This document shows positions 1 to 64,000 of a stretch of 64,000 bases of DNA, piece by piece. The notes beneath the pieces are model-generated. The model searched no databases and was not told the DNA's origin. It saw only the letters and a list, made by a program, of their open reading frames with translations. The DNA comes from Candidatus Uhrbacteria bacterium (GTDB taxonomy: Bacteria; Patescibacteriota; Patescibacteriia; UBA9934; GWF2-40-263), in the NCBI GenBank assembly GCA_016205975.1, contig JACQSK010000021.1, positions 106,593 to 170,592 of the forward strand, in the 5' to 3' direction. Positions within the stretch are counted from its first letter, which is position 1; the number at the start of each line of letters is the position of its first letter. A program made the translations under genes and the position numbers.

Positions 1-1
1 C

Positions 2-1378
2 CGAGGACCCTACAGGACCGTCGGTCTCCCGACGCTGTCGGACGAGAGCAAGGCCTTCGTCAAGGAATTTGCGGACGACCCCGTGAGGACCTTCGACAGG
101 GAAATGGACTCTGTCGTGGACAGTCTCGGTCTGTTGCACCTCGTCCTGCTCGCTCGGGTGGCCAGCGGCCGTCCTCCGCTGAAGGTCGCGGGGGATTGCC
201 TTGATCTGATGCTTGAAGTGACGATGCAGGCGCAGACGCGCCAGCCGTTTGCCGAGGGGCTTCGTCTCTGGGCCAACCTGTTCCACGCCTACGGCGGAAG
301 GAAGGCTCACGGGCCGGCCCTGCGCGCGGTCGTGCACCTGCTCATTTCCATCCGCGCGGAGTCCAATCGTCTTACCCTCTTTCGACACTTGCCGTCCCTC
401 GTGGGTGAGGTCGTGCGACTCATCGTGAGCGACTCGAACGAGCTCTCGCAGATCACGCCCGTCCAGTGGGAACATCTGCGCACGAACAGTGCAAGCTCGG
501 TCCTCGCTTGGGCGCGCTTTGCCGCGCGGCACAAGATTCCGCTGTCTGAGGGAGCGATCCGACTGCGCTATGCGTTGTTCATCGCCCGGGTCCTGCAGGG
601 TCAGGGGGCTCCGCTCCTGTTCCCCGATGACGGGCTCGAACTGTGTGCGCGCCTGCTCGCGCGCGGCATCGACCTGTCCACGCTCCAGACCTTCCTTGAG
701 CGGTATGGCGAGAACCGCCTCCTTTGGCTCACGAGTCCAGGAGGACAGGCGGATGGACGCTTCCTGCGCGAGCTCTCGCGGATGTTTGCGACTTTCGCCT
801 CGGTTCCAGCCGAGGAGTTGAGCCGCATGCGCCGTGAGTGGCAGGAGCTCTGTGCCATGGACACGTCGCGCGAGTTCACGCTCAGGCAATTCTTGGAGCT
901 GGGAGGAAGTCTCGATGCGGCGCTGGAAGAGCTCTCGCGACCGGAGCCGCCTCGCGACCTCACCAACGTCGTCGAGCTGTTCCCGCCCGTGCCCATTCTC
1001 AAGCGGCCGCGGCTTGCAGTGGTGAACGTCAAGGCGGACGACCTGGAGGTCAATGACCTGGCACTGGGCCGCCATAAGGGTGAGCTCATCCAGACCGTGT
1101 GCGCCGAAGTTTGGCGCATCGGTTATCCTGGGCGTTTCGATCCAGCCCGTGCCACCGACGAGGCACGGCTCGAGCGTCTGTGCTTGCCCAAGTGTCGTGT
1201 GACTCGCGGTCAGTTCGCCGAAGCGATGGCGTGGCTCTTGGTGGAAGGCGCCATCCGCCGCGAGGGCATGGCTCTCTTTCCTGGTCCCGTCTCGCACGCC
1301 ACCGATCTTGGCCACACGATTGCTGAGCGCGCCGAGGCGCTCAAGCGCTCCGCGCTTGTCCCCGAACAGGACGCGTGA
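2..1378 (+). CDS. hypothetical protein (5' partial; reading frame open to the left edge)
   Basis: Long ORF 83..1378 has no in-frame stop back to position 2. Protein-like composition. Stop is followed by a terminator/promoter-like intergenic region. Confidence 0.45.
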   Translation, partial: RGPYRTVGLPTLSDESKAFVKEFADDPVRTFDREMDSVVDSLGLLHLVLLARVASGRPPLKVAGDCLDLMLEVTMQAQTRQPFAEGLRLWANLFHAYGGRKAHGPALRAVVHLLISIRAESNRLTLFRHLPSLVGEVVRLIVSDSNELSQITPVQWEHLRTNSASSVLAWARFAARHKIPLSEGAIRLRYALFIARVLQGQGAPLLFPDDGLELCARLLARGIDLSTLQTFLERYGENRLLWLTSPGGQADGRFLRELSRMFATFASVPAEELSRMRREWQELCAMDTSREFTLRQFLELGGSLDAALEELSRPEPPRDLTNVVELFPPVPILKRPRLAVVNVKADDLEVNDLALGRHKGELIQTVCAEVWRIGYPGRFDPARATDEARLERLCLPKCRVTRGQFAEAMAWLLVEGAIRREGMALFPGPVSHATDLGHTIAERAEALKRSALVPEQDA

Positions 1379-1474
1379 ACCCCTCTCAACACGTCTCCCC
1401 GGCCAGGCCCCGTGCCTGCCGGTTTTTTGTTGACGCGCCGCGCGCGATCCGATACGGTTTTAGCAGGAGGCACC

Positions 1475-1771
1475 ATGATCACTCTTCTGCTCTCTTGTGC
1501 AACCGCCGCGCCTCCCGAGGCGTCCGATGGTATTTCCCAGGAGACCCTGACCGTACGCGTTCCGATCGACTGCCCGCATCTCATCGTGGACGTCACTTCG
1601 CAGGAGACATCCGACATCACCGTCGCTTGTTTCGACAACGTTCTGGGACAAACGCACCTGGAGCGTTTTACCTCAACAACGCTTGGCGTCGCCTGCGACG
1701 AGGCGGGCGAGGATCGCCTTGTGGTCGAGTTCGCCGCGCGCGAAGATCCGCCCGCGATCGTGCGCCCGTGA
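1475..1771 (+). CDS. small secreted protein (N-terminal signal-peptide-like MITLLLSCATAAP)
   Basis: ATG preceded by GCAGGAGG RBS. Hydrophobic N-terminus. Lies in a short-operon region. Confidence 0.4.
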   Translation: MITLLLSCATAAPPEASDGISQETLTVRVPIDCPHLIVDVTSQETSDITVACFDNVLGQTHLERFTSTTLGVACDEAGEDRLVVEFAAREDPPAIVRP

Positions 1772-2163
1772 GCCTCTACACGATCCTCGCCACCGCGCAG
1801 ATGTGCATGGACGTGCACTCTGTCCGTGACCTCGCGCAGACGTATCAGCACCAGGCGGCCCTGGACCTGCATCTGGTCGGTCACTATGTCGAGCTCGCTG
1901 ATCTCTACGATCCGTTTTCAAACGGCGTCGCCGTTCTGAGGGAGTTCGCGATGAGCCAGATGGCCATGGGGCCGGACATCATGAGCGAAACGCTCGATGC
2001 GCGCTCGCTGTGGTTGCGCGAGGAGTCCGTGCGGCTCACGATCGAGGCACACGATCTGCTCGACCGCGCAGAAGATGCGCCCAGCCGCTGGGCCGGACTG
2101 CGCCGTCTCAACGTGCCTGCCATGCGCCTGGAGTGTCTCGACGTCCTCATTCCGCCCCCTTAA
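1768..2163 (+). CDS. hypothetical protein
   Basis: GTG overlapping the upstream stop (GTGA). Non-junk composition. Start is an inference. Confidence 0.3.
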   Translation: MSLYTILATAQMCMDVHSVRDLAQTYQHQAALDLHLVGHYVELADLYDPFSNGVAVLREFAMSQMAMGPDIMSETLDARSLWLREESVRLTIEAHDLLDRAEDAPSRWAGLRRLNVPAMRLECLDVLIPPP

Positions 2164-2243
2164 GGTGGCGGATTTTTATTCGACAATAGGCTGGATCCCA
2201 GCGCCCGCGTCAAAAAAAAATCCAGCCGAAGCTGGAGAGAGGA

Positions 2244-2612
2244 TTACTTTCCGGTGACGCGCACCAGGCATGGTTTCGACGACAGGGTCGAGCCACAGCA
2301 TACGGTGAGGGCGACCCGCTCGCCACCGTCCTCGGGCGTGGCGAGGAGGCCGTAGCCCGCGACATCGTCCGCCGCGCGGCAGTGGACGGCGTAGTCGTCC
2401 TCGTAGGTGACGGTCAGCTCCGGCTCCACGTAGTGGGCCGCCGCGACCGCGTCGTACGCTCGGTTGGCGCCGGCCGCCTCGACCATGGCCTTGCCCCAGC
2501 CCCAGATCAGCACGACGAGGCAGATGGTGAGAGCGAGGCTGGAGGCGATCGCCACCAGGATCATGAGCTCGATGAGAGAGAATCCCTTACGGGAGAGAGC
2601 CAGACGTTGCAT
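2244..2612 (-). CDS. prepilin-type N-terminal cleavage/methylation domain protein (type IV pilin / T2SS pseudopilin-like)
   Basis: N-terminus MQRLALSRKGFSLIELMILVAIAS matches the class III signal peptide G|F(T/S)LIELM consensus. AAGGAG RBS upstream. Confidence 0.6.
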   Translation of the reverse strand: MQRLALSRKGFSLIELMILVAIASSLALTICLVVLIWGWGKAMVEAAGANRAYDAVAAAHYVEPELTVTYEDDYAVHCRAADDVAGYGLLATPEDGGERVALTVCCGSTLSSKPCLVRVTGK

Positions 2613-2663
2613 GTTCCGCTCCTTGATTGCGGTAGGGCAATGTACTCGGTTTTTTCCATGTCG

Positions 2664-2981
2664 TCAAGCAAGCATCGGTGGTGCGATCGTCACGCTCATC
2701 AGCCACTCGTTGAGCGCGTCGGTCTCCTTCACGGTGAGCCGTTTGGCACGGCGGCCGCCCGCCAACATCAGACTCCAGAAGTAGACCACCCACAGCTCGC
2801 CCTCCACGCGGCAGAGGCCCACGAAGGTCACGTCGTACTCTTCGCGGTTTGCCTCACCAACGATGTCTGGGAACGCTCTGGTCCAGCTGAGCGTTTGGTC
2901 GCCGATCTTGTGGGGAATTTTGTCGAGGTCGTCGCCGAAGGAGAGGACGCGGTGCGGGACACCGTCTTGAAGTCGGTACAT
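2664..2981 (-). CDS. hypothetical protein
   Basis: GGAGGAAAG RBS 6 nt upstream of the ATG. Balanced composition. Confidence 0.4.
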   Translation of the reverse strand: MYRLQDGVPHRVLSFGDDLDKIPHKIGDQTLSWTRAFPDIVGEANREEYDVTFVGLCRVEGELWVVYFWSLMLAGGRRAKRLTVKETDALNEWLMSVTIAPPMLA

Positions 2982-3093
2982 CTGGCTTTCCTCCAGGCGA
3001 CTAAGCTACGACGAAAATAGAGGATCGTCAAGGCGTCCCCTTGACCGCCCCACGCGAGCGTGACACAGTAGAGCTCGCTTGAGAGGTTCCAGC

Positions 3094-3480
3094 ATGAGAG
3101 GCATCATCGTCACCGGTACGGGATTTTTCGCGGGCAACGGCACGGTCTGGCGCGCACGGCTCATGGAGGTCATCGTGGGCGCCATCCACGGGTTCGATGG
3201 ACTGCCCAAGGGGATGCCGATCTTCGTGTCCTTGCCCTGCGAGCCGTTCTTGCAACAACCGCGCGGCTCCGCCATCATCCAGATCGACATCTACCAGTAC
3301 GATTGGCCAAACGGCGGCGCGATCGTCCACACGAGACTCGGAGATTTGGTCACCAACGCCGTGACCGAGTGGATCGAGGGGTATCAACTCAAGGACTCGC
3401 AGACGAAGGACCATCCATCCGGCGTGCTGGTGACCATCTCCAACACGAGCTACAAGCCGTTCATCCGCACGCTCGCGTAG
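3094..3480 (+). CDS. hypothetical protein
   Basis: GAGAGG RBS then ATG (MRGIIVTGTG...). Terminator hairpin+T-run after the stop (about 3498-3526). Confidence 0.4.
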   Translation: MRGIIVTGTGFFAGNGTVWRARLMEVIVGAIHGFDGLPKGMPIFVSLPCEPFLQQPRGSAIIQIDIYQYDWPNGGAIVHTRLGDLVTNAVTEWIEGYQLKDSQTKDHPSGVLVTISNTSYKPFIRTLA

Positions 3481-3638
3481 TAACCGCTCACTCCTCCCCG
3501 ACCAATCGGTCGGGGCTTTTCTTTCTTGACGCGCGCCGATTCATGTTTCTCTAGGGCTTCTTCACAAGGAGAAGCCGATGGAAGTTCCTTCCCTTATCCG
3601 GTATTTGATCGAGCGGGCCGTGCAGGGTCCGCATACTG

Positions 3639-4247
3639 ATGAAAACGTGCGTCGCGCCTGCTCGGCGCTTCGAGGCGATGTGCTCGGCCTGCCTCTCCGG
3701 TGAGCAGACGCAATGCCATCTGCTCTGGGGCAAAGAGGACATCCTGCTCGGCTACGCCCACCAAGGAACGAGCGCCTGCCCGTACGTCGGAACGATTCTC
3801 AAGGAGCGATACGTCCGCGTCGTGTGGATGGATCACCTCCTCTACCCTTCCAAGACGACGGAGCGGGTCGTCGACGTGGAGAGCGGATCCTTCGAGGATC
3901 GCGCGCTTCTGGATGCGCGCGGCGGCGGCTACGCGATACCGCTTCCCGAAGTAAGCGTCGTCGTGCGTAGGGTGGACATGAAGGACAGCATGCCTCTCGC
4001 GCAGATCGGCGACGGACCGCTGTTTGCGGAGATCCCGCGCGAGACCATGCGGTTCGTGGACGGCGAGCTGCGTTATGTGGGGTGGCTCACGTCTGATACC
4101 ATCGATGAAAGGAAGGTACACCTCGGGCCGGTACTCGTGCACGGCCAAAGCGTGCGGCCGCTCGCCAAGGATGAGTACGACGTGAACGTGCTCCAAGACG
4201 GCGATGCCCTCGCCGTGCTCACGCACCGCCTGACCAAGGTGCGCTAG
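3639..4247 (+). CDS. hypothetical protein (start uncertain)
   Basis: Protein-like + strand ORF. The antisense 382-aa ORF is Arg/Ala-rich junk. A strong AAGGAG RBS sits before a short 41-codon ORF at ~3578 in another frame. Confidence 0.35.
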   Translation: MKTCVAPARRFEAMCSACLSGEQTQCHLLWGKEDILLGYAHQGTSACPYVGTILKERYVRVVWMDHLLYPSKTTERVVDVESGSFEDRALLDARGGGYAIPLPEVSVVVRRVDMKDSMPLAQIGDGPLFAEIPRETMRFVDGELRYVGWLTSDTIDERKVHLGPVLVHGQSVRPLAKDEYDVNVLQDGDALAVLTHRLTKVR

Positions 4248-4250
4248 CCC

Positions 4251-4706
4251 GTGCCGGAGGGGAGCCTGTCTTGCCCAGAGGGTGACGACGGACTCCGCCG
4301 CGACACGATCGTACGGTTCGTGGGCGACGACATCGAGTACGACGAGACGTACAGCGTGCCGAGCGGCTGGACGTTCATGGCTCGCGTTGGCGACCGCGTC
4401 GTGCTCTCCGGCAGGCAGCGGGGACTGAATGGTTACAGCCCCACGGCGGTGATTCTCGCGCCGAACTTCCCCGTGGTGACCAAGCCGCTCATGGGCAACG
4501 TCCACCGCGTGCGAGGCGGCGTACTCCTCGAGACCGAAGCGCGGGACGGAGAGCGCGCGTTCCTCTGGCTCCACGAGGACGGGATCAACGAGTTCCCGCT
4601 CTACGGAGAGCTCTCGAACCTGACGCAGACCGGCCATCGGACGGTCTCGGGCTGGCACACCGACGGCAACCGTACGATCTTCCTCACCCGCTACGACCGC
4701 GACTAG
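4251..4706 (+). CDS. hypothetical protein
   Basis: GTG start 4 nt after the upstream stop. Clean intrinsic terminator at 4696-4720. Confidence 0.4.
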   Translation: MPEGSLSCPEGDDGLRRDTIVRFVGDDIEYDETYSVPSGWTFMARVGDRVVLSGRQRGLNGYSPTAVILAPNFPVVTKPLMGNVHRVRGGVLLETEARDGERAFLWLHEDGINEFPLYGELSNLTQTGHRTVSGWHTDGNRTIFLTRYDRD

Positions 4707-4720
4707 CTCGCGGTTTTTTC
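4696..4720 (+). terminator. intrinsic terminator (hairpin cgcga-ctagc-tcgcg + T6) followed by a TTGACA box
   Basis: Read directly. One of about 9 similar hairpin+T-run / TTGAC junctions in 1-18 kb (~1420, 3498-3526, 6108-6132, 8531-8550, 9373-9400, 11205-11290, 16316-16352, 17505-17543). Confidence 0.55.
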
Positions 4721-4839
4721 TTGACAACGCCACGCGTTTCATGATGAATTGATCTCGCTCGGGGCGAAACTAAACCGACTGCCTGGATTCTCCGGGGGCC
4801 GTTTCAAACTCGCTGCCTTGCATCAACACGAGGTTCTCA

Positions 4840-6096
4840 ATGCCCGCTCTTCACGAGCTGCTTCTTCATCTCGGCAACCGCCACTTCAACGCTGCCGACC
4901 ACCACCGCGCACTGCTCGCGCTCATCGACCGCCTCGACCTTATGCAGACCATGACGGTGGGTATGCGGCGCACGGCGTGGAGCGGCGCCGACGTGGTCGA
5001 CGGTGCCATCGCTCCCGATGGCCGCACCTTCTTCGTCGAGCGCAAGAACAACCGGTCGTGGCTTTACGCCCAGGAAGGTTCCGCGCTCGGCATGAACCGG
5101 ACGAAGATCGCGTCCGAGAATTTCGTCTCGTTGTGTGGCTTTCCGGACGGCAAGACGCTCGCCTACGCGACGTACGATGGGAACGGATGCGGCCTGTTGC
5201 ACTTCGGCGACTGGATGAGCGACCCCATCCCGTTCCGCGCAGATGACGGAGCACTGTTCTGGGAACACGAGGGCCAGGTCTATGCCGCGGCTCGCAACTG
5301 GCAGTCGAGCGAAGTTGTCGCGTTTCAGATCTTCCATCTGCCGGAGTGCGCGCCCGTGTTGGAAGCCACCAATCCGACGCGCGGCCACGCGGTGATCAAC
5401 GGGAAGCTCTCGTGGCTCGAAGAAATCGCCGTCCGAGAGCACGGCGGCAAGGTCGAAGTCGTCCATTGGGGAGATTGGGAAAGCCCAGCGTTTCCGAACA
5501 TCTGTGGGGAGAGCGTCAGCGTCAACCCGAAGACCGGCGTTCCGCGGTTCGTCATGCGAAGCCGCAACGAGTTCCGGCTCATCGAAAACAACAGCGCCTC
5601 GGCCTGTGGCCTCCCGATCATCTCGGAAAACAAGATGTTCTCGGTTCGCCAGGAAAACATCCCCACACCCGGCGGAGACAAGCCGTGGCGTCTGGTCGTC
5701 GAAGCGATGGACGATCCGGCGTGGCATTGGAGCAGGAATCAGGTGTCATCGCTCCGCGGGATATGCTTCCTGCCCGAGAGCGGCGACACTGTACTGCTCA
5801 TCAATCGCGACACCAACCACAAGAGTGATGGACTCGAGGTTGTCGTGATCGACAGGCACGGCAAGGAGGGCGATCGCCAGCGCATCGAGGGCGCGACCGG
5901 AAAAATGCGGCGCATCGGCAACCAGATCGCGGTCGAGGGACGGGACGAACACGGAAAGACCCTGTCGCTCTTCCAGGAAGGATGGGTCACGCACCCCCTC
6001 GTCGGATCGTTCGACCGCCTCGTCGCGCTCAGCGACAACACCATCGCCGGCTGGCACTACTCAAACGGCGTCATCTCCGTCCAGCACTACGTCTAG
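4840..6096 (+). CDS. hypothetical protein (possible beta-propeller-like repeats)
   Basis: 418-aa ORF behind a TTGACA-like box at ~4722. Terminator hairpin at 6108-6132. Confidence 0.5.
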   Translation: MPALHELLLHLGNRHFNAADHHRALLALIDRLDLMQTMTVGMRRTAWSGADVVDGAIAPDGRTFFVERKNNRSWLYAQEGSALGMNRTKIASENFVSLCGFPDGKTLAYATYDGNGCGLLHFGDWMSDPIPFRADDGALFWEHEGQVYAAARNWQSSEVVAFQIFHLPECAPVLEATNPTRGHAVINGKLSWLEEIAVREHGGKVEVVHWGDWESPAFPNICGESVSVNPKTGVPRFVMRSRNEFRLIENNSASACGLPIISENKMFSVRQENIPTPGGDKPWRLVVEAMDDPAWHWSRNQVSSLRGICFLPESGDTVLLINRDTNHKSDGLEVVVIDRHGKEGDRQRIEGATGKMRRIGNQIAVEGRDEHGKTLSLFQEGWVTHPLVGSFDRLVALSDNTIAGWHYSNGVISVQHYV

Positions 6097-6463
6097 CCCG
6101 CACCACGTCTAACGTCCCGCGACAACTCGTCGCGGTTTTTTCTTTCCCCAAACAAAAAACCGGCGGGGCGTGAGCCACATCGCCGGAGGAGAAGTTCCCG
6201 AACGCGCAGGACGCTGCTGGCGCATTCTAAGCCCTCATGCTGGAATCGTCTCCAGCATCGTCCGCGCGTTCGGGATAGTGCCGGGTCTGGGATCTGTCGT
6301 GCCACTTTTTTGGACGCACGCGGGACCTATTCCCACGCACGTTCTCTCTCAATCCCAGACCCGGAGTTGGAGTGTAGCACCCGCGGAGGATTCTGTGAAT
6401 CCATGATGGAAGAAAATGTCAAACGAGCCACCGGCTTCTGAAAGAAAAATCCACCCGAGCGTA

Positions 6464-7450
6464 TCAGGTGGGTTGCAGACGGAGAACCTTCTTGGCTACG
6501 AGGTGGCAGTTCACGAGGCCGACGGCCACGGCGAGCGCGGCGGCGAGCGCGATGAACGAGAGCTTGGCCACGGGCGGCATCTCGAGGAACGCGCCGCCGT
6601 AGATGACCCGCAGGGTGACGTAGCTTGTGAGCACGCCGATCGCGGAGTCCACGGCCGCCATCCTCTGTTCTTCTTTGTGCACCTCCACGAATAGGTGCCA
6701 GGCGAAGCGCAAGCTGCCCAGCAGGATCGCGAGGCACAGGGAGAGCGACAGGCCAATCAGCCGGAACCCGAAGCGACAGGCAAGCCACAGGCCGATCGGC
6801 AGCCACCAGAGGAGAATCTTGAGGATCGCGGACACGATGATGAACGGGATCACGAAGACGATAAACAGAAGGGCCGAGGTCTGATCCAATGCGAGTTGGA
6901 ACCAGGGAACGCGCTGGGAGCCTATCCCGAAGAATATCATGTCCATGCCATCCGTTGGGTCTCCCGTCTTTCCCTCGGGGCATTTACCAACCGCGGGGAG
7001 CCATCCAACCATTCCCCACAAGCCGGCGGCGATCTCGAACAAGAGGACTTCCGCGGCGAAGATCGTTGAGGCCCAGACCACCACGATGAGTACGAACAAG
7101 ATCGTGGGCACTGTCAGCTGCATCGCGGACCGCGTCCAGTAGGCCAAGGTCATGGAGATCACGATCAAGAACCAGATCAGCACGCGCGGGACGGTGAGCC
7201 AGCGGGTGAGCGCGAACGTCATCGGGCGAATCTCGCGGACGATTTGCCGCGAGCGGGCGAACGCCGAGCGGGCGATGCGGGGAGCCAGTGCACGGACCTC
7301 TCCCACGTCGTAGAGCACGAAGGCGCACGTGGCACTCACGAAGGCGCCGACGATTGCCGCGGCTGAGGTCATCCCGAGCACGAGACAGACCACGGCGCCG
7401 ATGATTCCACCAGCGCCAAGAACGAGCGAGTAACGCACGAAAACCTCCAA
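6464..7450 (-). CDS. polytopic integral membrane protein
   Basis: Many hydrophobic helices (e.g. ILFVLIVVVWASTIFAAEVLLF). An inverted terminator-like hairpin lies downstream at ~6150-6180. Confidence 0.5.
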   Translation of the reverse strand: MEVFVRYSLVLGAGGIIGAVVCLVLGMTSAAAIVGAFVSATCAFVLYDVGEVRALAPRIARSAFARSRQIVREIRPMTFALTRWLTVPRVLIWFLIVISMTLAYWTRSAMQLTVPTILFVLIVVVWASTIFAAEVLLFEIAAGLWGMVGWLPAVGKCPEGKTGDPTDGMDMIFFGIGSQRVPWFQLALDQTSALLFIVFVIPFIIVSAILKILLWWLPIGLWLACRFGFRLIGLSLSLCLAILLGSLRFAWHLFVEVHKEEQRMAAVDSAIGVLTSYVTLRVIYGGAFLEMPPVAKLSFIALAAALAVAVGLVNCHLVAKKVLRLQPT

Positions 7451-7561
7451 GGAGCTGTCGAGAGATTAGTACGAATCGCGGCAGATTGTCAACGGCTGAG
7501 TCGGGGACCATTGACGCGGCGGCTCACATCTGGCAAATTGTCACCGCACGAAGGAGGCGCC

Positions 7562-8539
7562 GTGTCAGATCATTTCCCTGCGTTCCCGCCGATCCTCGAG
7601 CCGCGGATCATGACGAGCGAGCACCATCAGTTGCAACAGGAGCGATGTTACCAGTGGGCCCAAGGGGAGTTAGCCGCTTATGGGGGCGATAAGATGTGGC
7701 AGACGTATCGGCGAGCGGTTGGCGCCATCGATACGCTCGAGCGCATGTCGCTCCCAACGCGCACGATGGTTCCGTTCAAACAGCGGGCGGATTGGTTGCG
7801 CTTCACGCGCGACATGAACGCGCTTTTTGAGCGGGCTCCCATGTGTCCTCTAGTTCTAGAGGTGCAAGCCGACCTCATGATGTTCACGGCCGAGATCGGG
7901 GATGTCGTTCTGCGTGCGCTGAGCAACCCCACGAAGGGCATGTCCGCGCAGGATCAGCACGCGGGGCGACAGTGGATCGGTACCCATCTTGGAGTCAACT
8001 CGCTCGAGAGTGTCCTTGCAACCTATGTGCTTGCCGTGGCGGCGTATCGTGGCGCGTTCGTGGAAATCTACACTTCCGTGTCCGATGCGGATGAGGACGA
8101 TCCGCGCCAAGCCAGCGCGGGTCTGCTCGACCAGTTGGCGACCAAGCTCTTGGCCGCGGTGACGCGCGTGGTGACCAGCCGCTTGGCGCAAGCGATGGAA
8201 GCTGAGGACGACATCCTGCGGTTTCCGGCCGCGGCCAGCAACTGCGTCCTGCCCGAGCTTCCGCGATTCCCGCACGTGCGCGAAGGCGTGCTCGCGGACG
8301 GAATCCACACCGCACCCTATGCCGCGATCGCGGCCATGTCAGGATGCTTCCTCAACTCATCACGCTCGGCCGTTTCCATCTTCTCCAACACGGCTCTGCT
8401 GGCGATGCTCATCGGCGAGTATCCCCACGCGCGTCATGCCTTACGCATCGCCGGAAGGCATACGCAGGGCAACACGCCCGAGGAGATGCGCAAGATTCAG
8501 GAACTGCTCAACCAGCTTGATCCCATCGCGAACGCCTAA
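7562..8539 (+). CDS. hypothetical protein
   Basis: GTG start with GAAGGAGG RBS 3 nt upstream. TTGACG/CAAATT promoter-like boxes at ~7511-7540. Terminator at 8531-8550. Confidence 0.5.
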   Translation: MSDHFPAFPPILEPRIMTSEHHQLQQERCYQWAQGELAAYGGDKMWQTYRRAVGAIDTLERMSLPTRTMVPFKQRADWLRFTRDMNALFERAPMCPLVLEVQADLMMFTAEIGDVVLRALSNPTKGMSAQDQHAGRQWIGTHLGVNSLESVLATYVLAVAAYRGAFVEIYTSVSDADEDDPRQASAGLLDQLATKLLAAVTRVVTSRLAQAMEAEDDILRFPAAASNCVLPELPRFPHVREGVLADGIHTAPYAAIAAMSGCFLNSSRSAVSIFSNTALLAMLIGEYPHARHALRIAGRHTQGNTPEEMRKIQELLNQLDPIANA

Positions 8540-8623
8540 CCGGCGTTTTTCCTTTGGCGCTCTTCTTACGTTGACATTTCCTTCCGCGCGTATTTCACTG
8601 TCCGCGCACAAGGAGTTCTTTCC

Positions 8624-9367
8624 ATGAGCCGAGCGTCCTATGTTGCCATCACCGGTATCCGTCATCCCATCGATGCGCGCAACGTGGTGCAACTGGTCGG
8701 GCCCTCACGACGACTGTTTTGCATCACGGCGCTGCTCGATGCCCAGGAGATCGAGCAGAATATCTACGACTCGGTCAAAGAGGCCGGAAGACTGTTTCCA
8801 AACAGCGAAGGGGTATTGCCCATTCTGCGCTACAGCACCATCGGCAAGCGGGCGGGATTTGCTCCGTATCTGAGCCAGGCGCTGAAAATTGCCAGCTCCC
8901 AGTGGCTGACGGCCATCGAGATCGATGTGCCGTGGCCCGACCCTGCGTCTCTCGTCGTGTTCAAGCGCATGCACGGGCAGTCCGTGATTCTGCGGGTGGG
9001 GCCCGACGCCTATCGCGAGGCGTGGGGCACGTACGATCAGATCGTGAAGCGCCTGGGCGAGTACAAAGATGTCGTGACAGACATCATGTTCGATGTCTGC
9101 GGCCTGTTTCCTCCCACAAACCTGCTCACGCTCTTGCGCTTTGTGCGAGTTCAGATGCCCCAGGACATCAATCTCGGCATCGCGGGGACGTTCACCGTCG
9201 AGTCGCTCATTAAGGATCTGCTCTCCCTGCTCGTCGAGTTCCCAAACCTCTCCATCGAGACCACGTTTGATTCCCTGCAGCGCGATCCCAAGACCGTCGC
9301 GCAGTTCGTCGCCGACCTCGATAGGCTTACGAGCTCCCTTACAGCTCGCGCCGCCACTGGGGCGTGA
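8624..9367 (+). CDS. hypothetical protein
   Basis: AAGGAG RBS plus ATG. TTGACA box at ~8571. Confidence 0.45.
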   Translation: MSRASYVAITGIRHPIDARNVVQLVGPSRRLFCITALLDAQEIEQNIYDSVKEAGRLFPNSEGVLPILRYSTIGKRAGFAPYLSQALKIASSQWLTAIEIDVPWPDPASLVVFKRMHGQSVILRVGPDAYREAWGTYDQIVKRLGEYKDVVTDIMFDVCGLFPPTNLLTLLRFVRVQMPQDINLGIAGTFTVESLIKDLLSLLVEFPNLSIETTFDSLQRDPKTVAQFVADLDRLTSSLTARAATGA

Positions 9368-9420
9368 GCCTGTTCCCTACCAACCGGTAGGGATTTTTGA
9401 TCGAAAAAAACACGCCCAGG

Positions 9421-10176
9421 CTATGGCGCGTACGTGGCGACGAGGTGTTTGCGTTCCTTGATGAGAGCCAGGAGCGTCCGTTCGAATTCCTTAACGGTCA
9501 TGGAGGCATCATCCGTGATTCTCTGGAGTGCCTCTTTTTCCCACGGTCGTCCCAGCGGGCGCAGATAGAACATTTCTTGCAAGCGCGCGAGCATGTTTTC
9601 TCGAGCGCGCAGGTGGGTGTGCAAGACGTGTGCGTACTGATCCCCGCGGCCTTGTTCTACGAGCTCGGCCACGCGCGCTTCGTCGCTGTGGCAGAGGACC
9701 CCGAGCTCGTTGTAGAGCTTGAGCGCTTCGCCGAAGAGAATGAAGGAGACGCGCGGGTCCTTCATCAGGCCGCGCGCGGCCTTCAGTTCCCGCCGACGCC
9801 TGAAGAGTCCCGCCACCACGCACAGCACAATCGCTCCACCGATGATCCCCATGAGGACCAACGCGAGCTTGGTTACGAGCTTGGTTACTCCACGATCCGT
9901 GTGCTTCCAGTTCATGGCCGCTTCATAGGTGCCGTAGCGGATCAGGACGGCGGCGACCAGTACTTGCAAGACACACAGCGCGCCCGCGATGCCTGGGCTC
10001 ATGAGCAAGGACAGGCACACGGGCAGAAGAAGCCATGCGCCTAGGATCACGAGGGACCTGAGGAGCTGTTGCTGTGTGTTGTTGTACTCCTCTATATGGT
10101 GCAGGAGCGTGTCGCAGGCTTGGGCGAACGCCGGAGCCTCGCGCGCGAGGTCGATGTGAAATGGGGATGACGCCAT
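9421..10176 (-). CDS. membrane protein with two TM helices
   Basis: The internal Met (MASSPFHIDL) has a GGAGGCGAG RBS. TM segments LVILGAWLLLPVCLSLL and LALVLMGIIGGAIVLCVV. Confidence 0.45.
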   Translation of the reverse strand: MASSPFHIDLAREAPAFAQACDTLLHHIEEYNNTQQQLLRSLVILGAWLLLPVCLSLLMSPGIAGALCVLQVLVAAVLIRYGTYEAAMNWKHTDRGVTKLVTKLALVLMGIIGGAIVLCVVAGLFRRRRELKAARGLMKDPRVSFILFGEALKLYNELGVLCHSDEARVAELVEQGRGDQYAHVLHTHLRARENMLARLQEMFYLRPLGRPWEKEALQRITDDASMTVKEFERTLLALIKERKHLVATYAP

Positions 10177-10303
10177 CTCGCCTCCGAGGACTAAGCTAAC
10201 CGAAAACGCGCGGTGTGTCAATTGACAGGCAGAGCCCGCTGGCGTATCTTCTTCTCCTCGGTCGATAGCCGACCCAGGTCTCTCAACAAGCAAGGAGGTT
10301 TCC

Positions 10304-11200
10304 GTGCCGGAAGCAAAACACGATATTGGCATGATCGTCACGCATGAGAAGGTCGATCTGGACGCATGCGCGTCCGTATGGGCCGCCAGGCGGTTCATGT
10401 GCAAAGACCCCAACTCCCGATTCGGGTTCATCTCCGCGGCGTTTACTCCACCCTCCGTGGTGCCTGACGGCCTCGTGTTCGTGGATATCGATGCCGGCGG
10501 GCACGGCCTCAAGGGGACGCGCGACGCGGACGGCACGACACACTCGTGCTTTGCCCTGATCGTCGAGCGCTTCTGTGAGGACAGCGACAAGCGCGCGCTC
10601 GCGCCGCTCATCGAGTTTGTGGACGCGCAGGACATCTCCGCCAATGCCGTGCGCCACCTCGCGCCCGGCCTCGATCGCGACGTTCAGAACATCCTCTTAC
10701 GCACGTCGATCGTCGAGGTGCTCTGGGGACTCAAGGAGATCTACGAAGGTCAGGGCGACAAGGATGTCGTTGACCAGATGTTCATGATCTTCGAGGTGCT
10801 CTACGTGAATGGCCTGCAGCGCCTCAAGGCAGAGGCCGATGCCGACCGGGCCGAGCTTCTGGGTGACGGCAAGGTGGCCATCATCCGACAGGGCGCGACG
10901 CCATCGGTCAACGCGGTCCTGTTCGACCGCGGCGTGGCCGTGATCGTCTATGAGGACGGCAACGACCTGGGCGTCATCCGCAACCCGCGCGTCTCCTGGA
11001 TCCGTATGGATCATGAGGACCTGCGTGCTATCGTGCAAGCTGCGGGCGAGGCGGTCGGTAACGGCGGCGATACCTGGTTCGCCCATCCCGCAGGCTTCCT
11101 TTTCTGCCGCGGCTCCGGCGTGGCCCACGCGCCCTCGCCCAGCCGCGTGGATCTGCGCGCGCTGGGGGACTGCGCCCTACGCCTGCTCAAGCGCCGCTGA
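10304..11200 (+). CDS. hypothetical protein
   Basis: GTG with AAGGAGG RBS. Followed by a bidirectional terminator region at 11205-11290. Confidence 0.45.
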   Translation: MPEAKHDIGMIVTHEKVDLDACASVWAARRFMCKDPNSRFGFISAAFTPPSVVPDGLVFVDIDAGGHGLKGTRDADGTTHSCFALIVERFCEDSDKRALAPLIEFVDAQDISANAVRHLAPGLDRDVQNILLRTSIVEVLWGLKEIYEGQGDKDVVDQMFMIFEVLYVNGLQRLKAEADADRAELLGDGKVAIIRQGATPSVNAVLFDRGVAVIVYEDGNDLGVIRNPRVSWIRMDHEDLRAIVQAAGEAVGNGGDTWFAHPAGFLFCRGSGVAHAPSPSRVDLRALGDCALRLLKRR

Positions 11201-11282
11201 AAGACCGGTCGCTCCTGTACTCATGGGCGATTTTTTCATCGGTAACCAAAAACGCCGGTCCGGATGGATTGGCGTTTCTTTT

Positions 11283-12704
11283 TTAGAGTTTAACCTTGCC
11301 GACTTTTTTGGCCGGCGATCGGGTCGTTGATGGGATCCAAGTTGTCGTTCCCGTGACCTCGCCGGTGAGGCCGTTCAAGGTTACGGTGAGGCTCCCAACG
11401 GTTGCCGTGTAATAGGAGGTTCCTGAGACGGCCGTGAGTCTGTATCCGCGCGCGGGAGTGAAGATCGTGTAGTCGTAGCATGAGCCGTCGGTGTAGGTCA
11501 GGTGCGCGGCGCCTGAGCGCGCGATGGACACGGCGCTCACGTAGCCGCTTGCGCTCGCGCTGTAGGCGCTGAAGACTGGATGCGCGCGGTTCTCGCCAAG
11601 CGTGTTGGCCTCGTCGATCGCGCTGTCCCCGTCGTTGTCGCGTCCGTCGTTGCAGATCTCAATGCGGTTGTTGGGGTACGCGTCGTCTGCATTGTCGACG
11701 TAGCCGCTGGGCGCTTCTGAGGAACACAGCGTGGTCGCGTCAGCCGCGTCGCCATAGCCGTCGCCGTCCACATCCGCCCAGTACGTCTGATCGCTTGAGA
11801 CGCTGGCATCCGCGTCGTTGCAGTCCGTGTCAGAGTAAACGCCGTCGCCATCTTCGTCGACGATCAAGCAGTTATAGGGGAAACGCGCAAACGTATTCAC
11901 CGAGCCCGAGTCGTCGGCAAGCGTCATGGTGCCGGTTCCCGACGTCGGACATCCGTCCACTGCCGCGAGGCCTTCCCAGTCGCCTGATTCAGGAATCGTG
12001 TAGGAGGCGATGAGCGTGCCGTCGGTCTCGCGCTCTTCCAGGCGGTCCGCACCGTCGTAGAGCGTGAAGATCGTTCCGGTCGCTTCACTGAAATACAAGC
12101 CGGACAGGTCGCTGTATCCGGAGGTCGTGCGTACTTCGTCCAAGTAGGTGATTGAGCCGCTTGTTGAGAGGTCGGCTTCGAAGACGTACATATCGGCATC
12201 ATACTGCCAGCCCGCGTAGAAGACGCCGCCTGAGACGGTCGTCCCGTAGTCGTGGAATCCGTCTGGCACCCAAGTGAGCGCTTCCAACCCCGCATAGCCC
12301 ACGGGATAGATATAGGAGGAGACGCTCCAGCGGTCGCCGGTGAGCGCGCCCGTTCCAAGATCGAACGCGTAGATGGCGCTTCGGTTTTCGTCCGCGAGGT
12401 AGACCAGGTCAGAGGCGGTGTCGGCAACGGTTATGCCTTCCCAGTTTCCTGAAGGGCCCCAAGAGTTGACCACGGTGCCGGTGGCGGAAATTTCTGCTAC
12501 GTCGCTGCCGTCGCCCACGACGATATAGGTGCCGCGCCCTTCATGCCAGATAATGCCGCTGGGCTCGAAGTCGCTCACGCGCGACAAAAGCGCCGAGCTG
12601 ATATCCGTGGACGTACTGGAAGCAGTCCATGCCGTGGCTATGGCGAGCAAGGGGACGGACAGGGCAGTCAGCATGGTCAGAGTGATGAGAAATCGGTTGG
12701 TCAT
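11283..12704 (-). CDS. secreted repeat protein with two 'putative metal-binding motif' repeats (Myxococcales-type)
   Basis: Signal peptide MTNRFLITLTMLTALSVPLLAIATA. Repeats DTDCNDADASV... and ICNDGRDNDGDSAIDE match the PF11617-type motif. N-terminal half is beta-propeller-like. The family call is from memory. Confidence 0.5.
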   Translation of the reverse strand: MTNRFLITLTMLTALSVPLLAIATAWTASSTSTDISSALLSRVSDFEPSGIIWHEGRGTYIVVGDGSDVAEISATGTVVNSWGPSGNWEGITVADTASDLVYLADENRSAIYAFDLGTGALTGDRWSVSSYIYPVGYAGLEALTWVPDGFHDYGTTVSGGVFYAGWQYDADMYVFEADLSTSGSITYLDEVRTTSGYSDLSGLYFSEATGTIFTLYDGADRLEERETDGTLIASYTIPESGDWEGLAAVDGCPTSGTGTMTLADDSGSVNTFARFPYNCLIVDEDGDGVYSDTDCNDADASVSSDQTYWADVDGDGYGDAADATTLCSSEAPSGYVDNADDAYPNNRIEICNDGRDNDGDSAIDEANTLGENRAHPVFSAYSASASGYVSAVSIARSGAAHLTYTDGSCYDYTIFTPARGYRLTAVSGTSYYTATVGSLTVTLNGLTGEVTGTTTWIPSTTRSPAKKVGKVKL

Positions 12705-12903
12705 AACGACGCGAGAGTAGCAGGAAAATGGTTTTGTGTCAATCGCTCTCCAATCCTCCATGACGCTCCTCGTCGTCTCGACCTTGGGGCGAAGACGCAC
12801 GGACTTATGCGCACACAGATCGCCGACGAGCTCGTGAAAATGCCGGAGACGCTATAAACAAAAGCAGACTTCGTATGAAGCCTGTTTTTGTTGCTTTCGT
12901 TGA

Positions 12904-13056
12904 CTACTCAGCAGCTGGCATGTCGCCTTCTGCTGGAGCCACAGCTGGAGCTGCCTCTGGGGCAGCAGCCGCTCCGGCGCAGGTAGCACACTTTTGCTCT
13001 TCGTTGAGCGGGACGCCACTTGCTCCGCAAGCGACGCAAACACCTGATCCTTCCAT
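12904..13056 (-). CDS. small CxxC..CxxC zinc-ribbon-like protein (about 50 aa)
   Basis: Reverse-complement reading gives MEGSGVCVACGASGVPLNEEQKCATCAGAAAPEAAPAVAPAEGDMPAAE. Not in the >=60-aa ORF track. No clear RBS. Confidence 0.2.
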   Translation of the reverse strand: MEGSGVCVACGASGVPLNEEQKCATCAGAAAAPEAAPAVAPAEGDMPAAE

Positions 13057-13176
13057 AGTGATTTGCGGTTACGAATTAGCACGGGGAGTATACGTGGTTT
13101 GTTTCGATTAAGCAATACTTACTTCGTATTTTTTTTGGGGGGGGGTGCGGAAAGGGTTTTTCTTTTTCGTTTTTTG

Positions 13177-13345
13177 CAGAAGCGCATCCGTATTCGAGCT
13201 CATCTTCATAGGCGGGAGCCACTGCTCCCGCATTCGGAAGCGCATCCGCCTTCGAACGCGGCAGCAGTGGCTGCCGCCTATTCCTCCCGCTTCGGAAGCG
13301 GATGCACACACGCATTCGAACGCGGCAGCAGTGGCTGTCGCCTAT
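13177..13345 (+). repeat. three tandem ~60-bp units, each with an 8-bp-stem hairpin (gcggcagc-agtg-gctgccgc)
   Basis: Hairpins at about 13211-13231 (inverted orientation), 13258-13278 and 13322-13342. The third has a C>T change that keeps a G.U pair. Conserved flanks ggaagcgcatccg..ttcgaacgc. Confidence 0.6.
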
Positions 13346-13444
13346 GAACCTCGGGAGTGGCCTGAAGTCCTTGACCGAAATCCGTCTGTCGAGTAAGCTC
13401 AGCCCTCGCGTTTTCAAGACGCGATGCTCATTACAGGAGAAAAC

Positions 13445-14590
13445 ATGCCTCCGAAAAAGAGTCCGTCACCGGACCTTTGGATCCAGGATTTGAAGAGGAT
13501 GCTTGTTGAGCGAGAAGACGGGACCCGCTGTGGGGACTCCGACTGGGAAGAGGTCGTCAAGGGACTTCCCTATGAGAACGAGGCCGTGGGGGTCTCGTCT
13601 GATGATTGCGATGATCTCCTCCCCGAGGAGATCGGCTTCTCTGCGGAACGCCTTGTCCCTTATGTCCAGAAGCCCGTTGAGCTTTTCGCGAGCGACGCAC
13701 CCATCCTCGCGAGGCCGCGCAAAGCCGTCTTTCGTATCGTCTGGCAGCCACATTGGTCCGACGATGTGAAAACCCCTGATCGTCTCTTCGGCATCGACTG
13801 CGCTCTTGGGATCGAGCTCTCCCCACCGCTTCCCGCGTCTGCTCAGCACACGCGCATCCTCGATCCGGAGACCGGCGCGATCGTTGCAACTCTGGGCAGG
13901 CACAAGAACATCCTTTGGGTGTATGCGCAGCCTATCCACCTGCAGAATAGCGCTTTTCGCCTGAACCGGTACCGGGAGATTTTCGATGCGCTTATCACCA
14001 GGGTCATCCTCCTGCTCCCCGCGCCTGCTCTCTCGCCAGAGCAGTGGGTGCGAGAGCGCGCTCAAGCGAGGAGAGCCGTTCTTGATAGGACGTACAAAGC
14101 CTATCGGGTCCATCTCGAGTGGGAGAAAGTCGCGCTTGCGTCTGAGACCCTTATCGCGTCATTGGATCGTACCGATGAGGCCGTGTCCATCACGGACGAT
14201 ATTGAACACCTTGCCTGTGAGGTCGCAGCGTACAAGAAGCTCATAGAGCAATTCCGTGAAAAGACCGCAGCCGAGTTTGAGAAGATCCTGATGCGCCCCG
14301 ACGTTCTCTCGGCGCGCCTGTGGGGTTCGGTTCTGGTACTGGACACCCTGAAGGCTGGGTCCGTCTGGACGATCGTCATCAACCGCAACAAGGCAAGCGA
14401 TCCGATTCGCTGGTTCAAGCATGTGGAGGGCGGGCGCCAGGCGTACGCGCCGTCCTACTATCGGATGCTTCTCCCTCTTGTTGAGCTCCTCAGCAAGGGG
14501 GCATGGGAGACGTTGTTGAACGCCGCGATTCAGTCGATTGGAACCAAGCGCATCCAACCCCTCAACCCACCGACAGGAGAACCGACATGA
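13445..14590 (+). CDS. hypothetical protein, first gene of the JAB-E1-Ubl operon
   Basis: AGGAGA RBS then ATG. Stop overlaps the next start (ATGA). No recognisable domain by eye. Confidence 0.45.
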   Translation: MPPKKSPSPDLWIQDLKRMLVEREDGTRCGDSDWEEVVKGLPYENEAVGVSSDDCDDLLPEEIGFSAERLVPYVQKPVELFASDAPILARPRKAVFRIVWQPHWSDDVKTPDRLFGIDCALGIELSPPLPASAQHTRILDPETGAIVATLGRHKNILWVYAQPIHLQNSAFRLNRYREIFDALITRVILLLPAPALSPEQWVRERAQARRAVLDRTYKAYRVHLEWEKVALASETLIASLDRTDEAVSITDDIEHLACEVAAYKKLIEQFREKTAAEFEKILMRPDVLSARLWGSVLVLDTLKAGSVWTIVINRNKASDPIRWFKHVEGGRQAYAPSYYRMLLPLVELLSKGAWETLLNAAIQSIGTKRIQPLNPPTGEPT

Positions 14591-15315
14591 CCAAGCGCTT
14601 CAAGGCCTCTGCTCGCCTTATGACGAGGGCTTCGCAAACGACAAGTATGCGAGCGCTCGCACTTCCCCCCGAGGTCGAGTTCACCCAGCGCGCCATGGAG
14701 GACATGCGCATCCTGGTGGAGATCTGCGATGAGGAAGTAGGATGGTTGGGCACGGCCAAGCGCCTGGGCCGCAACTTCCTTGTGAGCGAGATTTTTCTGC
14801 CGTCTCAGCACGTCGGGCTGGCTCACACGACGATCACCAGCGCCGGACTTGAGCAGCTCATAGACGATCTCAAGCAGAAGGGGCGTCCGGGCGCGCTGGA
14901 CTCGATGCTTTTCTGGGGCCATTCCCATGCGGGCATGGAAGCCACGCCTTCACAGCAAGACGACCGCCAGATGGAAAAGTTCACGCGCCGCGCGCCCTGG
15001 TTCATCCGCGCGGTCCTGAACAAGCGCGGGCACATGCAGGTGGATGTGTACCTGTGTGATGAGGGCATGAGCTATCACAATGTGTCCTGGAGCGTCCGCG
15101 CTCCCATTCCCGCCAAGCGGCTGGCCTACTGGCAAGAGCGCGTTGCGGCATGCGTCCAGAAGGTGGAACCCCACATGGGGAGGATGCACGGACTGCCGGT
15201 GCACATGCGAAGGAGGGATGGCTTGGACCCCAAAGAGGAAGTCGATCCTGCGGAGCCGTTCCCGACTCAGGAGGAGTGGGAAGCCGCGCTCGCGAAACCC
15301 GGGAGGGTCAAGTGA
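14587..15315 (+). CDS. JAB/MPN (JAMM) metallopeptidase-domain protein
   Basis: JAMM signature in WGHSHAGMEATPSQQD (H-x-H-x7-S-x2-D) with an upstream Glu (VSEIF). AGGAGA RBS. Translationally coupled on both sides. Confidence 0.6.
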   Translation: MTKRFKASARLMTRASQTTSMRALALPPEVEFTQRAMEDMRILVEICDEEVGWLGTAKRLGRNFLVSEIFLPSQHVGLAHTTITSAGLEQLIDDLKQKGRPGALDSMLFWGHSHAGMEATPSQQDDRQMEKFTRRAPWFIRAVLNKRGHMQVDVYLCDEGMSYHNVSWSVRAPIPAKRLAYWQERVAACVQKVEPHMGRMHGLPVHMRRRDGLDPKEEVDPAEPFPTQEEWEAALAKPGRVK

Positions 15316-16004
15316 TCAACATCGCGCGGCATCACACCGTTTTCGACCCCAGGACCTTTGCGGGGAATCGGGTTGACGTGATCGGGGTTGGTGCGCTAGG
15401 ATCGCGACTGACCCTCGAGCTTGCCAGGCTTGGCATCGACGGCATCCACGTGTGGGACCCGGATACGGTCTCGGACGTGAACCTGGGCAACCAGGCTTTT
15501 GCCAAGCAGGACGTGGGCGTGAAGAAGGTCCATGCGCTCGCGCGTCTCGTCAAAGAGCACACCGGCGCCGCGCTGGTCACCCACGAAGAAGCGTGCCAGG
15601 GAGAACAGGAACTTGGGGAAGTCATCTTCCTCATGACCGACTCCCTCGCCTCGCGCAGGGAGGTCTTCCAGGCCGCCATACGGTTCAACCTCACGACCAA
15701 GCGGCTCATCGAAGCCAGGCTCGGGATCGATCAAGGACGGGCGTACTCGCTTGATCCAAACCAGGGCACCGAGGTCGAAGCCTACGCGCGGACGCTCAAT
15801 GGTGTAGCCAAGGCAGCCGTGAATTCCTGCGGCTCTCCGATCTCCGTCGGGGCCACGGCAGGCACGGCCGTCTCGATCGCCACGTGGATGTTCATCCGCT
15901 GGTGGGCCAGGGAACAGGACAAGACGACAGATGAACTGGAGAACGAGGTGATCTTCGCCCTGCGTCCCGTGATGGTCACGAGTCGCAGTTTTACCCGAGC
16001 GTGA
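15312..16004 (+). CDS. E1-like ThiF/MoeB-family adenylyltransferase (minimal, about 230 aa)
   Basis: VIGVGALGSRLTLELARLGIDGIHVWDPDTVSDVNLGNQ matches the ThiF nucleotide-binding GxGxxG...D.D.V..SNL.RQ pattern. GTG overlaps the upstream stop. GGGAGGG RBS. Confidence 0.65.
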   Translation: MINIARHHTVFDPRTFAGNRVDVIGVGALGSRLTLELARLGIDGIHVWDPDTVSDVNLGNQAFAKQDVGVKKVHALARLVKEHTGAALVTHEEACQGEQELGEVIFLMTDSLASRREVFQAAIRFNLTTKRLIEARLGIDQGRAYSLDPNQGTEVEAYARTLNGVAKAAVNSCGSPISVGATAGTAVSIATWMFIRWWAREQDKTTDELENEVIFALRPVMVTSRSFTRA

Positions 16005-16034
16005 GTGGCGATCACGAAAGTAAGGAGAAAGGCT

Positions 16035-16298
16035 ATGGCTAGCAAGGCCAAGAAGGGCAAAGAGGGCGTGAAGCAAGAAGGTGGCAAGATCAGCTTCCAG
16101 GTCTTCCCGGGCAAGCGTTGCCAGGTGGGCGTGGGTGAGGGGCAGGACGCCTACACCCTCTCGAAGCTCCTCGAGCAGGAGGGGTTCAAGGCCGACGAGA
16201 TCACGGTGAAGGTGAACGGGGAGGACGCGACCGACCTCGACCGCGTGCTCAAGAGTGGCGACAGCGTCGTCCTTCTGGAGAACGTGGAAGGCGGCTAG
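16035..16298 (+). CDS. ubiquitin-like beta-grasp protein (ThiS/MoaD-like) ending in Gly-Gly
   Basis: 87 aa, C-terminus ...ITVKVNGEDATDLDRVLKSGDSVVLLENVEGG*. Lys-rich N-terminal extension MASKAKKGKEG. AAGGAG RBS 6 nt upstream. Confidence 0.55.
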   Translation: MASKAKKGKEGVKQEGGKISFQVFPGKRCQVGVGEGQDAYTLSKLLEQEGFKADEITVKVNGEDATDLDRVLKSGDSVVLLENVEGG

Positions 16299-16376
16299 TC
16301 TCTCTCTTGCGACAAAACGGCGGGGCGCTCGTGGGACGATCCGCGAGGCCCCGTTTTTCCTTCAGGAGGAATGGTC

Positions 16377-17498
16377 ATGGAAGTTACCTTTGTTGGAACG
16401 ATGCCGTGGGAAAACCCGCAAGACACGCTCAAGTCGCTTGTGTGCAAGGAGCTCCTGCCCGTTGTCGGGAAGTCCGTCGTCATCCACTTCCCCCTGCAGC
16501 GCAACCAACCCGATAGCGTTGAACTCATGGACGCTGCGCGAGACACATCAGGAGCGTTCCACGTGTTCCTTCTGGGCAGGTTTCCCCCTTGGGATCGGAC
16601 ATTCTATGTGCCTTGGGAGCCGTATCGAGAGGCGCTGGGCGGATCGCTTGTTGGGTCCCCGATCTACGCGGAAAGGAATCGAAAGGTGCCGATGGGGGAG
16701 CAGGTCGGCGATGTCGTCTGCTTGCGCGTGCGCATGCAATACCGAGAAGATGCCTCCACTCAACTCTGGATGGATCGCATCTGTGATCTCGCGCAGCACC
16801 TGAAGAAAGGGGACAAGCAACCTTCCGGACAGCCTGGGAAGACGGCACGACAGATGGCGGAAGCCCTGGTGCCCTACCACTGGAAAGAGGCCGTACAGAC
16901 AAAGACGGAAAAGCTTCGATGTCTGCGAAAGAACAGAGGAGCATTGTTGGAGGCCTTCCTTCAGGCCACGCAAGAAGCTGAGCGTTTTGTGCAGAGCATC
17001 AGGGGTGAGGGGGCGGAGCGCGGCGCGTTGGAATGCCAGGAGGAGGTTGATCGTCTGTTCCAGCATCCCTTGTTCCAGGACGCGTGGTGCGTGTCTAACG
17101 GTAGTCCGTTGGGCTTCGGCGAAACCCCTGTGCTGTTGGTCAGGACAAAGGAAATCCTCGTGAGCATGAAGAGAGGGGATGGAGGCGTCGAGCGTCGCCG
17201 GATCGGACGATTCGAAATTCGCATTCCGTTCGTTCAGGATCACAACTGGGGCAACAACGTCCACTTCAGGAATCTTGACCGCTTGGTCGCCAACCAGCAA
17301 GGGCCGCACATCGACGATCAGGGTTGGCCGTGTTTTGGGACAGGAGAGCAGATCGTGGACGGCCTCTTTAAGGAAGGGCGGCTGGCCGAGCTCGTGGAGT
17401 TCTGCCTGCACTACCTCACGCGGGTCAATACCGACGACGGCTGGGGGAAGAACATTCATGAATGGCCTTTGGTGGAAGACACTCCCACCGAGGGATAA
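16377..17498 (+). CDS. hypothetical protein, last gene of the operon (weak E2-like H..(8)..C motif, unconfirmed)
   Basis: AGGAGG RBS. Segment GPHIDDQGWPCFGTG loosely resembles a UBC HPN...G.xC active-site stretch. This is inference only. Confidence 0.4.
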   Translation: MEVTFVGTMPWENPQDTLKSLVCKELLPVVGKSVVIHFPLQRNQPDSVELMDAARDTSGAFHVFLLGRFPPWDRTFYVPWEPYREALGGSLVGSPIYAERNRKVPMGEQVGDVVCLRVRMQYREDASTQLWMDRICDLAQHLKKGDKQPSGQPGKTARQMAEALVPYHWKEAVQTKTEKLRCLRKNRGALLEAFLQATQEAERFVQSIRGEGAERGALECQEEVDRLFQHPLFQDAWCVSNGSPLGFGETPVLLVRTKEILVSMKRGDGGVERRRIGRFEIRIPFVQDHNWGNNVHFRNLDRLVANQQGPHIDDQGWPCFGTGEQIVDGLFKEGRLAELVEFCLHYLTRVNTDDGWGKNIHEWPLVEDTPTEG

Positions 17499-17550
17499 CG
17501 CACACGGTCGCACAGCGGCCGTGTTTTTCTTTTTCGTTTTTTGAAGTAAG

Positions 17551-18045
17551 ATGGACGGCGTTATGCAGCAAGGACGCATCATCATGGGGCTTGATCCTGG
17601 CTACGGGCGCATGGGGTTTGGCGTCATTTATGTTGAGGGGTCTGGGATGGAGCTCGTGGACTATGGGGTCATCACCACGGTGAGCGGGGACGCGTTTGAG
17701 AGCCGCCTGCTTCATATCGGCAACGACCTGCACGATCTGTTCGCCCATCACCTGCCTGACGCCGTGGCGATCGAAAAACTTTTTTTCGGGAAGAGCTCAT
17801 CGACCGCGATGAATGTCGCGCACGCGCGCGGCGTGGCGATGCTCATGGCGGCGCAAGCCGTGTGTCCCGTCTTTGAGTTCACACCAGCTCAGATCAAGAA
17901 GGCACTCACCGGCGACGGCAAGGCTCCCAAGCTCGCCATGCAAAAAATGGTGGCAACGCTCCTGAGTCTCCCCAAGATCCCCAAGCCCGACGACGCCGCC
18001 GACGCGCTCGCGGTTGCGATGACGGCGAGTACGAAGAGATGGTAA
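17551..18045 (+). CDS. ruvC: crossover junction endodeoxyribonuclease RuvC (Holliday junction resolvase)
   Basis: IIMGLDPGYGRMGFGVI, ELVDYGVITT and DAVAIEKLFFGKSSSTAMNVAHARGV are characteristic RuvC motifs. Length 164 aa. True start may be a downstream ATG. Confidence 0.7.
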   Translation: MDGVMQQGRIIMGLDPGYGRMGFGVIYVEGSGMELVDYGVITTVSGDAFESRLLHIGNDLHDLFAHHLPDAVAIEKLFFGKSSSTAMNVAHARGVAMLMAAQAVCPVFEFTPAQIKKALTGDGKAPKLAMQKMVATLLSLPKIPKPDDAADALAVAMTASTKRW

Positions 18046-18099
18046 AGGGCCTCAATGGAGGCCGAAACAAAAGACTCTGACTGACGCCAGAGTTTTTTG

Positions 18100-18189
18100 T
18101 GGAGCGGGTAGCGGGAGTCGAACCCTCTGGTAACCTCAATGATCTCCCAGGAAAGATCGCCGATTCCGCTCAACCTCGCGAAAACCCGC
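18100..18189 (-). tRNA. atypical tRNA-like element (about 90 nt, encoded CCA, discriminator U)
   Basis: Minus-strand RNA ends ...GAGGGUUCGACUCCCGCUACCCGCUCCA. 7-bp acceptor pairing of GCGGGUU with UACCCGC. Candidate anticodon hairpin GAUCU/AGAUC with an 8-nt loop. D-arm and variable region are non-canonical. Coordinates +/-2. Confidence 0.3.
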
Positions 18190-18358
18190 GGACCACCAGC
18201 GATCACCTAGGCCCTCCGATCCCCTCGAATAGCCATCCCTTGGGCAACACATGGGCAGCGGCCGGGGGCCGGTGCACACGCTGCGGGACACGCGAGAGCG
18301 GCCGCTCGGGCAGGGCGAAATCTCCGCGGTTCTTCGAGAGCGACAACAGTTCGCTCGC

Positions 18359-18745
18359 TCAATCCGGGTCAATGGCGTTTGCGGGCCTGCCCTCCTTCCC
18401 GCCGTCTTTCAGCATTCCGCGCTCGCGCAGCCACACCTGCGCCCTGGCCGGCTCGTCAGCGGGAGGTGGTTCCCCCTTGACCAGACGCTTCACTATCGGC
18501 CGAAGCACCTTCCACAGTTCAACGAATGCCCTCACCGTGTTAATGATCAGGAGTACCGTCTGAACGCTTTCGACGTCGTGAACTACATCCCGACGGCCGC
18601 GTCGAACTCGCTGTGGTGCATCTCCGGCTCCCTGAGCGCGTGGGGCGCTGCGTCGAACTGAGACCCTCACATCGCTGACTAGGTGCGCGGCATCGCGAAT
18701 CGCCGCGATATCGGTCTCCGGTACACTGTCTAGCTGAACCTGCAT
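18359..18745 (-). CDS. hypothetical protein
   Basis: AGGAAG RBS. Start overlaps the end of the upstream Cys-rich gene. Confidence 0.35.
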   Translation of the reverse strand: MQVQLDSVPETDIAAIRDAAHLVSDVRVSVRRSAPRAQGAGDAPQRVRRGRRDVVHDVESVQTVLLIINTVRAFVELWKVLRPIVKRLVKGEPPPADEPARAQVWLRERGMLKDGGKEGRPANAIDPD

Positions 18746-19074
18746 TTTGCTTCCTTCTGGTTGTCGGGGATCGAGAAGTCGACCCCGATTTGTGTGTTCG
18801 TGTCGTAGACCTTAATGCCTGAACGCAAGCGGAGGCACTCGGACAAGGTCGTGAGGATGTCCTGATACGAGTCCGCGTGCAAAATGACCATTGCGTCGTA
18901 GCTTCCCATGACTGCAACTACCGAGCAAAAACAGACATTCTTGCATGGGCACCCGTCCTTGTCGCAGCGCGATCCCGCCTTGCTCGCATACTCGTGCAGT
19001 AGGCGAAGTTGGTCGGTCAATTGAATGCCTGAATCGCTGAACTTCAGCTGCGTTACGGCGACAACTCTTGCCAC
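18730..19074 (-). CDS. small Cys-rich protein (CDKDGCPCKNVCFC)
   Basis: GTG start 9 nt after an AGGAGGAG RBS. Lower-GC stretch. Confidence 0.4.
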   Translation of the reverse strand: MARVVAVTQLKFSDSGIQLTDQLRLLHEYASKAGSRCDKDGCPCKNVCFCSVVAVMGSYDAMVILHADSYQDILTTLSECLRLRSGIKVYDTNTQIGVDFSIPDNQKEAKCRFS

Positions 19075-19096
19075 AACGATACTCCTCCTACGTTCC

Positions 19097-20578
19097 CTAC
19101 CACGCGGATGCGAGCATTGCAACTCGGTACCGTAGTCGAATGTCATCAAGCGTTCGTCCGGTGCCCGGAGCGCCGACGTGCTCCCATTCGGACAACCACA
19201 TCGCATTGAGGACGTCCTCGACGGCTGCCTCACGCCCTGGCACTTCGCCGCTTTCGATTCGGCGACGAAGCCGGTCCCACTCACTTTCCGCCCTTGCACC
19301 ATCGAATGTGAACCCAGCGAATACGCGACCCCCTGCTGCCTCAGCGATGATCCGCGCTACACCCTTCACCTCATCTCGCTGTGTCGAGAAGTAGTCATCA
19401 AATACAGAGATGACTCGTTTCCAGGCCCTGGCGCCGGCCACGCGCTGTTGGACGTCATGTGCCCGTTCGTTGCCAAACCGTGCCAAGCACTCCCCAATCA
19501 TTTTTGAAACTCGCTCGTATCCACTGGAATCAGCTAACGTTTTTAGCAAGATAAGGCGCACATCGGGCGCTGGATGTTCCTGGGCGTGGGGGTCCTGCTC
19601 GTAGCGTTCCATCTCCGCCATCAAAGCGTAAGGGTAGGCCGGACCCATGACCATGAACGCACCGAAGTCGGCTAGCAACTCAATTGCCTGAGCGGCGATA
19701 TCAGCATGTACCTGCTCCGCGCTCTCCCCCCGCACAGGGGGATAGCATCCCCGGACCGCCAAGTAGAACGCCGTGGCCGCTCGAATCAAGTCTTGAGTGA
19801 GGCGAGGCAACAGGCTGCGCATTCCGCGCCATAGATGCTGACGTTGTCCAGCGCCCGCGCCTAGTCGCGGTTCTGCAAGGAGTAAGACGCGGTGCCACTG
19901 CTCGTGCGCCGACATGGCCGCATACCGCAATGTTGCAGGAACGAATCGTGGGTGGGTAACGTACGAGAGGTTCAGGTAGGTGGCGAGTTCCTTCATGCCC
20001 TTTTTGAGTTCCCATTCCCGTCTTCCGGTACGCGCGTATACCTCGTAGATGGGCTCGATGAGGCCGTAGAAGGACTCGGCGCATTCCAACGAGTACCGGA
20101 CCCCGCCCGATACCGCAGTCACCGGAACGCCGACCTCCAGGTTGCCGTAGAATGGCGCGAGACGCCGGTGGGTCGCGTCGACCACGCGTTCGACGCAACG
20201 AATCGCGTGTGGACCGATCGGATGGATGTCCCCCAGGCTCAACCTCCAGGGATCCTGCATCGAGTGGAATTCCCCGCGACCGGTTCGGCGTCCCTGCAGA
20301 TATGCACTCACGAATAGCTGGTTCCGTTCCTGTAGGCTCAGAATCCAGCGACGTAGGCGATCCCGATCCGTACCCGCGTCCCTGCTTGCCCTTTCCAGTC
20401 GTCGCGCTACTTCGGACATCGACCGGACGAAGAACCACTGCGGTGATCGGTACCCTGCCGAGGTCCGGCGAGCAACGGCCTCGATTTGGGCTCGCGTCGC
20501 TTCCACTTCGTGACACAGATATCGGAGCTGTTCATCGGTCGCAACGGCGCGTTCCCTCAGGGCCAGAATAGGGAGCAT
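19097..20578 (-). CDS. hypothetical protein (494 aa)
   Basis: Internal Met MLPILALRE with an AGAGGG RBS. The upstream part of the ORF is RBS-less. Confidence 0.45.
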   Translation of the reverse strand: MLPILALRERAVATDEQLRYLCHEVEATRAQIEAVARRTSAGYRSPQWFFVRSMSEVARRLERASRDAGTDRDRLRRWILSLQERNQLFVSAYLQGRRTGRGEFHSMQDPWRLSLGDIHPIGPHAIRCVERVVDATHRRLAPFYGNLEVGVPVTAVSGGVRYSLECAESFYGLIEPIYEVYARTGRREWELKKGMKELATYLNLSYVTHPRFVPATLRYAAMSAHEQWHRVLLLAEPRLGAGAGQRQHLWRGMRSLLPRLTQDLIRAATAFYLAVRGCYPPVRGESAEQVHADIAAQAIELLADFGAFMVMGPAYPYALMAEMERYEQDPHAQEHPAPDVRLILLKTLADSSGYERVSKMIGECLARFGNERAHDVQQRVAGARAWKRVISVFDDYFSTQRDEVKGVARIIAEAAGGRVFAGFTFDGARAESEWDRLRRRIESGEVPGREAAVEDVLNAMWLSEWEHVGAPGTGRTLDDIRLRYRVAMLASAW

Positions 20579-21363
20579 CTTGGCCCTCTTGCGCGCGCGT
20601 GGGTGAACGGTTACTATACTAAGGCATGGGCGTTCTGTCAAGCCACCGCCGGTTCACGCCGTACAATGAGGTACGTTGGCGCGCAATCGTGATGGTCCTG
20701 TCATTCAGACGACTTACGTACCAGGCGATGATGGAGGGCAGATGACCCCGAAGAAAGCTGCTGCGCATCGCAAGAAGGCGGCCTCGCTAGTTGATCGTCA
20801 CGGTCGTCGTTTTCGAGGGGAAAAGAACTTCAAACGGCGTACGGATGCCCTTCCTGAACACGTGGATCCCTGGGGTGTGCACAGCAACAGGGAGACGCAA
20901 GCGGTCCCCCGCCGTCGAGCAGCGAAGCCTGCCGAGCGCGAGGAACCCGGCAAGGAGAAGTGAGCAAGGCGAGCAGTGCTTTGGGTGCTCGTGGACCAGA
21001 CGTGCATGGGCACGGTTTGACACTCCACAAGGCATGGAGGGGAGTCGATTGCGCGAATCAGGCGCCGGATGAGATGGTGCGCTGACCCCGTCGAGGTCTA
21101 CGACGCGATCACCCGCGGCGCGTTCCCGCCGAACCCGTCCTGGATGTGCCCCCGGTGCGAGTACCGGCGGGCGTGCAGGGGCGCGATCGCGATGAAAGCT
21201 GCGGCGTGAACGAAAACGACCCACTCCCGGGACGCGGGGGTGGGTTTTCGATTCAGAAGAGGTGCGTGTTTCACCGGTGAAACAGGAGTACCTGCATCCG
21301 GCGGAGGCGGCACGCATGCCTGGTGACGGGCCTCTCCCCCGGCTTACGCCATCCACCGCGACC

Positions 21364-21855
21364 CTACCCCCCGGCCAGGCTCCACGCGATCCCGACGACG
21401 ACCGGGATCGCGACCACGCCGACGATGACCAGCACCCCCTTGGCGTCCAGCTCGCGAGGCGGGTCGGCGTCGTTCCCCACCTGCGGCACGCCCGGCCGGT
21501 ACGTGACGAGGCCCCCGTCGTGCACGATCGTTCCCGGCCGCTCCACCCGTCGGCGCTCGAAGATGAGCGTCTCGCCCGCCTGGGGCGCGTACAGGAACAG
21601 GGTCACGAGCAGGCACACCAGGGCGAGCAGGTGGAACAGGATGCCGGTCTTGGCCGGCAGCACGTGGGCGAGCCGGTACCCCTTCTCGTTGTACCGCGCG
21701 ATGGTCGTCTCGAGCTTGCGCCGCTGGAGGCCGCCGGTCATCGCCCCGACGAGCCCGCCGGCGTAGCTGAGCGTCGCCACCCGCGACTCGACGGGGACGG
21801 GGACCTCGGCAGGTCCAGGGCTCGAGGATGGCAAGCTCGGCGTGGGCGTGTCCAT
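21364..21855 (-). CDS. hypothetical membrane protein
   Basis: Start at MDTPTPS. One TM helix (ILFHLLALVCLLVTLFLY). Confidence 0.35.
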   Translation of the reverse strand: MDTPTPSLPSSSPGPAEVPVPVESRVATLSYAGGLVGAMTGGLQRRKLETTIARYNEKGYRLAHVLPAKTGILFHLLALVCLLVTLFLYAPQAGETLIFERRRVERPGTIVHDGGLVTYRPGVPQVGNDADPPRELDAKGVLVIVGVVAIPVVVGIAWSLAGG

Positions 21856-21908
21856 GGTGTTCTCCGGGGTCAGGTTTGTTCGCGCGGGGTGGCGGGCGCG
21901 CCGCGCTA

Positions 21909-23180
21909 CTACTCGTCGCCAGGTCGCGCGCGGATTCCCGTTGCCTTGTTCGCGTCGCGATCGAACGGCTTGGGCACCCAGGAGGTGAGGATGCCGTTGG
22001 TCACGACGAAGGTGCCCACCGTGGCATCGATCGTGGTCGTGATCTCGCGCTCCGTGATGGCGGTGCGGACCTCCGCGCCCGACTCTGGCCATGCCCAGCG
22101 CACGAGCGGCTCCGGAAGGCCGGTTGCGAGATCACCTGCGGCGAGGTGATCGCGGACGTCGATCTTGCCCGCGTCGTGGCTCCACTCAATCGCTTCGGCT
22201 GGGGAGTCGACGTCGGCGGTGGGAACCAGCCAGAGCGAGTCCAGCGATACGCGCCTCACGAGGGTCTGCTTTCGCCTGAAGCTCACCTTGCAGGTGTTGC
22301 TCGTGTAGCTGCCGGCCACGCACCGAATGCCGCCGGTGTCCACCCCTGACAGCGATACCACGGGCGGATTCTCCAGAAAGTAGTACGGCCGCGAGCGAAC
22401 CGTCCCGGCCCTGGGCGGCGCGTTGAGCGAGCCGCCGACGCACCAGCGCCCCGGACACCAGTCCCGGTATACCCAGCCCGACACGGCTTCGAAGACTGGG
22501 TTGAAGACGTCGACGAAGGTGCCGTAGCCGCTATCGTCCCTGCCGGTCAACTTGCCGCCGCTGAACGGGGGCAGGCCCCCCGAGGGGGTATCGGCGTCCA
22601 GCGGCAGGACATGTGCCCCGCCGGCTCGCACCACGAAGCGCATTCGCTCCGCGACCGGGGAGGCGGCGAAGATGGGATGAGCAGCCCACGGTCCGACCTG
22701 CCCGTCCCACGTCCGGAGTCCCCCAACCAGGAGATCGTCGCCCACCGCGGAAAGGGCCGCGAACTCGGAGCAGCAAGTCCATGCCGCCTCGGCCGCCTTC
22801 TGCGCCGCCTCGCGATCGCTCGAGATCAGCGTGAGCGACCGCTTCGCCAGGACCAGGCCCTGGTCCTCGTCACCGAGCTTGAGGGCGCCGTCATAGGCCC
22901 GGGCCGCTGCCGCGAACAACGCCTCGGGCTCCTTGTTCTCCGCGCTCGCGTCGTTCGAGGCGAGGCCGGCTTGGAGCCGGATGTCGCCGAGCGCGATGTA
23001 TGCGTCGCGCAACTCGGGGTCCGCGGTGATGAGCCCCTCCAGCTTCTTCACTGCGAGGTCGACCTGCGCGTTCTCGGCGAGTTGACGAGCGGCAGCGATC
23101 TCTCGACCGCTACCGCCGCACGCAGCGGGGAGCGCGAGCGCCGGAATCGCGGTCGCGACCCACCACGTACTCGGGTTCAT
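21909..23180 (-). CDS. secreted protein with TPR-like N-terminal helices
   Basis: Signal peptide MNPSTWWVATAIPALALPAAC. The upstream part of the ORF is junk. Confidence 0.4.
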   Translation of the reverse strand: MNPSTWWVATAIPALALPAACGGSGREIAAARQLAENAQVDLAVKKLEGLITADPELRDAYIALGDIRLQAGLASNDASAENKEPEALFAAAARAYDGALKLGDEDQGLVLAKRSLTLISSDREAAQKAAEAAWTCCSEFAALSAVGDDLLVGGLRTWDGQVGPWAAHPIFAASPVAERMRFVVRAGGAHVLPLDADTPSGGLPPFSGGKLTGRDDSGYGTFVDVFNPVFEAVSGWVYRDWCPGRWCVGGSLNAPPRAGTVRSRPYYFLENPPVVSLSGVDTGGIRCVAGSYTSNTCKVSFRRKQTLVRRVSLDSLWLVPTADVDSPAEAIEWSHDAGKIDVRDHLAAGDLATGLPEPLVRWAWPESGAEVRTAITEREITTTIDATVGTFVVTNGILTSWVPKPFDRDANKATGIRARPGDE

Positions 23181-23187
23181 GGAGCGC

Positions 23188-23697
23188 CTAATCACAGAAC
23201 CAGTCCATCCCGCCCTCGGAGACGCGGAGACCGCTCTCGCCGGGGGCGATGGTGAAGTGCACGATAGCTTCCATGCAGCTACACCCATCGACCTTGCAGT
23301 CGGCGTAAACCTTGTAGGTGGTCTTGGTGCCGGACGTCGTAGGCTTCCACTGCCCGAGCGTACCGAGCTTGAGATCGTCGGGAAAGCAGAAGGAGGTATC
23401 CCGGCCGCGAAACCGTGCGCGGTATTCGTCGGTGCTGGCGAGCGGCTTGCCTCCACATGAAAACGGGAATTGAATCAGGTCAAGCGTGCGCGGCTCGTCC
23501 TTCGCGTCGAATGCGGCGACGAAGGCCATCCACACGCCGCCAACAGTCGTGGGTCGGGGAGGCGTCGTGGTTGGACTCGGTGCGGCTGCGGTCAGGGCAG
23601 GCGGCGTCGCCGGGGCGTCCGCCATCGCCACCGGTGCGATCGCCAACACGGCCACCAAGCCGAGTAACGCGATTCGCGTCAGTTTCACGTCGGTCAT
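23188..23697 (-). CDS. secreted Cys-containing protein
   Basis: GGAGAG RBS plus ATG. Signal peptide MTDVKLTRIALLGLVAVLAIAPVAMA. Confidence 0.45.
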   Translation of the reverse strand: MTDVKLTRIALLGLVAVLAIAPVAMADAPATPPALTAAAPSPTTTPPRPTTVGGVWMAFVAAFDAKDEPRTLDLIQFPFSCGGKPLASTDEYRARFRGRDTSFCFPDDLKLGTLGQWKPTTSGTKTTYKVYADCKVDGCSCMEAIVHFTIAPGESGLRVSEGGMDWFCD

Positions 23698-23838
23698 CGG
23701 TCTCTCCATTCGAGGGTTGTCCACACCCCCCGGCCTTGCCGACGCGAGCCCGTGCCGTACCCTGGAGGGCAGCGGCACGAACCGGGGGCGACATCGCCAG
23801 GAAGGTTCGTCCAAGCGTAGGTAGGGCGAAGCGCGCGG

Positions 23839-24261
23839 TCAAGACGACCGGGCGTCTTTTTTCGACCGAGGAGGCCCAGGATCCGCCGGCACGGGGCTCG
23901 CCGACTCGTCGAAGCCCGGCGTTCCTGGCCAGGATTCGTCGACCGGGCGAGCCGAGGCGAGCGGGCGCGCGGCGCGTTCTCCGGGAGCGGCTTCGGCGAC
24001 CTGGTCGCGGTTCATCACCCGGGCGCGCAGGCGCACGAGGTAGCGGTCGAGTCCCGTGAGCCAGTGATCCAGCGCGTCGAGCTGCCGCAGCACCTCGCTC
24101 GCGGGCAGCTCCTCCACGCGCGGGTCCGTGGCGTCGGGGTCGTGCGCGAGCAGGTCGGAGATGGCGTCCCGGATCGCGATGAGATCGGAGAGCGGCGTCG
24201 ATGGGGACGTGGGCAGGGGAACCTCCGGTGGGGGTCGGTCACCCGGGTCGTGGAGGATCAA
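23839..24261 (-). CDS. hypothetical protein
   Basis: ORF with an acidic, helical composition. Weak evidence. Confidence 0.25.
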   Translation of the reverse strand: MILHDPGDRPPPEVPLPTSPSTPLSDLIAIRDAISDLLAHDPDATDPRVEELPASEVLRQLDALDHWLTGLDRYLVRLRARVMNRDQVAEAAPGERAARPLASARPVDESWPGTPGFDESASPVPADPGPPRSKKDARSS

Positions 24262-24322
24262 GGTAGCGGTTGGGCTTCCCGCGTGCCATCGGCAGGGCGT
24301 CGAGATGGCCGTACCGACCGGG

Positions 24323-25255
24323 CTACGCCCCCATCCGCGCCGAGAGCCACGGTAGCCGCCCGATGGCGTCCCGGAGCAGCGCCTCGTCCCCGTGCAGGTA
24401 GCGGGCGGTAGTGGCGAGCGAGGCGTGGTTCAAGGACTGCCGGATGATCTCGGTCGCCACCCCGACGCGCAAGAGCGCCGTCGCGTGCGCGTGGCGCAAG
24501 AGGTGGGGATGGAGGCGCACCGCGAGGCCGGCCCTTTCCCCGAGCCGCGCGAGCCGGAGCTGGATGGCCCGGGTCGTGAGCCGGTAAACGACCGGCGAGC
24601 TGGCTGCCGACGTGAATCCGCGCGGATTTACACGGCTCGGGAACAGCGACCCGTCGTCCCGGCCCCGGACCTCGATCCACGCGCGCACGACCTCCGCGGC
24701 GCACGGGTGGAGGACCACGTCGGTCCGGCCCCCGCCCTTGCGGGTGGCGCCCCGCAGGTGGCCGGTCGCGAAGTCGACCTGGGCAACGTCAAGACCGGCC
24801 AGCTCGGCGACGCGCAGGCCGGTGTAGAAGAAGAGGAGGAGGATCGTGGTGTCCCGGGCCCGTCGCCAGGACGGGGCTTCCGACGCGAGCACCCCGAGCA
24901 ACCGCTCGACGTCGGCGACGCCCGGGGCGGCGATCACGGACCTGGGCACCCGGGCGCGGGAGATCCCCGTGGTGGGGTCCGCGGCGAGCACCCGCTCGCG
25001 CACGAGCCACGCGCACAGCCCGCGGACGATCACCAGCCGGCGGTTGCGGGTGGACGGCGCGAGCAGCGTCCCGTCCGCCTGGCGGGTGACGAACGCGGCG
25101 AGGGCCTCCGGTTCGAGGGGAATGGCGCGACGCACGAGGAGCCCCAGCTCCTCGCGGTAGCCGGCGACGGTGGTCTCCCCCAGCCGCCGGTCGTCGGCGA
25201 GGTGGCGCAGGTAGCGGGCGAGCAGGTCGAGAGTGAGAAGGACGGGGGTAGGCAT
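24323..25255 (-). CDS. tyrosine recombinase, XerC/XerD-like
   Basis: N-terminal SAM-like domain (TTVAGYREEL). C-terminal catalytic region HLLRHAHATALL ... LGHASLATTARYLH with the conserved R/H/R/Y pattern. 310 aa. Confidence 0.7.
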   Translation of the reverse strand: MPTPVLLTLDLLARYLRHLADDRRLGETTVAGYREELGLLVRRAIPLEPEALAAFVTRQADGTLLAPSTRNRRLVIVRGLCAWLVRERVLAADPTTGISRARVPRSVIAAPGVADVERLLGVLASEAPSWRRARDTTILLLFFYTGLRVAELAGLDVAQVDFATGHLRGATRKGGGRTDVVLHPCAAEVVRAWIEVRGRDDGSLFPSRVNPRGFTSAASSPVVYRLTTRAIQLRLARLGERAGLAVRLHPHLLRHAHATALLRVGVATEIIRQSLNHASLATTARYLHGDEALLRDAIGRLPWLSARMGA

Positions 25256-25618
25256 GGTGGGCGGCACGTCTTTCAAGGGGATCGGAACTTCGCAAAACCT
25301 ACGCGAGGGCGAAAAGAGGAGGTCCCCGTGCTGGGACCTCTCGTTGGCGTTCCGGTCTTCTGGGGTTGCTCCGCTTCCTGGCCGACGGTGGCCGCGACCG
25401 GATGCTCCTATGCTCGCGGTGTGCACAGGATGCGCGGGCTGCCTTGCTCCCGTCTGACCTGACGCCGCCGGCGAGGAGGCCGCCCGACGGGATAGCGTCG
25501 TCGGCGGGGAGTGGCGAGCCCCGTTCAACGCGCGCCCCGCACGTCACCCGTCTGCAGGACGGACGGGTTGTCGGCGCCGATGGTCTTCCACTTCTGATAC
25601 TCTCTTGCGTGAGAGGAT

Positions 25619-26938
25619 GTGATGCATACGGCGAGACGAATCCCCATTCCCCTCGCCATTTTCGCGCTCGGACAAGGCTGCGCGACGGAGTTGTGCGCGG
25701 AGGACTCGCCGAACGGCGAGCAGTGCCAGAATGGAGGAACAGAGCCGGATGCCGGGGAGAGCCCGGGCAAAGAAGATTCGGGGGACACCGGGGAGACCGC
25801 CGACAGCGGCGAACCGTGCCCGGCCGACGATTGGCCCTGCCAGGTCGTGCCCCTTTCCGGCGCGCAGGCCCAGCTCATCGGCGAGTTTCCGGGCGACTAC
25901 GCCGGATTCGCACTGGCCATCCTCGACGACCGGGTGTTCGTCGGGGCGCGGCGAGAAGGGACGTTAGCCGTTTTCGTTTCGCCCCCCGTCCCGGCCGGAC
26001 GAACGCTCCTCTCGGACCCACTCGTCCTGGAGGGTGACGTGCTGAGCGGCGGCATCGAAGTGCTGGGCGGGGACGAGGTCGTTCTGTCTTCGGCGTATAC
26101 GACCTGGGTGGTCGATTCCCTCACCCTCTCCACCGCTGAAGCGCGCCTGTGGACCAGCACGGTCGGGGATTATGGAACCGGCGACCTGACGGGGGACGGG
26201 TTCCCCGACCTCGTCGTTGGCCTTTCCCACGTTGACGTAGTGGATGGGCTGCGGACGGGTGATGCATCCAACCCGGATGCGCGGATCTCCGGCGTAGGCT
26301 ATCGCATCATCGTGCCGGGCGACGGGGACGGGGACGGAGTCGACGACGTGGTAGCCATGGACGAGTATAGAGAACTCGCGTACCTCTTCCGCGGCCCGTT
26401 CGCTGGCGAAGTTGATGCATCAGCCAGCGATGCTCGGTGGGGTAGCGAGTTCGACATGAGCTGGATCGAGCCCGTGGGTGACATCGATGGGGATGGGCTC
26501 CCGGAGATGTCGATCTTTTCGTACGGGCAGGGGGACAACGAATGGATCCCTCTCATCCTCCCGCTGCGCGAGGACGGGACGCCCTCCCTGGGTGATGCAC
26601 TTGCCAAGATCGTGAACGACGTACCCGGCGTCGGCTTGGCGAACGCGAAACGCGCGGGCGATGTCGACGGCGACGGGCGCGGCGACCTCGTCGTCGAAGG
26701 CTGGGTGCCCTCCGAGCGCGGCAACGTCCGCTCGGTGCTCTTCTATGGCCCGATCGAGGGCAGCGTCTCCCTCGCAGACAACGGCCAAGCCATCCTCCGC
26801 GAGGACGATGATGCGGCCGAGGGCGAAACCCGGAGCGGCGACATCGACGCCGACGGCCTGTCGGACCTGGTATTCGGGATCGGGGATTCGGAAGAGGGTG
26901 CCGGCTCCGCGTACGTGCTGTACGGTGGAGCTTTCTGA
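25619..26938 (+). CDS. FG-GAP repeat lipoprotein
   Basis: Signal peptide ending ...LGQGC. Repeated D.DGDG..D and FG..GAP-like segments (GDVDGDGRGDLVV, GDIDADGLSDLVFG, YVLYGG). Confidence 0.6.
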   Translation: MMHTARRIPIPLAIFALGQGCATELCAEDSPNGEQCQNGGTEPDAGESPGKEDSGDTGETADSGEPCPADDWPCQVVPLSGAQAQLIGEFPGDYAGFALAILDDRVFVGARREGTLAVFVSPPVPAGRTLLSDPLVLEGDVLSGGIEVLGGDEVVLSSAYTTWVVDSLTLSTAEARLWTSTVGDYGTGDLTGDGFPDLVVGLSHVDVVDGLRTGDASNPDARISGVGYRIIVPGDGDGDGVDDVVAMDEYRELAYLFRGPFAGEVDASASDARWGSEFDMSWIEPVGDIDGDGLPEMSIFSYGQGDNEWIPLILPLREDGTPSLGDALAKIVNDVPGVGLANAKRAGDVDGDGRGDLVVEGWVPSERGNVRSVLFYGPIEGSVSLADNGQAILREDDDAAEGETRSGDIDADGLSDLVFGIGDSEEGAGSAYVLYGGAF

Positions 26939-26950
26939 GCGACCGAGGAT

Positions 26951-28111
26951 CTACGGCAGATCCACAACCCAGTCCACCCTCATCTGGCCCTTCCCGTTCT
27001 CGGTCCAACACGTGATGATGTACCCCTCCCACGCTTGCGTGTGCGGGCGGTTCGCCTGTCCCGAGGACGTGAGGGCTTCAGGTTCTGACCATAGAGGTTG
27101 CCAGTCCGAATCGAACAACTGACGCATGATGTCGCCAGCGTCATTCTTCTCGTCCTCCGGCCGCACCTCGAACTGCCGATACGTCACGAGGAAACAGTTC
27201 CCGATTTGGACCACCGTTGGCATGGCCAGGTTGCAGTCACTTTTTTCGATGAGTACCTCGGCAGACCTGATCCCCGCAGACGTCATGGAATCGTCGACCA
27301 CGACACGTGCGATGGTGCTCTCTTGGGATGGCACCATGCTCGTCGGGGCAAGGATACAAATCTCCGAGTACCTCGACTGGAGAAACGCAGATGCTCCGTT
27401 CTTGTGCCTCGAATCCCTGACATACGTAGAGTCAGTGACGTCTCCCCACTCATACAACGCTCCGCGGAGCGTGACATGGATCAGCCGGGTCCCGCTGTGC
27501 GTTCCAGGGGCCAGCACCCCAACGATCACTCCACCATAGAAGGGGTCGTTCAACGCATGAACCAAGAAGTGGTCGTTGGTCCCCGTGACCCGCTCGAAGA
27601 AATCGGCGCCTGAGTAGGACAACTCCATGGCGTCCTCCATGCCCGGGATCACATCGATTTCGTCCTCGACCGTGAACGTCTCGCTCGCCTCGTCGAAGGT
27701 GACCTGGAGAACGGAGAGGGATTCGTTGCCTTCGCCATCGTCGGGCCCATAGGAGTACGATAGCCAGTGATACTGCGTCAATGGTGAGACGATGTGCCAA
27801 TGGTCTACGACTCGACCGGACGTCGAGAGCGAATGCCACGAGATACTCGTCATCTCACTGGAATCGATTGGATCAACGACCGCCAACTTCAGCGTTCCAC
27901 CCTGGCTGGTCGACAGGATGACTCGCGCGCCGCTGCCGTACCCGCGCGCAAACAACCACTCCGCGGTCCCGTCGATGTCGGCGTGTTGGACTACCTTGTA
28001 TAGGTGCGGCTCCCAGAGATGGTTCGTTGCCTCTCTCACCCCCTCCATCAACTCCTCCCACCACGCCTCCACGTAGGCAGTCAACCACGTCGATATATTA
28101 TTGAACCACAT
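26951..28111 (-). CDS. hypothetical protein (lower-GC islet)
   Basis: 386-aa ORF with non-biased composition. Local GC about 55%. Confidence 0.4.
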   Translation of the reverse strand: MWFNNISTWLTAYVEAWWEELMEGVREATNHLWEPHLYKVVQHADIDGTAEWLFARGYGSGARVILSTSQGGTLKLAVVDPIDSSEMTSISWHSLSTSGRVVDHWHIVSPLTQYHWLSYSYGPDDGEGNESLSVLQVTFDEASETFTVEDEIDVIPGMEDAMELSYSGADFFERVTGTNDHFLVHALNDPFYGGVIVGVLAPGTHSGTRLIHVTLRGALYEWGDVTDSTYVRDSRHKNGASAFLQSRYSEICILAPTSMVPSQESTIARVVVDDSMTSAGIRSAEVLIEKSDCNLAMPTVVQIGNCFLVTYRQFEVRPEDEKNDAGDIMRQLFDSDWQPLWSEPEALTSSGQANRPHTQAWEGYIITCWTENGKGQMRVDWVVDLP

Positions 28112-28266
28112 GCTCCAACAAGCCCCGCAACAACAGCGTTAGACAGCGCAGTCCCGTCCGAGACAGAGATTTGACTAGGTCGCCTGCCCGCTTCTTCTCG
28201 ACTGGCAGGTGGTACCGGTATCATGGTACCGACGTTGCGCGCCGGCCCCAGCCCGCTACGGCTCGA

Positions 28267-28683
28267 CTACCCGCAATCCTCCCACTCGACGACACCCGAG
28301 ACGCGGGCGCACTTCAGCGATGCGGCGCTTGCCTTGAAATAGAATCCGAAACGAATGAGCTGCTTCCCGGCCGTGCTCCCGGCAAGCCCCGTCATCCCCT
28401 GCGGAAAGCTCACGCCATTGCCCGTCTTGTCGTTGCGCGTCGGATCGGCGCCGCCGCTTGGAAAGATGGTGGTCGTCGGGCTGTCCGGCACGTCCGCGGT
28501 CTCGAACGCAGGGTACACGATGCCGTTGGAGTCGGTCGTGTTGCGTACCTCGAACGTGATCCGGGCCAACTGGACATCAGGGGCGGGCCCCCAAGCCGTG
28601 CAGGGATTGAACTCTCCAGTCCCGGTCTCGAGATCGCTGAAGATGGTGGTCCAGGGAATGACGATCTTGCGAAGGCGGGCCAT
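28267..28683 (-). CDS. hypothetical protein
   Basis: 138-aa ORF, protein-like. Confidence 0.3.
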   Translation of the reverse strand: MARLRKIVIPWTTIFSDLETGTGEFNPCTAWGPAPDVQLARITFEVRNTTDSNGIVYPAFETADVPDSPTTTIFPSGGADPTRNDKTGNGVSFPQGMTGLAGSTAGKQLIRFGFYFKASAASLKCARVSGVVEWEDCG

Positions 28684-29951
28684 GTGTAACTCCTAGTCCG
28701 TTGGTTGAGTAGGTACGCTGTCGGGCCGAACCCGACCCAGGTTGTCAGCGCAGTGGTCCATCCATTCCATCCTTGTACCGGATGCCCATGCGCACGAAGC
28801 GCTTTTCGCTGGTGAACTCCGAGAAACGCTGCGGGTCGATTTCCGTCGGCTTCTTCCAGGGTCCACCCACACCCGTGCGGCTGAGCAGGATGCCGACGTG
28901 GACCTCCAGGCGGTCATCGGTGTCCAGGTCGGGTCGCATCGGGACCAGGAAGTGCATCCGCGGCGCGCGCGGCAGCTCCACCGAGGAGCGTGACAGCCAC
29001 TCCGCAAGCGGCACGAACCTCGTGGCTGGCGGCGCGGCGTGGGCGGGCGATCGATGCTCGCCATTGCCGGACAGTCGCTTGGCCATGGAATCCTCCCGCG
29101 AGGCGGCCCGGAACTCGGGGCGCCTGAGCGACCCTTGCACTGTGCGCGAGCGACTCCCGGCGGGTCAATGGCCGCCGCGAAAAAACCTGCCGCAACGGCG
29201 GGAGGTCCCCGCTGGTACCCCGATGGGCACGCGATCGTAGACGAGTAAAAAAGTTTTCGCGACGGGTGATCCGGGCGCGCTCGGGCCGTGCTGGCTGCCG
29301 TCCAATTCACGATCGAAATCGCCGGGTGCGGGTCGGGACGGTCGTGCCGGCGCCACATCCCCGGCGCAGCGAGCAGGAGCTTTCCGAGCATCTTGCACTG
29401 CACGAGCCGCACGGTCACGCTCGGGAAGTCCGACGGGTAGAGCGGCACCTGGTCCTTGTTCGTGAACTCGACCTTCACCGAGTCCTCGACCCGGGTGGTC
29501 CCCGTCCCGGACTTCAAGTGCGTCTCGATCTCGAGGCTCCGCCTGCCCGGGGCTAGCCTCGCGCGCGCGCGCGAAGAGAGAAGTGTGTCAACGGTATTGG
29601 CGAACAGTCTCCCGTCGATGCCGCCTCCTGGGGCGCGGTCGACGCTTCCCATGACGACAGCGAACACCGTCGGCTCGGCGGCGAGGATCTCGGGCTTGTC
29701 GTTGCGCCCCCGCGTCGGTGTCGTGCAGTGCGCCACCTCCGGGCCGGCGTCGAGCCGCACGGCTCATCCACGCCCAGCGCGGACGAGTGCACGCCGGGAA
29801 TCGCGTCCGGCGAGCAGCCGCGAAAGCCGTGCGCGCCCGGGAGCCGCTCGCATCGGCAAAATAAAGTTCGTGGGCCGCGAGACATTTGTCCTTCTGCGCA
29901 CCCTTCCTCAGTGAGCGACCTGGCATTTCGCGCGGCGCTCCGGAGCCCACG

Positions 29952-30716
29952 ATGGCCGAGAGCCCCACCGAGACCATGCTGCATCCCCCAGGACGTCACG
30001 CCAGCCTGCCGCCCGTGACCGCCACGCTCCCCGGCGAACGCAACCTTGCGCCCGAGCGCCTCGACCACCTCGCGAAGCGGATCCGTGAGCTGTGCGCCGG
30101 GGCGGGTCTCTCGAACGCCCGCCCGCTTGGGGAGTTCCTCGTCGAGGAGCTCTTCGACGGGGACGAGGAGGCGTTCTACGCCAACCCGTCCGGCCACGCC
30201 GCGTTCCGAGAACTCGCCAAGCGTCCCGACGTCCCGGTCTCGGGCCCGCACCTCGCCGCGTCCGTCGCGGTGCTCCGGCAGCTGCGCGAACTCCCGGCGG
30301 ATCTTGCCGAGGCACTCTCCTTCGAACACCACCGCGTGCTCCTCACCGTCCGCGACCTCGAGAAGAAGATCGCACTGGCCCGCATCGCGTGCGAGGAAGG
30401 GCTCAAGTGTCGGGCGTTCCGGCTGCGCGTGCGCGACGCGCGCGAGCCGCGCCGGGGCATGGTGCCTGGGCGCCCGCCGACCCCCGCCCTCCTGCGCATC
30501 GTCCACGACATCGAGACGCTCGCGTCGAAGTACGCAGAGCTAGCCCGGGGGGAAGAGGCGGCCGCCAAGGCGCTCGGCGCGGAGGGCGTGAAGGTGCTCG
30601 CCCGGCGTGTCGACAAGGTGATCACGACGCTCGACGACGCGAACGACGACCTGGGCGGCCATGTGGGCCTCGAACCGGGCTTCGCCGGCCGCGACGAGAT
30701 CCGCACGGAGTTGTGA
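29952..30716 (+). CDS. hypothetical protein
   Basis: ATG start MAESPTE. Helical, charged composition. The stop lies inside a 17-bp palindrome. Confidence 0.45.
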   Translation: MAESPTETMLHPPGRHASLPPVTATLPGERNLAPERLDHLAKRIRELCAGAGLSNARPLGEFLVEELFDGDEEAFYANPSGHAAFRELAKRPDVPVSGPHLAASVAVLRQLRELPADLAEALSFEHHRVLLTVRDLEKKIALARIACEEGLKCRAFRLRVRDAREPRRGMVPGRPPTPALLRIVHDIETLASKYAELARGEEAAAKALGAEGVKVLARRVDKVITTLDDANDDLGGHVGLEPGFAGRDEIRTEL

Positions 30717-30726
30717 CAGTCACAAC
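30710..30726. promoter_or_regulatory. 17-bp palindrome gttgtgacagtcacaac
   Basis: Perfect inverted repeat overlapping the stop of the upstream gene. Candidate operator. Confidence 0.4.
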
Positions 30727-30886
30727 TGTCCGGAAAACGGCAAGGCCGCCTTTCCATGCCCGTCAAGTCCACCCCACGAGTCCCCGGCACCCCGGCAGAG
30801 TCGACCGCGCCACCACGGTGCGGTATCGAGCTGGTCGACGTGCGCGAGGCCGAGGCCGGCGAAGCGTCGGCGGCGACACCGTGACC

Positions 30887-30902
30887 GTTATCACGTGATA
30901 AC
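30887..30902. promoter_or_regulatory. 16-bp perfect palindrome gttatcacgtgataac
   Basis: Read directly from the sequence. Confidence 0.4.
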
Positions 30903-30967
30903 ACCCGGCCTCGCGAGGGCCGGCGAGGGCACCGACGACCGCTGCGCGCGTGGTCGACCGGCAGCTA

Positions 30968-30983
30968 GTTGACGCGCGTCAAC
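30968..30983. promoter_or_regulatory. 16-bp perfect palindrome gttgacgcgcgtcaac
   Basis: Read directly. The 14-mer gctagttgacgcgc recurs at 33661-33674. Confidence 0.4.
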
Positions 30984-31439
30984 ATGACACGTCAAGACTT
31001 CGCCCTGGCGAGCCGGGGCCTGCGCGCGGATTTCGTAAGCGAGATGACCTCGGTCGCTCGGAAGGACATCAACCGTCTCGACGAGGCACTCGATGACGCC
31101 CGCAGCCACGCCGGCGTCGCTCTCGTCGACGGTGACAACGCGGCCGACGAGGCATGAACGTTACGGCGGCGGAACGTTTCCCCGGGGAAACGTTCGCCGC
31201 CTGCACCCTCGGCCGATCGGCCCCCGGCCGACACGCCGCTCGCCCGGCTGGTCGCCGACTTCGAGAAGATCACCGAGCGCTTCGCCTGCCTCGCGAAGGA
31301 CGCGGATGGCGCAACCGCGCTCGGGCGGGACGAGGTCCAGGGGCTCATCGGTCGCGTCTACCCGTACGCGGCCAAGGTCGAGGAAGCGATCGACGACATC
31401 GGGCTGCACGTCGGGATCGATGACGTCCGCGGGGAGAGC

Positions 31440-31494
31440 TAGCCGTCTTGTTTAGCCGGCTAAACAAGACGGCTACCGTCACGCGAGGCGTGAC
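31440..31494. terminator. 36-bp perfect palindrome (tagccgtcttgtttagcc|ggctaaacaagacggcta) plus adjacent 7-bp-stem hairpin
   Basis: Read directly. Lies between the interrupted small gene and the PilZ gene. Likely a bidirectional terminator or operator. Confidence 0.45.
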
Positions 31495-31577
31495 CGCGTC
31501 GTGCATGCGCGGTCCCTCGCGTCCTGCCCGGTCCAGTTGACACGCCCGCGACCACCCCGCCTCCAGGATCACCCGCC

Positions 31578-32309
31578 ATGGCCGACCCCGTGAAGATGAG
31601 CGCACCGTCGTCCCTGCCCCATCACGCCGTCCCGCCGCGGGTCGTGCCGCTCCCCGCCGAGGAGGCAGAGCGGGTGGTCGTCCGCGCGGCGTATGCGGGG
31701 GCCCACGTTCTCGTGCGCCTGCCGGGGTCCGACGCGCGGGTGAGCGCCTGCGTGGTGCATGGCGGAGCCCACCATGGCGAGCTGGCGCTCGGGGGATGGG
31801 CCATCCCGGTGCGGGTGCCGGCCGGGGCGACCGTGGCCGCCGAGTTCGTCCTGGGCGCGAGTGCCTACCGGGTCGAGGGGCGGGTCATCCGCTGCGAGGC
31901 GGAGATCGTCGCCCTCGACTGGCCGGTGCGCGTGTTGAAGGTCCAGCGCCGCCGCTACTTCCGGGTCCCGGCGCCCCCCGGCGTGGAGGTCGTGTTCCGC
32001 GTCCAGGATCGACCGCGGGTCCGGCCGCTCTTGGACCTGAGCGCGTCGGGGATCGGCCTCCAGCTCGACCTCGCGGAGGACGGCGACGTGCGCGAGGACA
32101 CGCCGGTCGAGGCGATCCAGGTCCCGTTGGGGTCCGCCGGGTGGTTCGTGGGCCAGGGCGTCACCCGGCGCGTGGTGGTCCCGCCCGCCGGCTCCACGTC
32201 TCCGCCGCGCTGCGGCATCGAGCTGGTCCACGTGCGCGAGGCGGAGCGCGATCGGCTCGTCGCGTGGGTCCTGGCGCGGGAGAGGGAGCTGCTCGCGGGA
32301 GCGCCCTGA
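31578..32309 (+). CDS. PilZ domain protein (c-di-GMP receptor)
   Basis: RRRYFRV (RxxxR) followed by DLSASGIGL (D.S..G) is the PilZ c-di-GMP binding signature. Confidence 0.6.
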   Translation: MADPVKMSAPSSLPHHAVPPRVVPLPAEEAERVVVRAAYAGAHVLVRLPGSDARVSACVVHGGAHHGELALGGWAIPVRVPAGATVAAEFVLGASAYRVEGRVIRCEAEIVALDWPVRVLKVQRRRYFRVPAPPGVEVVFRVQDRPRVRPLLDLSASGIGLQLDLAEDGDVREDTPVEAIQVPLGSAGWFVGQGVTRRVVVPPAGSTSPPRCGIELVHVREAERDRLVAWVLARERELLAGAP

Positions 32310-32322
32310 GCGGCGTTCCCAC

Positions 32323-32700
32323 GTGGCCTCCGATAGACTGCGCGGCCCGATGTCCTCCCCCCGTGCGTTGCTGTTCATCGACCTCCGGCTGCCAGCGGCG
32401 TTCGTCCTGGACGAGCCGGCGTTCCTCCGGGTGAACGACGGGGTGCTCGTCGTGGACGGAATCTCGGCGGTCGAGGCGCGCCGAGTCGCGGCGCAGCTCG
32501 TCTACGACGGGGCGCGCGCCCACGTGGCGCTACCCGCGCCGGGGACCACGCCCGACACCCCCGGTCACCCGCACCCGGCCGGGACGCTCGTGCACGTCCC
32601 GGGAGACGGAGCGGGTTGGGGCGCGGAGCTGCCACGACTCGTGGCGGCGAGGGTCGGCTCCCGCGCCGCGGCCGGGAAACCGCGCGGCGTCCCGGGGTAG
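32323..32700 (+). CDS. hypothetical protein
   Basis: Short ORF immediately after the PilZ gene. Weak evidence. Confidence 0.25.
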   Translation: MASDRLRGPMSSPRALLFIDLRLPAAFVLDEPAFLRVNDGVLVVDGISAVEARRVAAQLVYDGARAHVALPAPGTTPDTPGHPHPAGTLVHVPGDGAGWGAELPRLVAARVGSRAAAGKPRGVPG

Positions 32701-32749
32701 CGTCGAGATCCCGGGACGTTCCGCTGGCCCGTCCGCTACCGAGCGGTAC

Positions 32750-33487
32750 CTACAGCTCCTGGGCCACGAGCGTCACGGCGATCAACTCGCCCTCCACACC
32801 CCTGGTCCTGAGCCGGTTCGCCGCCGCGTGGGACGCGCCAGCGATGTCGGCGGCGACGAGCCCGTAGGCGCGAACTCCCGTCGGCGTCTCGACCTGCACG
32901 ATGTACACGAGCTGACCGCTCGCGGTGCCCGGGGATGCGCTCGGCGAAGGGGAAGGCGCGGGCGTCGCGGCAACAACCGGCGCTGGCGGCGCTGCGAGGG
33001 CGTCGCGGTCCGCCGTAGCCAGCTCGATGCCCCGGCGGGCTCGGTAGGTCCGGACGTTCTCGGGCGTCACGCCAGCGAGCTTGGCGATCTCGTCGTCCGG
33101 CGCCTTGCCGAGCATGGCCGCGTACGGGTCGAGCTTCGACCGGCGGCCGTAAAACGGCCGCACACGGCCTGTACCTGCCGCGGAAGCCGCCGCCCTCGCC
33201 GCCGGCGCTCTGGTGCGCGAGGCCGACGCGGATGCGATCGATGCCGGGGCGGCGGGTCGCACGATGCGCCGCCGCGGTGCGCGTGTCGCGGGCTCCGCCG
33301 CCGCTGGCGCTTGTCGTCCCGGTCCGGCCCCGAACTTGTAGCCCTCGTAGGCGGGGATCCCGAGCTGCTTGCGGTAGTTCACGATCGACGACCGGGACAC
33401 GCCCGCCTCCCTCGCAACGAGGTGGTCCGGCTCCTTTCCAAGCCGGTCGTGGAAGGCAGCGAGCTTCGTGGCGCTCGGGCTGGGCAT
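32750..33487 (-). CDS. hypothetical protein with two repeated HTH-like segments
   Basis: EAGVSRSSIVNYRKQLGI and LAGVTPENVRTYRARRGI are duplicated. Pro/Ala-rich linker between them. Confidence 0.4.
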   Translation of the reverse strand: MPSPSATKLAAFHDRLGKEPDHLVAREAGVSRSSIVNYRKQLGIPAYEGYKFGAGPGRQAPAAAEPATRAPRRRIVRPAAPASIASASASRTRAPAARAAASAAGTGRVRPFYGRRSKLDPYAAMLGKAPDDEIAKLAGVTPENVRTYRARRGIELATADRDALAAPPAPVVAATPAPSPSPSASPGTASGQLVYIVQVETPTGVRAYGLVAADIAGASHAAANRLRTRGVEGELIAVTLVAQEL

Positions 33488-33685
33488 GATCGAGGCTCCG
33501 GGGATGAGCTCGGTCGTATGCCACCGGGTTTCGCATGACAACGGGTCCGGTCCCCCGGATCGCGGCGACAGCGGCCCTGCGTGCCGGGAGGGCCCCGGGA
33601 GTGTGCGACCGGGAGCGACGCGGCCAACGAAAACAACAGGACCCTCCGGCCCTGTCTTTTGCTAGTTGACGCGCCTGGGCGTCTT

Positions 33686-35368
33686 CTACGCATCCCGCGC
33701 CCGGATCCACGTTTCGAGCTGCGTCGGGGGCATCGGCCGCGCGACGTGCCAGCCTTGCGCCTGGTCGGCTCCGTTCTCGCGCAGGTACTGCGCCGCGGCC
33801 GCCGTCTCCACCCCCTCGGCGATCACCGCGAGGTCCAGCCCGTGCCCGAGCTCGATCGTCGCCCGGACCACGAGTGCCTCCTTGCGGCCCGCCGGGAGCG
33901 CGCGGACGAACCGCTGGTCGATCTTCACCGCGGAGACCGGGAGGGACACCAGGTAGCCGAGCGAGGAGTACCCGGTGCCGAAGTCGTCGATGGATACCGC
34001 GATCCCCCGCGCCGCCAGCTCCCCCAGGACCGCGATGGCGTGCGCCGGGTCCTGCATGATCTCGCTCTCGGTCACTTCCAGCTCCAGGCAGCTCGGCGGC
34101 ATCTCGGCCTGGGCAAGCGCCGCGTCGAGGTGCTCGACCAGGTCCGCGCGACCGAGGAGCCGCGCGGAGAGGTTCACTGCGACCCGCGTGCCCGGGTGGG
34201 TGGACAGCCACGAGCGCGACTCGGAAAGTGCGCGTCGAACGAGGGACCGGGTGAGCGGCACGATGTCGCCCAGCCGCTCGGCGACGGGGATGAACCGGCC
34301 GGGTGGAACCGGGCCCAGCTCCGGGTGCGTCCAGCGCGCCAGCGCCTCGGCTCCCGAAAAGGCGCCGCTCGCGAGGTCGACCTTGGGCTGGTAGGCGAGG
34401 GTGATCTCCCCGCGCTCGACCGCGCGGCGCAGGTCCGCAGCTAGCGCGAGCGCGGAGGGGTCGAACGTGTCCATGGTGACGTTGAACTCGACGAGTGCTT
34501 CGCCGGAGCGCCGGCTCGCGTTCACGGCGACGTGGGCAGCACGGCGCAGCGCGTTCACGCCGGTCCCGTCGCGGGGGGAAACCGCGAACCCGGCCGCGGC
34601 CGCGACGGTGAGCCGCACCCCGCCGATCTCCACCGGGTTCGCGAGCGCCCCGAGCAGGTCCTGGGCGATCTGCCGGCACGTCGCCGGCCCCTCCGGCACG
34701 AGCACGGCGAACCCGTCCCCGCCGCCGCGCGCGAGCAGGCAGCCCGGGGGCGTGGCCCTCCGGGCGCGCTCGGCCAGCTCCTGGAGGACCCGGTCGCCCA
34801 GCTCGAACCCCAGCGCGTGGTTGATCTCCCGGAACTCCCGGATCTCCACCGCGATGAAGCCCGTCTCGGCGACGCCCGCGAGCTGAGCCGCCTCGAACGC
34901 CGCCATCGCGTTGCGGTTGGGCAGCCCCGTGAGCGGGTCGTGGTAGGCGAGCCAGTGCGCGCGCTCGTCGGCGGCCCTTCGCGCCGCGCGCTCCTGGGCC
35001 CGCACCATCTCGCGCGCCAACGCGCCGGGAAGGCGGGCGAGCCGGTCCTTGGGGACGAAGTCGTCCGCGCCCCGGCGGACGAGGTCGGCCACGGTCTCCT
35101 CGCCGACGGTCCCGGAGACGACCAGAAGCGCCACGTCGCGCAGGCGGGCACGCACGAGCGCGATGCTCTCGCCTGCGTCGAGCTCGGGCAGGTGTGCGTC
35201 CACGAGCACCGCGTCCCAGGACTCGCCCAGGGCCTCTTCGAGCCCCGGCCGGTCCTCGACCCGGGAGACCGCGACAGTCAAGCCACCGCGGCGCAGCGCC
35301 CGCAGCACGAGCTCCGCGTCGGCCGGGTCGTCCTCGACGTGCAGGATGCGAAGGGGAGGGGTGGGCAT
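33686..35368 (-). CDS. response regulator receiver-GGDEF(degenerate)-EAL protein (c-di-GMP phosphodiesterase type)
   Basis: N-terminal REC (ILHVEDDPADAELV ... DAVLVD). GGDGF in place of GGDEF. EAL motif (EALARW) and DDFGTGYSSL. Confidence 0.75.
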   Translation of the reverse strand: MPTPPLRILHVEDDPADAELVLRALRRGGLTVAVSRVEDRPGLEEALGESWDAVLVDAHLPELDAGESIALVRARLRDVALLVVSGTVGEETVADLVRRGADDFVPKDRLARLPGALAREMVRAQERAARRAADERAHWLAYHDPLTGLPNRNAMAAFEAAQLAGVAETGFIAVEIREFREINHALGFELGDRVLQELAERARRATPPGCLLARGGGDGFAVLVPEGPATCRQIAQDLLGALANPVEIGGVRLTVAAAAGFAVSPRDGTGVNALRRAAHVAVNASRRSGEALVEFNVTMDTFDPSALALAADLRRAVERGEITLAYQPKVDLASGAFSGAEALARWTHPELGPVPPGRFIPVAERLGDIVPLTRSLVRRALSESRSWLSTHPGTRVAVNLSARLLGRADLVEHLDAALAQAEMPPSCLELEVTESEIMQDPAHAIAVLGELAARGIAVSIDDFGTGYSSLGYLVSLPVSAVKIDQRFVRALPAGRKEALVVRATIELGHGLDLAVIAEGVETAAAAQYLRENGADQAQGWHVARPMPPTQLETWIRARDA

Positions 35369-35485
35369 GAGCGCCTATTGTGCGGCACGTGGGCGACCGG
35401 GCATAAGCGGATCCCTGCGGACCGGGGGCGGGGCGTACTCAACGACGAGAACGCGCCGCGGGAACGGGCGTTGTAGGATGCCGCG

Positions 35486-36253
35486 ATGTTCCGCCGGGGC
35501 CGGGTTCTCGCTGCGCGTGTCGCGTCCTGGTCCCAGGTCCGCCTGGGGACAGTCGGCGTGCGCGATCTCCGGTTCGTCTTGGTGTACCTGCCGGCGGGAC
35601 TGTTGCCGGCGCTCTTGGCGGCATTCTACGGGCGCGACGAGATCCGCGACCGAGCGGTGCCGGTGCCGCTGCTGCTGGGCGCGATCGCGAGCCTGCTCGT
35701 GCTGGGGGTCATCGTCTCGCTCTACCGGCAGGTCGAGCGCGCGGACCGCCTGCGCGACGAGCTGGTGGCGCTCGCCTCCCGCGACCCGCTCACGGGTCTC
35801 TCCAACCGCCGCATGCTCCAGCCCACGCTCGCTCGCACGAGCCGGCAGGCGGACCGGGGCGGCACCCCCGCGTGCCTGGTGCTCATGGACCTGGACGACC
35901 TCAAGATCGTGAACGACCGGATGGGGCACGCCGCGGGGGATGCGCTCCTCGTCGGGTTCGCGCGCACGCTCCGGCGGGTGACCCGGGCGCAGACCGACCT
36001 GCTGTTCCGCATCGGCGGCGACGAGTTCCTCGTCGTGCTCCCCGGCGCGGCGATCCCGCACGCCCGCGTTATCGCCGAGCGGCTCCTGGAGGCGCTCGCC
36101 GAGGACACCGCGCCGGTCCCGGGGGTGCATCCCCGCTGCTCCATCGGGGTGGCACAGCGCCACGGGCAGGAGCGCCCCGAGGCGTGGCTGCGCCGCGCCG
36201 ACCTCGCGATGTACCGGGCGAAGGAGACGGGCGCCGGCGTCGAGGTGGCGTAG
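35486..36253 (+). CDS. membrane-anchored GGDEF diguanylate cyclase
   Basis: Two N-terminal TM helices, then LTGLSNRR ... RIGGDEF ... a typical GGDEF domain. Confidence 0.7.
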   Translation: MFRRGRVLAARVASWSQVRLGTVGVRDLRFVLVYLPAGLLPALLAAFYGRDEIRDRAVPVPLLLGAIASLLVLGVIVSLYRQVERADRLRDELVALASRDPLTGLSNRRMLQPTLARTSRQADRGGTPACLVLMDLDDLKIVNDRMGHAAGDALLVGFARTLRRVTRAQTDLLFRIGGDEFLVVLPGAAIPHARVIAERLLEALAEDTAPVPGVHPRCSIGVAQRHGQERPEAWLRRADLAMYRAKETGAGVEVA

Positions 36254-36262
36254 GCGACGTCC

Positions 36263-36652
36263 TCAGCGCCAGAGCAAGCGCACCTGGTCCCCGTCCAGCG
36301 CGTACCCGCACAGGTCGGCCTCGACATGCGCCTGCCGCAAGAGCGCCCGCGCGGCCGGCATCTGCTCGGCGGGGACGACGAACCACGCCCGCGCCCCGGT
36401 CGCCGCGGCATGCTCGGCGGCGCGCCGCCACCGCTCGCCCTCGCCGGGGTTCGCGGCGTCCACCCCGGTCCGCACGACGAGGCTGCGCACGTACCGGTCC
36501 TGGCGTTGCACCACGACGTCGGCCACGCCCCCCTCCGCGAACGACGGCCGACACGGCTCGGCCCGGTAGGTTCCGTGTCCCGTGTACTCCCGGAGCAGCC
36601 GCGCGATCACCCGCGCGCGGACGGCCCCCGCATCGCCCGTCGGCTTGTCCAT
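36263..36652 (-). CDS. hypothetical protein
   Basis: Start at MDKPTG with a GGGAG RBS. Confidence 0.35.
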   Translation of the reverse strand: MDKPTGDAGAVRARVIARLLREYTGHGTYRAEPCRPSFAEGGVADVVVQRQDRYVRSLVVRTGVDAANPGEGERWRRAAEHAAATGARAWFVVPAEQMPAARALLRQAHVEADLCGYALDGDQVRLLWR

Positions 36653-36723
36653 CTCGCAGCTCCCAGCAATGTCCTGCACAGCATGCGAGCTTCATCGGCC
36701 GGCAACGCGGCGAGTTGAGGCGG

Positions 36724-37392
36724 TCAGCCTCCCAGCCCGGACGGGGGCTCGCCTCCCTCGATCTCGGCTTCGCGACGGGCCACGTGGCGGTGCAGCCGCG
36801 TCGCGTCTCCCTCCGGGAGCGACTCGAGGTGGACGCCGCAGCGCCACGCGCCGGCGAGCGCCGGGTCGGGCCGGCCGACCTGGCCGACGCTCCCGTGACC
36901 CACCACCCACCCGTCCCCGCGCAGGTGGAACTGGATCGCCTCTACGGGCGTGCCGCGCGCAAGGTCCCGGTCCGCGGCTTCGGCGGCGAACCCGATCCCA
37001 CGTTCCCCGACGTCCAGCAGCCGTCGGACCCGGGGACGACCTGCCACCCGGAACACGAGATCCGTGTCCCGGGCCGCGGGGACCCGGCGATGCGCCCGCC
37101 GCTCGTCCCAGCGCAGGAAGCGGGGTTGACCGACCACCACCCGCTCCCGCGAGACGAGGTGAACGACGGCGACGAGCACCACCGGGCGCGCGACCTCGAC
37201 GCGGAGCTGGAGCTCGGTCCCGGGTCGCACCGCGGGGTTCCCGCTCCCGTGATCCAGGAGCACGACCAGGATCCCCGAGGTGGCGCACCAGCTCTCGACC
37301 TGTCCGCGCACCGGCACGCCTCGCTCCTCCACGGCGACGCCGGCCCGCGTCGCGCTCGCCTCGCGCAAGAGATCATCCAGGCGTGGCGGCAT
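36724..37392 (-). CDS. PilZ-like domain protein
   Basis: RRAHRRVP followed by DVGERGIGF (a variant of the RxxxR / D.S..G signature). Confidence 0.45.
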   Translation of the reverse strand: MPPRLDDLLREASATRAGVAVEERGVPVRGQVESWCATSGILVVLLDHGSGNPAVRPGTELQLRVEVARPVVLVAVVHLVSRERVVVGQPRFLRWDERRAHRRVPAARDTDLVFRVAGRPRVRRLLDVGERGIGFAAEAADRDLARGTPVEAIQFHLRGDGWVVGHGSVGQVGRPDPALAGAWRCGVHLESLPEGDATRLHRHVARREAEIEGGEPPSGLGG

Positions 37393-37911
37393 GGCCACCC
37401 CCGGCGCGTGGACGCGAAAAACGCTCGCGGCGTGGGCGGCGAGCGTCAGGGTGGGCCGGACGGTTCGAGAGCATGCTCGCCCCGGGGCTACGGGGAGAGG
37501 ATAGCACTCAGAGGCGCCCGCGCGCGGTCGTGCCGGACCACGGCGCACATGAACCCGCACCCGTATGTGGCCGGTCGGTGTAGTCGCGCCGGGACAGGCC
37601 CGAAAGCCTGATGGGTCACACTCACGCCGCATGACTGCCGTATCGCGGCCGGGACTTCCTGATCACCCACGCCGCTCTTGGTCACGTTTACCAGACGATG
37701 CGGGCTGGTCACTCGCTGAGGTGGACGCGACCGGAGGGCGACGCGACGTGGTTCCCTGACCTACCCGCCTCGCGGCTTCGGAGGCCGACCTGCCGAAGGG
37801 GCTGGGGCGGAGCCTGGATTGTGGACAACCGATCCCCCAGCGGGGGGCTTCGGCTGCGCCGGTCCTGACTGAGGGGGCTGATACCCGCCCTTTCGGAGAG
37901 GCTGATAGCCC

Positions 37912-38709
37912 TCATGGAGGGGGTGCTTGTTCGCCATCGTCGACTCTCGGGATTCCGAAGAAGCGTATCACGCGCTGGTTGGCCGAGGCGAAGGCCCGTT
38001 GAATCCATGAGCGCCAGCCCGTGACCGCGGTGATCTCGCGTCCCGGACTTTCCGCCTCGAGCAGTTCCATGCACGCGATCTCCGACCCGCTGATCCACCC
38101 ACCGATGCTGCCCGGGGCTGGTTCTACGAGGCTCCCTTCGTCATCGACGCGCCAGAGCGTCTGGAGGTAGATGTCTCGCGGGTCGGGATGGCTGGTCGCG
38201 TAGGACTCCCGCGACCACCAGCCCACAACGCATCGCCCGTCCTTCAGGGTGATCCGGATGAAACAAGGTGGCAGGCGCTCGAAGACGTAGTCCCACGCGG
38301 TCGGCTGCAGGAGTTGGAAGCCGATGTAAGCGGGCAGTCGCGGGAATATCTTCACGGTTCGGGCGCCGAGGTAGGCGACGATGGGTGCGAGCACGATTAC
38401 GCCAGCCGGTAGGAGCAGGACATCACCCGGCATGGCTGCATTTGCGGATGTGATCGGCTTCAGCAGACTGAGTTCGAGCAGGGGGGCCAAGAGCGGCAGC
38501 AGCCATCCCCCGATGTGTGTGGGAAGTAGGACGCGGGCCCCTACAAGGCAGGACGACCACCACAGCGCGGAGTAGGTCAACGACCTGAGAACCAGGTGGC
38601 CGGCCTCGGGCTTCGTTCGCGTGACCATGTAGTCCCACACATGCGCCAACAGGAAGCCAGGCGCGACGAAGCAAAGGAAAATGAGAAGCGCTTCGATCGT
38701 GCTCGGCAT
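37912..38709 (-). CDS. integral membrane protein (lower-GC islet)
   Basis: Multiple TM helices. Local GC about 58%. Confidence 0.45.
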   Translation of the reverse strand: MPSTIEALLIFLCFVAPGFLLAHVWDYMVTRTKPEAGHLVLRSLTYSALWWSSCLVGARVLLPTHIGGWLLPLLAPLLELSLLKPITSANAAMPGDVLLLPAGVIVLAPIVAYLGARTVKIFPRLPAYIGFQLLQPTAWDYVFERLPPCFIRITLKDGRCVVGWWSRESYATSHPDPRDIYLQTLWRVDDEGSLVEPAPGSIGGWISGSEIACMELLEAESPGREITAVTGWRSWIQRAFASANQRVIRFFGIPRVDDGEQAPPP

Positions 38710-38893
38710 GATTGGTTCCGCTTGCGGGTGCTGAGACTACCACGCCAGGTGGCTATCGATCTTGTCCGTCGCTTGGAGATGGTGGTGCGGCGCGGATTCC
38801 TCGAATCGATCGGCACACCAACTGGATCTCGAGCTGTGATCCAGGCGTCGAGCGCGACGCGCGCGGAACGCTCCGCGATCTGGGCGCTGACAT

Positions 38894-39709
38894 CTACCGA
38901 CTCCGGAACACCTCCGGCGCGCTTTCGAGTTGCGCGAGGTCCAGCTCCAGGCGCGTGTCGCCCCCGTCGCAGCTCGCGCCCACGGTGAACGCGCCCCACG
39001 CGAGCAACGAGAGCGTGGCCTCGCCGTCCTCGACGGGCCGGGTCACCACCGGCGAGGGGAACGTCGGGTGGAGGTGGAACGTGACGCTGCCGGTGAGCGG
39101 GTCGCCCGGGTTCGTAGAGCACACGCGCAGGCGGACGCGGAACCAGCTCGCGCTTCCCGGCACCGCTACGACGATCGCGCACAGCCGGCGGTCGTTCGCC
39201 GCGGCCATCCCGCCCCACTTTCCCTTGTGCGGGTCCTCGTCCGCGGGGGCCGCGCCCACCGCCCGTCCCCGGTCGCCCTCCACGTCCAGGAGCATGTCCT
39301 CCTCCGCGACCGGGCGGGACCCACCGGGCCGGGGGATGTGGTCGAACACCGCGCCGGTCGCGTCCAGGTCGTCGGCGACCTCCTTTACTCGTCCACGCAC
39401 CCGCTCGATCTCCCCCCGCTGGGTTTCCAGGGCGGCCTGGAGATCCTGCATCTCGATTTTGTTGTCCCCGAACGAGAGCGACTTCACGCGGTGGAGGATG
39501 GTGACCGCGCCGGCCACGAGGAAGAAGCGCGCGGCCGTGTCGTCGATGTCCTGGCCGCCGACCAGTTGGCGGATGAGCACCGCCGCGCCGGCCAGGGCGG
39601 AGAGCGCCCCGATGGTCGCGAGGAGCCTCGCCGGGAGCCGCTCCCCGGCACCGGGGGATGGCGGCGCCGCGGGGACCTTCGCGAGCGACTCCTTCGGGCC
39701 GGCCGTCAT
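38894..39709 (-). CDS. membrane-anchored coiled-coil protein, downstream partner of the hydrolase-caspase gene
   Basis: Start overlaps the upstream stop. TM LLATIGALSALAGAAVLI. Coiled-coil IEMQDLQAALETQRGEIERVRGRVKEV. Confidence 0.45.
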   Translation of the reverse strand: MTAGPKESLAKVPAAPPSPGAGERLPARLLATIGALSALAGAAVLIRQLVGGQDIDDTAARFFLVAGAVTILHRVKSLSFGDNKIEMQDLQAALETQRGEIERVRGRVKEVADDLDATGAVFDHIPRPGGSRPVAEEDMLLDVEGDRGRAVGAAPADEDPHKGKWGGMAAANDRRLCAIVVAVPGSASWFRVRLRVCSTNPGDPLTGSVTFHLHPTFPSPVVTRPVEDGEATLSLLAWGAFTVGASCDGGDTRLELDLAQLESAPEVFRSR

Positions 39710-41475
39710 CGCCGTCCCCCGCCCGGTACCGGCTCGTCTCGCCGTGACCGTGGCCCTGCGAGCTGCGGGTGCTGGTCGTAGCCGAGCGCCGCGATCGACC
39801 TCGACGCCCGCTTCACGAGCTGGTTGAACGTGAGCGCCTCGCCCTTCGCCCGCGCCCGGCGCAGCTCGGCGACGACGCACCAGGTGAACGCGCCGTAGGC
39901 CGCGGTGCCGTTGCGGTACTCGTACGCCAGTTCCTGTTCGCGGCAGGCGTACAGCAGCAGCGGGACGTACGGCCCCTTGTGTCCGTAGGCCGTGCGCGCG
40001 TGCTCGAACTGCACCGCGGAGTCCGACCAGACCGGGAGCGCGCGCCCGAGCCGCTTCGTGGCCCCGCCCGTCCCGAGCATCTCGGCGCGGTCGGCCTTGC
40101 GCGTGACGAGCGGCTTGGCCTTCCGAGGAAGGTCGCGCTGCTTCCAGAGTCCGAGGTCCGCGTCCCACGCGAGCGCACGGTGGCGGATGTCGTCGGGGAG
40201 AGGGAGCCCGCGGGCGCGAACGCCGCCCTCGCGGGTGAGCCCGCCGGAGTGGCAGCAGTCGAAGATGGCGGTGAACTGCGTGCCGTACGGGAGCTGGGTG
40301 TACAGCTCGAAGAACTGGTCGTCGGTGAACGCCCGGTCGCGCGACCAGTCGAAGTCGTGCGGGACCAGGCATTCATCGAGCCCGTCGACCTGGTCGCCGA
40401 TCCCGTAGGTGGGGACCTGCGCCCCGTGGCCGGAGTAGAAGAAGACGCGCTGCGCCCCGTCGTCGGCGTCGTCGAGGAGCCACTCCAGCCGTTCTTGGAT
40501 CGCGCCGCAGGTCGCACGGCCGTCGAGCACCACCCGGATGTTCTCGGGGGCGAACCCCAGCTCCTGCAATGCCGCGCTCACGAGATAGGTGTCGTTCACG
40601 CACCCCTCCAGGCGCATGTCCGGCTTGGGGTAGCTGTTGATGCCGACTAGCAGCGCCCGGTGCTGGGGCGTCTTGCGCAGCGTCGCGCGAGGCGCGAGCG
40701 CCGCGGTCGCCATGGCGGACTTCGCGCCGGCGATCGCCCGCCACGCCCGCTGGCCGGTGCTTGCGTGGGAGAGGTACTGCGCCCCGTCGTGGTCGAGCGG
40801 CCCCGGCACGTCGAACCGGGTCTCCACTTCCTGCACGGGCTGGATGCGGAACCGGTCGAGCGAGGCGGTGAATGCCGCGTCCTCGGGGTTGAACAGGTGG
40901 AACCAGCCACGTGCCGTCTCCAGGCTGCGCAGTCGCCCACCGAACGTGGCGCGCACGGCGGGGTTGCCGATCTGCGAACCGAACGTGACGAGCCAGCGGT
41001 CCTTCACGAGCGACGGGTCGAGCGCGAACGTGTCGTACGCGAGGAGCGACCCGAGGCTGTGGGCGCAGACGAGCCGCGGTTGCTGAGCGCCGATTGCCGC
41101 GGCAAGGTGCTTCCTCAGCGCCGCGCGCAGCTTCTCGTCGGCCGCCCACTGCGCGACCATGCCCACCGTCCACCGGACGGCCTCGCCGACCCCGCCCCGG
41201 GCGAGCCGTTTCGCGCCGGGCGTCCCGACGAGATCGCCGACGCCATGGACAACGAGGCTCCCCATGAGCCGCGCGAACGCCTCGGCGACGAGCAGCGGGT
41301 TGATCTTCGCCTTCTCGAAGAACGAGTCGTACTCCAGGAAGGTGATGTCGCTCGGCGAGACCTGCTGGCCCCAGCGCGACAGGCCCGAGACGATCGCGGA
41401 CGTCCAGCCGGCGCGCCAGCTCGGATCGGCGTCGCCGTGGCCGATGCCGTGGATACACAGGATGGGGAAGGACAT
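39706..41475 (-). CDS. fusion protein: N-terminal alpha/beta-hydrolase (GxSxG) + C-terminal caspase-like peptidase C14 domain
   Basis: N-terminal LCIHGIGHG ... CAHSLGS (serine hydrolase nucleophile elbow). C-terminal LLVGINSYP ... FFYSGHGAQ ... FDCCHSGG (caspase His/Cys dyad). Confidence 0.6.
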   Translation of the reverse strand: MSFPILCIHGIGHGDADPSWRAGWTSAIVSGLSRWGQQVSPSDITFLEYDSFFEKAKINPLLVAEAFARLMGSLVVHGVGDLVGTPGAKRLARGGVGEAVRWTVGMVAQWAADEKLRAALRKHLAAAIGAQQPRLVCAHSLGSLLAYDTFALDPSLVKDRWLVTFGSQIGNPAVRATFGGRLRSLETARGWFHLFNPEDAAFTASLDRFRIQPVQEVETRFDVPGPLDHDGAQYLSHASTGQRAWRAIAGAKSAMATAALAPRATLRKTPQHRALLVGINSYPKPDMRLEGCVNDTYLVSAALQELGFAPENIRVVLDGRATCGAIQERLEWLLDDADDGAQRVFFYSGHGAQVPTYGIGDQVDGLDECLVPHDFDWSRDRAFTDDQFFELYTQLPYGTQFTAIFDCCHSGGLTREGGVRARGLPLPDDIRHRALAWDADLGLWKQRDLPRKAKPLVTRKADRAEMLGTGGATKRLGRALPVWSDSAVQFEHARTAYGHKGPYVPLLLYACREQELAYEYRNGTAAYGAFTWCVVAELRRARAKGEALTFNQLVKRASRSIAALGYDQHPQLAGPRSRRDEPVPGGGRR

Positions 41476-41628
41476 CGGGGCTCCGGAGCCGGAAGGTCTG
41501 CGCGACGGTAGCACGACGGCTCGTCGCCTTGGCCGGCGCTGGAGCCGCCCAGGCCCGGGGTCAGCCGCCCGGCGAAACACGGGCGGCGAAGCGCCCCTCG
41601 TGGACGCTGCCCGTGGTAGATTCGCCCG

Positions 41629-42144
41629 ATGTGGTGGTGGGCGGCCTCGGCGCTCGCGGGTGACTGCACCCGGTTCACGGAGTGCGATGAGAGCGTCGTC
41701 GGCGTGGCGGCTACGATCGGCGCGCCGACGGGTCTACGAGTCGAGTTCTTTCCGCAGCTCGAGGGAGGGCGGTGGATGCTGTCGATCGAGGGAGTCGTGC
41801 AGGGGACGGCACACGCGGTCGGCCTGGTCGGCACGATCGGTGCCGGCGTACGCGCCCACCTTGTTCCCACCGCGGGGAAGAGGGGGGCGCTGGTGCTGGC
41901 GCCGGGCCTCGGCATCCACGGGTACTTCCCAGGAGCCGATGACGGCTGCTCCGGTCTCGGGTGCCTGGACTTGACGCCGAACACGCCGCTGCTGTTCGTC
42001 TACCCGTCGATGGACATCGGCTACGCCCACGCCGGGCGGGTCGGCTTCCACCTCGGTCTCGAGCTGGGCGCCAGTGCGACCCTCCCCGAACGCGAGTTGG
42101 TGGTGTCCCCGCAGGGAGCGGTGGTGACTGGCGCGCGGTTCTGA
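41629..42144 (+). CDS. hypothetical (possibly secreted) protein
   Basis: 171-aa ORF, Gly-rich and beta-like. Confidence 0.35.
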   Translation: MWWWAASALAGDCTRFTECDESVVGVAATIGAPTGLRVEFFPQLEGGRWMLSIEGVVQGTAHAVGLVGTIGAGVRAHLVPTAGKRGALVLAPGLGIHGYFPGADDGCSGLGCLDLTPNTPLLFVYPSMDIGYAHAGRVGFHLGLELGASATLPERELVVSPQGAVVTGARF

Positions 42145-42163
42145 CGGGCGGGGGAATGTCGGT

Positions 42164-45100
42164 CTAGAACCCGCCGAAGATCACGTACACCGCACCCGCA
42201 TACGTGCCGTTCGTGCTCTCGTTCGCATTGGCGAGGAGGATATCGGGCACCCCGTCCGCATCGATGTCCGCGGCATCGCCGAGGCCCCCGGCGCCCCCGA
42301 CGGAGGCGTCGGCCTCCGTCTCCAGGAAGGTCCCGGAGAGGGGGCCGTAGAATGCGTAGGCGTTTCCCGTTGCTCCGTTGCCGGAGTTGAACAGGATGTC
42401 GGGCACGGCGTCGTCGGAGACGTCGCCCAGATGGGCATTTGCGCCCACCCCGCCGGATTCCTCGCCGTAGATGACCGCCGTGGCGGACGCGAGGGTGACG
42501 GTCGACCAGTCGGCGCGGGCGCGCCCATCGACCAGGTACACCGCCCCTCCGCCCGACGCGGCGTAGTCGACTCCCGGCAGCCCGAGCAGGATGTCGTCGT
42601 AGCCATCGCCGTTGGCATCCTCGCGGCAGTCGATGGTCATGCCGAGCCCATCGCCGTCCACGGACTGCTCGAAGATCACGTCCGCGTCCGCGTCGAGGCT
42701 CATCGACCCTGCCACCGGGCCGAATGCCAAGTACACGCGCCCTGCCGTGCCTGCGTACCAGTTGTAGGCGCCCACGAGGATGTCGTCGTAGCCGTCGCCA
42801 TCGACGTCGCCTGAGTTCGAACCTTCCATTCCCGTGAACGTGTACGCCCCCGACATCGTCGCGACCGAACCGGTGGCAAGATCTACGTCCGTGCCGACGG
42901 GGCCATCCACGAGGTAGGCGACCCAGCTCTCCTCGTTGCCAACGAGCACGTCGGCGTCACCATCACCATCCACGTCGCCGCTGCTCAGCGCCCGTTGCGA
43001 GCCGTACGTGCCCGCCCCGTCGAGAATCCACGCATCTCCCACGGCGCTGCCGGACGAGATCGGCCCGGGAAGCGCGTAAACGGCATCCACGGCGCGAACA
43101 AGAAGGTCCGCGACGCCGTCGTCTGTCACGTCGCCGATCGCGAGCGTACCCCCGATCTGTTCGTCGGTGACCGTGCCCTCGAAGCGGTACTCGGCCGTAG
43201 CAAGCGTGTCCGATGCAGACGGTGCACCGCTGTACACGTACGCCTCCCCGACCGCGTTCGTGCCAGCGCCGGGCACGCCGATCGCGACGTCGAGCACACC
43301 GTCGTCGTCGAGGTCGCCGATGGCGAGCCCGGTACCTGCATGGTCGCTGGTGTCCTCCCCGTAGATCGTCACATCTACCTGGTCGACAGAGCACCAGTCC
43401 ACGATGCCGTCGCAATCGTCGTCGACGCCGTTCAGGCAGACCTCCGCGAAGTCCGGGCTGCGCATCGCGTCCGCGTCGTCACAATCCTCGCACGCGACGC
43501 TCCCATCGCTGTCCGCGTCGGTGGTCTCGTCCGTGCCCAGCGACCCGTCGCAGTCGTTGTCCTGCGCGTCGCACACCTCGGTGGCGCCCGGGTACACGGT
43601 GCTGTCGCCGTCGTCGCAGTCGGCGACGACCTCGCAGGCCGCTGCGTCGTCGAAGTCCGAGCACTCGCACGCGAGCGCGCCGTCGCCGTCGTCGTCGACG
43701 CCCTCCCCGATCGGGTACTCCCCGTTGCAGTTGTTGTCCTCCCCGTCGCAGATCTCCTCGGCACCGGGGTGGATGGTGTCGTCCCCGTCGTCGCAGTCCT
43801 CCTCCTCGCCCGAGCCGTCGCAGAGGTAGTAGCCGTCGCCGTCCGCGTCGGTCCCGCCGTCGGAGGTGGAGCTGTTGCAGTCGTTGTCGACGCCGTCGCA
43901 CAGCTCCTCGGCTCCCGGGTACACCGCGTCGTCGGCGTCGTCGCAGTCGTTGTCGTCTGCGACGTAGCCTCCGGGGGCCTCGCACGCGGTCAGCGCCGCG
44001 CCGGCGCCGTAGCCGTCGTCGTCCGTGTCCGCGTACCAGGACGCGGCGTCCGTCGCGGAGGCCTCGTCGACCTCCCCGTCCCCGTCGTTGTCCACGCCGT
44101 CGCACTCCTCCGCGTCGAGCGCGTCGCACGTGCCGTCCCCGTCGGCGTCGGCGGTGCCCTCATCGACGTCGCCGTCCCCGTCGTTGTCCACCCCGTCGCA
44201 GTCCTCGGCGTCGTGGCAGTCGACGATCCCGTCCCCGTCGGCGTCGAGGCCCTCGTCCACCGCGTCGTCGCAGTCGTCGTCGACGTCGTTGCACGTCTCC
44301 GTGGCGTCCGGGCTCACGCCCGCGTCGGTGTCGTTGCAGTCGTCGCCGATGGAGACCTGGTCCGCGCGCGGGGTGCAGTCGACCATCGGCGTCGTCGGGT
44401 CCCCGTGGCCGTCCCCGTCGGCGTCGGTGTACCAGGTCGGCACGTCCGCGGCGTCGTCCTCGTCGACCTCCCCGTCGCAGTCGTTGTCGGTGCCGTCGCA
44501 CACTTCGGTCGCGGAGGGGTTCACCGCCGGGTCGGTGTCATCGCAGTCGTCGCCGGTCGCGCAGGTGCCGGCGAGGATGGAGCCGTCGTTGTCCTCGTCG
44601 AGGCACTCGCCCACGGTGATCGCGACCTGGTCGGAGGCGGACTCCCCGTCGCCGTCGGTCACGGAGAGGGTGAGCACGTGGTCGCCGGGGGAGAGCGCGA
44701 CGTAGTCGGTCGTCTCGCCCGACTCGGTCGCGAGCCCGGACAGCACCACGCCGTCGAGGCTGCTCGTCCACTCCACGGCGAGCTGGTCGAGGAGCGTCTC
44801 CTCGTCGAAGACATGCCCGTACAGCCAGGTGAGCTCGTCCTCGGGGAGCGCGTCGGTCGAGGACGGGCGCACGATCGTGGAGGTCGGGGCGTGGTTGGCG
44901 ACGCAGGCGAACGACACGGATGCATCCGCGAAGAGGGCATCCGCGTCGGTGACGCGCAGGGTGACCTCGTAGGCGCCTTCGTAGGCCGGAGTCCACGATG
45001 CCGCGACGACGCCCGAAGCGTCGGGCCCGGACACGTCGAGCGACTCCTCGCGGTCCGCATCCACGGCGTACACGCTCCACGTGACGATCAGCGCGTCGTT

Positions 45101-45271
45101 CACGGTTCGACCGTCGCTGTCGGAGACGAGCCCGGAGAGCGTCAGCTCGCGCCCAACCAGGCACCCGCCGCCCGAGTCCGTGATCGCGGCCTCGGGGCCT
45201 TTCAGGTAAACGGAGAGACCGGCGTCGCTGCAAGCAGTGAGCACGAGCATCGGGGAGAGTCGGCGAAGCAT
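42164..45271 (-). CDS. large lipoprotein (1035 aa) with FG-GAP/VCBS-like repeats and multiple 'putative metal-binding motif' repeats
   Basis: Lipobox LVLTAC. More than 8 DCDDxD...CDGxDNDCDG repeats. FG-GAP-like D.DGDG...G segments. The antisense ORFs are Arg-rich junk. Confidence 0.65.
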   Translation of the reverse strand: MLRRLSPMLVLTACSDAGLSVYLKGPEAAITDSGGGCLVGRELTLSGLVSDSDGRTVNDALIVTWSVYAVDADREESLDVSGPDASGVVAASWTPAYEGAYEVTLRVTDADALFADASVSFACVANHAPTSTIVRPSSTDALPEDELTWLYGHVFDEETLLDQLAVEWTSSLDGVVLSGLATESGETTDYVALSPGDHVLTLSVTDGDGESASDQVAITVGECLDEDNDGSILAGTCATGDDCDDTDPAVNPSATEVCDGTDNDCDGEVDEDDAADVPTWYTDADGDGHGDPTTPMVDCTPRADQVSIGDDCNDTDAGVSPDATETCNDVDDDCDDAVDEGLDADGDGIVDCHDAEDCDGVDNDGDGDVDEGTADADGDGTCDALDAEECDGVDNDGDGEVDEASATDAASWYADTDDDGYGAGAALTACEAPGGYVADDNDCDDADDAVYPGAEELCDGVDNDCNSSTSDGGTDADGDGYYLCDGSGEEEDCDDGDDTIHPGAEEICDGEDNNCNGEYPIGEGVDDDGDGALACECSDFDDAAACEVVADCDDGDSTVYPGATEVCDAQDNDCDGSLGTDETTDADSDGSVACEDCDDADAMRSPDFAEVCLNGVDDDCDGIVDWCSVDQVDVTIYGEDTSDHAGTGLAIGDLDDDGVLDVAIGVPGAGTNAVGEAYVYSGAPSASDTLATAEYRFEGTVTDEQIGGTLAIGDVTDDGVADLLVRAVDAVYALPGPISSGSAVGDAWILDGAGTYGSQRALSSGDVDGDGDADVLVGNEESWVAYLVDGPVGTDVDLATGSVATMSGAYTFTGMEGSNSGDVDGDGYDDILVGAYNWYAGTAGRVYLAFGPVAGSMSLDADADVIFEQSVDGDGLGMTIDCREDANGDGYDDILLGLPGVDYAASGGGAVYLVDGRARADWSTVTLASATAVIYGEESGGVGANAHLGDVSDDAVPDILFNSGNGATGNAYAFYGPLSGTFLETEADASVGGAGGLGDAADIDADGVPDILLANANESTNGTYAGAVYVIFGGF

Positions 45272-45473
45272 GCGGGTTCCGCGGAGGAGCGCGATGCTAC
45301 ACCCGCGCGGGCTCCGACGTCTTCGCGAGCGCCACGAGCATGTCCGTGAAGACGGCGAGGAGCGGTTCCGCGAGCGCTCCCCGCGCGGGTCTCGGCCGCC
45401 AGGAGGCGAGGAGCGCGAAGGCCGGGGCGGTAGGCGCGGGGAGTGGCGCGCTCGCTCGTTCCACCAGCTCGCG

Positions 45474-45761
45474 TCACTCCTCGTCGGTGATCTTGTCGAG
45501 GAGCTTCACGAGCAGGTAGGCCAACCCGCCGACCGCCGCGGCGCCAACCAGGACGGCGATCACCGCCTTCGCCGTCGATGGGTCCTTGGCGAGCTTCTCG
45601 CGCAGCCCGTTCAGGACCGCCTCGGCCGCCCCGGTGGGCCGGGCGATCCCGGCTTCCCAGCGGGTCACGGTCCGGGCGTCGACGCCGACGAGTCGTGCGA
45701 AGCTGGCCACGTCGAGGTCGAGGTGCTGCCGGAGATCACGGACGTCCTGCGCGTTCCACAT
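45474..45761 (-). CDS. XRE-type HTH regulator with C-terminal TM anchor
   Basis: DVASFARLVGVDARTVTRWEAG is an HTH. C-terminal AVIAVLVGAAAVGGLAYLLV is a TM helix. Confidence 0.5.
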   Translation of the reverse strand: MWNAQDVRDLRQHLDLDVASFARLVGVDARTVTRWEAGIARPTGAAEAVLNGLREKLAKDPSTAKAVIAVLVGAAAVGGLAYLLVKLLDKITDEE

Positions 45762-45881
45762 GCGCCGATTCGCTCCTTGAAACCTTGTAGCACGCAGTCG
45801 GTCAGCGCCGTGACCGTCATCTGTCGCTGTTCCGTAATCCACAATACAGACACGGTCGAGGCCGAGGTGTAGCGTCCACGC

Positions 45882-46160
45882 ATGAGTTCCCGCTGGCACA
45901 CCCCCGCTCTCGCCTGGCCTCGCGGCCAGGTCCTCGACCTCGTTCGCTCTCTTCCTACCGGGCAGGGCCGCCTCCACTACCAGGAGTGGCCGGGCGGGCG
46001 GGGCGAGACCCACCGGGACCGGTTCGACCCCGAGCGCGGTCCCGCCCAGGCGGTGCTGCACGTCCTGCTCGAGACGCCGATCCTCGTCATCCTCGCCGCC
46101 CTCGGCGCCCTCGGGTTCGCCGGGTACGGCGTGGTTCGCTACCTCCGGGGTGCGCGGTGA
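45882..46160 (+). CDS. small membrane protein
   Basis: C-terminal TM helix. Stop overlaps the next GTG start. Confidence 0.3.
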   Translation: MSSRWHTPALAWPRGQVLDLVRSLPTGQGRLHYQEWPGGRGETHRDRFDPERGPAQAVLHVLLETPILVILAALGALGFAGYGVVRYLRGAR

Positions 46161-46600
46161 ACCGCATCCACCCGTCGCGTCTCCTGGCATCGACGGTGAT
46201 CGGAGTCCCAGCAGAGGTGGGCGGCGGCCTGCTCACGGTGGAGCACGTGGGGGTGGTGGCGTCCCTGCAGGACCAGCAGGGCCTGCCCTTCGTGTACAAC
46301 GCCTCGAAGCGCACCGGGAGGATCATGCTCGACTCGTGGGCCGAGTTCACACAGCGGCGGGAAGGCCGGGTGCTCGACGTCCGGGGCGCCCTCGATGCCG
46401 ACGAGGTCCTGCGCCGTGCGCACTCGCGCCTCGGAGAGCGCTGGAACCTCGTCTTCTCGAACTGCGAGCACTACGTGCGCTGGTGCCACGACCTCGACGA
46501 GGAGAGCCCGCAGCTGCAGAAGGGCCTGGTGGTCGCGGGCGGGCTCGTGGCTCTCGGCGGACTCGTCATCGCCGCCATCGCGACCGCGGACGAGGGGTAG
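46157..46600 (+). CDS. NC-domain (LRAT/NlpC-P60 superfamily) protein with C-terminal TM
   Basis: NCEHYVRWCH resembles the NCEHF motif of LRAT-like NC domains. C-terminal TM GLVVAGGLVALGGLVIAAIA. Confidence 0.45.
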   Translation: MNRIHPSRLLASTVIGVPAEVGGGLLTVEHVGVVASLQDQQGLPFVYNASKRTGRIMLDSWAEFTQRREGRVLDVRGALDADEVLRRAHSRLGERWNLVFSNCEHYVRWCHDLDEESPQLQKGLVVAGGLVALGGLVIAAIATADEG

Positions 46601-46606
46601 CCTCAA

Positions 46607-46803
46607 CGGGGTGGGGCCCGATCGCCTTCTGGTCCGCAACCAGAAGGTCGAGCGCCAGCCAGACAGTCTGGCAACGGGGTGCAAAACGGTGCGTTTTTGG
46701 GCAAAACCGTGCAGGGTATGATCCAAAAAATACAGGTACTTGGCTAATATTATTACATTTCGGGACCAGAAGGTCGTGGGTTCGAATCCCGCCACCCCGA
46801 CCA
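46607..46803 (+). tRNA. split / disrupted tRNA-like locus (3' T-arm+acceptor+CCA at ~46765-46803; candidate 5' half at ~46607-46650)
   Basis: GGUCGUGGGUUCGAAUCCCGCCACCCCGACCA is a canonical T-arm plus acceptor plus CCA. CGGGGUG at 46607 pairs 7/7 with CACCCCG. A 7-bp stem / 7-nt loop hairpin (CUUCUGG-UCCGCAA-CCAGAAG) lies between. An ~115-bp AT-rich insert is flanked by a 12-nt direct repeat accagaaggtcg. Coordinates +/-2. Confidence 0.35.
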
Positions 46804-47551
46804 TCGAAAAGGAAAGGCCGGACGAGGAGAATATCCAGTCCGGTCTTTTTGTTTCTTGCGACGCGAAGGACGACTGTCTGGCGCGCCGGTCTTGCGGGCG
46901 ATGCCCAATCGCGTCGATCAGCCCAGTAGCCAGCCACAATCTGCGTGACGGCGCCGCCGGTCCTCACTCGCGAGGATCGCGTCGACCTCGAGACCGAGCT
47001 GGATCCGCGCACGGACCTCGCCGTCGCGCTGGTAGATGGCGTCCGTGGCCTGGCTCTCGGCGGTGTCGCAGCGACCGCATCGATGCGGAAGGAGCGTCGA
47101 CGAGCCGTCCGGCCAGAGCCAGATATGGCGAGCCTCGTGCGAAATCGAGATTGCCGTCTCGAGAACCCCGTGTTGCTCAGGCGGAACCGCTAGAATCGCG
47201 ACGCGATGGAGACGCTGAGTGATGCATGCCAGGGCGCCGGGGCCGCACGCCGTCGGCGAAAAGGCGATCGTGAGAACCTTCCTTCGGACCGCAGCGTGCT
47301 CCTCGGGCACGTAGTGCTGCAACAGCCCGAGCGCCGTGCGAATGACGTGTACCCCCACGGGCGTGAAGCCCACCAGAGGAATCCCGCGGAACGCTGCCCG
47401 AGGGTAACGGGGTGCGACGGCCGCGTGCATGAGACCTCCGCCCGCAGCTTACACGCCTGGGCGCGCGTTCGGGATCCATGCGCGAGGCCGCTCCGATCGG
47501 AGCGGCCTGCCGGTCCACTGGATCCAGCTCGACAACGAAGAAACCGCTCGC

Positions 47552-48751
47552 CTATCGAGGCGAGCGGTGATTTGCCGAACGCGAGATCCCCGCCTTCGCC
47601 ATCACCTCCGCCTTGTGGGCGTCGGTGGTGTGCGCGTAGATCTCGTCCAGCATGCGCCCCTCGGTCCAGCCGCCGAGCTCCATGAGCGTGCGCCGATCGA
47701 CACCGGCGATCGCGAGCCGCGTCGCCCAGGTGTGGCGGAGACCGTGCGGGTGCATCGGGGGGAGGCCCGCGCGCTTGCAGGCGCGGCGCAGCGCGATGCC
47801 GAAGTCCTGGCGGGGCCGCGTGGGCGCGGTCGGGGAGGGGAAGACCCACCCGTGGGTAGGAGCGCCGAGTGCCACGTGACGGCGCCTGAGCTCGTCGGCG
47901 AGCTCGGGCGTCATCGGGATGGCGCGGTCATGCCGGGTTTTCACCTGGAACCGGATCTCCGGCTTCGCCCGGACCAGCATCGTGCCGTGCGGACCGACGT
48001 CCCACAGCACGTCTTCCCAGCCGCGCGAGAGGATCTCTCCCTTGCGCATGCCGAGGTTCAACGCCATCAGCACCGCGAGGTACGTGAGCGGGTCGCGCGG
48101 GATCGGGGGCTTCCCTCGCGTGACGACGTGAGGCTGTTCGCGCAGCGGCCCGACGGCGTCCAGGAGTCGTTCGCACTCCTCCGTGGAGAAGAAGCGATGA
48201 GCCCGACGATCGTTGTTCTTGATCCTTGGCATCTTGGGCAGGTGCGAGAGCACGCCGCTGTCGACCGCGTGGACGAGCGCGCCGCGAAGCCAGGCCAGCT
48301 CGATGATGATCGTCTTGCTCTTGCGCCCAAGAGCCCGCCGGGCGGTGACGTACCCGTCGATCGCGACGTAGTCGAGCGCGGAGAGCACGGTGTCGCCCAG
48401 CACCGGCTTCAACGCGTTCGCCGAGGTCTGCGCGCTCGTCGCGGTCTTCGGCGCCTTGTCGCGCCGGACCACCGGCAGGTAGACCTCGTCGAGGTAGCGC
48501 GCGAGCGTGTAGCCCGCGGGCTCAGCCCTCGTCGAGGAGCCACGCTCGGTACGCGGCGGCTCCACGGACTTCCCGGTCACGAGTTTCCCCTCGAACACCG
48601 TGAGCGCGTCCTTCGCCGCGGTCCTCGGGATGAACCCGAGCCCCCGGGTGCGGGTCTTGCCCGTTCCCGGGTCGCGCCACTGGATCGCGAAGTAGGGTTC
48701 CGTCTTGCCGCTGGCGCGGTTCACGCGCTTCACCTCGGTCAGCCATGCCAT
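47552..48751 (-). CDS. int: phage-type tyrosine integrase
   Basis: N-terminal arm-binding-like MAWLTEVKRVNRASGKTEPYFAIQWRDPGTGKTRTRG. C-terminal HGLRHTWATRLAIAGV...LGGWTEGRMLDEIYAHT. Lies next to the tRNA-like site. Confidence 0.7.
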   Translation of the reverse strand: MAWLTEVKRVNRASGKTEPYFAIQWRDPGTGKTRTRGLGFIPRTAAKDALTVFEGKLVTGKSVEPPRTERGSSTRAEPAGYTLARYLDEVYLPVVRRDKAPKTATSAQTSANALKPVLGDTVLSALDYVAIDGYVTARRALGRKSKTIIIELAWLRGALVHAVDSGVLSHLPKMPRIKNNDRRAHRFFSTEECERLLDAVGPLREQPHVVTRGKPPIPRDPLTYLAVLMALNLGMRKGEILSRGWEDVLWDVGPHGTMLVRAKPEIRFQVKTRHDRAIPMTPELADELRRRHVALGAPTHGWVFPSPTAPTRPRQDFGIALRRACKRAGLPPMHPHGLRHTWATRLAIAGVDRRTLMELGGWTEGRMLDEIYAHTTDAHKAEVMAKAGISRSANHRSPR

Positions 48752-49211
48752 CGTCTCTCTCCTTCCCGGCCGCGAGCACCGCGACCAGTCGTTCCCGGTG
48801 AATGCGCCACGCCCGGCCCGCCCGGACGGCGGCGCCGTCGAGCTGCCCCTCGGCGAGCAGCCGGCGGAGCAGCCGCTCCGACACCTGGAGGTGCGCGGCC
48901 GCCTCCTCCACGCTGAGCCAGTCGGACCGGCTCTCCCCGGGAGCGTACTGCGCGGACGGTGGAGCGGGGGAGGGGGGCGAGCGCTCCGCCGGCGACCCAC
49001 CGGTCGCTCCCAGGGTCGCGAGCACGTCCCCCCACCGGTAGACGGTAGACCCCGCGATCTCCCCGGCGGGAGCGACCGTCGCGACCAGCCACGCCTGTGC
49101 GCCGGGGCCGGGGCACGGGAGCGCCTCGGCCGCCTCCTGCGCGGACAGGAGCGACGTGGGCGCGAGCGACGCGCGCCACATCCGTCGCTGGAACGCGGAG
49201 AGCGCGCTCAT
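48752..49211 (-). CDS. excisionase/HTH-like DNA-binding protein (boundaries uncertain; frame runs on into the integrase gene)
   Basis: WLSVEEAAAHLQVSERLLRRLLAEGQLDGAAVRAGRAWRIHRERL is an Xis/MerR-like HTH just upstream of int. The ORF has no stop until 48522. Confidence 0.3.
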
Positions 49212-51171
49212 CGCCGGGACGCCTCCCCGCCGCGTGAGAGGACGCACGGCCCGGTCGGCGTGGACCCGTCGCGCCGAGACTCGCGTTCTGCCCCGGTCGC
49301 CTGCGACCTGCCGCGCTCGTGCCCCCCGCCCCCCTCCCCGCTGGTCCAGGCGCCCGGGACGAGCCCGGCACGCCCGGGGTCGAAGCCCCGGAGCGTGGCG
49401 CGCCGCGCGCGTCCGTGACTCCCAGGGGAGCCGGACGAGCCGCGGAGCGCAGCACCCGGCGCAGGGCCGCCCAGGGCGGCCACTCGGCGGAGAACCGCCG
49501 AGCCGGGGAGGGGGGAGCGAGGGACAGCGAGCCGACCGGGGACCGCAGCGCGGACCGGGACGGGGAACGAGAGAACCGGCAGGGACGACCCCACGCCGAG
49601 CGGGACCGTGGCTCGGAGGAGGCCGAGGGGACGAACGGGACCTACACGGTGGACCGCAGCCTCCAGCGCGGGGGCGTACCCGGGACGCGCACGAAGACGC
49701 TCTCGTCTCGTAGCACGCCCGGTACCCACGCCTGGGGCGGGGGGAAAACCATCATGAACCGACCTTTCTCTTCGACCAGGACCCACATCGCGTCGATGAC
49801 CTCCTCGGTCGTCGCCGCGCCGTGTCCCAGGGTCTCGAGCGCCTCGGCCACGAGGTTCTTTGCCAGCATCAGTGCCATAGGGGAATGGGATTACGTCGAG
49901 GGATGGGGGTCGCCCGGCGGTTCCACGTTCCCGGGCCCAGCTGCGCTGCTGCCCATCGGCGGGCGCCGTCGCCTCGCCTCCTGCGAGAGGGAAACGCCCC
50001 CGGGGTGGGGGCGTATGGGCGCGGCTCCTTCCGCGCCCCGGTGAGTCGGGGGAACACGACCGTGACGGCGCACGAGCGCCACCGTCCGCCTCGGCCGGCC
50101 ACGACCGGCCCGCCCCGCGCCGCGGCGAGCCCGCGCCTCCCCCGGGCCACCCCCCCGCGCGCGCCGTGGACGCCGGGCCCGAGGCCCGCGCGGCGGGGAC
50201 CCGGGAGCTCGCCTCGCCCGGGGTCCCGGAGGACCACGAGCAGGAGACGAGCCGACCCGGGCGCCCCCCGGCCGCGACCCGCCGACCGCGCGGCACGTAC
50301 CCCGAGGGGGGTACCGCGAGAGCCGGCGAGCTTCGCCGAGGCACGTCGCAGGCGAGTCCAGCCGTCCCGCCCCGGGGCTGAGGCCCGGGACGAGGAGCGA
50401 CCAGGATCCGCCCGCGCGATCCGCGTCCAGGGGGACGGGGACGGGGAGGGTGGCAGGGGGATTCGACGAGCCCGCGGAGGGCCACGAGGAAGACCGGCCA
50501 GGGGACGGCCGGGCGGGGGCAGGCAACCCCTGCGCCGGCACGATCGGTCCCGGGGAGAGCATCGACACCCACGGCGACCTGCGGGCCCGCCGCGCGGCAC
50601 GCTACCCGTCGACGAGCCGCCAGTTGCCGCTGCCCTTCGCCACCGAGGCGAAGGACCGTGAGCGCTGGACGACTTGCCGAACCTTGGCCTGCCATGTCGG
50701 GGTGAGCGGGCGTCCGCGGCGCTCGCACTCGGCTTTGACCGCCGCGTACAAGACCGCAAGATGCACGCCCCGCCGAGACTGGGGCAAGGAACGGGACGCA
50801 GCCACGACGATGGGCGCCCAGCGGAGTTCCGCCGGGGCCGAGGAGGTGGAGGTTGCCATAGTGGGCTACCGCAACGACGAGACCATGACGATCGCCAGGG
50901 CGCCCGCGGTCACGACGTAGAGGACCATGAAGATCCCCTCGCGCACCCACGAGACGCGCCAGGCGCGCTTCATGTGCTTGGTCATAGGCGTGAGGATTAC
51001 GAACAAGGTGAGCAGGGGGTTGCCTGCCCCTCGCCCGGTCCGTCCCACTGGCCACGTCCGCCCCACGGCGCCCACGGGCCACCGCGATGCCGACCTCTTC
51101 CACGAGAACGAGATCACGACGGGACCGGCTCCTCCCGGCCCCCTGGTAGCTGGTGAAATGAACGCCGTAGC

Positions 51172-52128
51172 TCATGGCCGTTCCCCGGCCCTGAAAGACC
51201 CTTCCTGCACGCTCCCAGGATCCGCACCTGCACGAGATCCTGGACCCACCAGGCCGTTCCCACCGTGGGAACGGTCCGTCGGAACGGTTTCCACGAGGCA
51301 AGACGGCGCAAGGCGCGCGCGCTCGGTGCCGTCCTGGGTGACGACCCTCGGGGTGAGCCAGGCGGTCGGCGCGAGGATGTCCCGGTCGGTCAGCTCGCTG
51401 GCCACGGCGAAGGAGACGAGCCCCTCGGGAAGGCCCGCCTCCCAGGCCGCGAGCGCAAGGCGATTGCGCCTCCGGGCGGTGGGGACGGTGACGGCGACGC
51501 GCCAGTTCGAGGTACCCAGGAGCGGCGCGCCCGCGCTCCGGAGCGCGGCGTACGCGAGCGCCTTGTGCGCGAGCCAGCTCGGGGACTCGGTGCCGAGGTC
51601 CACTTCGAAGGCGACGGCGACCTGGCCGGCCCCCGCGGAGAGCAGGGCGACCGCGTCGGGCACGAGCCGAGCGTTCGGCAGCGCGCGCCGGAGTTCCCCC
51701 TCGAACAGGAAGCGTGCGAGCCGCCAGGCGCGCGAGCGACCGCACGCGACCGAGAGCGCGACGTAGAGGTCGACCTGCCCGTCGTGGTGGGCGAGGTTCA
51801 CGCGCTCGACCCCGTCGCGCACGCGGTAGTCCCCGGCCTCGCCGCCGAGGGCCGCCGCCAAGACCGGCCGCGCCGCGGGCGCGAGCGTGACGCGGTTGGG
51901 CCCGTTCAATCCCTCGGGGAGGTGCACGGTCACGAGCCCCAGGTCGCGCAGGACGCGCAGGCGCCGACGCGCCATGGGCACGCTCATCTGCACGCCGCGC
52001 GCGACCTGGTCGATGGTGACCGGCTGCGCGCGCTCGACGAGCGTGAGCACGAGGGTGTCGCGCACGGTCCGGCGCGCCCCGCCCGGGTCGCGACGCGCGG
52101 TGCGGCGGCTCGCCTCAGCGGGCATCAT
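51172..52128 (-). CDS. replication-relaxation (Replic_Relax) family protein
   Basis: N-terminal winged HTH (TLVLTLVERAQPVTIDQVARGV ... RRLRVLRDLGLV). Overall similarity to mobile-element replication-relaxation proteins, assessed from memory. Confidence 0.5.
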   Translation of the reverse strand: MMPAEASRRTARRDPGGARRTVRDTLVLTLVERAQPVTIDQVARGVQMSVPMARRRLRVLRDLGLVTVHLPEGLNGPNRVTLAPAARPVLAAALGGEAGDYRVRDGVERVNLAHHDGQVDLYVALSVACGRSRAWRLARFLFEGELRRALPNARLVPDAVALLSAGAGQVAVAFEVDLGTESPSWLAHKALAYAALRSAGAPLLGTSNWRVAVTVPTARRRNRLALAAWEAGLPEGLVSFAVASELTDRDILAPTAWLTPRVVTQDGTERARLAPSCLVETVPTDRSHGGNGLVGPGSRAGADPGSVQEGSFRAGERP

Positions 52129-52471
52129 CGCTCCCGAGGAGCTCGAAGACCGGGTTGTCGAGGGCGAGCCCGCACGGGCAGGTCACGTAGGCGGCGACGG
52201 CTCCGCACCGGGGGCAGGGACCCCACCCGGAGCCGAGGTAGGCATAGCCGCAGGCGCCGCACGTCCAGGCCGCGCCGGGGCCGAGTACGACGACGTGCCC
52301 GCGCGGGCAGCGCGCCTCGGGGGTGGAGAGCGACCGGGCCACGCGCCACGACCGCGCGAACATGACGATGGCGTCGACGAGGAGCGTGACCGGCAGCGCG
52401 GCAAGCACAAGCGCACTGAGCGCCAGGAGGACCCACCAGGGCGCGCGCACCCCGGCGAGGGCCGCGAGCAT
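52115..52471 (-). CDS. small membrane protein with C-terminal zinc-ribbon (CPRGH..CGACG..CPRCG..CPCG)
   Basis: TM helix WWVLLALSALVLAALPVTLLV then four Cys pairs. Confidence 0.4.
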   Translation of the reverse strand: MLAALAGVRAPWWVLLALSALVLAALPVTLLVDAIVMFARSWRVARSLSTPEARCPRGHVVVLGPGAAWTCGACGYAYLGSGWGPCPRCGAVAAYVTCPCGLALDNPVFELLGSDDAR

Positions 52472-52479
52472 CCCCCCGG

Positions 52480-53958
52480 TCACGGCAGCTCCAGGGCCGG
52501 CCGGCGCGAGGGACCCCGGCGTGCGCCGCTTCGCGCGGGGGCGGAGGGCCAGGGAATCGTGTTGTCTGCGACGGGAACCGCTGGCGCGGGGGGTGACGAG
52601 GTCGAGCCGTCGAACGCCTCGAGATCCTGCGCCCGCCGACCCAGCCGGCCGAGGCGGTAGCGTTCGCGCAGCTCCGCGGGGACGCGCGCGGCTTCCCGCA
52701 CCACGGCCGCGAGCGGGAGCGTACCGGTCACGAGGACCTGGCTCGTGCCGTTCACGAGGTCCGCGTAGAGCGCGGTCTGCCGGGGCAGCGCGCGCAGCCT
52801 TCGCTCCCACCGGGCGCGCGCGTCGGCGGGCGAGAGGAGCCGGTCGGGCACCTCGGGGTCCACCATCCGGGAGAGCGACTCCGGGAGCACGTGGGAGAGG
52901 AGCCGCACGTCCTCCTGCCGAGGCCGGAACGCGGTCCAGGTCGCCACGTTGACGAGCAGCGCGTCCACCAGTGCCGGGTTGCGCAGGGCACCCAGGGACT
53001 GGGTCGCCAGTTCCCAGCCCACGCCCTGCTCGCGGGAGAGCTGGAGCGCGCGCTCCAGGTCGATGCCGCTCCCCTCCGCCAGTACGTGGAACTCGTCGAG
53101 GTACACGGTGACGGGCACGTCCCGGTCCGGCCGGCTCATGACCGCCGCCAAGAGCAGCATGAGGAGAAGCGAGCCCACCATGCTGGGCAGGCCCGGGAGC
53201 CCCATCGGCGCGCCGCCCAGGTCCAGCACCGTGAGCCGGGAGCCGAGGAGCGCCTCGCCGGCGAGGCAGCCCCGGGCGTTGAACATCGCGCGCATGTCGG
53301 AGAGCGCGAGCACGTGCCGATCCAGGCGGGCCGCCAGCGCCAAGGCACTCGCCGCGGGCTCGGAGTCGAACTCGACGGACCAGTACTGGCGATCCACCGG
53401 GTCATCGATGCGCGAGACCACGGCGCGGCGGAACGTCTCGTCGGTGAGCAAGCGATGGAGCTCGACGAGGCTCCGGCTCACGCGCAGGCCGCGCATGAGC
53501 ATCCGGGACATCCGGGGGCCGAACGCCTCCCCGGCCATCTTGCCCAGGATGTCGGCGACCAGAGCCGCGCGCTCGTCGCGGGGAATCCCGGGGACCTCCG
53601 AGCAGAAGTTCAAGGGCACGGCCACGCCCTTGAAGGGCGCGAACACGGTGACGTCCGTGGGCGAGATGCCCCAGCGCGGGCCGAAGACCGGCAGCCAGTG
53701 GGCGTAGAGGTCCTCCGCGTCGTGCCCCTTGGCCGCGCCCATGATGACGACGCGCTCCCCCGCGCGCAGGCGTTGCAGGGCCTGCCCCTTCTGGTCCTGG
53801 GACTTCCCGACCCCGGTGGGACCGGTGACGAGCGCGTGCGCTCCTCTCCGGGTGGTCTCCCACAGGACCCGCCGCCCGCCCGGGGTCGAGATCCAGCCGC
53901 GCGCGCGACGGCGCGAACCGGCGCGGGCGGGCGCGAGGGGATCGCGCTCACCGGCCAT
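52480..53958 (-). CDS. P-loop ATPase of the conjugative coupling / FtsK-HerA type
   Basis: Walker A VTGPTGVGKS. Walker B-like VTVYLDEFHVL. Size and context match TraD/VirD4/TraG-like or FtsK-like DNA translocases. Confidence 0.55.
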   Translation of the reverse strand: MAGERDPLAPARAGSRRRARGWISTPGGRRVLWETTRRGAHALVTGPTGVGKSQDQKGQALQRLRAGERVVIMGAAKGHDAEDLYAHWLPVFGPRWGISPTDVTVFAPFKGVAVPLNFCSEVPGIPRDERAALVADILGKMAGEAFGPRMSRMLMRGLRVSRSLVELHRLLTDETFRRAVVSRIDDPVDRQYWSVEFDSEPAASALALAARLDRHVLALSDMRAMFNARGCLAGEALLGSRLTVLDLGGAPMGLPGLPSMVGSLLLMLLLAAVMSRPDRDVPVTVYLDEFHVLAEGSGIDLERALQLSREQGVGWELATQSLGALRNPALVDALLVNVATWTAFRPRQEDVRLLSHVLPESLSRMVDPEVPDRLLSPADARARWERRLRALPRQTALYADLVNGTSQVLVTGTLPLAAVVREAARVPAELRERYRLGRLGRRAQDLEAFDGSTSSPPAPAVPVADNTIPWPSAPARSGARRGPSRRPALELP

Positions 53959-54541
53959 CGTCGTCGTCCCCTTCGCCGAGCAGGTGGAAGTCGTCGTCGT
54001 CGCCTCCCGCGCGCGGCGCCTCGCCGGCGGCCTCGTCCATGGCGGGCTCGTCGTCCCCGGGCTCGACGACCCGGGCGCGGCGACGGGCGGTGGGACGCGG
54101 CGCCGGCCGCGGGGAAGGCAGCGCGGCGCGCGCCTTGGCCGCGACGAGGAGCACCGCGGCGGCGGCGAGCATGAGCCCGGCGAGCATGGCGCAGGTCTCG
54201 GCGTCGTAGAGCACCCCGTCGAGACCCGTGTCCGCGGACGGAGCGCCGACGCGGACGCCCCCGAGGCGCGCGCGCACGCCCGCGAGCGCAGAGATGGCGA
54301 GGGGCCAGCCCCCGGCGAAGAGCGCGAGCCCGATCGCCCACGGGAGGATGCGCCCGGAAAGCTGGGTCGCGCCCACCATCCAGGTGACGCACAGCCCGAG
54401 CACGGCGAGCACGAGCAGGCCCGCGGCCAGGTGATGGAGCGGCACGGCGAACAGCGCCGCGCCGACGGCGAGCACGACGAGCACCGCCACTCCGGCGCGG
54501 CCGGCGCGATCGTGCTGGCGCAGCGGGCGGGGCGTTGTCAC
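53948..54541 (-). CDS. membrane protein (4 TM) with acidic C-terminal tail
   Basis: GTG start overlapping the upstream stop. TM helices. Tail DDDDFHLLGEGDDDDGR. Confidence 0.35.
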   Translation of the reverse strand: MTTPRPLRQHDRAGRAGVAVLVVLAVGAALFAVPLHHLAAGLLVLAVLGLCVTWMVGATQLSGRILPWAIGLALFAGGWPLAISALAGVRARLGGVRVGAPSADTGLDGVLYDAETCAMLAGLMLAAAAVLLVAAKARAALPSPRPAPRPTARRRARVVEPGDDEPAMDEAAGEAPRAGGDDDDFHLLGEGDDDDGR

Positions 54542-54897
54542 GGCCACGGCTCCGGGCACTCGAGCATGCGGCGGTATGCCCACGGAGTGTCGGCGGACGC
54601 GCAGATCTCCTCCTTGTCCAGGCCGGGGTTGCGCTCGCGCTCCGCCGCGACCGCTCGTCGCGCCGCGCGCTCCGCGATGGCCTCGACTTCCTCCACCGAG
54701 GGCCCGGGGACGTAGGACACGACCGTCGGCGCGGGCGGGTCCGCCGCCTTGGCGCGCGCCACGACGACGGATCCGGCCTGTCCGGGCGCGGCCTCCCGCG
54801 CACAACCCGTTCGCACGAGGAGTATGCCCGCGATGCCGGCGGCGATCGCGCCCAGGGAGAGGAGGGTGAGGGCGTCAACGAGACGGCGAAGGTCCAT
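54538..54897 (-). CDS. small TM protein
   Basis: MDLRRLVDALTLLSLGAIAAGIAGILLV. Translationally coupled to its neighbours. Confidence 0.35.
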   Translation of the reverse strand: MDLRRLVDALTLLSLGAIAAGIAGILLVRTGCAREAAPGQAGSVVVARAKAADPPAPTVVSYVPGPSVEEVEAIAERAARRAVAAERERNPGLDKEEICASADTPWAYRRMLECPEPWP

Positions 54898-55504
54898 GGT
54901 GGCCTCCGGGGGAGCGAGGAAGCACGAAGAACGGGACGGGGGCGTCGAGCGCGGAGAAACCGTCGGACTCGACGGGCTGGAGCACGCCGGAGCGGGGGCC
55001 GAGGTACGCCCCCGTGCCCTGGCCGATGGGCAGGCTGGGGTCGATGACAACTCCTACGGAGCTGGCTGCGGGGAACGTGGCCTGGGTCGCCTCGTCGGTA
55101 CGGGAGAAGCGGGTGCCGTAGCCAGGGTGGGTGTGCCACCAGCCGACGACCTCGGCGATGGGCCAGCCCCACCGGAGATCCTCCATGAGCGCGGCCATCT
55201 CCTCGACGCCCGCGAAGACGTGGGCGTGGCCGGCGTCGGCGCGCACGGCGCGCACCGCGCCGGTGACCAGGGTGTAGGGGCCGTCTGCGTCCTCGCACGC
55301 CCGCCCGGCGAGGAGTCCCATCGTCTCGCGCGGCACGGCCGCCCGCGCCCAGGCGACCAGGTCGTCCAGGACGGCCTCCGACAGGTAGACGGCGACTCCC
55401 AGCGCGTCGCCGAACCGCGACCAGCCGGGCTCCTCCGGGGCAGGCGCGGGCCGGTAGAGAGGAACGCATTCGCGCACCCCGCGGACCACGAGGCGGGTGC
55501 TCAT
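54875..55504 (-). CDS. JAB/MPN (JAMM) metallopeptidase-domain protein
   Basis: WWHTHPGYGTRFSRTDE matches H-x-H-x7-S-x2-D. Upstream Glu (RETMGLLAG). Start overlaps the E2 stop (ATGA). Confidence 0.6.
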   Translation of the reverse strand: MSTRLVVRGVRECVPLYRPAPAPEEPGWSRFGDALGVAVYLSEAVLDDLVAWARAAVPRETMGLLAGRACEDADGPYTLVTGAVRAVRADAGHAHVFAGVEEMAALMEDLRWGWPIAEVVGWWHTHPGYGTRFSRTDEATQATFPAASSVGVVIDPSLPIGQGTGAYLGPRSGVLQPVESDGFSALDAPVPFFVLPRSPGGHHGPSPSR

Positions 55505-56148
55505 GCGCGCCCCCGGACGCGCAGGCGCGGCGAGGGGGTGGGCGGCCAGGGCGAGAGCACCCGCAGCGCGGGCCGCGACCGGGCCACGCCGTGAGTGAAC
55601 TCGACCGGCATCGCCGGGTAGACGAGGTCGCGGTGCAAGGAGTGCCCGCGCAGCGTCTCCTGCCAGTAGCGGATGGCGTCGGGCTGGTAGCCCCAGTCGC
55701 TGTCCGAGTACGGCTCGTCGAAGTTGAGGATGCGCGCCACCTGCACGAGCAGGTGGGCAAGCAGGACCTGCCCGCCGGCGTCGCCCCAGTCCGAGCCGAT
55801 GCACACCACCCCCGAGGCCGGCTGGACACGGTGGTTCCACGGCAAGGGCGGCAGGACGGTGACCGCGGGGGGCGTGAACGGGTAGTTGCCGCCCGCGAGC
55901 AGGTCGAAGGCGACCACCGTCGCCGCCTGGTACCGGCCGGGCCCCGCGAGCGTCCGGAAGTCGTACCGTGCCAAGACGTAGGGGGGCGCGGCCCCGGGCG
56001 TGCCGGGAGCGACGGGATCGCGTGCCGAGAGCAGGGCCGGGATGCTCGCGAACCCTGCGACCTGCAACCACGGGGCGGCGAGCCGCGCCACGACCTCGAA
56101 GTCGAAGCGCAGCCGGCGCTCCCGCTCTCCTGGCGCGAGGCGTCGCAT
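55501..56148 (-). CDS. E2-like (UBC-fold) ubiquitin-conjugating enzyme homologue
   Basis: PLPWNHRVQPASGVVCIGSDWG resembles the UBC active-site HPN(I/V)xxxGxICL stretch. Start overlaps the Ubl stop (TGATG). Confidence 0.5.
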   Translation of the reverse strand: MRRLAPGERERRLRFDFEVVARLAAPWLQVAGFASIPALLSARDPVAPGTPGAAPPYVLARYDFRTLAGPGRYQAATVVAFDLLAGGNYPFTPPAVTVLPPLPWNHRVQPASGVVCIGSDWGDAGGQVLLAHLLVQVARILNFDEPYSDSDWGYQPDAIRYWQETLRGHSLHRDLVYPAMPVEFTHGVARSRPALRVLSPWPPTPSPRLRVRGRA

Positions 56149-56408
56149 CAGCGGGCGCCCTCCATGGCCTGGACCACCTCGACGACGTCCCCGTCGGCCA
56201 CGCCCGCGGCACGCAAGGTGCGACCCGGGAGGATCGGGAGGTGTGTGCGGCCGTGGACCAGGCCGTACTCCCGCCGGTCGGTGACGGGCAAGAGCGCGTC
56301 GCAGCGGACCAGCTCGTGGATGGTCTCCAGGGCGGTCAGCTCGGGGTCGACGTCGACGTCGAGCGCGGAAGGGGTGCGGGGACAGGCGAACTTGACGTTC
56401 ATGGTCAT
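56148..56408 (-). CDS. small beta-grasp (ubiquitin-like) protein, 86 aa, C-terminus ...VVQAMEGAR (no terminal Gly-Gly)
   Basis: GAGGAGGA RBS. ATG overlaps the E1 stop (ATGA). ...GRTLRAAGVADGDVVEVV resembles ThiS/MoaD C-terminal strands. Confidence 0.45.
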   Translation of the reverse strand: MTMNVKFACPRTPSALDVDVDPELTALETIHELVRCDALLPVTDRREYGLVHGRTHLPILPGRTLRAAGVADGDVVEVVQAMEGAR

Positions 56409-57667
56409 TCCTCCTCGGAATGGGGGGTGAGAGAGAGGCGGGGAAAGACGCCGGGGACCGTGCCCGGGAGCTGCACGAGCGCACCGTCGGCACGGGCGAC
56501 CGCGCCCGGTCCCAGCCCGAGCCGGGGAAGCGGCACGTCCAGGAGCACGGCGTCCGAGGCCCGGAGAACCGAGCGGAGGTCGGGGAGGCCGGGCGCACTC
56601 CCCGGCGAGCACGAGTCTCCCGGGCACCGGGGCGCGGAGGTGACCGCGTACCGCGGCTGGTTCACGACCACGGGCCGCCCGCACCCCGCGCACGGGAGCG
56701 ACACGACGACCGGCTCGGACAGCTGGATCTCGCTGCAGGGGAGCCCCAGCCGCCGCAGCGCCTCGAACAGCTCGTACAGCGTCGCGGGCTCCCCGGGGAC
56801 GCGCGCCGCTTCCTCGCCGAAGGGGACGTGGTCGAGCCGGCAGTCCGGGTCGCTCACGAGCGTCGTGAGCACCGACCGCCCCGTGCGGATGTCGAGGTGC
56901 CAACGATGGCCGGCGAGCGGCACGTACCGGGGCAACAGCGCCGGGTCGGTCTCGAACCCGTCCGAGAGCAGGTGCGCGTGCGCGAACCCGATCGCCGCCT
57001 CGGCGACGAGCGCGCCGGCGACCTGGGCCGCGGACTGGATGGCCGGGGAGAAGCCGGCCGCCTCCGCCTGCCTGGCGTAGAGCGTGCACAGCCCGCGGGT
57101 GCTCGCGTCCCGGAGGGAGCGCCGGCCGCAGCCCCAGCACGGCTCGTCCGGGATCCCGGGGTGGTTCGCGATGACCGTGACCGCGAGCTGGGGGCCCTCG
57201 AACCCCGCCTCGACGAGCGGCAGCCGGGAGCGCCGGCACAGCTCGGAGAGGTACGCGCGCGTCTCGTTGCTGTCGACCGCGGAGATGAGCGCGTGCGGGT
57301 ACCACGGGCCCCGTGCGCCCGCGAGCAGGTCCCCGACCGCCTGCACCAGGCCCAGGTGGTGGTACGCCTCGGCGCCAGGGTGGGTCGCGGACCGCAAAAA
57401 ACCCTCGGCGACGGCCGGGGCCTTGGGGGCGTCCTTCTGGTAGAAGGGGCTCCGGGTGCGGTTGGACTCCTCGAAGGCGTCGGGGTCGACGACGATGAGC
57501 GTGCGGACGCCGGAGAGCGCGAGCGCGAGCGCGGCGTTCTGGCCGAGCGCACCGGCGCCCACCAGCGCGACCCGGGTGCCCGAGAGCACGTGCGGGTCGT
57601 ACCCGGCGAGCCGCTCGCGGGAGAGGAAAGAGGGATCAGTGACGGTGGCCGTCATTGGGCCCTCCAC
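56405..57667 (-). CDS. E1-like ThiF/MoeB-family adenylyltransferase with C-terminal Cys-rich (CxxC...C..C) region
   Basis: RVALVGAGALGQNAALALALSGVRTLIVVDPDAFEESN is a ThiF fold. C-terminal SLPCAGCGRPVV ... PRCPGDSCSPG. Confidence 0.65.
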   Translation of the reverse strand: MEGPMTATVTDPSFLSRERLAGYDPHVLSGTRVALVGAGALGQNAALALALSGVRTLIVVDPDAFEESNRTRSPFYQKDAPKAPAVAEGFLRSATHPGAEAYHHLGLVQAVGDLLAGARGPWYPHALISAVDSNETRAYLSELCRRSRLPLVEAGFEGPQLAVTVIANHPGIPDEPCWGCGRRSLRDASTRGLCTLYARQAEAAGFSPAIQSAAQVAGALVAEAAIGFAHAHLLSDGFETDPALLPRYVPLAGHRWHLDIRTGRSVLTTLVSDPDCRLDHVPFGEEAARVPGEPATLYELFEALRRLGLPCSEIQLSEPVVVSLPCAGCGRPVVVNQPRYAVTSAPRCPGDSCSPGSAPGLPDLRSVLRASDAVLLDVPLPRLGLGPGAVARADGALVQLPGTVPGVFPRLSLTPHSEEE

Positions 57668-58466
57668 AGGTCCAGCAGGTGGGGCCGGCCTCCACCCGCT
57701 CCCGCGAAACGACGAGCGGCGCGGCCGAGTGGGTTGCCGGCGGTGCGGCCGCGCGGGCGGTCGGCGTCGACGCTCTTCTCTCCGCGCGCGCGGGAGATCG
57801 CGCGGCCCAGTGCGGGGCCAAGCGCGGGGTTGGCGGTGCGGTTGGAGGGGTGGCCGACGGGGCCGCCTGGCGGGTGGCCGGCCTCGGGGCCGAGGAGGTG
57901 GCCGGCGTCGACACCCCTCGCTCTTCGCGCTCGGGAGTACCGCGCGGGGGCGAGAAGGCGCGGGCGGCCCACGCCTCCACTTCGCGCGTAAGCCACGCCT
58001 GCGCGGCGTTCAGGCCGTCGGCCGCCCCGGTGACGATCCACCGGGCGAGCAGGACGAGGAGGCCGAGGCCGCCGAGCGTCACGATGATCGGGTCGACGCC
58101 GGCGGACGGCGCCCAGCGGGTCCATGCCTCGTGGACCGCGGCGACCAGCACGCAGAGGCCGACCCGGCGGAGGAGCGCACGGAGGCCGGGAGGGAAGGCG
58201 CGGTACCGCTCCACGACGTGATCGAGGAGCTTCCCGGCCTCGCCGGCGACGACGAGCAGCAGGAAGCCGACCGGGACGGTGACGGCGAAAAGGGCGGCGG
58301 CCTCGATCGCCGCCTGCAAGTACGCGATGGGCGCGGCGGAGCCGGGGCAGCCCGGGAGGACCAGGAGCAACGGGGCGACGGCGCCGAGGCGAACCAGCCA
58401 TCCCGCGACGTCCAGGTCGCAAGGCGACCGGCCCCGGCGCCATGCGCGATCGCAGCCGGTGGTCAT
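57636..58466 (-). CDS. membrane protein with Pro/Ala/Thr-rich C-terminal tail
   Basis: Several TM helices. The stop overlaps the next gene. Confidence 0.35.
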   Translation of the reverse strand: MTTGCDRAWRRGRSPCDLDVAGWLVRLGAVAPLLLVLPGCPGSAAPIAYLQAAIEAAALFAVTVPVGFLLLVVAGEAGKLLDHVVERYRAFPPGLRALLRRVGLCVLVAAVHEAWTRWAPSAGVDPIIVTLGGLGLLVLLARWIVTGAADGLNAAQAWLTREVEAWAARAFSPPRGTPEREERGVSTPATSSAPRPATRQAAPSATPPTAPPTPRLAPHWAARSPARAERRASTPTARAAAPPATHSAAPLVVSRERVEAGPTCWTCGGPNDGHRH

Positions 58467-58636
58467 TCTCCACCCCCGTCGAGCGAGTTGCCGTCGTCGG
58501 AGTCGAAGCCGTCGAAGTCGAGGATGACGGTGTCGTTCTCGACGTCGTAGACCGGCTCGATGTTGCCCTCGGCCACCGCGGGACGGGTCGCCGCGGTGCC
58601 TTCCGAGACTCGGTTCGATGTCGCTCTTGACGTCAT
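58463..58636 (-). CDS. small acidic protein (about 57 aa)
   Basis: MTSRATSNRVSEG ... DFDGFDSDDGNSLDGGGE. Stop overlaps the next ATG. Below the ORF-track size cutoff. Coordinates +/-2. Confidence 0.2.
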   Translation of the reverse strand: MTSRATSNRVSEGTAATRPAVAEGNIEPVYDVENDTVILDFDGFDSDDGNSLDGGGE

Positions 58637-58739
58637 ACTGGACCAGTAGGATCCAGCCGGGGTCGCGTCAAGGAGAAAAGTTGACTTCTCGTCCGATTCG
58701 ACCTATACGGCTCCTGGTTGAGACCCCCGGAGCGCAGCC

Positions 58740-59891
58740 ATGCCCATTCGCAAGCCCGGCGCCGGCCCCTCCTCGCGGATCCCGCGCCGCAAGGTGCTGG
58801 AGGCCGCGCGTCGATTCTACCTGCACGGGGAGACCCAGACCGCGATCGCCGCGGACCTCGGGGTCTCGAACTCCTACTTGGCGCGGCTCTTGAAGGACGC
58901 GCGCGAGCAGGGCTGGGTGAAGATCATCGTGGACAGCGACCGGGAGACGGAACTCGCGGCGGCGCTCATGGCCAAGTACCCCCACCTCGTCCACTGCGAG
59001 GTGGTGCCGACCGGGAGTACGCCCGAGGACACGGCGCGGGCGATCGGGACGGCGATGGCGAACTGGTTCGACGAGTTGCTCGACCGGGACGAGGAGTCCG
59101 CCGACCCACAGGTTCGCAAGGTGGCGATCGGAGGCGCGTGGCCCCACCAGTTCATGGTCGACGCCGTGGTGCGCCGGCGGAACCGGGTCTCGGTCGGGCC
59201 CACCGCGCTCACGCCGTCACCGGCGAGGATGGACCGGTACACCGCCCCGGTGGTGGCCGCGAAGCTCGCGGACCGCCTGGGGGCGCTCGGGGCGGGCTCG
59301 GCCACGCCGCCGGGAAGCTCGCGGACCGGCTTCCTCTACTCCCCGACGTTCAAGCCGCCCCGCGACAGCTTGCCGGCGCTCCAACGGTTCTTCGAGGACA
59401 TCAAAAAAGACCCGGACTACCGGGCCATGCTGGACTTCTGGATGGACGTGGACGTGGCGTTCCTGAGCGTGGTCGCGCCGCAGTGGCGGTACTCGGACGT
59501 GCACGACCGGCTCTCGGCGCTAGGGCTCTCCACGCAGAATCTCATCGACCGCGGCGCGACGGCCGTGGTGGCGAACCGGTTCCTGGACGGCAACGGCCGA
59601 GACGTCCCGCTTGCCGAGGGAGTGCCGTCCTACGAGGTGGCGATGCCGACCGAGGCGATCCGGGCGGTGATGGAACGGCACGCCGCGAGCGGGGGGAGGC
59701 GCGGGTTCGTGGTGCTGGATGCTTGGGGGGAGCCTGGTGTCGGCGGGCGGACACTCTTGCAGGCGGGCGTAGTGAACATCCTGCTCTGCGATGCATCAAC
59801 GGGGGTTCAAATCGCTTCACCGCCGAGACCTGAGCACGTCCAAGCGCGGCCGTCTCCATCTACTCAATCTGATCTACCCCGTCGTCCCTAA
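58740..59891 (+). CDS. SorC/DeoR-like transcriptional regulator (N-terminal HTH + sugar-binding-like domain)
   Basis: TQTAIAADLGVSNSYLARLLKDAREQGWVKI is an HTH. Divergent from the E1/E2/JAB operon. C-terminal extent uncertain. Confidence 0.5.
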   Translation: MPIRKPGAGPSSRIPRRKVLEAARRFYLHGETQTAIAADLGVSNSYLARLLKDAREQGWVKIIVDSDRETELAAALMAKYPHLVHCEVVPTGSTPEDTARAIGTAMANWFDELLDRDEESADPQVRKVAIGGAWPHQFMVDAVVRRRNRVSVGPTALTPSPARMDRYTAPVVAAKLADRLGALGAGSATPPGSSRTGFLYSPTFKPPRDSLPALQRFFEDIKKDPDYRAMLDFWMDVDVAFLSVVAPQWRYSDVHDRLSALGLSTQNLIDRGATAVVANRFLDGNGRDVPLAEGVPSYEVAMPTEAIRAVMERHAASGGRRGFVVLDAWGEPGVGGRTLLQAGVVNILLCDASTGVQIASPPRPEHVQARPSPSTQSDLPRRP

Positions 59892-60759
59892 CCCAAGAGC
59901 ACCAAATGATGCGCACGAGCACGAGCCCAGATACCGTTGCCAGCGTGAACAGAACGATCGCGACTCCTTTTCCCTTGACCGCAAGAGCAGCCAGCCAGAC
60001 CAACAGTGCAGCAACGGCAACGGCAATCACTCCGACAACCAAGCAGATAAGAAAGACGATGCTCCAGAAGCCCTTTTTCAGCACGCCATAACCAGGCCAC
60101 TTCTTCTTTTGCTCTTCGGCGACTGCGTTGAAGGCGACAAAAAACAGCTCAAACCACCGTTCGACATCAGGGACCATCCACTCGTATATCTCCAGTGCAT
60201 GCACCCAACACCACCACCCCGCGGCCCCGAAGGCAAGCGAGAGCGAGGCCGTTGCGAACTCAAACCCCCCCCACGTTTCCATGCCGGGTGCCCTGGTCCT
60301 CTGTCTGACTGTGCGTGTAGTTCCGACATGAACGGCCGGTCGTGCAGGGGCGGGCTGGGACGCGGTCGCGGCGACAGAGCTCGGCGGCGGGGTCATCCTC
60401 ACGGCGGGCTCTTCGGTCGGGCTCGGAGGTCGCTTCATCCGCCAGACTTCCTCGAACGCGACCACCGCGTCCAACGCGCCGGCTTCCGTCGGCACGCGGC
60501 CATCATGCATCACGCGGTTCCGCACGAACGTCGCGGCTTGTAGGTCGTGCTCAAGGGTCGTCCCAAACACTTTTTCGGCGACGCGCTCCGCCCACGCCCA
60601 GAACGGCTCTGTACCGCCGTCGTCGGAGGCGCCCCGTTCGCATCCTGCCCTCTTCAGAGCCAGCTCGGCCTTGGTATACCCATCGAGGACTGCATGGCGG
60701 CGGTGATCCTCGTCGCCTAGTGTCCATTGTTTCAGCGTATGCCAGGCCGGCAAGCTCAT
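59860..60759 (-). CDS. HEPN-motif protein fused or linked to a C-terminal multi-TM domain
   Basis: VRNRVMHDG fits the Rx4-6H HEPN motif. Pro-rich linker. C-terminal TM helices in lower-GC (about 50%) DNA. May be two genes. Confidence 0.4.
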   Translation of the reverse strand: MSLPAWHTLKQWTLGDEDHRRHAVLDGYTKAELALKRAGCERGASDDGGTEPFWAWAERVAEKVFGTTLEHDLQAATFVRNRVMHDGRVPTEAGALDAVVAFEEVWRMKRPPSPTEEPAVRMTPPPSSVAATASQPAPARPAVHVGTTRTVRQRTRAPGMETWGGFEFATASLSLAFGAAGWWCWVHALEIYEWMVPDVERWFELFFVAFNAVAEEQKKKWPGYGVLKKGFWSIVFLICLVVGVIAVAVAALLVWLAALAVKGKGVAIVLFTLATVSGLVLVRIIWCSWVRDDGVDQIE

Positions 60760-61037
60760 CGTGGCTCTCGGTATCCCTCTCGGGTTGCTCGGTAGTCCAG
60801 CCAATCAGCCCGGCTGATGCCCGCAGCATCCATCACCAGGTGATTCCACTCGTAGATCATTTTTTCAAGTCGCGACAATGGAGCGGACACGTCGGGGCGC
60901 TCCCTCACGTCGTGGGGGATCTCGCTGAACGTGCTGATCGTCGTCTCGTGCAAATCGTAGATCCTCCGAGAAATATCGCGGAGTCGCTCCTTGGACGACT
61001 CCGGGCCAGGTCCGGACTCGTGTCGCGAAGTTGGCAT
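60756..61037 (-). CDS. hypothetical small protein upstream of the HEPN gene
   Basis: Stop overlaps the HEPN start. AT-rich promoter-like DNA upstream (61040-61100). Confidence 0.35.
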   Translation of the reverse strand: MPTSRHESGPGPESSKERLRDISRRIYDLHETTISTFSEIPHDVRERPDVSAPLSRLEKMIYEWNHLVMDAAGISRADWLDYRATREGYREPR

Positions 61038-61247
61038 ACAAGGTTGTTTAGATGTGAATTATTCTGAAGTAACTCTACCAAGCACGAGCCGGTGTTGTAA
61101 AGCGCAGACGGCCCCGCCACTGACGACCTGACTGGTGGGTTCTGTGGCACGGGCGAGCTTGCCGGAGCAGCAGCACCCATCATTGGACACCCCGACTCTA
61201 GCGTTGCTCGCACCGTCGAGGGCACAGCGAACGACGACGGGTTCAGC

Positions 61248-61463
61248 GTGGAGGGCGCCGAGGCCACGGACATCGAGCTCGACGCCGACGGCTACCCGGA
61301 CTGCCTCGTGGGCAGCGAGATCGACATCGAGCTGCTGATCGTCGACGGCGACTCCCTCCAGGGGCAGGCAATCCTCCGCACCGAGTCCTTCGACGAGGAC
61401 ACGTGCCCTGTGGCGCCCGAAACCTGCGACATCGTCATGGACATCGTCGCCGAGCGCCAGTAG
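61248..61463 (+). CDS. small acidic protein
   Basis: 71-aa ORF (DIELDADGYPDCLVGSEIDIELLIVDGD...). Weak evidence. Confidence 0.2.
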   Translation: MEGAEATDIELDADGYPDCLVGSEIDIELLIVDGDSLQGQAILRTESFDEDTCPVAPETCDIVMDIVAERQ

Positions 61464-61676
61464 CGCCACCGGAGCATAGGGTCGTCGGGCCCGGCGACGT
61501 CGAGACCTGCGGCGCGTGCGAGAGCGACGTGCGGAGGTGAACGGAGATCAGGACGGCCGGCTGCTGCGGCGCCCGCCGTTCGACCGCGAGACCCATGATC
61601 CCGGGCGTCCTGCCCTGGGCGGCGCTGGCAGGAGTGCCGGCGCCACGCGGCGATGCAGCCCACGTCGCCTCGGTAT

Positions 61677-62102
61677 CTACGCCCCTCGCAGGTACTCCAC
61701 GATGTCGTGTGCTCGGGCCTCGTAGAACGAAGCAGGCTGCCCCGGATTCACGCGCACCGTGAAGACAGAGAACCCTTGCCTCTCCAACGCGGTTATGAGG
61801 GGCGTGTAGAGCGACCCCGGCTCCTCTGGCGGGCGCGCTGCGCAGACCAAGTAGGTGAAGTGCCCGTACCGAGCGATGAAGGCATCAGTACTGGCTACGC
61901 GCCTCTCCTCAAGCGTCTGCGAGAGAACGGCACCGTTGGGAACTCGCTCTTCCAGCGATTGCGAGAGCACGGCGCCCGTCCGCGCATCGAGCAGAAACCG
62001 CCGAGCGCGCGATGAAATCCGCAGCAATGGCTTCAGGAACTCCCTAAGCGTCCTGCTTTTCCCAGAGTGGTGGGGGCCCACCACGATGGCCGCTCGCTTC
62101 AT
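61677..62102 (-). CDS. small P-loop NTPase-like protein
   Basis: Walker A GPHHSGKS. Internal duplication VLSQSLEERV / VLSQTLEERR. GAGGAG RBS. Confidence 0.4.
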   Translation of the reverse strand: MKRAAIVVGPHHSGKSRTLREFLKPLLRISSRARRFLLDARTGAVLSQSLEERVPNGAVLSQTLEERRVASTDAFIARYGHFTYLVCAARPPEEPGSLYTPLITALERQGFSVFTVRVNPGQPASFYEARAHDIVEYLRGA

Positions 62103-62541
62103 GGGTCTCGCTCCTCGCTCTCGCATCTTGGTGTCCGTATCATGGCCGGCCGCGCAGCACGCCCGCCGTCTCCCACATGGCGTCACTCGGGGCGACAAGG
62201 CGACGCGCGGGCTCATTCAGGTGGGCGTCCTCCTCCGCCTTTCGGTGCTCGACCACGTTGTCATCGCCAGCGACACCTATGCGTCTCTGGCGGCGAGCGT
62301 CATGGACGAGGCGCCGTACCCGGTGCTCGGGGTGGCGTGAACTCAGACCTCTCCGTCTCGGTAGAGGTTTTTCATTTCCAGAGTCTCGGCAGGCGCTCAT
62401 CGCGCGCGCTCCTCTCGAAGCTTCGCAGGACACGCTCGGTCGTCTGGAGGCCGCCATGATCGTGAAGCTCCCATCCAGCGTCGTGTCCTACGGCCTCCCG
62501 ACTACCAAGCGCACACCGCGACGGCAGGGCTCGCGCTCCTG

Positions 62542-63612
62542 CTATCGTCCCCGAAAAGCGTCCCCGTCCTCGTCGAAGTACTCGGTCTCCTCGTCGTCCT
62601 CGTCCTCACCCCCGTCGTCGTCGAGATCGAGGAACTCGTGGATCAGGTACATCTTGAGGCGACCGGAGCGACTCTGGAGTTCCGATCCGAAGAAGGACAC
62701 CTCAACACGCGGGCCCTTCGGGTCGGTCGCGAACCGTTGCAGGCTCGCGGCGACCTGGGCGATTTCGTTGCTCCCGCGGGCCTTCTCGTCGATCACGAAT
62801 GGGATCGGTCGCTGCTTGCCTGGAACGTAGACCCGGCCCTTGAATGTATTGGCGTTGTAGCTGGTGATCACTCCGTCATCCACGCGGATCCCGTCTACGC
62901 GATTCGTGTGCTGGAGGTACTCGGCGGTCGCGGCGGTCAACTCCTGACCGATCAGGAGTTGTTGTCCTTCCACCTGCGCGAGGAGTCGAGCCCGCTCGGC
63001 GGTCCCGGTCTCGAAGATCGGCCTGTGGACGTTCAGCACCGCCACCTCGACCTTCTCGGCGATGCTGTCGATCTGGGCGTCCCGGAGGACATGGGGCATC
63101 GCCGTGTCGGGAAGCCCGGCGTCACGCAGCTTCTGCTTGTATTCCTGGTAGCTCGCCAACAGCGGCTTTTCATAGTCCACGTCGAAGCCGAGGGTCGTCT
63201 TGATCACGGCGTGGTAGGCGGAGAAGAGGACGTGGCCGAGCGGGTTGTCCCTCCCCGTTGTGGTGAGCGCGAACGCCGCGCCCACGACCCCCGCAGTCCC
63301 GGTGCCGACGAGTCCCAGCACGGCCACCACCAGCTCCCAACTCCCCGGAGTCGGCGGTCGAGCGCGGATCGAGGCTCCTTTCAAGGCTGGAGCCTGCGTG
63401 ATGATTTCCCCGTTGAGGACGGCGTGTGTGGTGATGGCGAGGGTCCGGTGGAGCCCCTGCATCGCGACGGACACGTCGTAGAGGTCGAGTTCCTGTCGGG
63501 AGGCGTCGGCCCCGTCGAAGCTCAACTTCAACCATAGGAGCGGGCGGTTCGACTGTATGATTGCCACGGCGCGACTCCTCAGATCAGATGCCACGCGACG
63601 TAGCAGGGTCAC
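62542..63612 (-). CDS. hypothetical protein with poly-acidic C-terminal tail
   Basis: 356-aa ORF ending DDDGGEDEDDEETEYFDEDGD. Confidence 0.4.
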   Translation of the reverse strand: MTLLRRVASDLRSRAVAIIQSNRPLLWLKLSFDGADASRQELDLYDVSVAMQGLHRTLAITTHAVLNGEIITQAPALKGASIRARPPTPGSWELVVAVLGLVGTGTAGVVGAAFALTTTGRDNPLGHVLFSAYHAVIKTTLGFDVDYEKPLLASYQEYKQKLRDAGLPDTAMPHVLRDAQIDSIAEKVEVAVLNVHRPIFETGTAERARLLAQVEGQQLLIGQELTAATAEYLQHTNRVDGIRVDDGVITSYNANTFKGRVYVPGKQRPIPFVIDEKARGSNEIAQVAASLQRFATDPKGPRVEVSFFGSELQSRSGRLKMYLIHEFLDLDDDGGEDEDDEETEYFDEDGDAFRGR

Positions 63613-64000
63613 ATCCTGACGGCCACGGAGCCACCCTGACGTCGGCGGGAGGGAGTCCGATTTTGTCCACTCCGCGTCGCGGGCCTCCGGACACGGACTC
63701 GTCGAACAGTGTCACGTCCAGTTGACGGACTGGAACCGATGCCCTCCCGGCGGCCCACCTCAGGGTGCGCGCCGAGCGCAAGCATATTCGGATCGAGGTC
63801 GTGCGGAGGGCGCCCGCACGCTACGTTGTCTTTCGGAGTTCACATGATGCTGCGCAAGAAATGGATGCTCCGCCCCGTCGCCCACTGCCCCGGCGGTGGC
63901 TGACGACGACCAAGCGTCTCCCGACAGCAAGGACCCCTCCCGCTCGCGCAGGAAGGGCTCGTTGTCGTCCACGCCGACGAGGATGAGCGGCGCCCGCGCG

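Follow-up and report, generated by a model that had tools for sequence, protein, structure and literature searches.

The closest described counterparts of the hairpins treated here are the REP/BIME elements of E. coli and Pseudomonas, with which they share the form of G+C-rich imperfect palindromes of ~24-29 nt with an asymmetric conserved tail, an extragenic location, the occurrence of hairpins at gene 3' ends (in this case in other genomes), and an alternating orientation (B1 inverted, B2 and B3 direct, as listed below) with short linkers and a compensatory stem change which keeps the pairing. They differ from REP/BIME in number, with three copies here versus tens to hundreds and none elsewhere in the 64 kb, in that no RAYT was seen (in a Pfam scan of the ORFs around the locus) and no GTAG-type 5' motif was identified, and in their host, a small-genome CPR bacterium. 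A second comparison can be made with MITEs possessing long terminal inverted repeats, such as the Correia elements of Neisseria and ERIC, which are resembled by the segment 13205-13348 with its 38-nt inverted ends and intergenic location near promoters. Unlike these elements, the segment has no recognisable target-site duplication and no second full-length copy was found, only the 24-nt hairpin being recurrent. CPR/Patescibacteria genomes are small and dense, and a literature search found no description of REP-like elements in them. A copied, lineage-specific stem-loop family together with a 255-nt spacer made of duplicated terminator modules would show that CPR genomes both generate and tolerate such repeats.

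The locus is situated in a 64,000-nt stretch of the genome of a Candidatus Uhrbacteria bacterium, hereafter the window. A preliminary description of this window, made from the sequence, reported a T8/G9 homopolymer junction, a repeated 21-mer and a series of hairpins upstream of a Ubl operon; all of these are located where it placed them and are non-random, and among the interpretations it offered the REP-like option fits best, the attenuator RNA and phase variation being disfavoured. The span of these features, 13129-13345, lies between two outward-facing predicted -35 boxes (13115 and 13371) and is thus upstream of both predicted transcripts, one leading leftward into a small zinc-ribbon gene and the other rightward into the Ubl operon plus ruvC. 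When 13040-13460 was searched with the regular expression TTGNNN-16..18-TANNNT, only two matches were obtained, namely 13371-13399 on the + strand and 13115-13087 on the - strand, and both predicted promoters are kept in relatives whose intergenic DNA has otherwise diverged; the promoter positions given here are predicted from this conservation and from the consensus. On balance, the 255-nt spacer between them (13116-13370) is probably a lineage-specific stretch placed between two conserved divergent transcription units.

The locus is present in five Logan assemblies from different runs (L001-L005), whose sequences agree at every base of 13128-13460, T8G9, the 21-mer and all the hairpins included. 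This agreement rules out assembly artefacts as the source of the features and shows a constant homopolymer length at the consensus level. The independent contig L001 spans only ~5.8-19.5 kb of the window. The contigs L002-L005 start between 13017 and 13128, meaning that four of the five Logan contigs break within the small gene or exactly at T8, which suggests a coverage or assembly difficulty there.

The features on the right side of the spacer are as follows:

13371-13399, + strand: predicted Ubl operon promoter, with the -35 box TTGACC (13371-13376), a 17-nt spacer and the -10 box TAAGCT (13394-13399)

13406-13444, + strand: conserved operon leader, with the 5'-terminal hairpin TCGCGT..ACGCGA (13406-13424), the invariant ATGCTCATTACAGGAG and a Shine-Dalgarno sequence (13435-13439)

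13445-17498, + strand: five-gene operon (Pfam and L001 gene calls) coding for a 381-aa unknown protein, a JAB-like protein, a ThiF-type E1, a ThiS-type Ubl and a 373-aa unknown protein

Pfam recognizes the JAB-like protein (weakly), the ThiF-type E1 and the ThiS-type Ubl, as well as RuvC following the operon, and PADLOC yields a match for the E1 only (E1-E2); the first (381 aa) and the last (373 aa) operon proteins have no Pfam or PADLOC match. The first protein is identical to MBI4438142.1 from a Candidatus Uhrbacteria MAG. The same five genes followed by ruvC are found in two other lineages (L006; L007-L012). In the comparison of L006 and L007 with the window, the tblastx HSPs for E1 and RuvC are ~76-83% identical; the first gene has homologs of only 39-44% identity, and the last operon gene (373 aa) also looks less conserved among the three lineages. 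The control region 13371-13444 is common to all three lineages with their so dissimilar first gene. The promoter has the counterparts TTGACA-17-TAAGCT in L007 and TTGACA-17-TAAACT in L006, and in the leader it is the hairpin loop which varies among the three lineages, the other columns of alignment A3 being invariant.

Upstream of the promoter, the DNA of L006 and L007 no longer aligns with the window. Both possess a terminator-type hairpin directly upstream of the -35 box, which is located after rpoC in L007 and coincides with the end of the contig in L006, and upstream of that box neither contains repeats, the 21-mer or T8G9. Conservation of the array structure was checked in related genomes and is lacking, with no hairpin array upstream of the orthologous operons in L006 and L007-L012. 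The real control elements of the operon thus appear to be the conserved promoter (13371-13399) and the leader hairpin (13406-13424), not the conspicuous repeats. Within the operon, between the Ubl gene and the last gene (16318-16358, + strand), there is also a terminator- or attenuator-like hairpin CGGGGC...GCCCCG followed by TTTTT.

On the left side, the following features were identified:

12857-12892, no strand assigned: predicted bidirectional terminator hairpin 3' of the small gene (inverted repeat I5, matched by the terminator scan on the - strand)

12904-13056, - strand: gene coding for a 50-aa CxxC...CxxC zinc-ribbon-like protein (homologs, conserved open frame)

13087-13115, - strand: predicted small-gene promoter, with the -35 box TTGCTT (13115-13110), a 17-nt spacer and the -10 box TATACT (13092-13087)

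This gene lies in a 683-nt region which is intergenic according to the gene calls, and none was called in the Logan contig. The exact 50-aa protein has no match in the protein collection, and homologs of 46-50 aa with 76-88% identity are encoded in other Uhrbacteria and Patescibacteria MAGs. In the related loci L061-L065 the frame is open, with indels in multiples of 3 and differing stop codons, and the promoter pattern TTGCnn-17-TATACT and a nearly invariant leader, GCTAATTCGTAACCGCAAATCACT, are kept, as is the terminator hairpin, which folds with -16.6 and -16.3 kcal/mol on the two strands. The GC3 of the gene is atypical (low). It represents a conserved small zinc-ribbon gene missed here by gene callers. 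Two other ORFs over 12852-13115, of 87 aa (- strand) and 78 aa (+ strand), were discarded, as neither has family matches and the 87-aa frame is closed in L061. Between 12904 and 13115 (- strand), the leader and the first ~14 codons hardly vary in their nucleotides, not even at synonymous sites, and there is no Shine-Dalgarno sequence, a pattern suggestive of a constraint on the RNA or of an unusual mode of translation initiation.

The relatives of the small gene have tRNA-Lys or other genes upstream, and even the closest of them (88% identity) is preceded by different DNA. The relatives of the two flanking units all lack T8G9, the upstream 21-mer and the hairpins, their upstream DNA resembles the junction no more than shuffled controls do, and synteny with them is confined to the block of the operon plus ruvC, which together points to the spacer being a lineage-specific rearrangement junction. 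A search for closer relatives with this junction gave none.

The 21-mer takes part in two terminator-like structures:

13147-13176, + strand: upstream 21-mer copy (13156-13176, an exact repeat), which together with GCGGAAAGGG is predicted to form a weak hairpin followed by U6

17502-17543, + strand: predicted operon intrinsic terminator, with the stem-loop 17502-17524 and the downstream 21-mer copy (17523-17543) as its U-tract

The 21-mer, GTTTTTCTTTTTCGTTTTTTG, is found exactly at 13156-13176 and 17523-17543 and nowhere else in the window with up to three mismatches (0 matches in 100 shuffles), and is the sole dispersed exact repeat of at least 16 nt in the window outside local arrays. Its recurrence upstream of ruvC, as originally noted, is therefore exact, with the qualification that on the ruvC side it constitutes the U-tract of the conserved terminator of the operon. 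The terminator stem begins 4 nt past the stop codon (17496-17498) of the last operon gene, scores 10 pairs, 7 of them G-C, in the terminator scan, folds with -16.7 kcal/mol and is followed by TTTTTCTTTTT. L006 and L007 contain the hairpin CACGGTC..GGCCGTG and then TTTTCTTTTTG after the orthologous gene, and in the alignment the downstream 21-mer copy pairs with GTGTTTTCTTTTTG of the relatives; the presence of the same hairpin followed by GTGTTTTCTTTTTG in the relatives is what assigns the ruvC-side 21-mer to the U-tract of a conserved intrinsic terminator. In this lineage the U-tract is ~8-9 nt longer than in the relatives. Because the upstream copy, located 290 nt upstream of the operon, includes this lineage-specific extension, it is, judging by the sequences, a recent local duplicate of the operon terminator's U-tract; the DNA upstream of the operon in L006 and L007 contains no 21-mer. 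The upstream copy with its stem matches the terminator scan with 10 pairs (3 G-C, many G.U) and folds with -9.1 kcal/mol (z = -2.4).

The likeness to known intrinsic terminators holds for the 17523 copy, a U-tract after a 10-bp G+C-rich stem behind a stop codon which is kept in relatives, and extends to the upstream 21-mer, whose weak stem gives it the same architecture, and to one member of the hairpin family described below (L015), which carries a T7 tail. By contrast, the three hairpins in the window have no U-tracts and follow no gene, and the stem of the upstream 21-mer is weak (-9.1 kcal/mol), with no + strand transcript predicted there.

Exact 21-nt direct repeats which bracket the array and five genes, in a block whose flanking genes differ from those of the relatives, could also be seen as attL/attR-like repeats or as a target-site duplication at the ends of a 4.37-kb mobile cassette made up of the array and the Ubl operon. 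Such a cassette is very unlikely, given that the right repeat is contiguous with the terminator hairpin and that the operon-ruvC junction is conserved in the relatives, which makes it ancestral rather than an insertion junction. As an empty-site test, the relatives keep operon, terminator and ruvC contiguous; they have no matching repeat upstream of the operon, and Pfam detects no integrase or transposase between the repeats. A phage origin of the 21-mer was likewise rejected, as its 11 viral matches come from three unrelated AT-rich phage sequences (GC 0.26-0.35) with dissimilar flanks.

The homopolymer junction is located to the left of the upstream 21-mer:

13129-13145, no strand assigned: T8G9 junction (T8 13129-13136, G9 13137-13145), found in the window and five Logan assemblies and absent from all relatives of both flanking units

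It is present just as first described, with G9 being the longest G/C run in the 64-kb window and T8 being among the longest runs. In the orientation of the small gene it reads C9A8 and occupies ~-49 to -65 from the predicted TSS of that gene, its A8 face being on the promoter-proximal side, where relatives carry a UP-like A/T stretch upstream of the small gene's -35 box. A tRNA-Lys remnant at C9A8 was considered and rejected, since local alignments were no better than those of shuffles and ARAGORN finds nothing there. With G9 adjoining T8 near promoters, the junction resembles the poly-G/poly-C contingency loci of Neisseria, Haemophilus and Campylobacter, and slipped-strand changes in T8 or G9 could be imagined to toggle the expression of the operon or the small gene, as was originally proposed; the record length of G9 and the start of Logan contig L005 exactly at the tract would agree with such a switch. 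Unlike in those loci, however, the tract lies outside every conserved ORF and both -35/-10 spacers, 226 nt away from the operon -35 box and upstream of the small gene's -35 box with A8 promoter-proximal, and it has the same length in the five assemblies, made from different runs, as in the window, although these are consensus sequences in which minority length variants are hidden. Phase variation at this site is accordingly most improbable.

The hairpin array itself consists of the following features:

13177-13197, + strand: A1, left part of repeat unit 1 (CAGAAGCGCATCCGTATTCGA, family D1)

13208-13236, - strand: B1, inverted hairpin core, G variant (stem-loop 13212-13231)

13253-13281, + strand: B2, direct hairpin core, C variant (stem-loop 13258-13277)

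13317-13345, + strand: B3, direct hairpin core with one G.U pair (stem-loop 13322-13341)

13208-13281, no strand assigned: near-perfect 74-nt palindrome of B1, A2 and B2 (inverted repeat I2)

13287-13317, + strand: two small linker hairpins, the self-palindrome CCGCTTCGGAAGCGG (13287-13301) and GGATGC-ACACAC-GCATTC (13300-13317), in the direct reading

The 29-nt core, CGAAYGCGGSAGCAGTGGCTSYCGCCTAT, is thus present in three copies separated by linkers of 16-35 nt, and the inversion of one copy, already noticed in the preliminary description, corresponds to B1. Each core has an 8-bp stem and a 4-nt loop and folds with -14 to -17 kcal/mol, and the variation within the array comprises one G-C to C-G double change and one G.U pair. 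Three tandem units of ~60 bp had been described; the three 8-bp hairpins are indeed there, but TRF finds only two true tandem units with a period of 64 (units 2 and 3), unit 1 having its left 21 nt in common with the other units and its hairpin inverted. Within the left parts, a 12-nt exact match links 13179-13190 to 13237-13248. The inverted hairpin of unit 1 gives rise to two palindromes, one of 74 nt with 35-nt arms, 86% complementary, and a 4-nt spacer (DNA fold -33.2 kcal/mol, z = -9.3), and the other of 144 nt (13205-13348) with 38-nt inverted ends, 84% complementary (DNA-fold z = -8.0).

The strong RNA fold of the region (z = -5.6 on the + strand), the one compensatory pair and one + strand G.U, and the weak hairpin plus U6 (13147-13176), which could terminate transcription, would suit a cis-regulatory RNA or attenuator, with the hairpins located within an extended 5' leader of the Ubl operon and controlling read-through. 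This is nevertheless highly improbable, as the array (13177-13348) lies upstream of the conserved -35 box at 13371, a promoter predicted from conservation and consensus, and the TTGNNN-16..18-TANNNT scan yields no promoter-like site further upstream on the + strand, though one of unconventional sequence is conceivable there. The conserved leader contains a separate hairpin (13406-13424), the array is absent from the relatives, and the - strand folds almost equally well (z = -4.3), as is expected of DNA palindromes. There is no Rfam match either: Rfam 15 gave nothing at the gathering score and, below the threshold, only junk generic miRNA-type hairpins. The G.U-compensating change had been taken as a sign of RNA-level structure; both a G.U and a compensatory pair are present, but the former is no evidence for RNA, because any single transition in a stem produces a G.U on one of the strands, so that its occurrence on the + strand is 50:50 and uninformative. 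B3 folds with -14.3 kcal/mol on the + strand and -9.7 on the - strand.

Two further classifications of the array were rejected. A motif like the DNA-uptake sequences does not fit, since the 8-nt arms are not over-represented in the window (19 observed vs 20.3 expected). Neither does a CRISPR mini-array, since only two of the copies run in the same direction (31 nt, period 64), with the third one inverted, the would-be spacers contain the repeated A elements, and single copies are found after stop codons elsewhere.

The family to which the hairpins belong has the consensus GCGGSAGC-AGTG-GCTSYCGC-CTAT and forms a stem-loop of 24-29 nt. An exact-pattern scan of 185,579 GTDB representative genomes, a set to which the source genome does not belong, gave at most two exact copies per representative: another Uhrbacteria MAG contains two and an Actinomycetota MAG a single one. 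In L013 (Uhrbacteria) the hairpin is intercistronic and abuts a TAG stop codon 9 nt before the next start, and in L015 (Uhrbacteria) it is located between convergent genes and followed by T7, with TTTATTTATT on the other strand, which makes it a probable bidirectional terminator. A further copy with the CCTAT tail and a perfect palindrome was found in a Hainich groundwater contig (L033), ~29 nt past the gyrB stop codon. Each of these three copies outside the window, all of them from Uhrbacteria or groundwater contigs, is within 30 nt of a stop codon. The metagenomes contained 43 matches to a shorter 21-nt pattern, 40 of them without the CCTAT tail; L032 and L039 keep the tail but have a G.T in the stem and lie in apparently coding sequence. 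Altogether 42 of the 43 were rejected as family members, since either the tail is lost, the palindrome is broken or the match is L032 or L039; they are mostly G+C-rich and regarded as chance or coding look-alikes. The match in the Actinomycetota MAG (L014 1961-1986) is identical over 26 nt to B2/B3 of the window (CGCGGCAGCAGTGGCTGCCGCCTATG) and was rejected too, being a single copy in an unrelated phylum and probably a chance match.

When searched with a covariance model, neither the 64-kb window nor the other loci examined, among them ~50 kb of distinct sequence from relatives, yielded an additional copy. The six copies agree in stem and loop save for one G-C/C-G compensatory pair and one G.U, and all of them are intergenic, none of the three in the window being next to a stop codon. 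The hairpin is a low-copy, lineage-restricted, terminator-type stem-loop copied to non-homologous sites, REP-like in form and not in number. The suggestion of REP-like elements therefore holds with regard to the palindrome form and the clustering and does not hold with regard to the copy number.

That the loop AGTG does not vary across genomes may point to recognition of its sequence, for which a terminator acting by structure alone would have no need. On this basis, loop and stem being invariant at non-homologous sites, the hairpin might be a Uhrbacteria-specific recognition element for a DNA-/RNA-binding or mobilising protein, with the cluster acting as a supercoil-sensitive cruciform or operator which couples the divergent promoters and gates the Ubl operon linked to ruvC, although this is quite unlikely. 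Unlikely as well is an operator array in which the 8-4-8 palindromes, with their centres at ~-74, -138 and -184 from the predicted operon TSS, bind a dimeric transcription factor controlling the Ubl operon, the small gene or both. Perfect dyads with an invariant loop and stem, a site between divergent promoters as is typical for operators, and a B2-B3 spacing of 64 nt, or about six helical turns, agree with it. The same 24-mer, however, is found elsewhere directly after stop codons or between convergent genes, not at promoters, the relatives keep the promoter and the leader without the sites, and no regulator gene is adjacent; it is the stop-codon contexts of the other copies and the absence from relatives which disfavour the operators envisaged in the preliminary description. 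The earlier proposal of an RNA-level cis-regulator or attenuator fares no better, with the conserved promoter 3' of the repeats, a different hairpin in the conserved leader and no repeats in the relatives.

We favour, with modest confidence, a reading in which the species-specific spacer between the divergent promoters holds copied terminator-type modules arranged as a BIME-like cluster, whose structural role would be generic at most. The spacer would have been assembled from two kinds of such modules, the first being a duplicate of the operon terminator's U-tract, which here pairs with a purine run into a weak hairpin followed by U6, and the second, three copies (one inverted) of a low-copy dispersed Uhrbacteria stem-loop, while T8G9 would be part of the same junction. 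The modules may owe their presence at a rearrangement junction to local duplication or to REP-like copying and presumably belong to neither mRNA. Any function would be of a general kind, for instance blocking stray transcription or providing a palindrome that is prone to cruciform formation or bound by protein, rather than that of a dedicated Ubl switch. Against the cluster of copied modules stand the absence of other copies in the 64 kb and the maximum of two exact ones per GTDB representative, a low number which shows that this is not a classical high-copy REP family, as well as the lack of a RAYT/IS200-like gene among the ORFs around the locus, the position of the window copies away from stop codons, unlike that of the other family copies, and the AGTG loop being invariant across genomes.

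Several observations were made elsewhere in the window. The GC content, ~0.59-0.63 over 1-21 kb, reaches 0.69-0.77 in most of the 21-60 kb part, falling back near 27-29 kb and 38 kb; the rise from ~21000, unusual for CPR, could reflect a chimeric contig or acquired DNA. At 18100-18189 (- strand), ARAGORN predicts a tRNA-Arg (GCG) of 90 nt, which is unusually long for tRNA-Arg. The high-GC part contains perfect palindromes of 24-36 nt, e.g. TAGCCGTCTTGTTTAGCCGGCTAAACAAGACGGCTA, at 31440-31475, 31172-31195 and 47485-47508.

What the first reader, a model, noticed from the sequence alone, without database searches (positions are those of the whole stretch)
13177..17498. Phage/island-borne JAB-E1-Ubl(GG) operon with two unknown flanking genes
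Four translationally coupled genes encode a JAMM peptidase (HSHx7SxxD), a minimal ThiF-type E1 and a ThiS/MoaD-like beta-grasp protein ending in Gly-Gly. They are bracketed by 381-aa and 375-aa proteins of unknown function, and the operon ends just upstream of ruvC. This matches bacterial ubiquitin-like conjugation operons (Iyer/Burroughs/Aravind E1-Ubl-JAB systems; the recently described Bil/Bub anti-phage and phage-encoded systems). The alternative is a CysO/QbsE-type sulfur-carrier pathway, but no biosynthetic partner (CysM, ThiG, MoaE) is present. The mobile-element context, Lys-rich Ubl N-terminus and absence of a clear E2 (unless one of the flanking proteins is a divergent E2) make it a candidate for an undescribed conjugation or defence system.
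Basis: partly seen in the sequence, partly recalled or inferred. Interest (0 to 1): 0.85.

Follow-up and report, generated by a model that had tools for sequence, protein, structure and literature searches.

The report
Ubiquitin-like tagging operon with hidden E2
A five-gene operon in a tiny groundwater bacterium (Candidatus Uhrbacteria) encodes what looks like a complete ubiquitin-style protein-tagging machine. The two "unknown" flanking genes turn out to be a very divergent E2 enzyme and its catalytically dead twin, from a family not filed under any described bacterial ubiquitin-like system.

Summary
Five co-directional genes (13445-17498) sit behind one conserved promoter and leader, and end at a conserved terminator just before ruvC.

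- **Core enzymes:** the JAMM motif, a minimal 230-aa ThiF-type E1 and an 87-aa ThiS-like protein ending in Gly-Gly are all confirmed.
- **5' unknown (P1):** it is a paralogue with the same N-terminal module and coiled coil. Its E2-like domain has lost the His/Cys loop, so it resembles a UEV-type variant.
- **Mobile-element claim:** "phage/island-borne" is not supported for this locus. There are no mobility genes, the same locus lies between rpoC and ruvC in sister lineages, and there are no plasmid matches.
- **Wider family:** the operon belongs to a larger family (E2-like x1-6, JAB, E1, Ubl) seen in about 45 metagenome and huge-phage-like contigs. It is absent from Pfam and PADLOC and differs in architecture from Bil, Bub, CBASS and classes 6a-6e.
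- **Mechanism and role:** the most likely mechanism is a thioester E1 to E2 to lysine cascade reversed by the JAB peptidase. The biological role (phage conflict or endogenous regulation) remains open.

The parts
13156..13179 (+). Left copy of a 24-nt direct repeat, GTTTTTCTTTTTCGTTTTTTGCAG
   Evidence: There are exactly two copies in the 64-kb window against 0 expected. Similarity does not extend beyond the 24 nt. Its meaning is unresolved.
13177..13348 (.). Lineage-specific palindromic repeat element: three 58-64-nt units that form a long hairpin
   Evidence: Repeat families D1 and I1/I3. The stretch 13200-13348 folds at -91.9 kcal/mol, z -9.7. It is absent from the orthologous spacers of L001, L005 and L006. 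No Rfam family matches.
13371..13399 (+). Promoter-like element: TTGACC (13371-13376), 17-nt spacer, TAAGCT (13394-13399)
   Evidence: TTGAC and TAA(G/A)CT are invariant in all four lineages, although the proteins are only 39-67% identical (alignment A3). The simple consensus scan does not flag it, because the -10 matches only 3 of 6 positions. Promoter function is inferred.
13400..13444 (+). Conserved 5' leader: hairpin TCGCG-loop-CGCGA (13406-13424), then GCTCATTACAGGAG with the Shine-Dalgarno AGGAG at 13435-13439
   Evidence: The stem and downstream leader are invariant while the loop varies in sequence and length across four lineages. The hairpin is predicted in all four, with z from -1.2 to -3.3. 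A regulatory role is inferred.
13445..14590 (+). P1: non-catalytic paralogue of the E2-like protein (N-terminal module at residues ~61-160, coiled coil at ~200-290, degenerate E2-like domain lacking His/Cys)
   Evidence: An NTD profile built without any Uhrbacteria sequence scores 14.9-31 bits on the four P1 orthologues, against a best of 5.4 bits in 500 shuffles. hhalign of P1 residues 262-381 against the 153-sequence E2-like alignment gives probability 88%, E 2.8e-6 over 101 columns, with the PH..G.xC loop deleted. Only 3 homologues exist among 5.8 billion proteins.
14587..15315 (+). JAB/JAMM metallopeptidase (242 aa), 4-nt overlap with P1
   Evidence: Prok-JAB E 3e-4, below cut-off. E50, H112, H114, S122 and D125 are conserved in at least 29 of 31 family members. 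phmmer gives E 1e-23 to 1e-25 against the JAB genes of the distant operons L009 and L010.
15312..16004 (+). Minimal E1-like adenylating enzyme (230 aa), 4-nt overlap with JAB
   Evidence: ThiF 1.9e-15. It falls far below every NCBIfam equivalog cut-off. GxGxxG, D49, D51, N57, N60, Q61, K72, D110, R115 and Cys173 are invariant in 32-33 of 33 family members. There is no rhodanese or Zn-ribbon extension. It is equally distant from UBA3, ThiF, MccB and MoeB in the PDB.
16035..16298 (+). Ubiquitin-like beta-grasp protein (87 aa) with a Lys-rich N-terminal tail and C-terminal Gly-Gly
   Evidence: ThiS 4e-7. The C-terminus ...DSVVLLENVEGG* is identical in all four lineages.
16377..17498 (+). P5: E2-like conjugating enzyme. 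N-terminal module, helical linker, and a UBC-like domain (17043-17495) with Cys321 (codon 17331-17333, numbered from the ORF start at 16371)
17502..17534 (+). Intrinsic terminator of the operon (10-bp stem plus T-run)
   Evidence: Terminator scan. Fold -17.2 kcal/mol, z -4.2. The hairpin plus T-tract is conserved in all four lineages.
17523..17546 (+). Right copy of the 24-nt direct repeat, GTTTTTCTTTTTCGTTTTTTGAAG
   Evidence: Its first 13 nt are the conserved terminator T-tract.
17584..18045 (+). ruvC, the neighbour gene. It is not shown to be part of the system
   Evidence: RuvC Pfam 2.8e-44; NCBIfam equivalog 198 bits against a cut-off of 163. It is separated from P5 by the terminator and is 85-96% identical among the four lineages.

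Best explanation
The operon encodes a self-contained ubiquitin-like protein conjugation and deconjugation system.

**Proposed steps (all inferred from homology).**
1. The 230-aa E1 adenylates the C-terminal Gly-Gly of the 87-aa Ubl.
2. The E1 takes the Ubl as a thioester on its invariant crossover-loop Cys173.
3. The Ubl passes to Cys321 of the UBC-like domain of P5, the E2.
4. P5 transfers the Ubl to lysines of target proteins.

Target choice would be set by the fast-evolving N-terminal modules of P5 and of P1. P1 is a Cys-less paralogue that probably pairs with P5 through the coiled coils, as a UEV-type variant does.

The JAMM peptidase removes the Ubl from targets. In relatives with tandem or C-terminally extended Ubls it would also mature the precursor.

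**What is shown.** Gene content, catalytic-residue conservation, the E2-like fold assignment of P5, the paralogy of P1, the operon signals, and membership of a larger operon family.

**What is inferred.** Every chemical step, the P1-P5 pairing and the targets.

**Biological role.** I lean slightly towards a phage-host conflict function (about 45%) over endogenous regulation (about 35%).
For: **Core components.** JAB, E1 and Ubl are identified with intact catalytic motifs.

**P5 as an E2.**
- The domain model has pLDDT 90.9.
- hhalign against human E2s gives E 7e-5 over 113 columns with catalytic Cys aligned on Cys.
- Sub-threshold hits point the same way: UbcH7 in the PDB and UQ_con in Pfam.
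- His313 and Cys321 are conserved in 151 and 150 of 153 domains.

**P1 as a paralogue.** It shares the N-terminal module and an E2-like domain with the catalytic loop deleted.

**E1.** Cys173 is present in 32 of 33 family E1s.

**Co-occurrence.** E2-like, JAB, E1 and Ubl occur together in essentially every related locus with enough flank. An N-only protein sits next to an N+E2 protein in L046 in the same gene order.

**Against a biosynthetic role.** There is no rhodanese domain, no Zn motif and no biosynthetic partner.

**For a conflict role.**
- P1 and P5 are 39-68% identical between lineages whose RuvC is 85-96% identical.
- Only 2 of 185,579 GTDB species carry the P5 type.
- E2-like genes form arrays of up to 6 domains.
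- Relatives occur on 110-207-kb IMG/VR contigs.
Against: **Weak points in the E2 call.**
- Foldseek against the PDB gave no significant hit; the best was Ube2T at E 0.5.
- No Pfam E2 family, including Prok-E2_A to E, matches.

**Other gaps.**
- The full-length P5 model is poor, pLDDT 48.6, and P1 could not be modelled.
- No biochemical evidence exists.

**Against a conflict role.**
- No defence genes or CapW/CapH-CapP-type regulators lie nearby.
- Neighbours here and in 32 related loci are housekeeping or DNA-metabolism genes.
- No toxin or effector domain is present.
Confidence: 0.72

Rival explanations
1. The cascade is the same, but its role is endogenous regulation rather than defence. The Ubl would be attached to the bacterium's own proteins, or in phage copies to replication and recombination proteins. 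It could, for example, tune DNA repair or recombination or mark proteins for turnover, like archaeal SAMPylation or eukaryotic PCNA modification by an E2-UEV pair.
For: - The operon has its own conserved promoter, leader and terminator among core genes (rpoBC, ruvC).
- Neighbours of 32 related loci are rich in DNA-metabolism genes: DnaB, SbcC, helicases, SSB, RecA/UvsX, DprA, FtsK and topoisomerase.
- In L012 the operon sits between SbcD-like and SbcC-like genes.
- In Flavobacterium phage FpV4 a distant ThiF/JAB/Ubl-like cluster lies in the replication module next to exonuclease VIII.
- No defence neighbours were seen.
Against: - ruvC is separated by a strong terminator.
- The four lineages are close relatives (RuvC 85-96% identical), so the synteny carries little functional weight.
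- No single neighbour recurs; the maximum is 2 of 121.
- The distribution is very patchy, and P1 and P5 diverge fast. Both are unusual for a housekeeping regulator.
Confidence: 0.35
2. A sulfur-carrier pathway of the ThiS/MoaD/CysO/QbsE type. E1 adenylates the beta-grasp protein, which is converted to a thiocarboxylate for cofactor or amino-acid biosynthesis, and the JAB peptidase only matures it.
For: The best named E1 hits are ThiF models (52.9 bits) and the Ubl hits ThiS/MoaD. JAB plus E1 plus ThiS-like proteins are known in the CysO and QbsE pathways (established knowledge).
Against: - All ThiF/MoeB/MoeZ scores are far below the curated cut-offs, for example 52.9 against 159.
- The E1 has no rhodanese domain or Zn-binding CxxC pairs.
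- No ThiG, MoaE, CysM or other biosynthetic partner is present in any of the loci.
- The Ubl already ends in Gly-Gly, so no maturation is needed.
- The pathway would leave unexplained two large proteins with an E2-like domain and an invariant Cys that always travel with the E1.
Confidence: 0.04
3. An E2-independent, SAMP/UbaA- or Urm1-like conjugation system. E1 alone drives attachment, and P1 and P5 are scaffolds, substrates or unrelated enzymes whose His/Cys pair has another function.
For: - Archaeal SAMPylation needs only an E1 (established knowledge).
- Foldseek does not confirm the E2 fold.
- No E2 Pfam family matches.
Against: - His and Cys are conserved in about 98% of 153 domains.
- The domain is strictly linked to E1, JAB and Ubl.
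- The UbaA model scores 24 bits against a cut-off of 450.
Confidence: 0.1

Closest known systems
Bil (BilABCD; Iyer 2006 classes 6C/6D): bacterial ISG15-like antiphage system
   Same: It has four separate components: a Ubl, an E2 with a catalytic Cys, a JAB deubiquitinase and an E1. It has no E3, and the E2 is thought to pick targets directly (bioRxiv 10.1101/2024.11.21.623953 section 5; 10.1101/2023.09.26.559546).
   Different: - The Bil E1 is a large IAD-AAD-CYS multidomain protein. Here the E1 is a single 230-aa adenylation domain.
- The Bil E2 is the CEHH or 6D type, which lacks the classical upstream His. Here His precedes Cys by 8 residues, as in classical E2s.
- P5 also carries N-terminal modules and a coiled coil, and comes with a Cys-less paralogue.
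- No PADLOC model other than the generic E1 core matches.
Bub (6E / DUF6527 operons)
   Different: - Bub uses Ubl-E2 and JAB-E1 fusions plus the serine protease BubE (DUF6527).
- Bub works through oxyester (Ser) intermediates and its E1 lacks a catalytic Cys (10.1101/2024.11.21.623953).
- Here the genes are separate, there is no DUF6527 hit, and Cys is invariant in both E1 and E2.
CBASS type II Cap2/Cap3
   Different: - Cap2 is an E1-E2 fusion that conjugates a CD-NTase, not a Ubl.
- No CD-NTase or effector is present here.
- The hits cover only about 70 residues of the nucleotide-binding core.
Eukaryotic E2-UEV pairs (e.g. Ubc13-Mms2)
   Same: An active UBC-fold enzyme is encoded with a paralogue that keeps the fold but lacks the catalytic Cys. 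Eukaryotic E2s are the best structural matches, and the His...Cys order is classical.
   Different: - Sequence identity is only about 12-15%.
- His to Cys spacing is 8 residues rather than 10.
- Extra N-terminal modules and a coiled coil are present.
- Heterodimerisation is only inferred.
Archaeal SAMP/UbaA/HvJAMM1 and sulfur-carrier ThiS-ThiF / MoaD-MoeB / CysO-MoeZ-Mec+
   Same: A ThiS/MoaD-like beta-grasp protein ending in Gly-Gly, a single-domain E1-like adenylase with a crossover-loop Cys, and a JAMM peptidase.
   Different: - Those systems have no E2.
- Their E1s have Zn motifs and/or rhodanese domains and biosynthetic partners.
- All curated models score far below cut-off here.

Membership tests
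Bacterial Ubl-conjugation operons in the broad sense (E1 + E2 + Ubl + JAB) | E1-like adenylation domain with intact nucleotide-binding and catalytic residues | tested here: met
   ThiF 1.9e-15. GxGxxG, D49, K72, D110, R115 and C173 are invariant in the family.
Bacterial Ubl-conjugation operons in the broad sense (E1 + E2 + Ubl + JAB) | Beta-grasp Ubl with a C-terminal glycine available for adenylation | tested here: met
   ThiS 4e-7. It ends ...VEGG* in all four lineages.
Bacterial Ubl-conjugation operons in the broad sense (E1 + E2 + Ubl + JAB) | UBC-fold E2 with a conserved catalytic Cys | tested here: met
Bacterial Ubl-conjugation operons in the broad sense (E1 + E2 + Ubl + JAB) | JAMM peptidase with E...HxH...S..D | tested here: met
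   The motif is present and conserved. The Pfam score is below cut-off.
Bacterial Ubl-conjugation operons in the broad sense (E1 + E2 + Ubl + JAB) | Formation of Ubl-lysine isopeptide conjugates | not testable with these tools
   This needs biochemistry and mass spectrometry.
Bil (BilABCD) | [quoted passage not shown] | tested here: not met
   The E1 is 230 aa with a single ThiF domain. The Bil architecture is as described in 10.1101/2024.11.21.623953.
Bil (BilABCD) | CEHH / 6D-type E2 (no His upstream of the catalytic Cys) | tested here: not met
   The conserved His lies 8 residues upstream of Cys. The 6d description is in PMC1779556.
Bub (6E) | DUF6527 serine protease BubE | tested here: not met
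   None of the five proteins has a Pfam hit to DUF6527 at E <= 1.
Bub (6E) | Ubl-E2 and JAB-E1 (or E2-E1) fusions; E1 and E2 lack a catalytic Cys (oxyester chemistry) | tested here: not met
   The genes are separate. Cys is invariant in E1 and E2.
CBASS type II (Cap2/Cap3) | E1-E2 fusion next to a CD-NTase and an effector | tested here: not met
   Only the E1 core hits Cap2 models, at 46 bits over about 70 residues. No CD-NTase or effector is in the operon.
PRTRC system | PRTRC ThiF family protein (TIGR03736) with ParB-related partners | tested here: not met
   40 bits against a cut-off of 144.75. There is no ParB in the operon.
ThiF/MoeB/MoeZ sulfur-carrier pathways | E1 reaches the curated equivalog score, and a biosynthetic partner (ThiG, MoaE, CysM) or rhodanese domain is present | tested here: not met
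   The best score is 52.9 bits against 159. No partner appears in any locus.
Archaeal SAMP/UbaA | UbaA-type E1 and SAMP equivalogs | tested here: not met
   UbaA scores 24 bits against 450; SAMP1 scores 15.4 against 60.

The most novel reading that the evidence does not exclude
This is the founding example of an unrecognised family of prokaryotic and phage ubiquitination-like systems.
- It would be built on a classical-type (His...Cys) E2 paired with a Cys-less E2 variant, a minimal Cys-bearing E1, a JAB and a Ubl.
- It would be shared between CPR bacteria and huge phages.
- Its targets would be DNA replication, recombination or repair proteins rather than phage structural proteins. That would make it a prokaryotic counterpart of E2-UEV signalling in eukaryotic DNA-damage tolerance.
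Probability: 0.15. Interest if true: 0.85.

Novelty: new variant of a known kind. Interest (0 to 1): 0.62.

Why it matters
Bacterial ubiquitin-like conjugation is a young field (CBASS Cap2, Bil, Bub), and every characterised system comes from cultivable Proteobacteria-type genomes.

This locus adds three things:
- a complete E1/E2/E2-variant/Ubl/JAB set in a CPR (Patescibacteria) bacterium with a reduced genome;
- an E2 family of about 700 cluster representatives that is invisible to Pfam and PADLOC, yet keeps the classical His...Cys layout and matches eukaryotic E2s better than known bacterial ones;
- an E2 plus inactive-E2 pairing and modular N-terminal repeats that suggest how target specificity can be built without an E3.

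If the chemistry is confirmed, it widens the known diversity of ubiquitination-like systems. It also gives a small, five-gene cassette of 4.1 kb that can be tested in E. coli.

Tried and rejected
1. **Circular or tandem cassette.** The Logan contig L004 has a 375-aa gene at both ends. I rejected this idea because the first one is a truncated rpoC whose downstream spacer is identical to that of L001.
2. **The 24-nt direct repeat as a conserved att or regulatory site.** It is not conserved. It is absent from L001, L005 and L006, where only the terminator T-tract is shared. It stays unexplained.
3. **Direct P1 against P5 comparison.** BLASTP and hhalign on 4-sequence profiles found nothing. The relationship emerged only with family-wide profiles.
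4. **Searches with the P5 domain that gave nothing useful.**
   - phmmer of P5 against the PDB gave only spurious DARPin similarity to the 'LxxVNxxDxxG' motif.
   - The third homologous-protein search, with the domain alignment A4, returned nothing.
   - Foldseek against afdb50 was unavailable.
   - Foldseek against the PDB was not significant.
   - tblastn of the P5 domain against GenBank phages gave no match.
5. **Full-length AF2 model of P5.** The 4-sequence alignment was too shallow, giving pLDDT 48.6.
6. **Rfam.** Nothing reached gathering score in the window. The leader and palindrome region gave only chance hairpin hits.
7. **Exact-sequence look-ups.** My first start choices for P5 and RuvC were not on record.
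8. **Functional inference from ruvC synteny.** I discounted it because RuvC is 85-96% identical among the lineages and a terminator intervenes.

Full report
**Observation**

The stretch 13445-17498 holds five + strand genes.
- P1: 13445-14590, 381 aa
- JAB: 14587-15315, 242 aa
- E1: 15312-16004, 230 aa
- Ubl: 16035-16298, 87 aa
- P5: 16377-17498, 373 aa
- ruvC follows.

Independent gene calls on Logan contigs of the same strain give exactly these boundaries. P1/JAB and JAB/E1 overlap by 4 nt. The Ubl follows E1 after 30 nt and P5 follows the Ubl after 78 nt.

- E1 hits ThiF at 1.9e-15.
- The Ubl hits ThiS at 4e-7 and ends ...NVEGG.
- The JAB carries E50 and H112-x-H114-x7-S122-x2-D125. Pfam Prok-JAB scores only 21 bits, below the cut-off of 25.
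- P1 and P5 match nothing in Pfam, NCBIfam, PHROGs or PADLOC.

**Source and context**

P5 and P1 are 100% identical to hypothetical proteins HY631_04310 and HY631_04290 of a Candidatus Uhrbacteria (CPR) genome. Among 5.8 billion proteins, P5 has only four close homologues and P1 has three. They come from three other Uhrbacteria-type lineages.

The encoding contigs show the same five genes followed by ruvC every time. In L001/L008 the cassette lies directly after rpoB-rpoC, and L006 shares the same rpoC terminator upstream. A scan of one genome for each of 185,579 species found only two carriers, both Uhrbacteria.

Flanking ORFs in the window have no integrase, transposase or phage families. 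Neither E1 nor the P5 domain matches any of 72,556 plasmids. Local G+C (58-61%) equals that of the surrounding 20 kb. "Phage/island-borne" is therefore not supported for this locus.

The synteny is also shallow. RuvC is 85-96% identical among the four lineages, against these values for the cassette:
- E1: 76-84%
- Ubl: 61-71%
- JAB: 56-62%
- P5: 46-68%
- P1: 39-67%

So the hosts are close relatives, the link to ruvC carries little functional weight, and P1 and P5 evolve several times faster than a core gene.

**Operon signals**

Upstream of P1, all four lineages keep the following despite the protein divergence:
- TTGAC, a 17-18-nt spacer, then TAA(G/A)CT;
- a leader with an invariant TCGCG...CGCGA stem around a variable loop;
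- GCTCATTACAGGAG.

After P5 all four keep a GC-rich hairpin and T-run (window 17502-17534; -17.2 kcal/mol, z -4.2). The cassette is thus an autonomous transcription unit. Promoter and leader function are inferred from conservation only.

**P5 is a divergent E2**

A profile of the four P5 orthologues, run against 1.84 billion representatives, found 695 proteins at E <= 1e-3. Nearly all match through residues ~273-372. Ten of them have no Pfam domain.

In 153 domain copies these residues are conserved:
- G279: 153 of 153
- P312-H313: 151
- C321: 150
- N301: 147
- D356: 149

The domain modelled with 33 sequences reaches pLDDT 90.9. Its layout is helix, five to six strands, the His/Cys loop, then three helices.

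Sub-threshold sequence hits point the same way: UbcH7 at E 0.19 and UQ_con at best E 0.021 in 2 of 33 members. Against this, Foldseek found nothing significant in the PDB, and none of the Pfam E2 families matches. I put the E2 assignment at about 80-85%.

**P1 is its inactive paralogue**

The N-terminal ~100 residues of P5 form a module that recurs one to three times in family members. A profile of this module, iterated on a database from which all Uhrbacteria sequences were removed, scores 31.0, 20.5, 19.6 and 14.9 bits on residues ~61-160 of the four P1 orthologues. The best of 500 shuffled P1 sequences scores 5.4 bits.

P1 also has a central coiled coil. Its last 120 residues align to the 153-sequence E2-like profile (local hhalign probability 88%, E 2.8e-6, 101 columns). 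The His...Cys loop is deleted.

An analogous N-only protein sits beside an N+E2 protein in the unrelated locus L046, in the same order JAB-E1-[N-only]-Ubl-[N+E2]. Many other loci carry two E2-like genes in tandem.

**A wider operon family**

The E1 is well conserved. Distant operons on L009 and L010 give phmmer E values of 1e-57 to 1e-67. That allowed 63 loci to be fetched from IMG/VR and JGI metagenomes.

Wherever flanks suffice, the E1 sits with this JAB subtype, one to six E2-like domains and usually a Ubl. In the family:
- E1 Cys173 and the nucleotide and Mg ligands are invariant;
- the JAMM residues are conserved;
- the Ubl ends in Gly-Asn (GN*, GNC*, GNE*) or is a tandem repeat with GN|x junctions, whereas the Uhrbacteria Ubl ends Gly-Gly.

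Neighbours of 32 non-redundant loci show no recurrent partner and no defence genes. They are housekeeping genes and many DNA-metabolism genes. In the large IMG/VR contigs they include ThyX, an Apyc1-like MBL, RlaP and SbcCD.

Cultured phages hold only distant ThiF-like relatives (28-30% identity). In Flavobacterium phage FpV4 the ThiF-like gene sits with a JAMM protein and a Ubl-like protein in the replication module.

**Comparison with known systems**

- *Iyer et al. 2006, classes 6a-6e* (PMC1779556). These comprise E2-E1-JAB triple fusions, E2-E1 fusions, 6d with an E2 lacking the upstream His, and 6e with polyUbl plus an inactive E2 plus a JAB-E1 fusion.
- *Bil*. It has a multidomain IAD-AAD-CYS E1 and a CEHH-type E2.
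- *Bub*. It has Ubl-E2 and JAB-E1 fusions plus DUF6527, and works through oxyesters with no E1 Cys (10.1101/2024.11.21.623953; 10.1101/2023.09.26.559546).

None of these architectures fits. Here the genes are separate, the E1 is a bare 230-aa domain with an invariant Cys, and the E2 has the classical His-before-Cys order plus N-terminal modules and a dead paralogue.

Curated models for ThiF, MoeB, MoeZ, UbaA, PRTRC and the 6A-MBL Cap2 protein all score far below cut-off. PADLOC hits are confined to about 70 residues of the nucleotide-binding core. Five literature searches found no description of such a system in CPR bacteria or huge phages. That is absence from the held library, not proof of novelty.

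**Mechanism and role**

The parts list, with every catalytic residue intact, argues for a thioester cascade:
1. E1 adenylates the Ubl Gly-Gly.
2. The Ubl moves to E1 Cys173.
3. It moves to P5 Cys321.
4. It is transferred to a target lysine.

The JAB reverses the modification, and in relatives it would mature the precursor. P1 probably pairs with P5 through the coiled coils and contributes a second target-binding module. All of these steps are inferred.

A sulfur-carrier role is unlikely. There is no rhodanese domain, no Zn motif and no biosynthetic partner, the Ubl is already mature, and an E2 is always present.

The biological role is open.
- For phage-host conflict, as with every characterised bacterial relative: fast-evolving specificity proteins, an extremely patchy distribution, E2 arrays, relatives on huge-phage-like contigs, and a 24-nt direct repeat around the cassette.
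- For endogenous regulation: the housekeeping and DNA-metabolism neighbourhoods, the lack of defence neighbours or known defence regulators, and the conserved dedicated leader.

**Verdict**

This is a new variant, probably a new family, of bacterial ubiquitin-like conjugation systems. It has moderate to high interest and can be tested directly by heterologous reconstitution.

Noticed in passing
window 13156-13179 and 17523-17546: A 24-nt direct repeat (23 of 24 identical) brackets the whole cassette, 4367 bp apart. There are only two copies in 64 kb against 0 expected. It is not present in sister lineages, and no integrase lies inside. It may be the footprint of a rearrangement or insertion.
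   Followed up: partly
window 13177-13348: Three 58-64-nt repeat units form a 149-nt near-perfect hairpin (-91.9 kcal/mol, z -9.7) between the left repeat and the promoter. It is lineage-specific and MITE/REP-like. Four independent Logan contigs of the same strain break 300-430 nt upstream of P1.
   Followed up: partly
window 13129-13145: A homopolymer junction of T8 followed by G9 lies just upstream of the left repeat. It could be a slippage or assembly-break site.
   Followed up: no
window 13400-13444 (and L001 7011-7055, L005 194-238, L006 72-116): The 5' leader is highly conserved, with an invariant 5-8-bp stem, a variable loop and possible pairing of the 5' end with the Shine-Dalgarno. 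Its nucleotide conservation far exceeds that of the coding regions.
   Followed up: partly
window 12904-13056 (- strand): A 50-aa ORF with two CxxC pairs (zinc-ribbon-like) and an Ala/Pro-rich tail lies in the spacer upstream of the operon.
   Followed up: no
window 18100-18189 (- strand): ARAGORN calls a 90-nt tRNA-Arg(GCG) just after ruvC, but Rfam finds no tRNA at gathering score anywhere in the window. It may contain an intron or be a false call.
   Followed up: no
window 1-22000 versus 30000-58000: G+C rises from about 58-64% to 70-76% within one contig of a CPR genome. The high-GC part encodes large MopE/FG-GAP/PKD repeat proteins.
   Followed up: no
L046 9087-9440, L056 7746-8030, L011 7705-7920, L009 12043-12318, L010 6689-7195: In the wider family the Ubl ends in Gly-Asn (sometimes followed by one residue) or is a tandem di-Ubl with GN|x junctions, not Gly-Gly. 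Either the C-terminus is unusual or JAB trimming is obligatory.
   Followed up: partly
L012 3646-10363; L013 447-7699: On 164-179-kb IMG/VR contigs the E2-like/JAB/E1 genes sit between or next to SbcD-like and SbcC-like nuclease genes.
   Followed up: partly
L074 (Flavobacterium phage FpV4) 1607-5618: A cultured phage has a distant cluster in its replication module. It comprises gp53, with an N-terminal Ubl-like domain reaching ...KSGG and then a long tail; gp51, with a JAMM motif; and gp50, ThiF-like and annotated 'thiamine biosynthesis protein'.
   Followed up: partly
L047 2-9960: One metagenome locus carries six E2-like domains in five or six genes and two JAB genes around a single E1 and Ubl. 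This is an array-like expansion of the specificity component.
   Followed up: no

What the first reader, a model, noticed from the sequence alone, without database searches (positions are those of the whole stretch)
18100..18189. Atypical ~90-nt tRNA-like element with encoded CCA, U discriminator and 8-nt putative anticodon loop
The minus strand encodes a GGGUUCGACUCCC T-loop, a 7-bp acceptor stem (one U.U) and a terminal CCA. The D-region and variable region are oversized and the best anticodon hairpin has an 8-membered loop (UUCCUGGG). It could be a degenerate att-site tRNA copy, a phage-encoded unusual tRNA, or a tRNA-like structural RNA. It lies between ruvC and a minus-strand operon, followed by T-runs. 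I considered and rejected tmRNA (no tag-reading-frame or 5' tRNA-like partner found).
Basis: seen in the sequence. Interest (0 to 1): 0.5.

Follow-up and report, generated by a model that had tools for sequence, protein, structure and literature searches.

The report
Leftover tRNA-Gly end at insertion scar
The "odd tRNA" is the junction left when a large mobile DNA element inserted into a normal glycine tRNA gene: only its last 26 bases are real tRNA, so it is an ordinary integration scar.

Summary
It is not a tRNA gene.

- **No model support.** No Rfam family reaches threshold. The best tRNA-clan hit is 15.8 bits, against 54-72 bits for genuine tRNAs scored here.
- **What relatives carry.** In related Candidatus Uhrbacteria genomes, the gene convergent with ruvC is a canonical tRNA-Gly(UCC) preceded by tRNA-Pro(UGG).
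- **An empty-site allele exists.** A metagenome contig of the same organism is 100% identical to the window from 16046 to 18125. It then diverges exactly at 18125/18126 into that canonical tRNA-Gly/tRNA-Pro pair.

So 18100-18125 is the displaced 3' end of the host tRNA-Gly gene, and everything from 18126 onward is inserted DNA. The insert is over 55 kb, up to 75% GC, and carries a tyrosine recombinase plus mobile-element and defence genes.

The supposed 5' acceptor strand and D arm lie in a 111-nt terminal block. A related Patescibacteria element has the same block, but there it abuts the 3' end of a different tRNA (initiator tRNA-Met type).

Verdict: an attR-type hybrid junction and a known phenomenon. 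The far end of the element was not found.

The parts
18100..18125 (-). Displaced 3' end of the host tRNA-Gly(UCC) gene, running from the last 3 bp of the T stem through the T loop, acceptor 3' strand, discriminator U and CCA. Sequence GGGTTCGACTCCCGCTACCCGCTCCA. This is the att core at the attR-type junction.
   Evidence: It is identical to the 3' end of the canonical 75-nt tRNA-Gly(UCC) in the empty-site contig L005. Identity stops exactly at 18125/18126. L005's tRNA scores 61.4 bits with RF00005.
18126..18157 (-). Element-specific spacer.
   Evidence: It differs completely from the empty allele and from the equivalent spacer of the related element L145. It has no significant similarity to tRNA-Gly, tRNA-Pro or tRNA-fMet.
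18158..18268 (-). Conserved 111-nt terminal block of an integrative-element family. Its 3' part (18158-18190) is a hairpin, CGCgGGUUUuCGC-GAGGUUGA-GCGgAAUCgGCG. That hairpin supplies the apparent 'acceptor 5' strand' and 'D arm'.
   Evidence: It is 87% identical to L145 17357-17467, the best-conserved DNA between the two elements; coding regions are 74-79% identical. The consensus fold pairs 18190-18158 with one G:C to A:U compensatory change. Substitutions show no 3-base periodicity, by my own count on alignment A3.
18064..18093 (-). Original terminator of the host tRNA operon (hairpin ACTCTG..CAGAGT plus T-run). The same hairpin read on the + strand, with a U-run, lies just after ruvC.
   Evidence: The terminator scan finds it. 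The + strand hairpin plus U6 is visible in the alignment. It is identical in empty and occupied alleles. Analogous hairpins follow tRNA-Gly in relatives.
17551..18045 (+). Host ruvC. The gene as called on public contigs is 153 aa, which puts its start at 17584. It is convergent with the tRNA-Gly gene.
   Evidence: Pfam RuvC, E = 2.8e-44. It is 70-88% identical to Candidatus Uhrbacteria/Patescibacteria RuvC. The ruvC-tRNA-Gly(UCC) adjacency is seen in L007-L009, L010-L013 and L016.
24323..25255 (-). Tyrosine recombinase/integrase (310 aa, XerC/D-like). It lies 6.1 kb inside the insert and is the candidate enzyme for the integration.
   Evidence: Pfam Phage_integrase 1.2e-28 plus the SAM-like N domain. 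PHROG integrase 4e-37. The exact protein is on record as a tyrosine-type recombinase of Candidatus Uhrbacteria bacterium. L145 shows the same layout: integrase, then ~6.5 kb, then the block, then a tRNA 3' end.
18126..64000 (.). Inserted mobile DNA, which continues beyond the window end. GC content rises from 60% to 75%.
   Evidence: GC profile. Independent Logan contigs L002/L141 and L140 cross the junction at 100% identity. L143 extends 9.5 kb past 64000 and carries Replic_Relax, RadC, PDDEXK and Mrr genes. It has no tRNA and no second core copy.

Best explanation
The 90-nt 'tRNA-like element' is a hybrid recombination junction (attR type). It was created when a large integrative element inserted by site-specific recombination into the T-arm/3' end of the host's tRNA-Gly(UCC) gene.

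Shown:
- The host is a ~59% GC Candidatus Uhrbacteria (Patescibacteria) bacterium. It normally has tRNA-Pro(UGG), then tRNA-Gly(UCC), then a terminator, convergent with ruvC.
- In the window, only the last 26 nt of tRNA-Gly plus the terminator remain next to ruvC. Everything 5' of base 18125 is element DNA.
- Empty and occupied alleles of the same organism both exist in metagenomes.
- The element carries a tyrosine recombinase.
- The element ends in a conserved 111-nt block that a related element places next to a different tRNA's 3' end.

Inferred:
- The recombinase at 24323-25255 catalysed attP x attB exchange within the 26-nt identity.
- The element brought its own copy of these 26 nt, so an intact tRNA-Gly survives at the unseen far junction.
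- The conserved block is part of the element's att arm.
- The 6/7 acceptor-like complementarity (GCGGGTT) and the hairpins that let ARAGORN draw a cloverleaf are fortuitous or at most relics, and the hybrid has no tRNA function.
For: 1. **Synteny.** Canonical tRNA-Gly(UCC) lies immediately downstream of, and convergent with, ruvC in relatives with 78-87% RuvC identity.
2. **Empty site.** L005 is 100% identical to window 16046-18125. It then diverges into a canonical 75-nt tRNA-Gly(UCC) plus tRNA-Pro(UGG). These score 61.4 and 39.9 bits with RF00005. L006 shows the same allele.
3. **The occupied junction is reproducible.** It appears in independent assemblies L001, L002/L141, L004 and L140. L140 ends at 18096, which is 18126 minus 30. 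That is where a k=31 assembly would break if both alleles coexist. This step is my inference and rests on my recollection that Logan contigs use k=31.
4. **The insert looks mobile.**
   - A tyrosine recombinase lies inside it.
   - Its GC content and gene content are foreign or mobile in type.
5. **A related element.** L145 (integrase 62% identical) has the same architecture. Its conserved block is followed by GGTTCAAATCCGGCCCCCGCAAC, which is identical to that stretch of E. coli initiator tRNA-Met as I recall it. GC then drops to host level.
6. **No tRNA model support.** Nothing passes the Rfam gathering score. The best clan hit is 15.8 bits. Genuine 82-90-nt tRNA-Gly(UCC) with long variable arms score 54-62 bits.
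7. **No tRNA sequence in the element side.** The element-side 64 nt has no significant similarity to tRNA-Gly, tRNA-Pro or tRNA-fMet.
Against: - The other junction was not found. It should carry an intact tRNA-Gly, a second copy of the 26-mer, and tRNA-Pro. It is absent from the window and from 9.5 kb beyond it. The element's size and the direct repeat are therefore unverified.
- The recombinase is 6 kb from the junction and is XerC/D-like rather than a classical arm-binding phage integrase. Its role is inferred.
- ARAGORN accepts only 0.15% of random 5' sequences joined to this 3' end. The element end is thus somewhat more tRNA-like than random DNA, which leaves room for an old tRNA-derived attP.
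- An insert of 70-75% GC in a 59% GC CPR host is unusual.
Confidence: 0.9

Rival explanations
1. The element encodes a functional atypical tRNA or tRNA-like RNA. The mobile element would carry a 5' two-thirds which, joined to an identical or host-derived T arm and acceptor 3' strand, gives a chargeable glycine-type acceptor. This could be a frameshift-type tRNA with an 8-nt loop, or a non-ribosomal tRNA mimic.
For: - The acceptor has G1-C72, C2-G71, G3-C70, U73 and CCA. From my own knowledge, these are tRNA-Gly identity elements.
- The T loop is intact and a terminator follows directly.
- ARAGORN calls it, and such a call is rare by chance at 0.15%.
- The 5' part lies in a conserved block that keeps a hairpin through a compensatory change.
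Against: - The best tRNA-clan score is 15.8 bits, against a gathering score of 29 for tRNA (RF00005); that hit is to tRNA-Sec, whose own cutoff is 47.
- No canonical anticodon arm can be drawn, and the fold is no better than shuffles.
- In the homologous element L145 the corresponding 5' strand is GCGAGTT. It pairs poorly with the adjacent tRNA-fMet-type 3' strand, and no tRNA is called.
- The conserved block folds on itself, using the would-be acceptor strand.
- The spacer holding the '8-nt anticodon loop' is not conserved.
- No other copy was found:
  - none among the 120 stretches the truncated metagenome scan returned;
  - none in species-representative genomes;
  - none in viral contigs.
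Confidence: 0.05
2. The element is an in-situ tRNA pseudogene: the host tRNA-Gly(UCC) decayed through point mutations and small insertions.
For: It occupies the syntenic position of tRNA-Gly(UCC). It has mismatches (U7.U66 and A.G in the T stem) and 14 extra nucleotides.
Against: - Divergence from the canonical allele of the same organism is not scattered. The 3' 26 nt and flank are 100% identical, and similarity is lost abruptly at one base.
- The DNA 5' of the break continues into more than 55 kb of unrelated sequence instead of tRNA-Pro.
- That 5' DNA is homologous to another mobile element's end.
Confidence: 0.02
3. The junction is an assembly chimera that joins a CPR contig to a high-GC organism at a shared tRNA-like k-mer.
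For: - There is a strong GC contrast, 59% against 70-75%.
- MopE, FG-GAP and caspase genes are unusual for CPR bacteria.
- Contigs tend to break at the 26-mer.
Against: - At least four independent Logan assemblies from different runs cross the junction identically: L001, L002/L141, L004 and L140.
- GC just inside the insert is still ~60% and rises gradually.
- A second Patescibacteria contig (L145/L146, assembled by ENA and by JGI) shows the same high-GC element joined to a lower-GC host at a tRNA 3' end.
Confidence: 0.03

Closest known systems
att-site tRNA fragments (attL/attR direct repeats) of genomic islands and prophages that integrate into the 3' part of tRNA genes. Examples from my own knowledge: P4 in leuX, mycobacteriophage L5 in tRNA-Gly, and the T-loop and anticodon-loop sublocation classes described by Reiter et al. 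1989 and Williams 2002. I did not read these papers here.
   Same: - A partial 3' tRNA sequence, starting in the T arm, abuts foreign DNA.
- The native terminator and flanking gene are retained.
- A tyrosine recombinase lies in the insert.
- An empty-site allele has an intact tRNA.
- Composition shifts across the junction.
   Different: - The second repeat and the intact tRNA at the other end were not seen.
- The recombinase is XerC/D-like and 6 kb from the junction.
- The host is a candidate-phyla-radiation bacterium, and the insert is unusually GC-rich and large (over 55 kb).
- The element end carries a conserved 111-nt block shared with an element that targets a different tRNA.
Canonical bacterial tRNA-Gly(UCC)
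   Same: The last 26 nt are identical to the host's own tRNA-Gly(UCC). The glycine-type acceptor end CCCGC-U-CCA is present, and the genomic position next to ruvC is the same.
   Different: Positions 1-64 are unrelated to tRNA. There is no 7-nt anticodon loop in a proper arm. The covariance score is at most 15.8 bits, against 61-72 bits for real ones.
Class-II-like tRNA-Gly(UCC) with long variable arms (80-90 nt), found here in metagenomic tRNA arrays
   Same: Similar overall length (up to 90 nt), and the same acceptor and T arm consensus.
   Different: Those keep a canonical D arm and anticodon arm (loop CUUCCAA). Their extra bases form a variable arm, and they score 54-62 bits with RF00005. 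The window element does none of this.
tmRNA and tRNA-Sec
   Same: A tRNA-like 3' end with a GGTTCGA-type T loop, and a length of about 90 nt (for tRNA-Sec).
   Different: - No tmRNA is called by ARAGORN or Rfam.
- There is no G3.U70/A73 end.
- tRNA-Sec scores 15.8 bits against a 47-bit gathering score, and there is no UCA anticodon.

Membership tests
tRNA (Rfam RF00005 / canonical cloverleaf) | Covariance-model score at or above the gathering score of 29 bits | tested here: not met
   There is no hit at gathering in the window. The best tRNA-clan hit in permissive mode is 15.8 bits. True tRNAs in related loci score 54-72 bits.
tRNA (Rfam RF00005 / canonical cloverleaf) | A 5-bp anticodon stem with a 7-nt loop, at the canonical distance from the D and T arms | tested here: not met
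   ARAGORN's drawing needs a mismatched stem and a 24-nt mispaired extra arm. The only good hairpin has an 8-nt loop. It is separated from the D-like stem by 8 nt and from the T stem by 13 nt.
tRNA (Rfam RF00005 / canonical cloverleaf) | Conservation of the gene in related genomes | tested here: not met
   Relatives, and an allele of the same organism, carry a canonical 74-76-nt tRNA-Gly(UCC) at this spot. No other copy of the 90-nt form was found in the part of the metagenome scan that was returned, nor in the genome scan.
att junction of a tRNA-targeting integrative element | Exact identity to the 3' end of a tRNA gene that stops abruptly at a breakpoint | tested here: met
   The window and L005 are identical through 18125 and unrelated from 18126 onward.
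att junction of a tRNA-targeting integrative element | An unoccupied site with an intact tRNA exists in the same or closely related genomes | tested here: met
   L005 and L006 are 100% identical on the flank and carry a canonical tRNA-Gly(UCC) plus tRNA-Pro. L016, L007 and L012 are the relatives.
att junction of a tRNA-targeting integrative element | A site-specific recombinase encoded in the inserted DNA | tested here: met
   A tyrosine recombinase lies at 24323-25255. The related element L145 has the homologous integrase at the same distance and orientation from its tRNA-derived end.
att junction of a tRNA-targeting integrative element | A second copy of the core (direct repeat) within an intact tRNA at the other end of the insert | tested here: inconclusive
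   There is no copy with up to 8 mismatches in 18126-64000, nor up to 6 mismatches in the 9.5 kb beyond. No tRNA is present there either. The rest of the 197.6-kb source contig could not be read.
att junction of a tRNA-targeting integrative element | The insert differs from the host in composition and carries mobile-element genes | tested here: met
   GC is 59% on the host flank against up to 75% in the insert. The extension L143, just past the window end, carries Replic_Relax, RadC, Mrr and PDDEXK; ThiF and JAB lie in the insert at 54.9-57.7 kb (L144).
tmRNA | tRNA-Ala-like acceptor (G3.U70, A73), tag reading frame and pseudoknots | tested here: not met
   ARAGORN's tmRNA mode finds nothing even at a lowered threshold. 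There is no Rfam tmRNA hit. The acceptor is G3-C70 with U73.
tRNA-Sec / allo-tRNA | 8/5 or 9/4 acceptor/T-stem geometry, a long variable arm, a UCA anticodon, and a model score of at least 47 bits | tested here: not met
   The score is 15.8 bits with many non-canonical pairs, and no UCA lies in a loop.

The most novel reading that the evidence does not exclude
The conserved 111-nt terminal block, with its hairpin at 18158-18190, plus a target-specific ~32-nt spacer, may be a functional module of a so-far undescribed family of large, GC-rich integrative elements of Patescibacteria.

It could be a structured att arm or a non-coding RNA that helps retarget the same recombinase family to different tRNA genes (tRNA-Gly here, initiator tRNA-Met in L145). 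The hybrid tRNA-like 3' end might also be transcribed from the element's last operon and processed by tRNA enzymes.
Probability: 0.07. Interest if true: 0.5.

Novelty: new member of a known kind. Interest (0 to 1): 0.18.

Why it matters
For annotation, this ARAGORN call should not be recorded as a tRNA-Arg or tRNA-like gene. It marks one boundary of a mobile element.

Beyond that, the value is modest. It documents a polymorphic insertion of over 55 kb at tRNA-Gly in a small-genome CPR bacterium. A related element sits at another tRNA. Together they offer a handle on horizontal gene transfer in Patescibacteria, but the mechanism is the textbook one.

Tried and rejected
- **tmRNA, standard or permuted.** ARAGORN's tmRNA mode and Rfam are both negative.
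- **tRNA-Sec or allo-tRNA.** The score is 15.8 bits only.
- **Short intron or extended anticodon arm in a functional tRNA-Gly.** I considered this from my own parse of an outer AAUC/GGUU helix around the inner hairpin. I dropped it once the empty allele showed that bases 1-64 are not tRNA.
- **Fusion of the tRNA-Gly and tRNA-Pro anticodon loops (UUUCC+UGGGA).** This is a coincidence, because the spacer is element DNA.
- **Element-side DNA as a decayed tRNA-Gly, tRNA-Pro or tRNA-fMet copy.** Alignment-versus-shuffle tests were not significant, p = 0.11-0.92.
- **Search for other copies of the 90-nt form.**
  - The metagenome pattern scan was truncated at 120 stretches. It returned canonical or long-arm tRNA-Gly, att scars and group II intron insertions, but no relative.
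  - The genome scan returned one unrelated Actinomycetales att scar.
  - Viral contigs, phage and plasmid collections were all negative.
- **Relatives of the 514-aa neighbour in species genomes.** None were found.
- **Integrase relatives in viral contigs.** Only hits at 30-49% identity over partial matches, so uninformative.
- **The far junction.** It was not reached.

Full report
**Observation.** The minus strand of 18100-18189 reads GCGGGTTTTCGCGAGGTTGAGCGGAATCGGCGATCTTTCCTGGGAGATCATTGAGGTTACCAGAGGGTTCGACTCCCGCTACCCGCTCCA.
- the T loop;
- a 7-position acceptor helix with one U.U;
- discriminator U and an encoded CCA;
- a 5-bp hairpin with the 8-nt loop TTCCTGGG;
- a hairpin plus T-run terminator immediately downstream;
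- ruvC beyond it.

ARAGORN calls exactly these coordinates as a 90-nt 'tRNA-Arg(gcg)'. Its drawing has a mismatched anticodon stem and a long, poorly paired extra arm.

Covariance models disagree. No Rfam family reaches its gathering score anywhere in the window. In permissive mode the only tRNA-clan match is tRNA-Sec at 15.8 bits, E = 4.6. The minimum-energy fold is no better than shuffled sequence, z = -0.34.

**Whose gene is next door.** The RuvC protein is 70-88% identical to RuvC of Candidatus Uhrbacteria and other Patescibacteria, and an identical protein occurs on ten public contigs. I fetched contigs around RuvC homologues. ARAGORN shows that in L007-L009, L012-L013 and L016 the gene immediately downstream of ruvC, and convergent with it, is a canonical 74-76-nt tRNA-Gly(UCC). 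In L010-L011 it is also downstream but on the same strand as ruvC. It is usually accompanied by tRNA-Pro(UGG), and where convergent it is followed by a hairpin/T-run terminator. The window element sits at that syntenic position and shares the glycine-type end CCCGC-U-CCA.

**The decisive comparison.** Six Logan contigs carry the identical RuvC. BLAST against the window gives two groups.
- L001, L002, L003 and L004 are collinear with the window.
- L005 (run SRR4343430) matches window 16046-18125 at 100% and then stops matching.

Read on the tRNA strand, L005 continues upstream of the shared GGGTTCGACTCCCGCTACCCGCTCCA as ...GCGGGTATCGTATAGCGGTTATTATCTCAGTTTTCCAAACTGATGATGC. This is a perfect 75-nt tRNA-Gly(UCC) (ARAGORN; RF00005 61.4 bits). 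Upstream of it lies the 3' part of tRNA-Pro(UGG) (39.9 bits, cut by the contig end). L006 also shows the canonical 'TGC' before the shared 26-mer. The alignment places the breakpoint exactly between 18125 and 18126.

Two alleles of one organism therefore exist.
- The empty site has the intact tRNA-Pro/tRNA-Gly operon.
- The occupied site (the window) keeps only the last 26 nt of tRNA-Gly and its terminator next to ruvC. Everything from 18126 onward is other DNA.

The occupied junction is not an assembly accident. L001, L002/L141, L004 and L140 come from different sequencing runs and cross it identically. L140 ends at 18096, which is 30 bases after the first allele-specific base. A k=31 graph would break there if both alleles were present in that sample. 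This is my inference, from my recollection of how Logan contigs are built.

**What the inserted DNA is.**
- **Composition.** GC is ~59% on the ruvC side. It rises from 60% to 70-75% inside the insert.
- **Recombinase.** The insert encodes a tyrosine recombinase at 24323-25255. The exact protein is recorded as a tyrosine-type recombinase of a Candidatus Uhrbacteria MAG with a 197.6-kb contig.
- **Other genes in the window.** MopE/FG-GAP and caspase-domain proteins, a DUF7946/7947 protein and a ThiF/JAB cluster.
- **Beyond the window end (L143).** Replic_Relax, HTH, RadC, a protein kinase, PDDEXK and Mrr genes.
- **The far end.** Neither the window nor the 9.5 kb beyond it contains another tRNA or another copy of the 26-mer. 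The insert is therefore over 55 kb and its far junction was not reached.

**The 5' two-thirds of the 'tRNA' is a conserved element end, not tRNA.** The integrase homologue P0122 (62% identical) lies on a Patescibacteria contig assembled independently by ENA and JGI (L145/L146). That contig has the same layout.
- About 6.5 kb downstream of the integrase, on the same strand, is a 111-nt stretch 87% identical to window 18158-18268. It is the best-conserved DNA between the two elements; their coding regions are 74-79% identical.
- About 32 unrelated nucleotides follow.
- Next comes GGTTCAAATCCGGCCCCCGCAAC. From my own knowledge, this is identical to the T arm and acceptor 3' strand of E. coli initiator tRNA-Met.
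- After that, GC falls from 0.66 to 0.55 and ordinary tRNA genes follow.

The block thus belongs to an element family whose members sit at different tRNA genes.

The block's last 33 nt (18158-18190) contain what ARAGORN used as acceptor 5' strand and D arm. In a consensus fold they pair with each other: CGCgGGUUUuCGC, loop GAGGUUGA, GCGgAAUCgGCG. One G:C to A:U double change separates the two elements. In L145 the would-be acceptor strand is GCGAGTT, it pairs poorly with the neighbouring 3' strand, and no tRNA is called. The spacer holding the '8-nt anticodon loop' is not conserved at all.

Alignment-versus-shuffle tests find no significant similarity between the element-side 64 nt, or the whole block, and tRNA-Gly, tRNA-Pro or tRNA-fMet, p = 0.11-0.92.

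**How much is chance.** I joined 4000 random 120-nt pieces of the insert to the fixed 3' end.
- 5.5% offered an acceptor complement of at least 6/7 Watson-Crick pairs at a total length of 70-95 nt.
- 0.15% were called tRNA by ARAGORN.

The cloverleaf-like look is uncommon but not extraordinary for a GC-rich sequence placed in front of a genuine T arm and acceptor strand. The finding was also selected because it looked like a tRNA.

**Mechanism.**
- **Shown:**
  - the breakpoint inside the T stem;
  - empty and occupied alleles;
  - a recombinase in the insert;
  - a family-specific conserved end.
- **Inferred:**
  - A tyrosine recombinase exchanged strands between the element's attP and the host attB within the shared 26 nt. 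The T arm's own inverted symmetry is the usual kind of target, from my own knowledge of tRNA-gene integration sites.
  - The element's copy of the 26 nt restored tRNA-Gly at the unseen junction.
  - The displaced original 3' end stayed with its terminator next to ruvC.
  - The hybrid has lost the operon promoter. It can only be transcribed by read-through from the element's last genes (493-, 114- and 128-aa ORFs on the same strand).
  - I expect the hybrid to have no tRNA function.

**Comparison with the known.** This is the classical signature of integration into the 3' part of a tRNA gene. Of the five defining features, four were tested and met: abrupt end of identity, empty site, recombinase, and foreign composition and genes. 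The fifth, a direct repeat with an intact tRNA at the other end, could not be reached. Membership in tRNA, tmRNA or tRNA-Sec was tested and failed.

By contrast, genuine oversize tRNA-Gly(UCC) genes of 80-90 nt with a long variable arm turned up in the metagenome pattern scan. Four of them (82-90 nt) were scored, and they reach 54-62 bits with the tRNA model.

**Novelty and score.** The phenomenon is well known. What is new is only the instance: an apparently uncharacterised, large, GC-rich integrative element family in Patescibacteria with a conserved 111-nt terminal block. I score interest at 0.18.

The most novel reading still open is that the block, spacer and core form a functional RNA or DNA targeting module, or that the hybrid is expressed. 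I give that about 7%.

Noticed in passing
window 46757-46803 (+), terminator hairpin to ~46860: A second tRNA-gene scar: the 3' half of a tRNA-Pro(CGG)-like gene, from the anticodon loop TTCGGGA to ACCA. It is preceded by AT-rich unrelated DNA and followed by a hairpin/T-run. No intact tRNA-Pro is in the window. It suggests nested or successive insertions inside the GC-rich insert.
   Followed up: partly
window 15150-17498 (+): A ThiF-type E1-like protein (284 aa), then a ThiS/ubiquitin-like protein ending in Gly-Gly (97 aa), then a 375-aa protein with no Pfam hit. They lie directly upstream of ruvC on the host side and look like a bacterial ubiquitin-like conjugation or defence operon. Relatives have rpoB-rpoC(-yebC) there instead.
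   Followed up: no
window ~54875-57667 (-), seen via L144 genes: A second ThiF (416 aa) cluster inside the insert, with small proteins and a Prok-JAB deubiquitinase-like protein. It is another Ubl/E1/JAB-type system. Elsewhere in or just beyond the insert lie Mrr, PDDEXK, RadC and DUF7946/7947 genes, so the cargo has a defence-island flavour.
   Followed up: no
window 18158-18268 (-); L145 17357-17467 (+): A 111-nt non-coding block, 87% identical between two elements whose integrases are only 62% identical. It has a hairpin supported by one compensatory change. It has no match in Rfam, viral contigs, phages or plasmids. It may be an att arm or a small RNA.
   Followed up: partly
window 22000-60000: Inserted DNA reaches 70-76% GC and encodes MopE copper-binding repeats, FG-GAP/PKD proteins and a caspase-domain protein. 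This is unusual content and composition for a ~59% GC Uhrbacteria genome. L145 shows the same pattern (0.66-0.72 GC against 0.55).
   Followed up: partly
window ~31444-31479: A perfect 36-nt palindrome, TAGCCGTCTTGTTTAGCCGGCTAAACAAGACGGCTA. Two independent Logan contigs (L140, L142) both end inside it.
   Followed up: no
window 21090-21249 (+) and L143 8058-8216 (about 1.4 kb beyond the window end): A 161-nt repeat at 89% identity, in inverted orientation relative to the window, about 44 kb apart.
   Followed up: no
L116 3636-3725, L072, L053, L030 and about 25 other metagenome loci: tRNA-Gly(UCC) genes of 80-90 nt with a canonical anticodon arm and a 9-18-nt hairpin-forming variable arm; the four scored (82-90 nt) reach 54-62 bits with RF00005. 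Several sit in dense tRNA arrays. From my own knowledge, tRNA-Gly is normally a short-variable-loop tRNA.
   Followed up: partly
L032 1155-1267, L088 6237-6348, L104 (matches to Intron_gpII): The 3' end of a group II intron (domains V/VI) lies directly in front of the T arm of a tRNA-Gly gene in three metagenome contigs. These are group II introns inserted in tRNA-Gly genes.
   Followed up: partly
L145 ~3700-3760 (-): A tmRNA-type 3' end (…GGGTTCGACTCCCGCCGCCTCCACCA) with no tmRNA called, about 1.2 kb from a second integrase (L145 1397-2500). It is probably another integration scar, at ssrA, in the same Patescibacteria contig.
   Followed up: no
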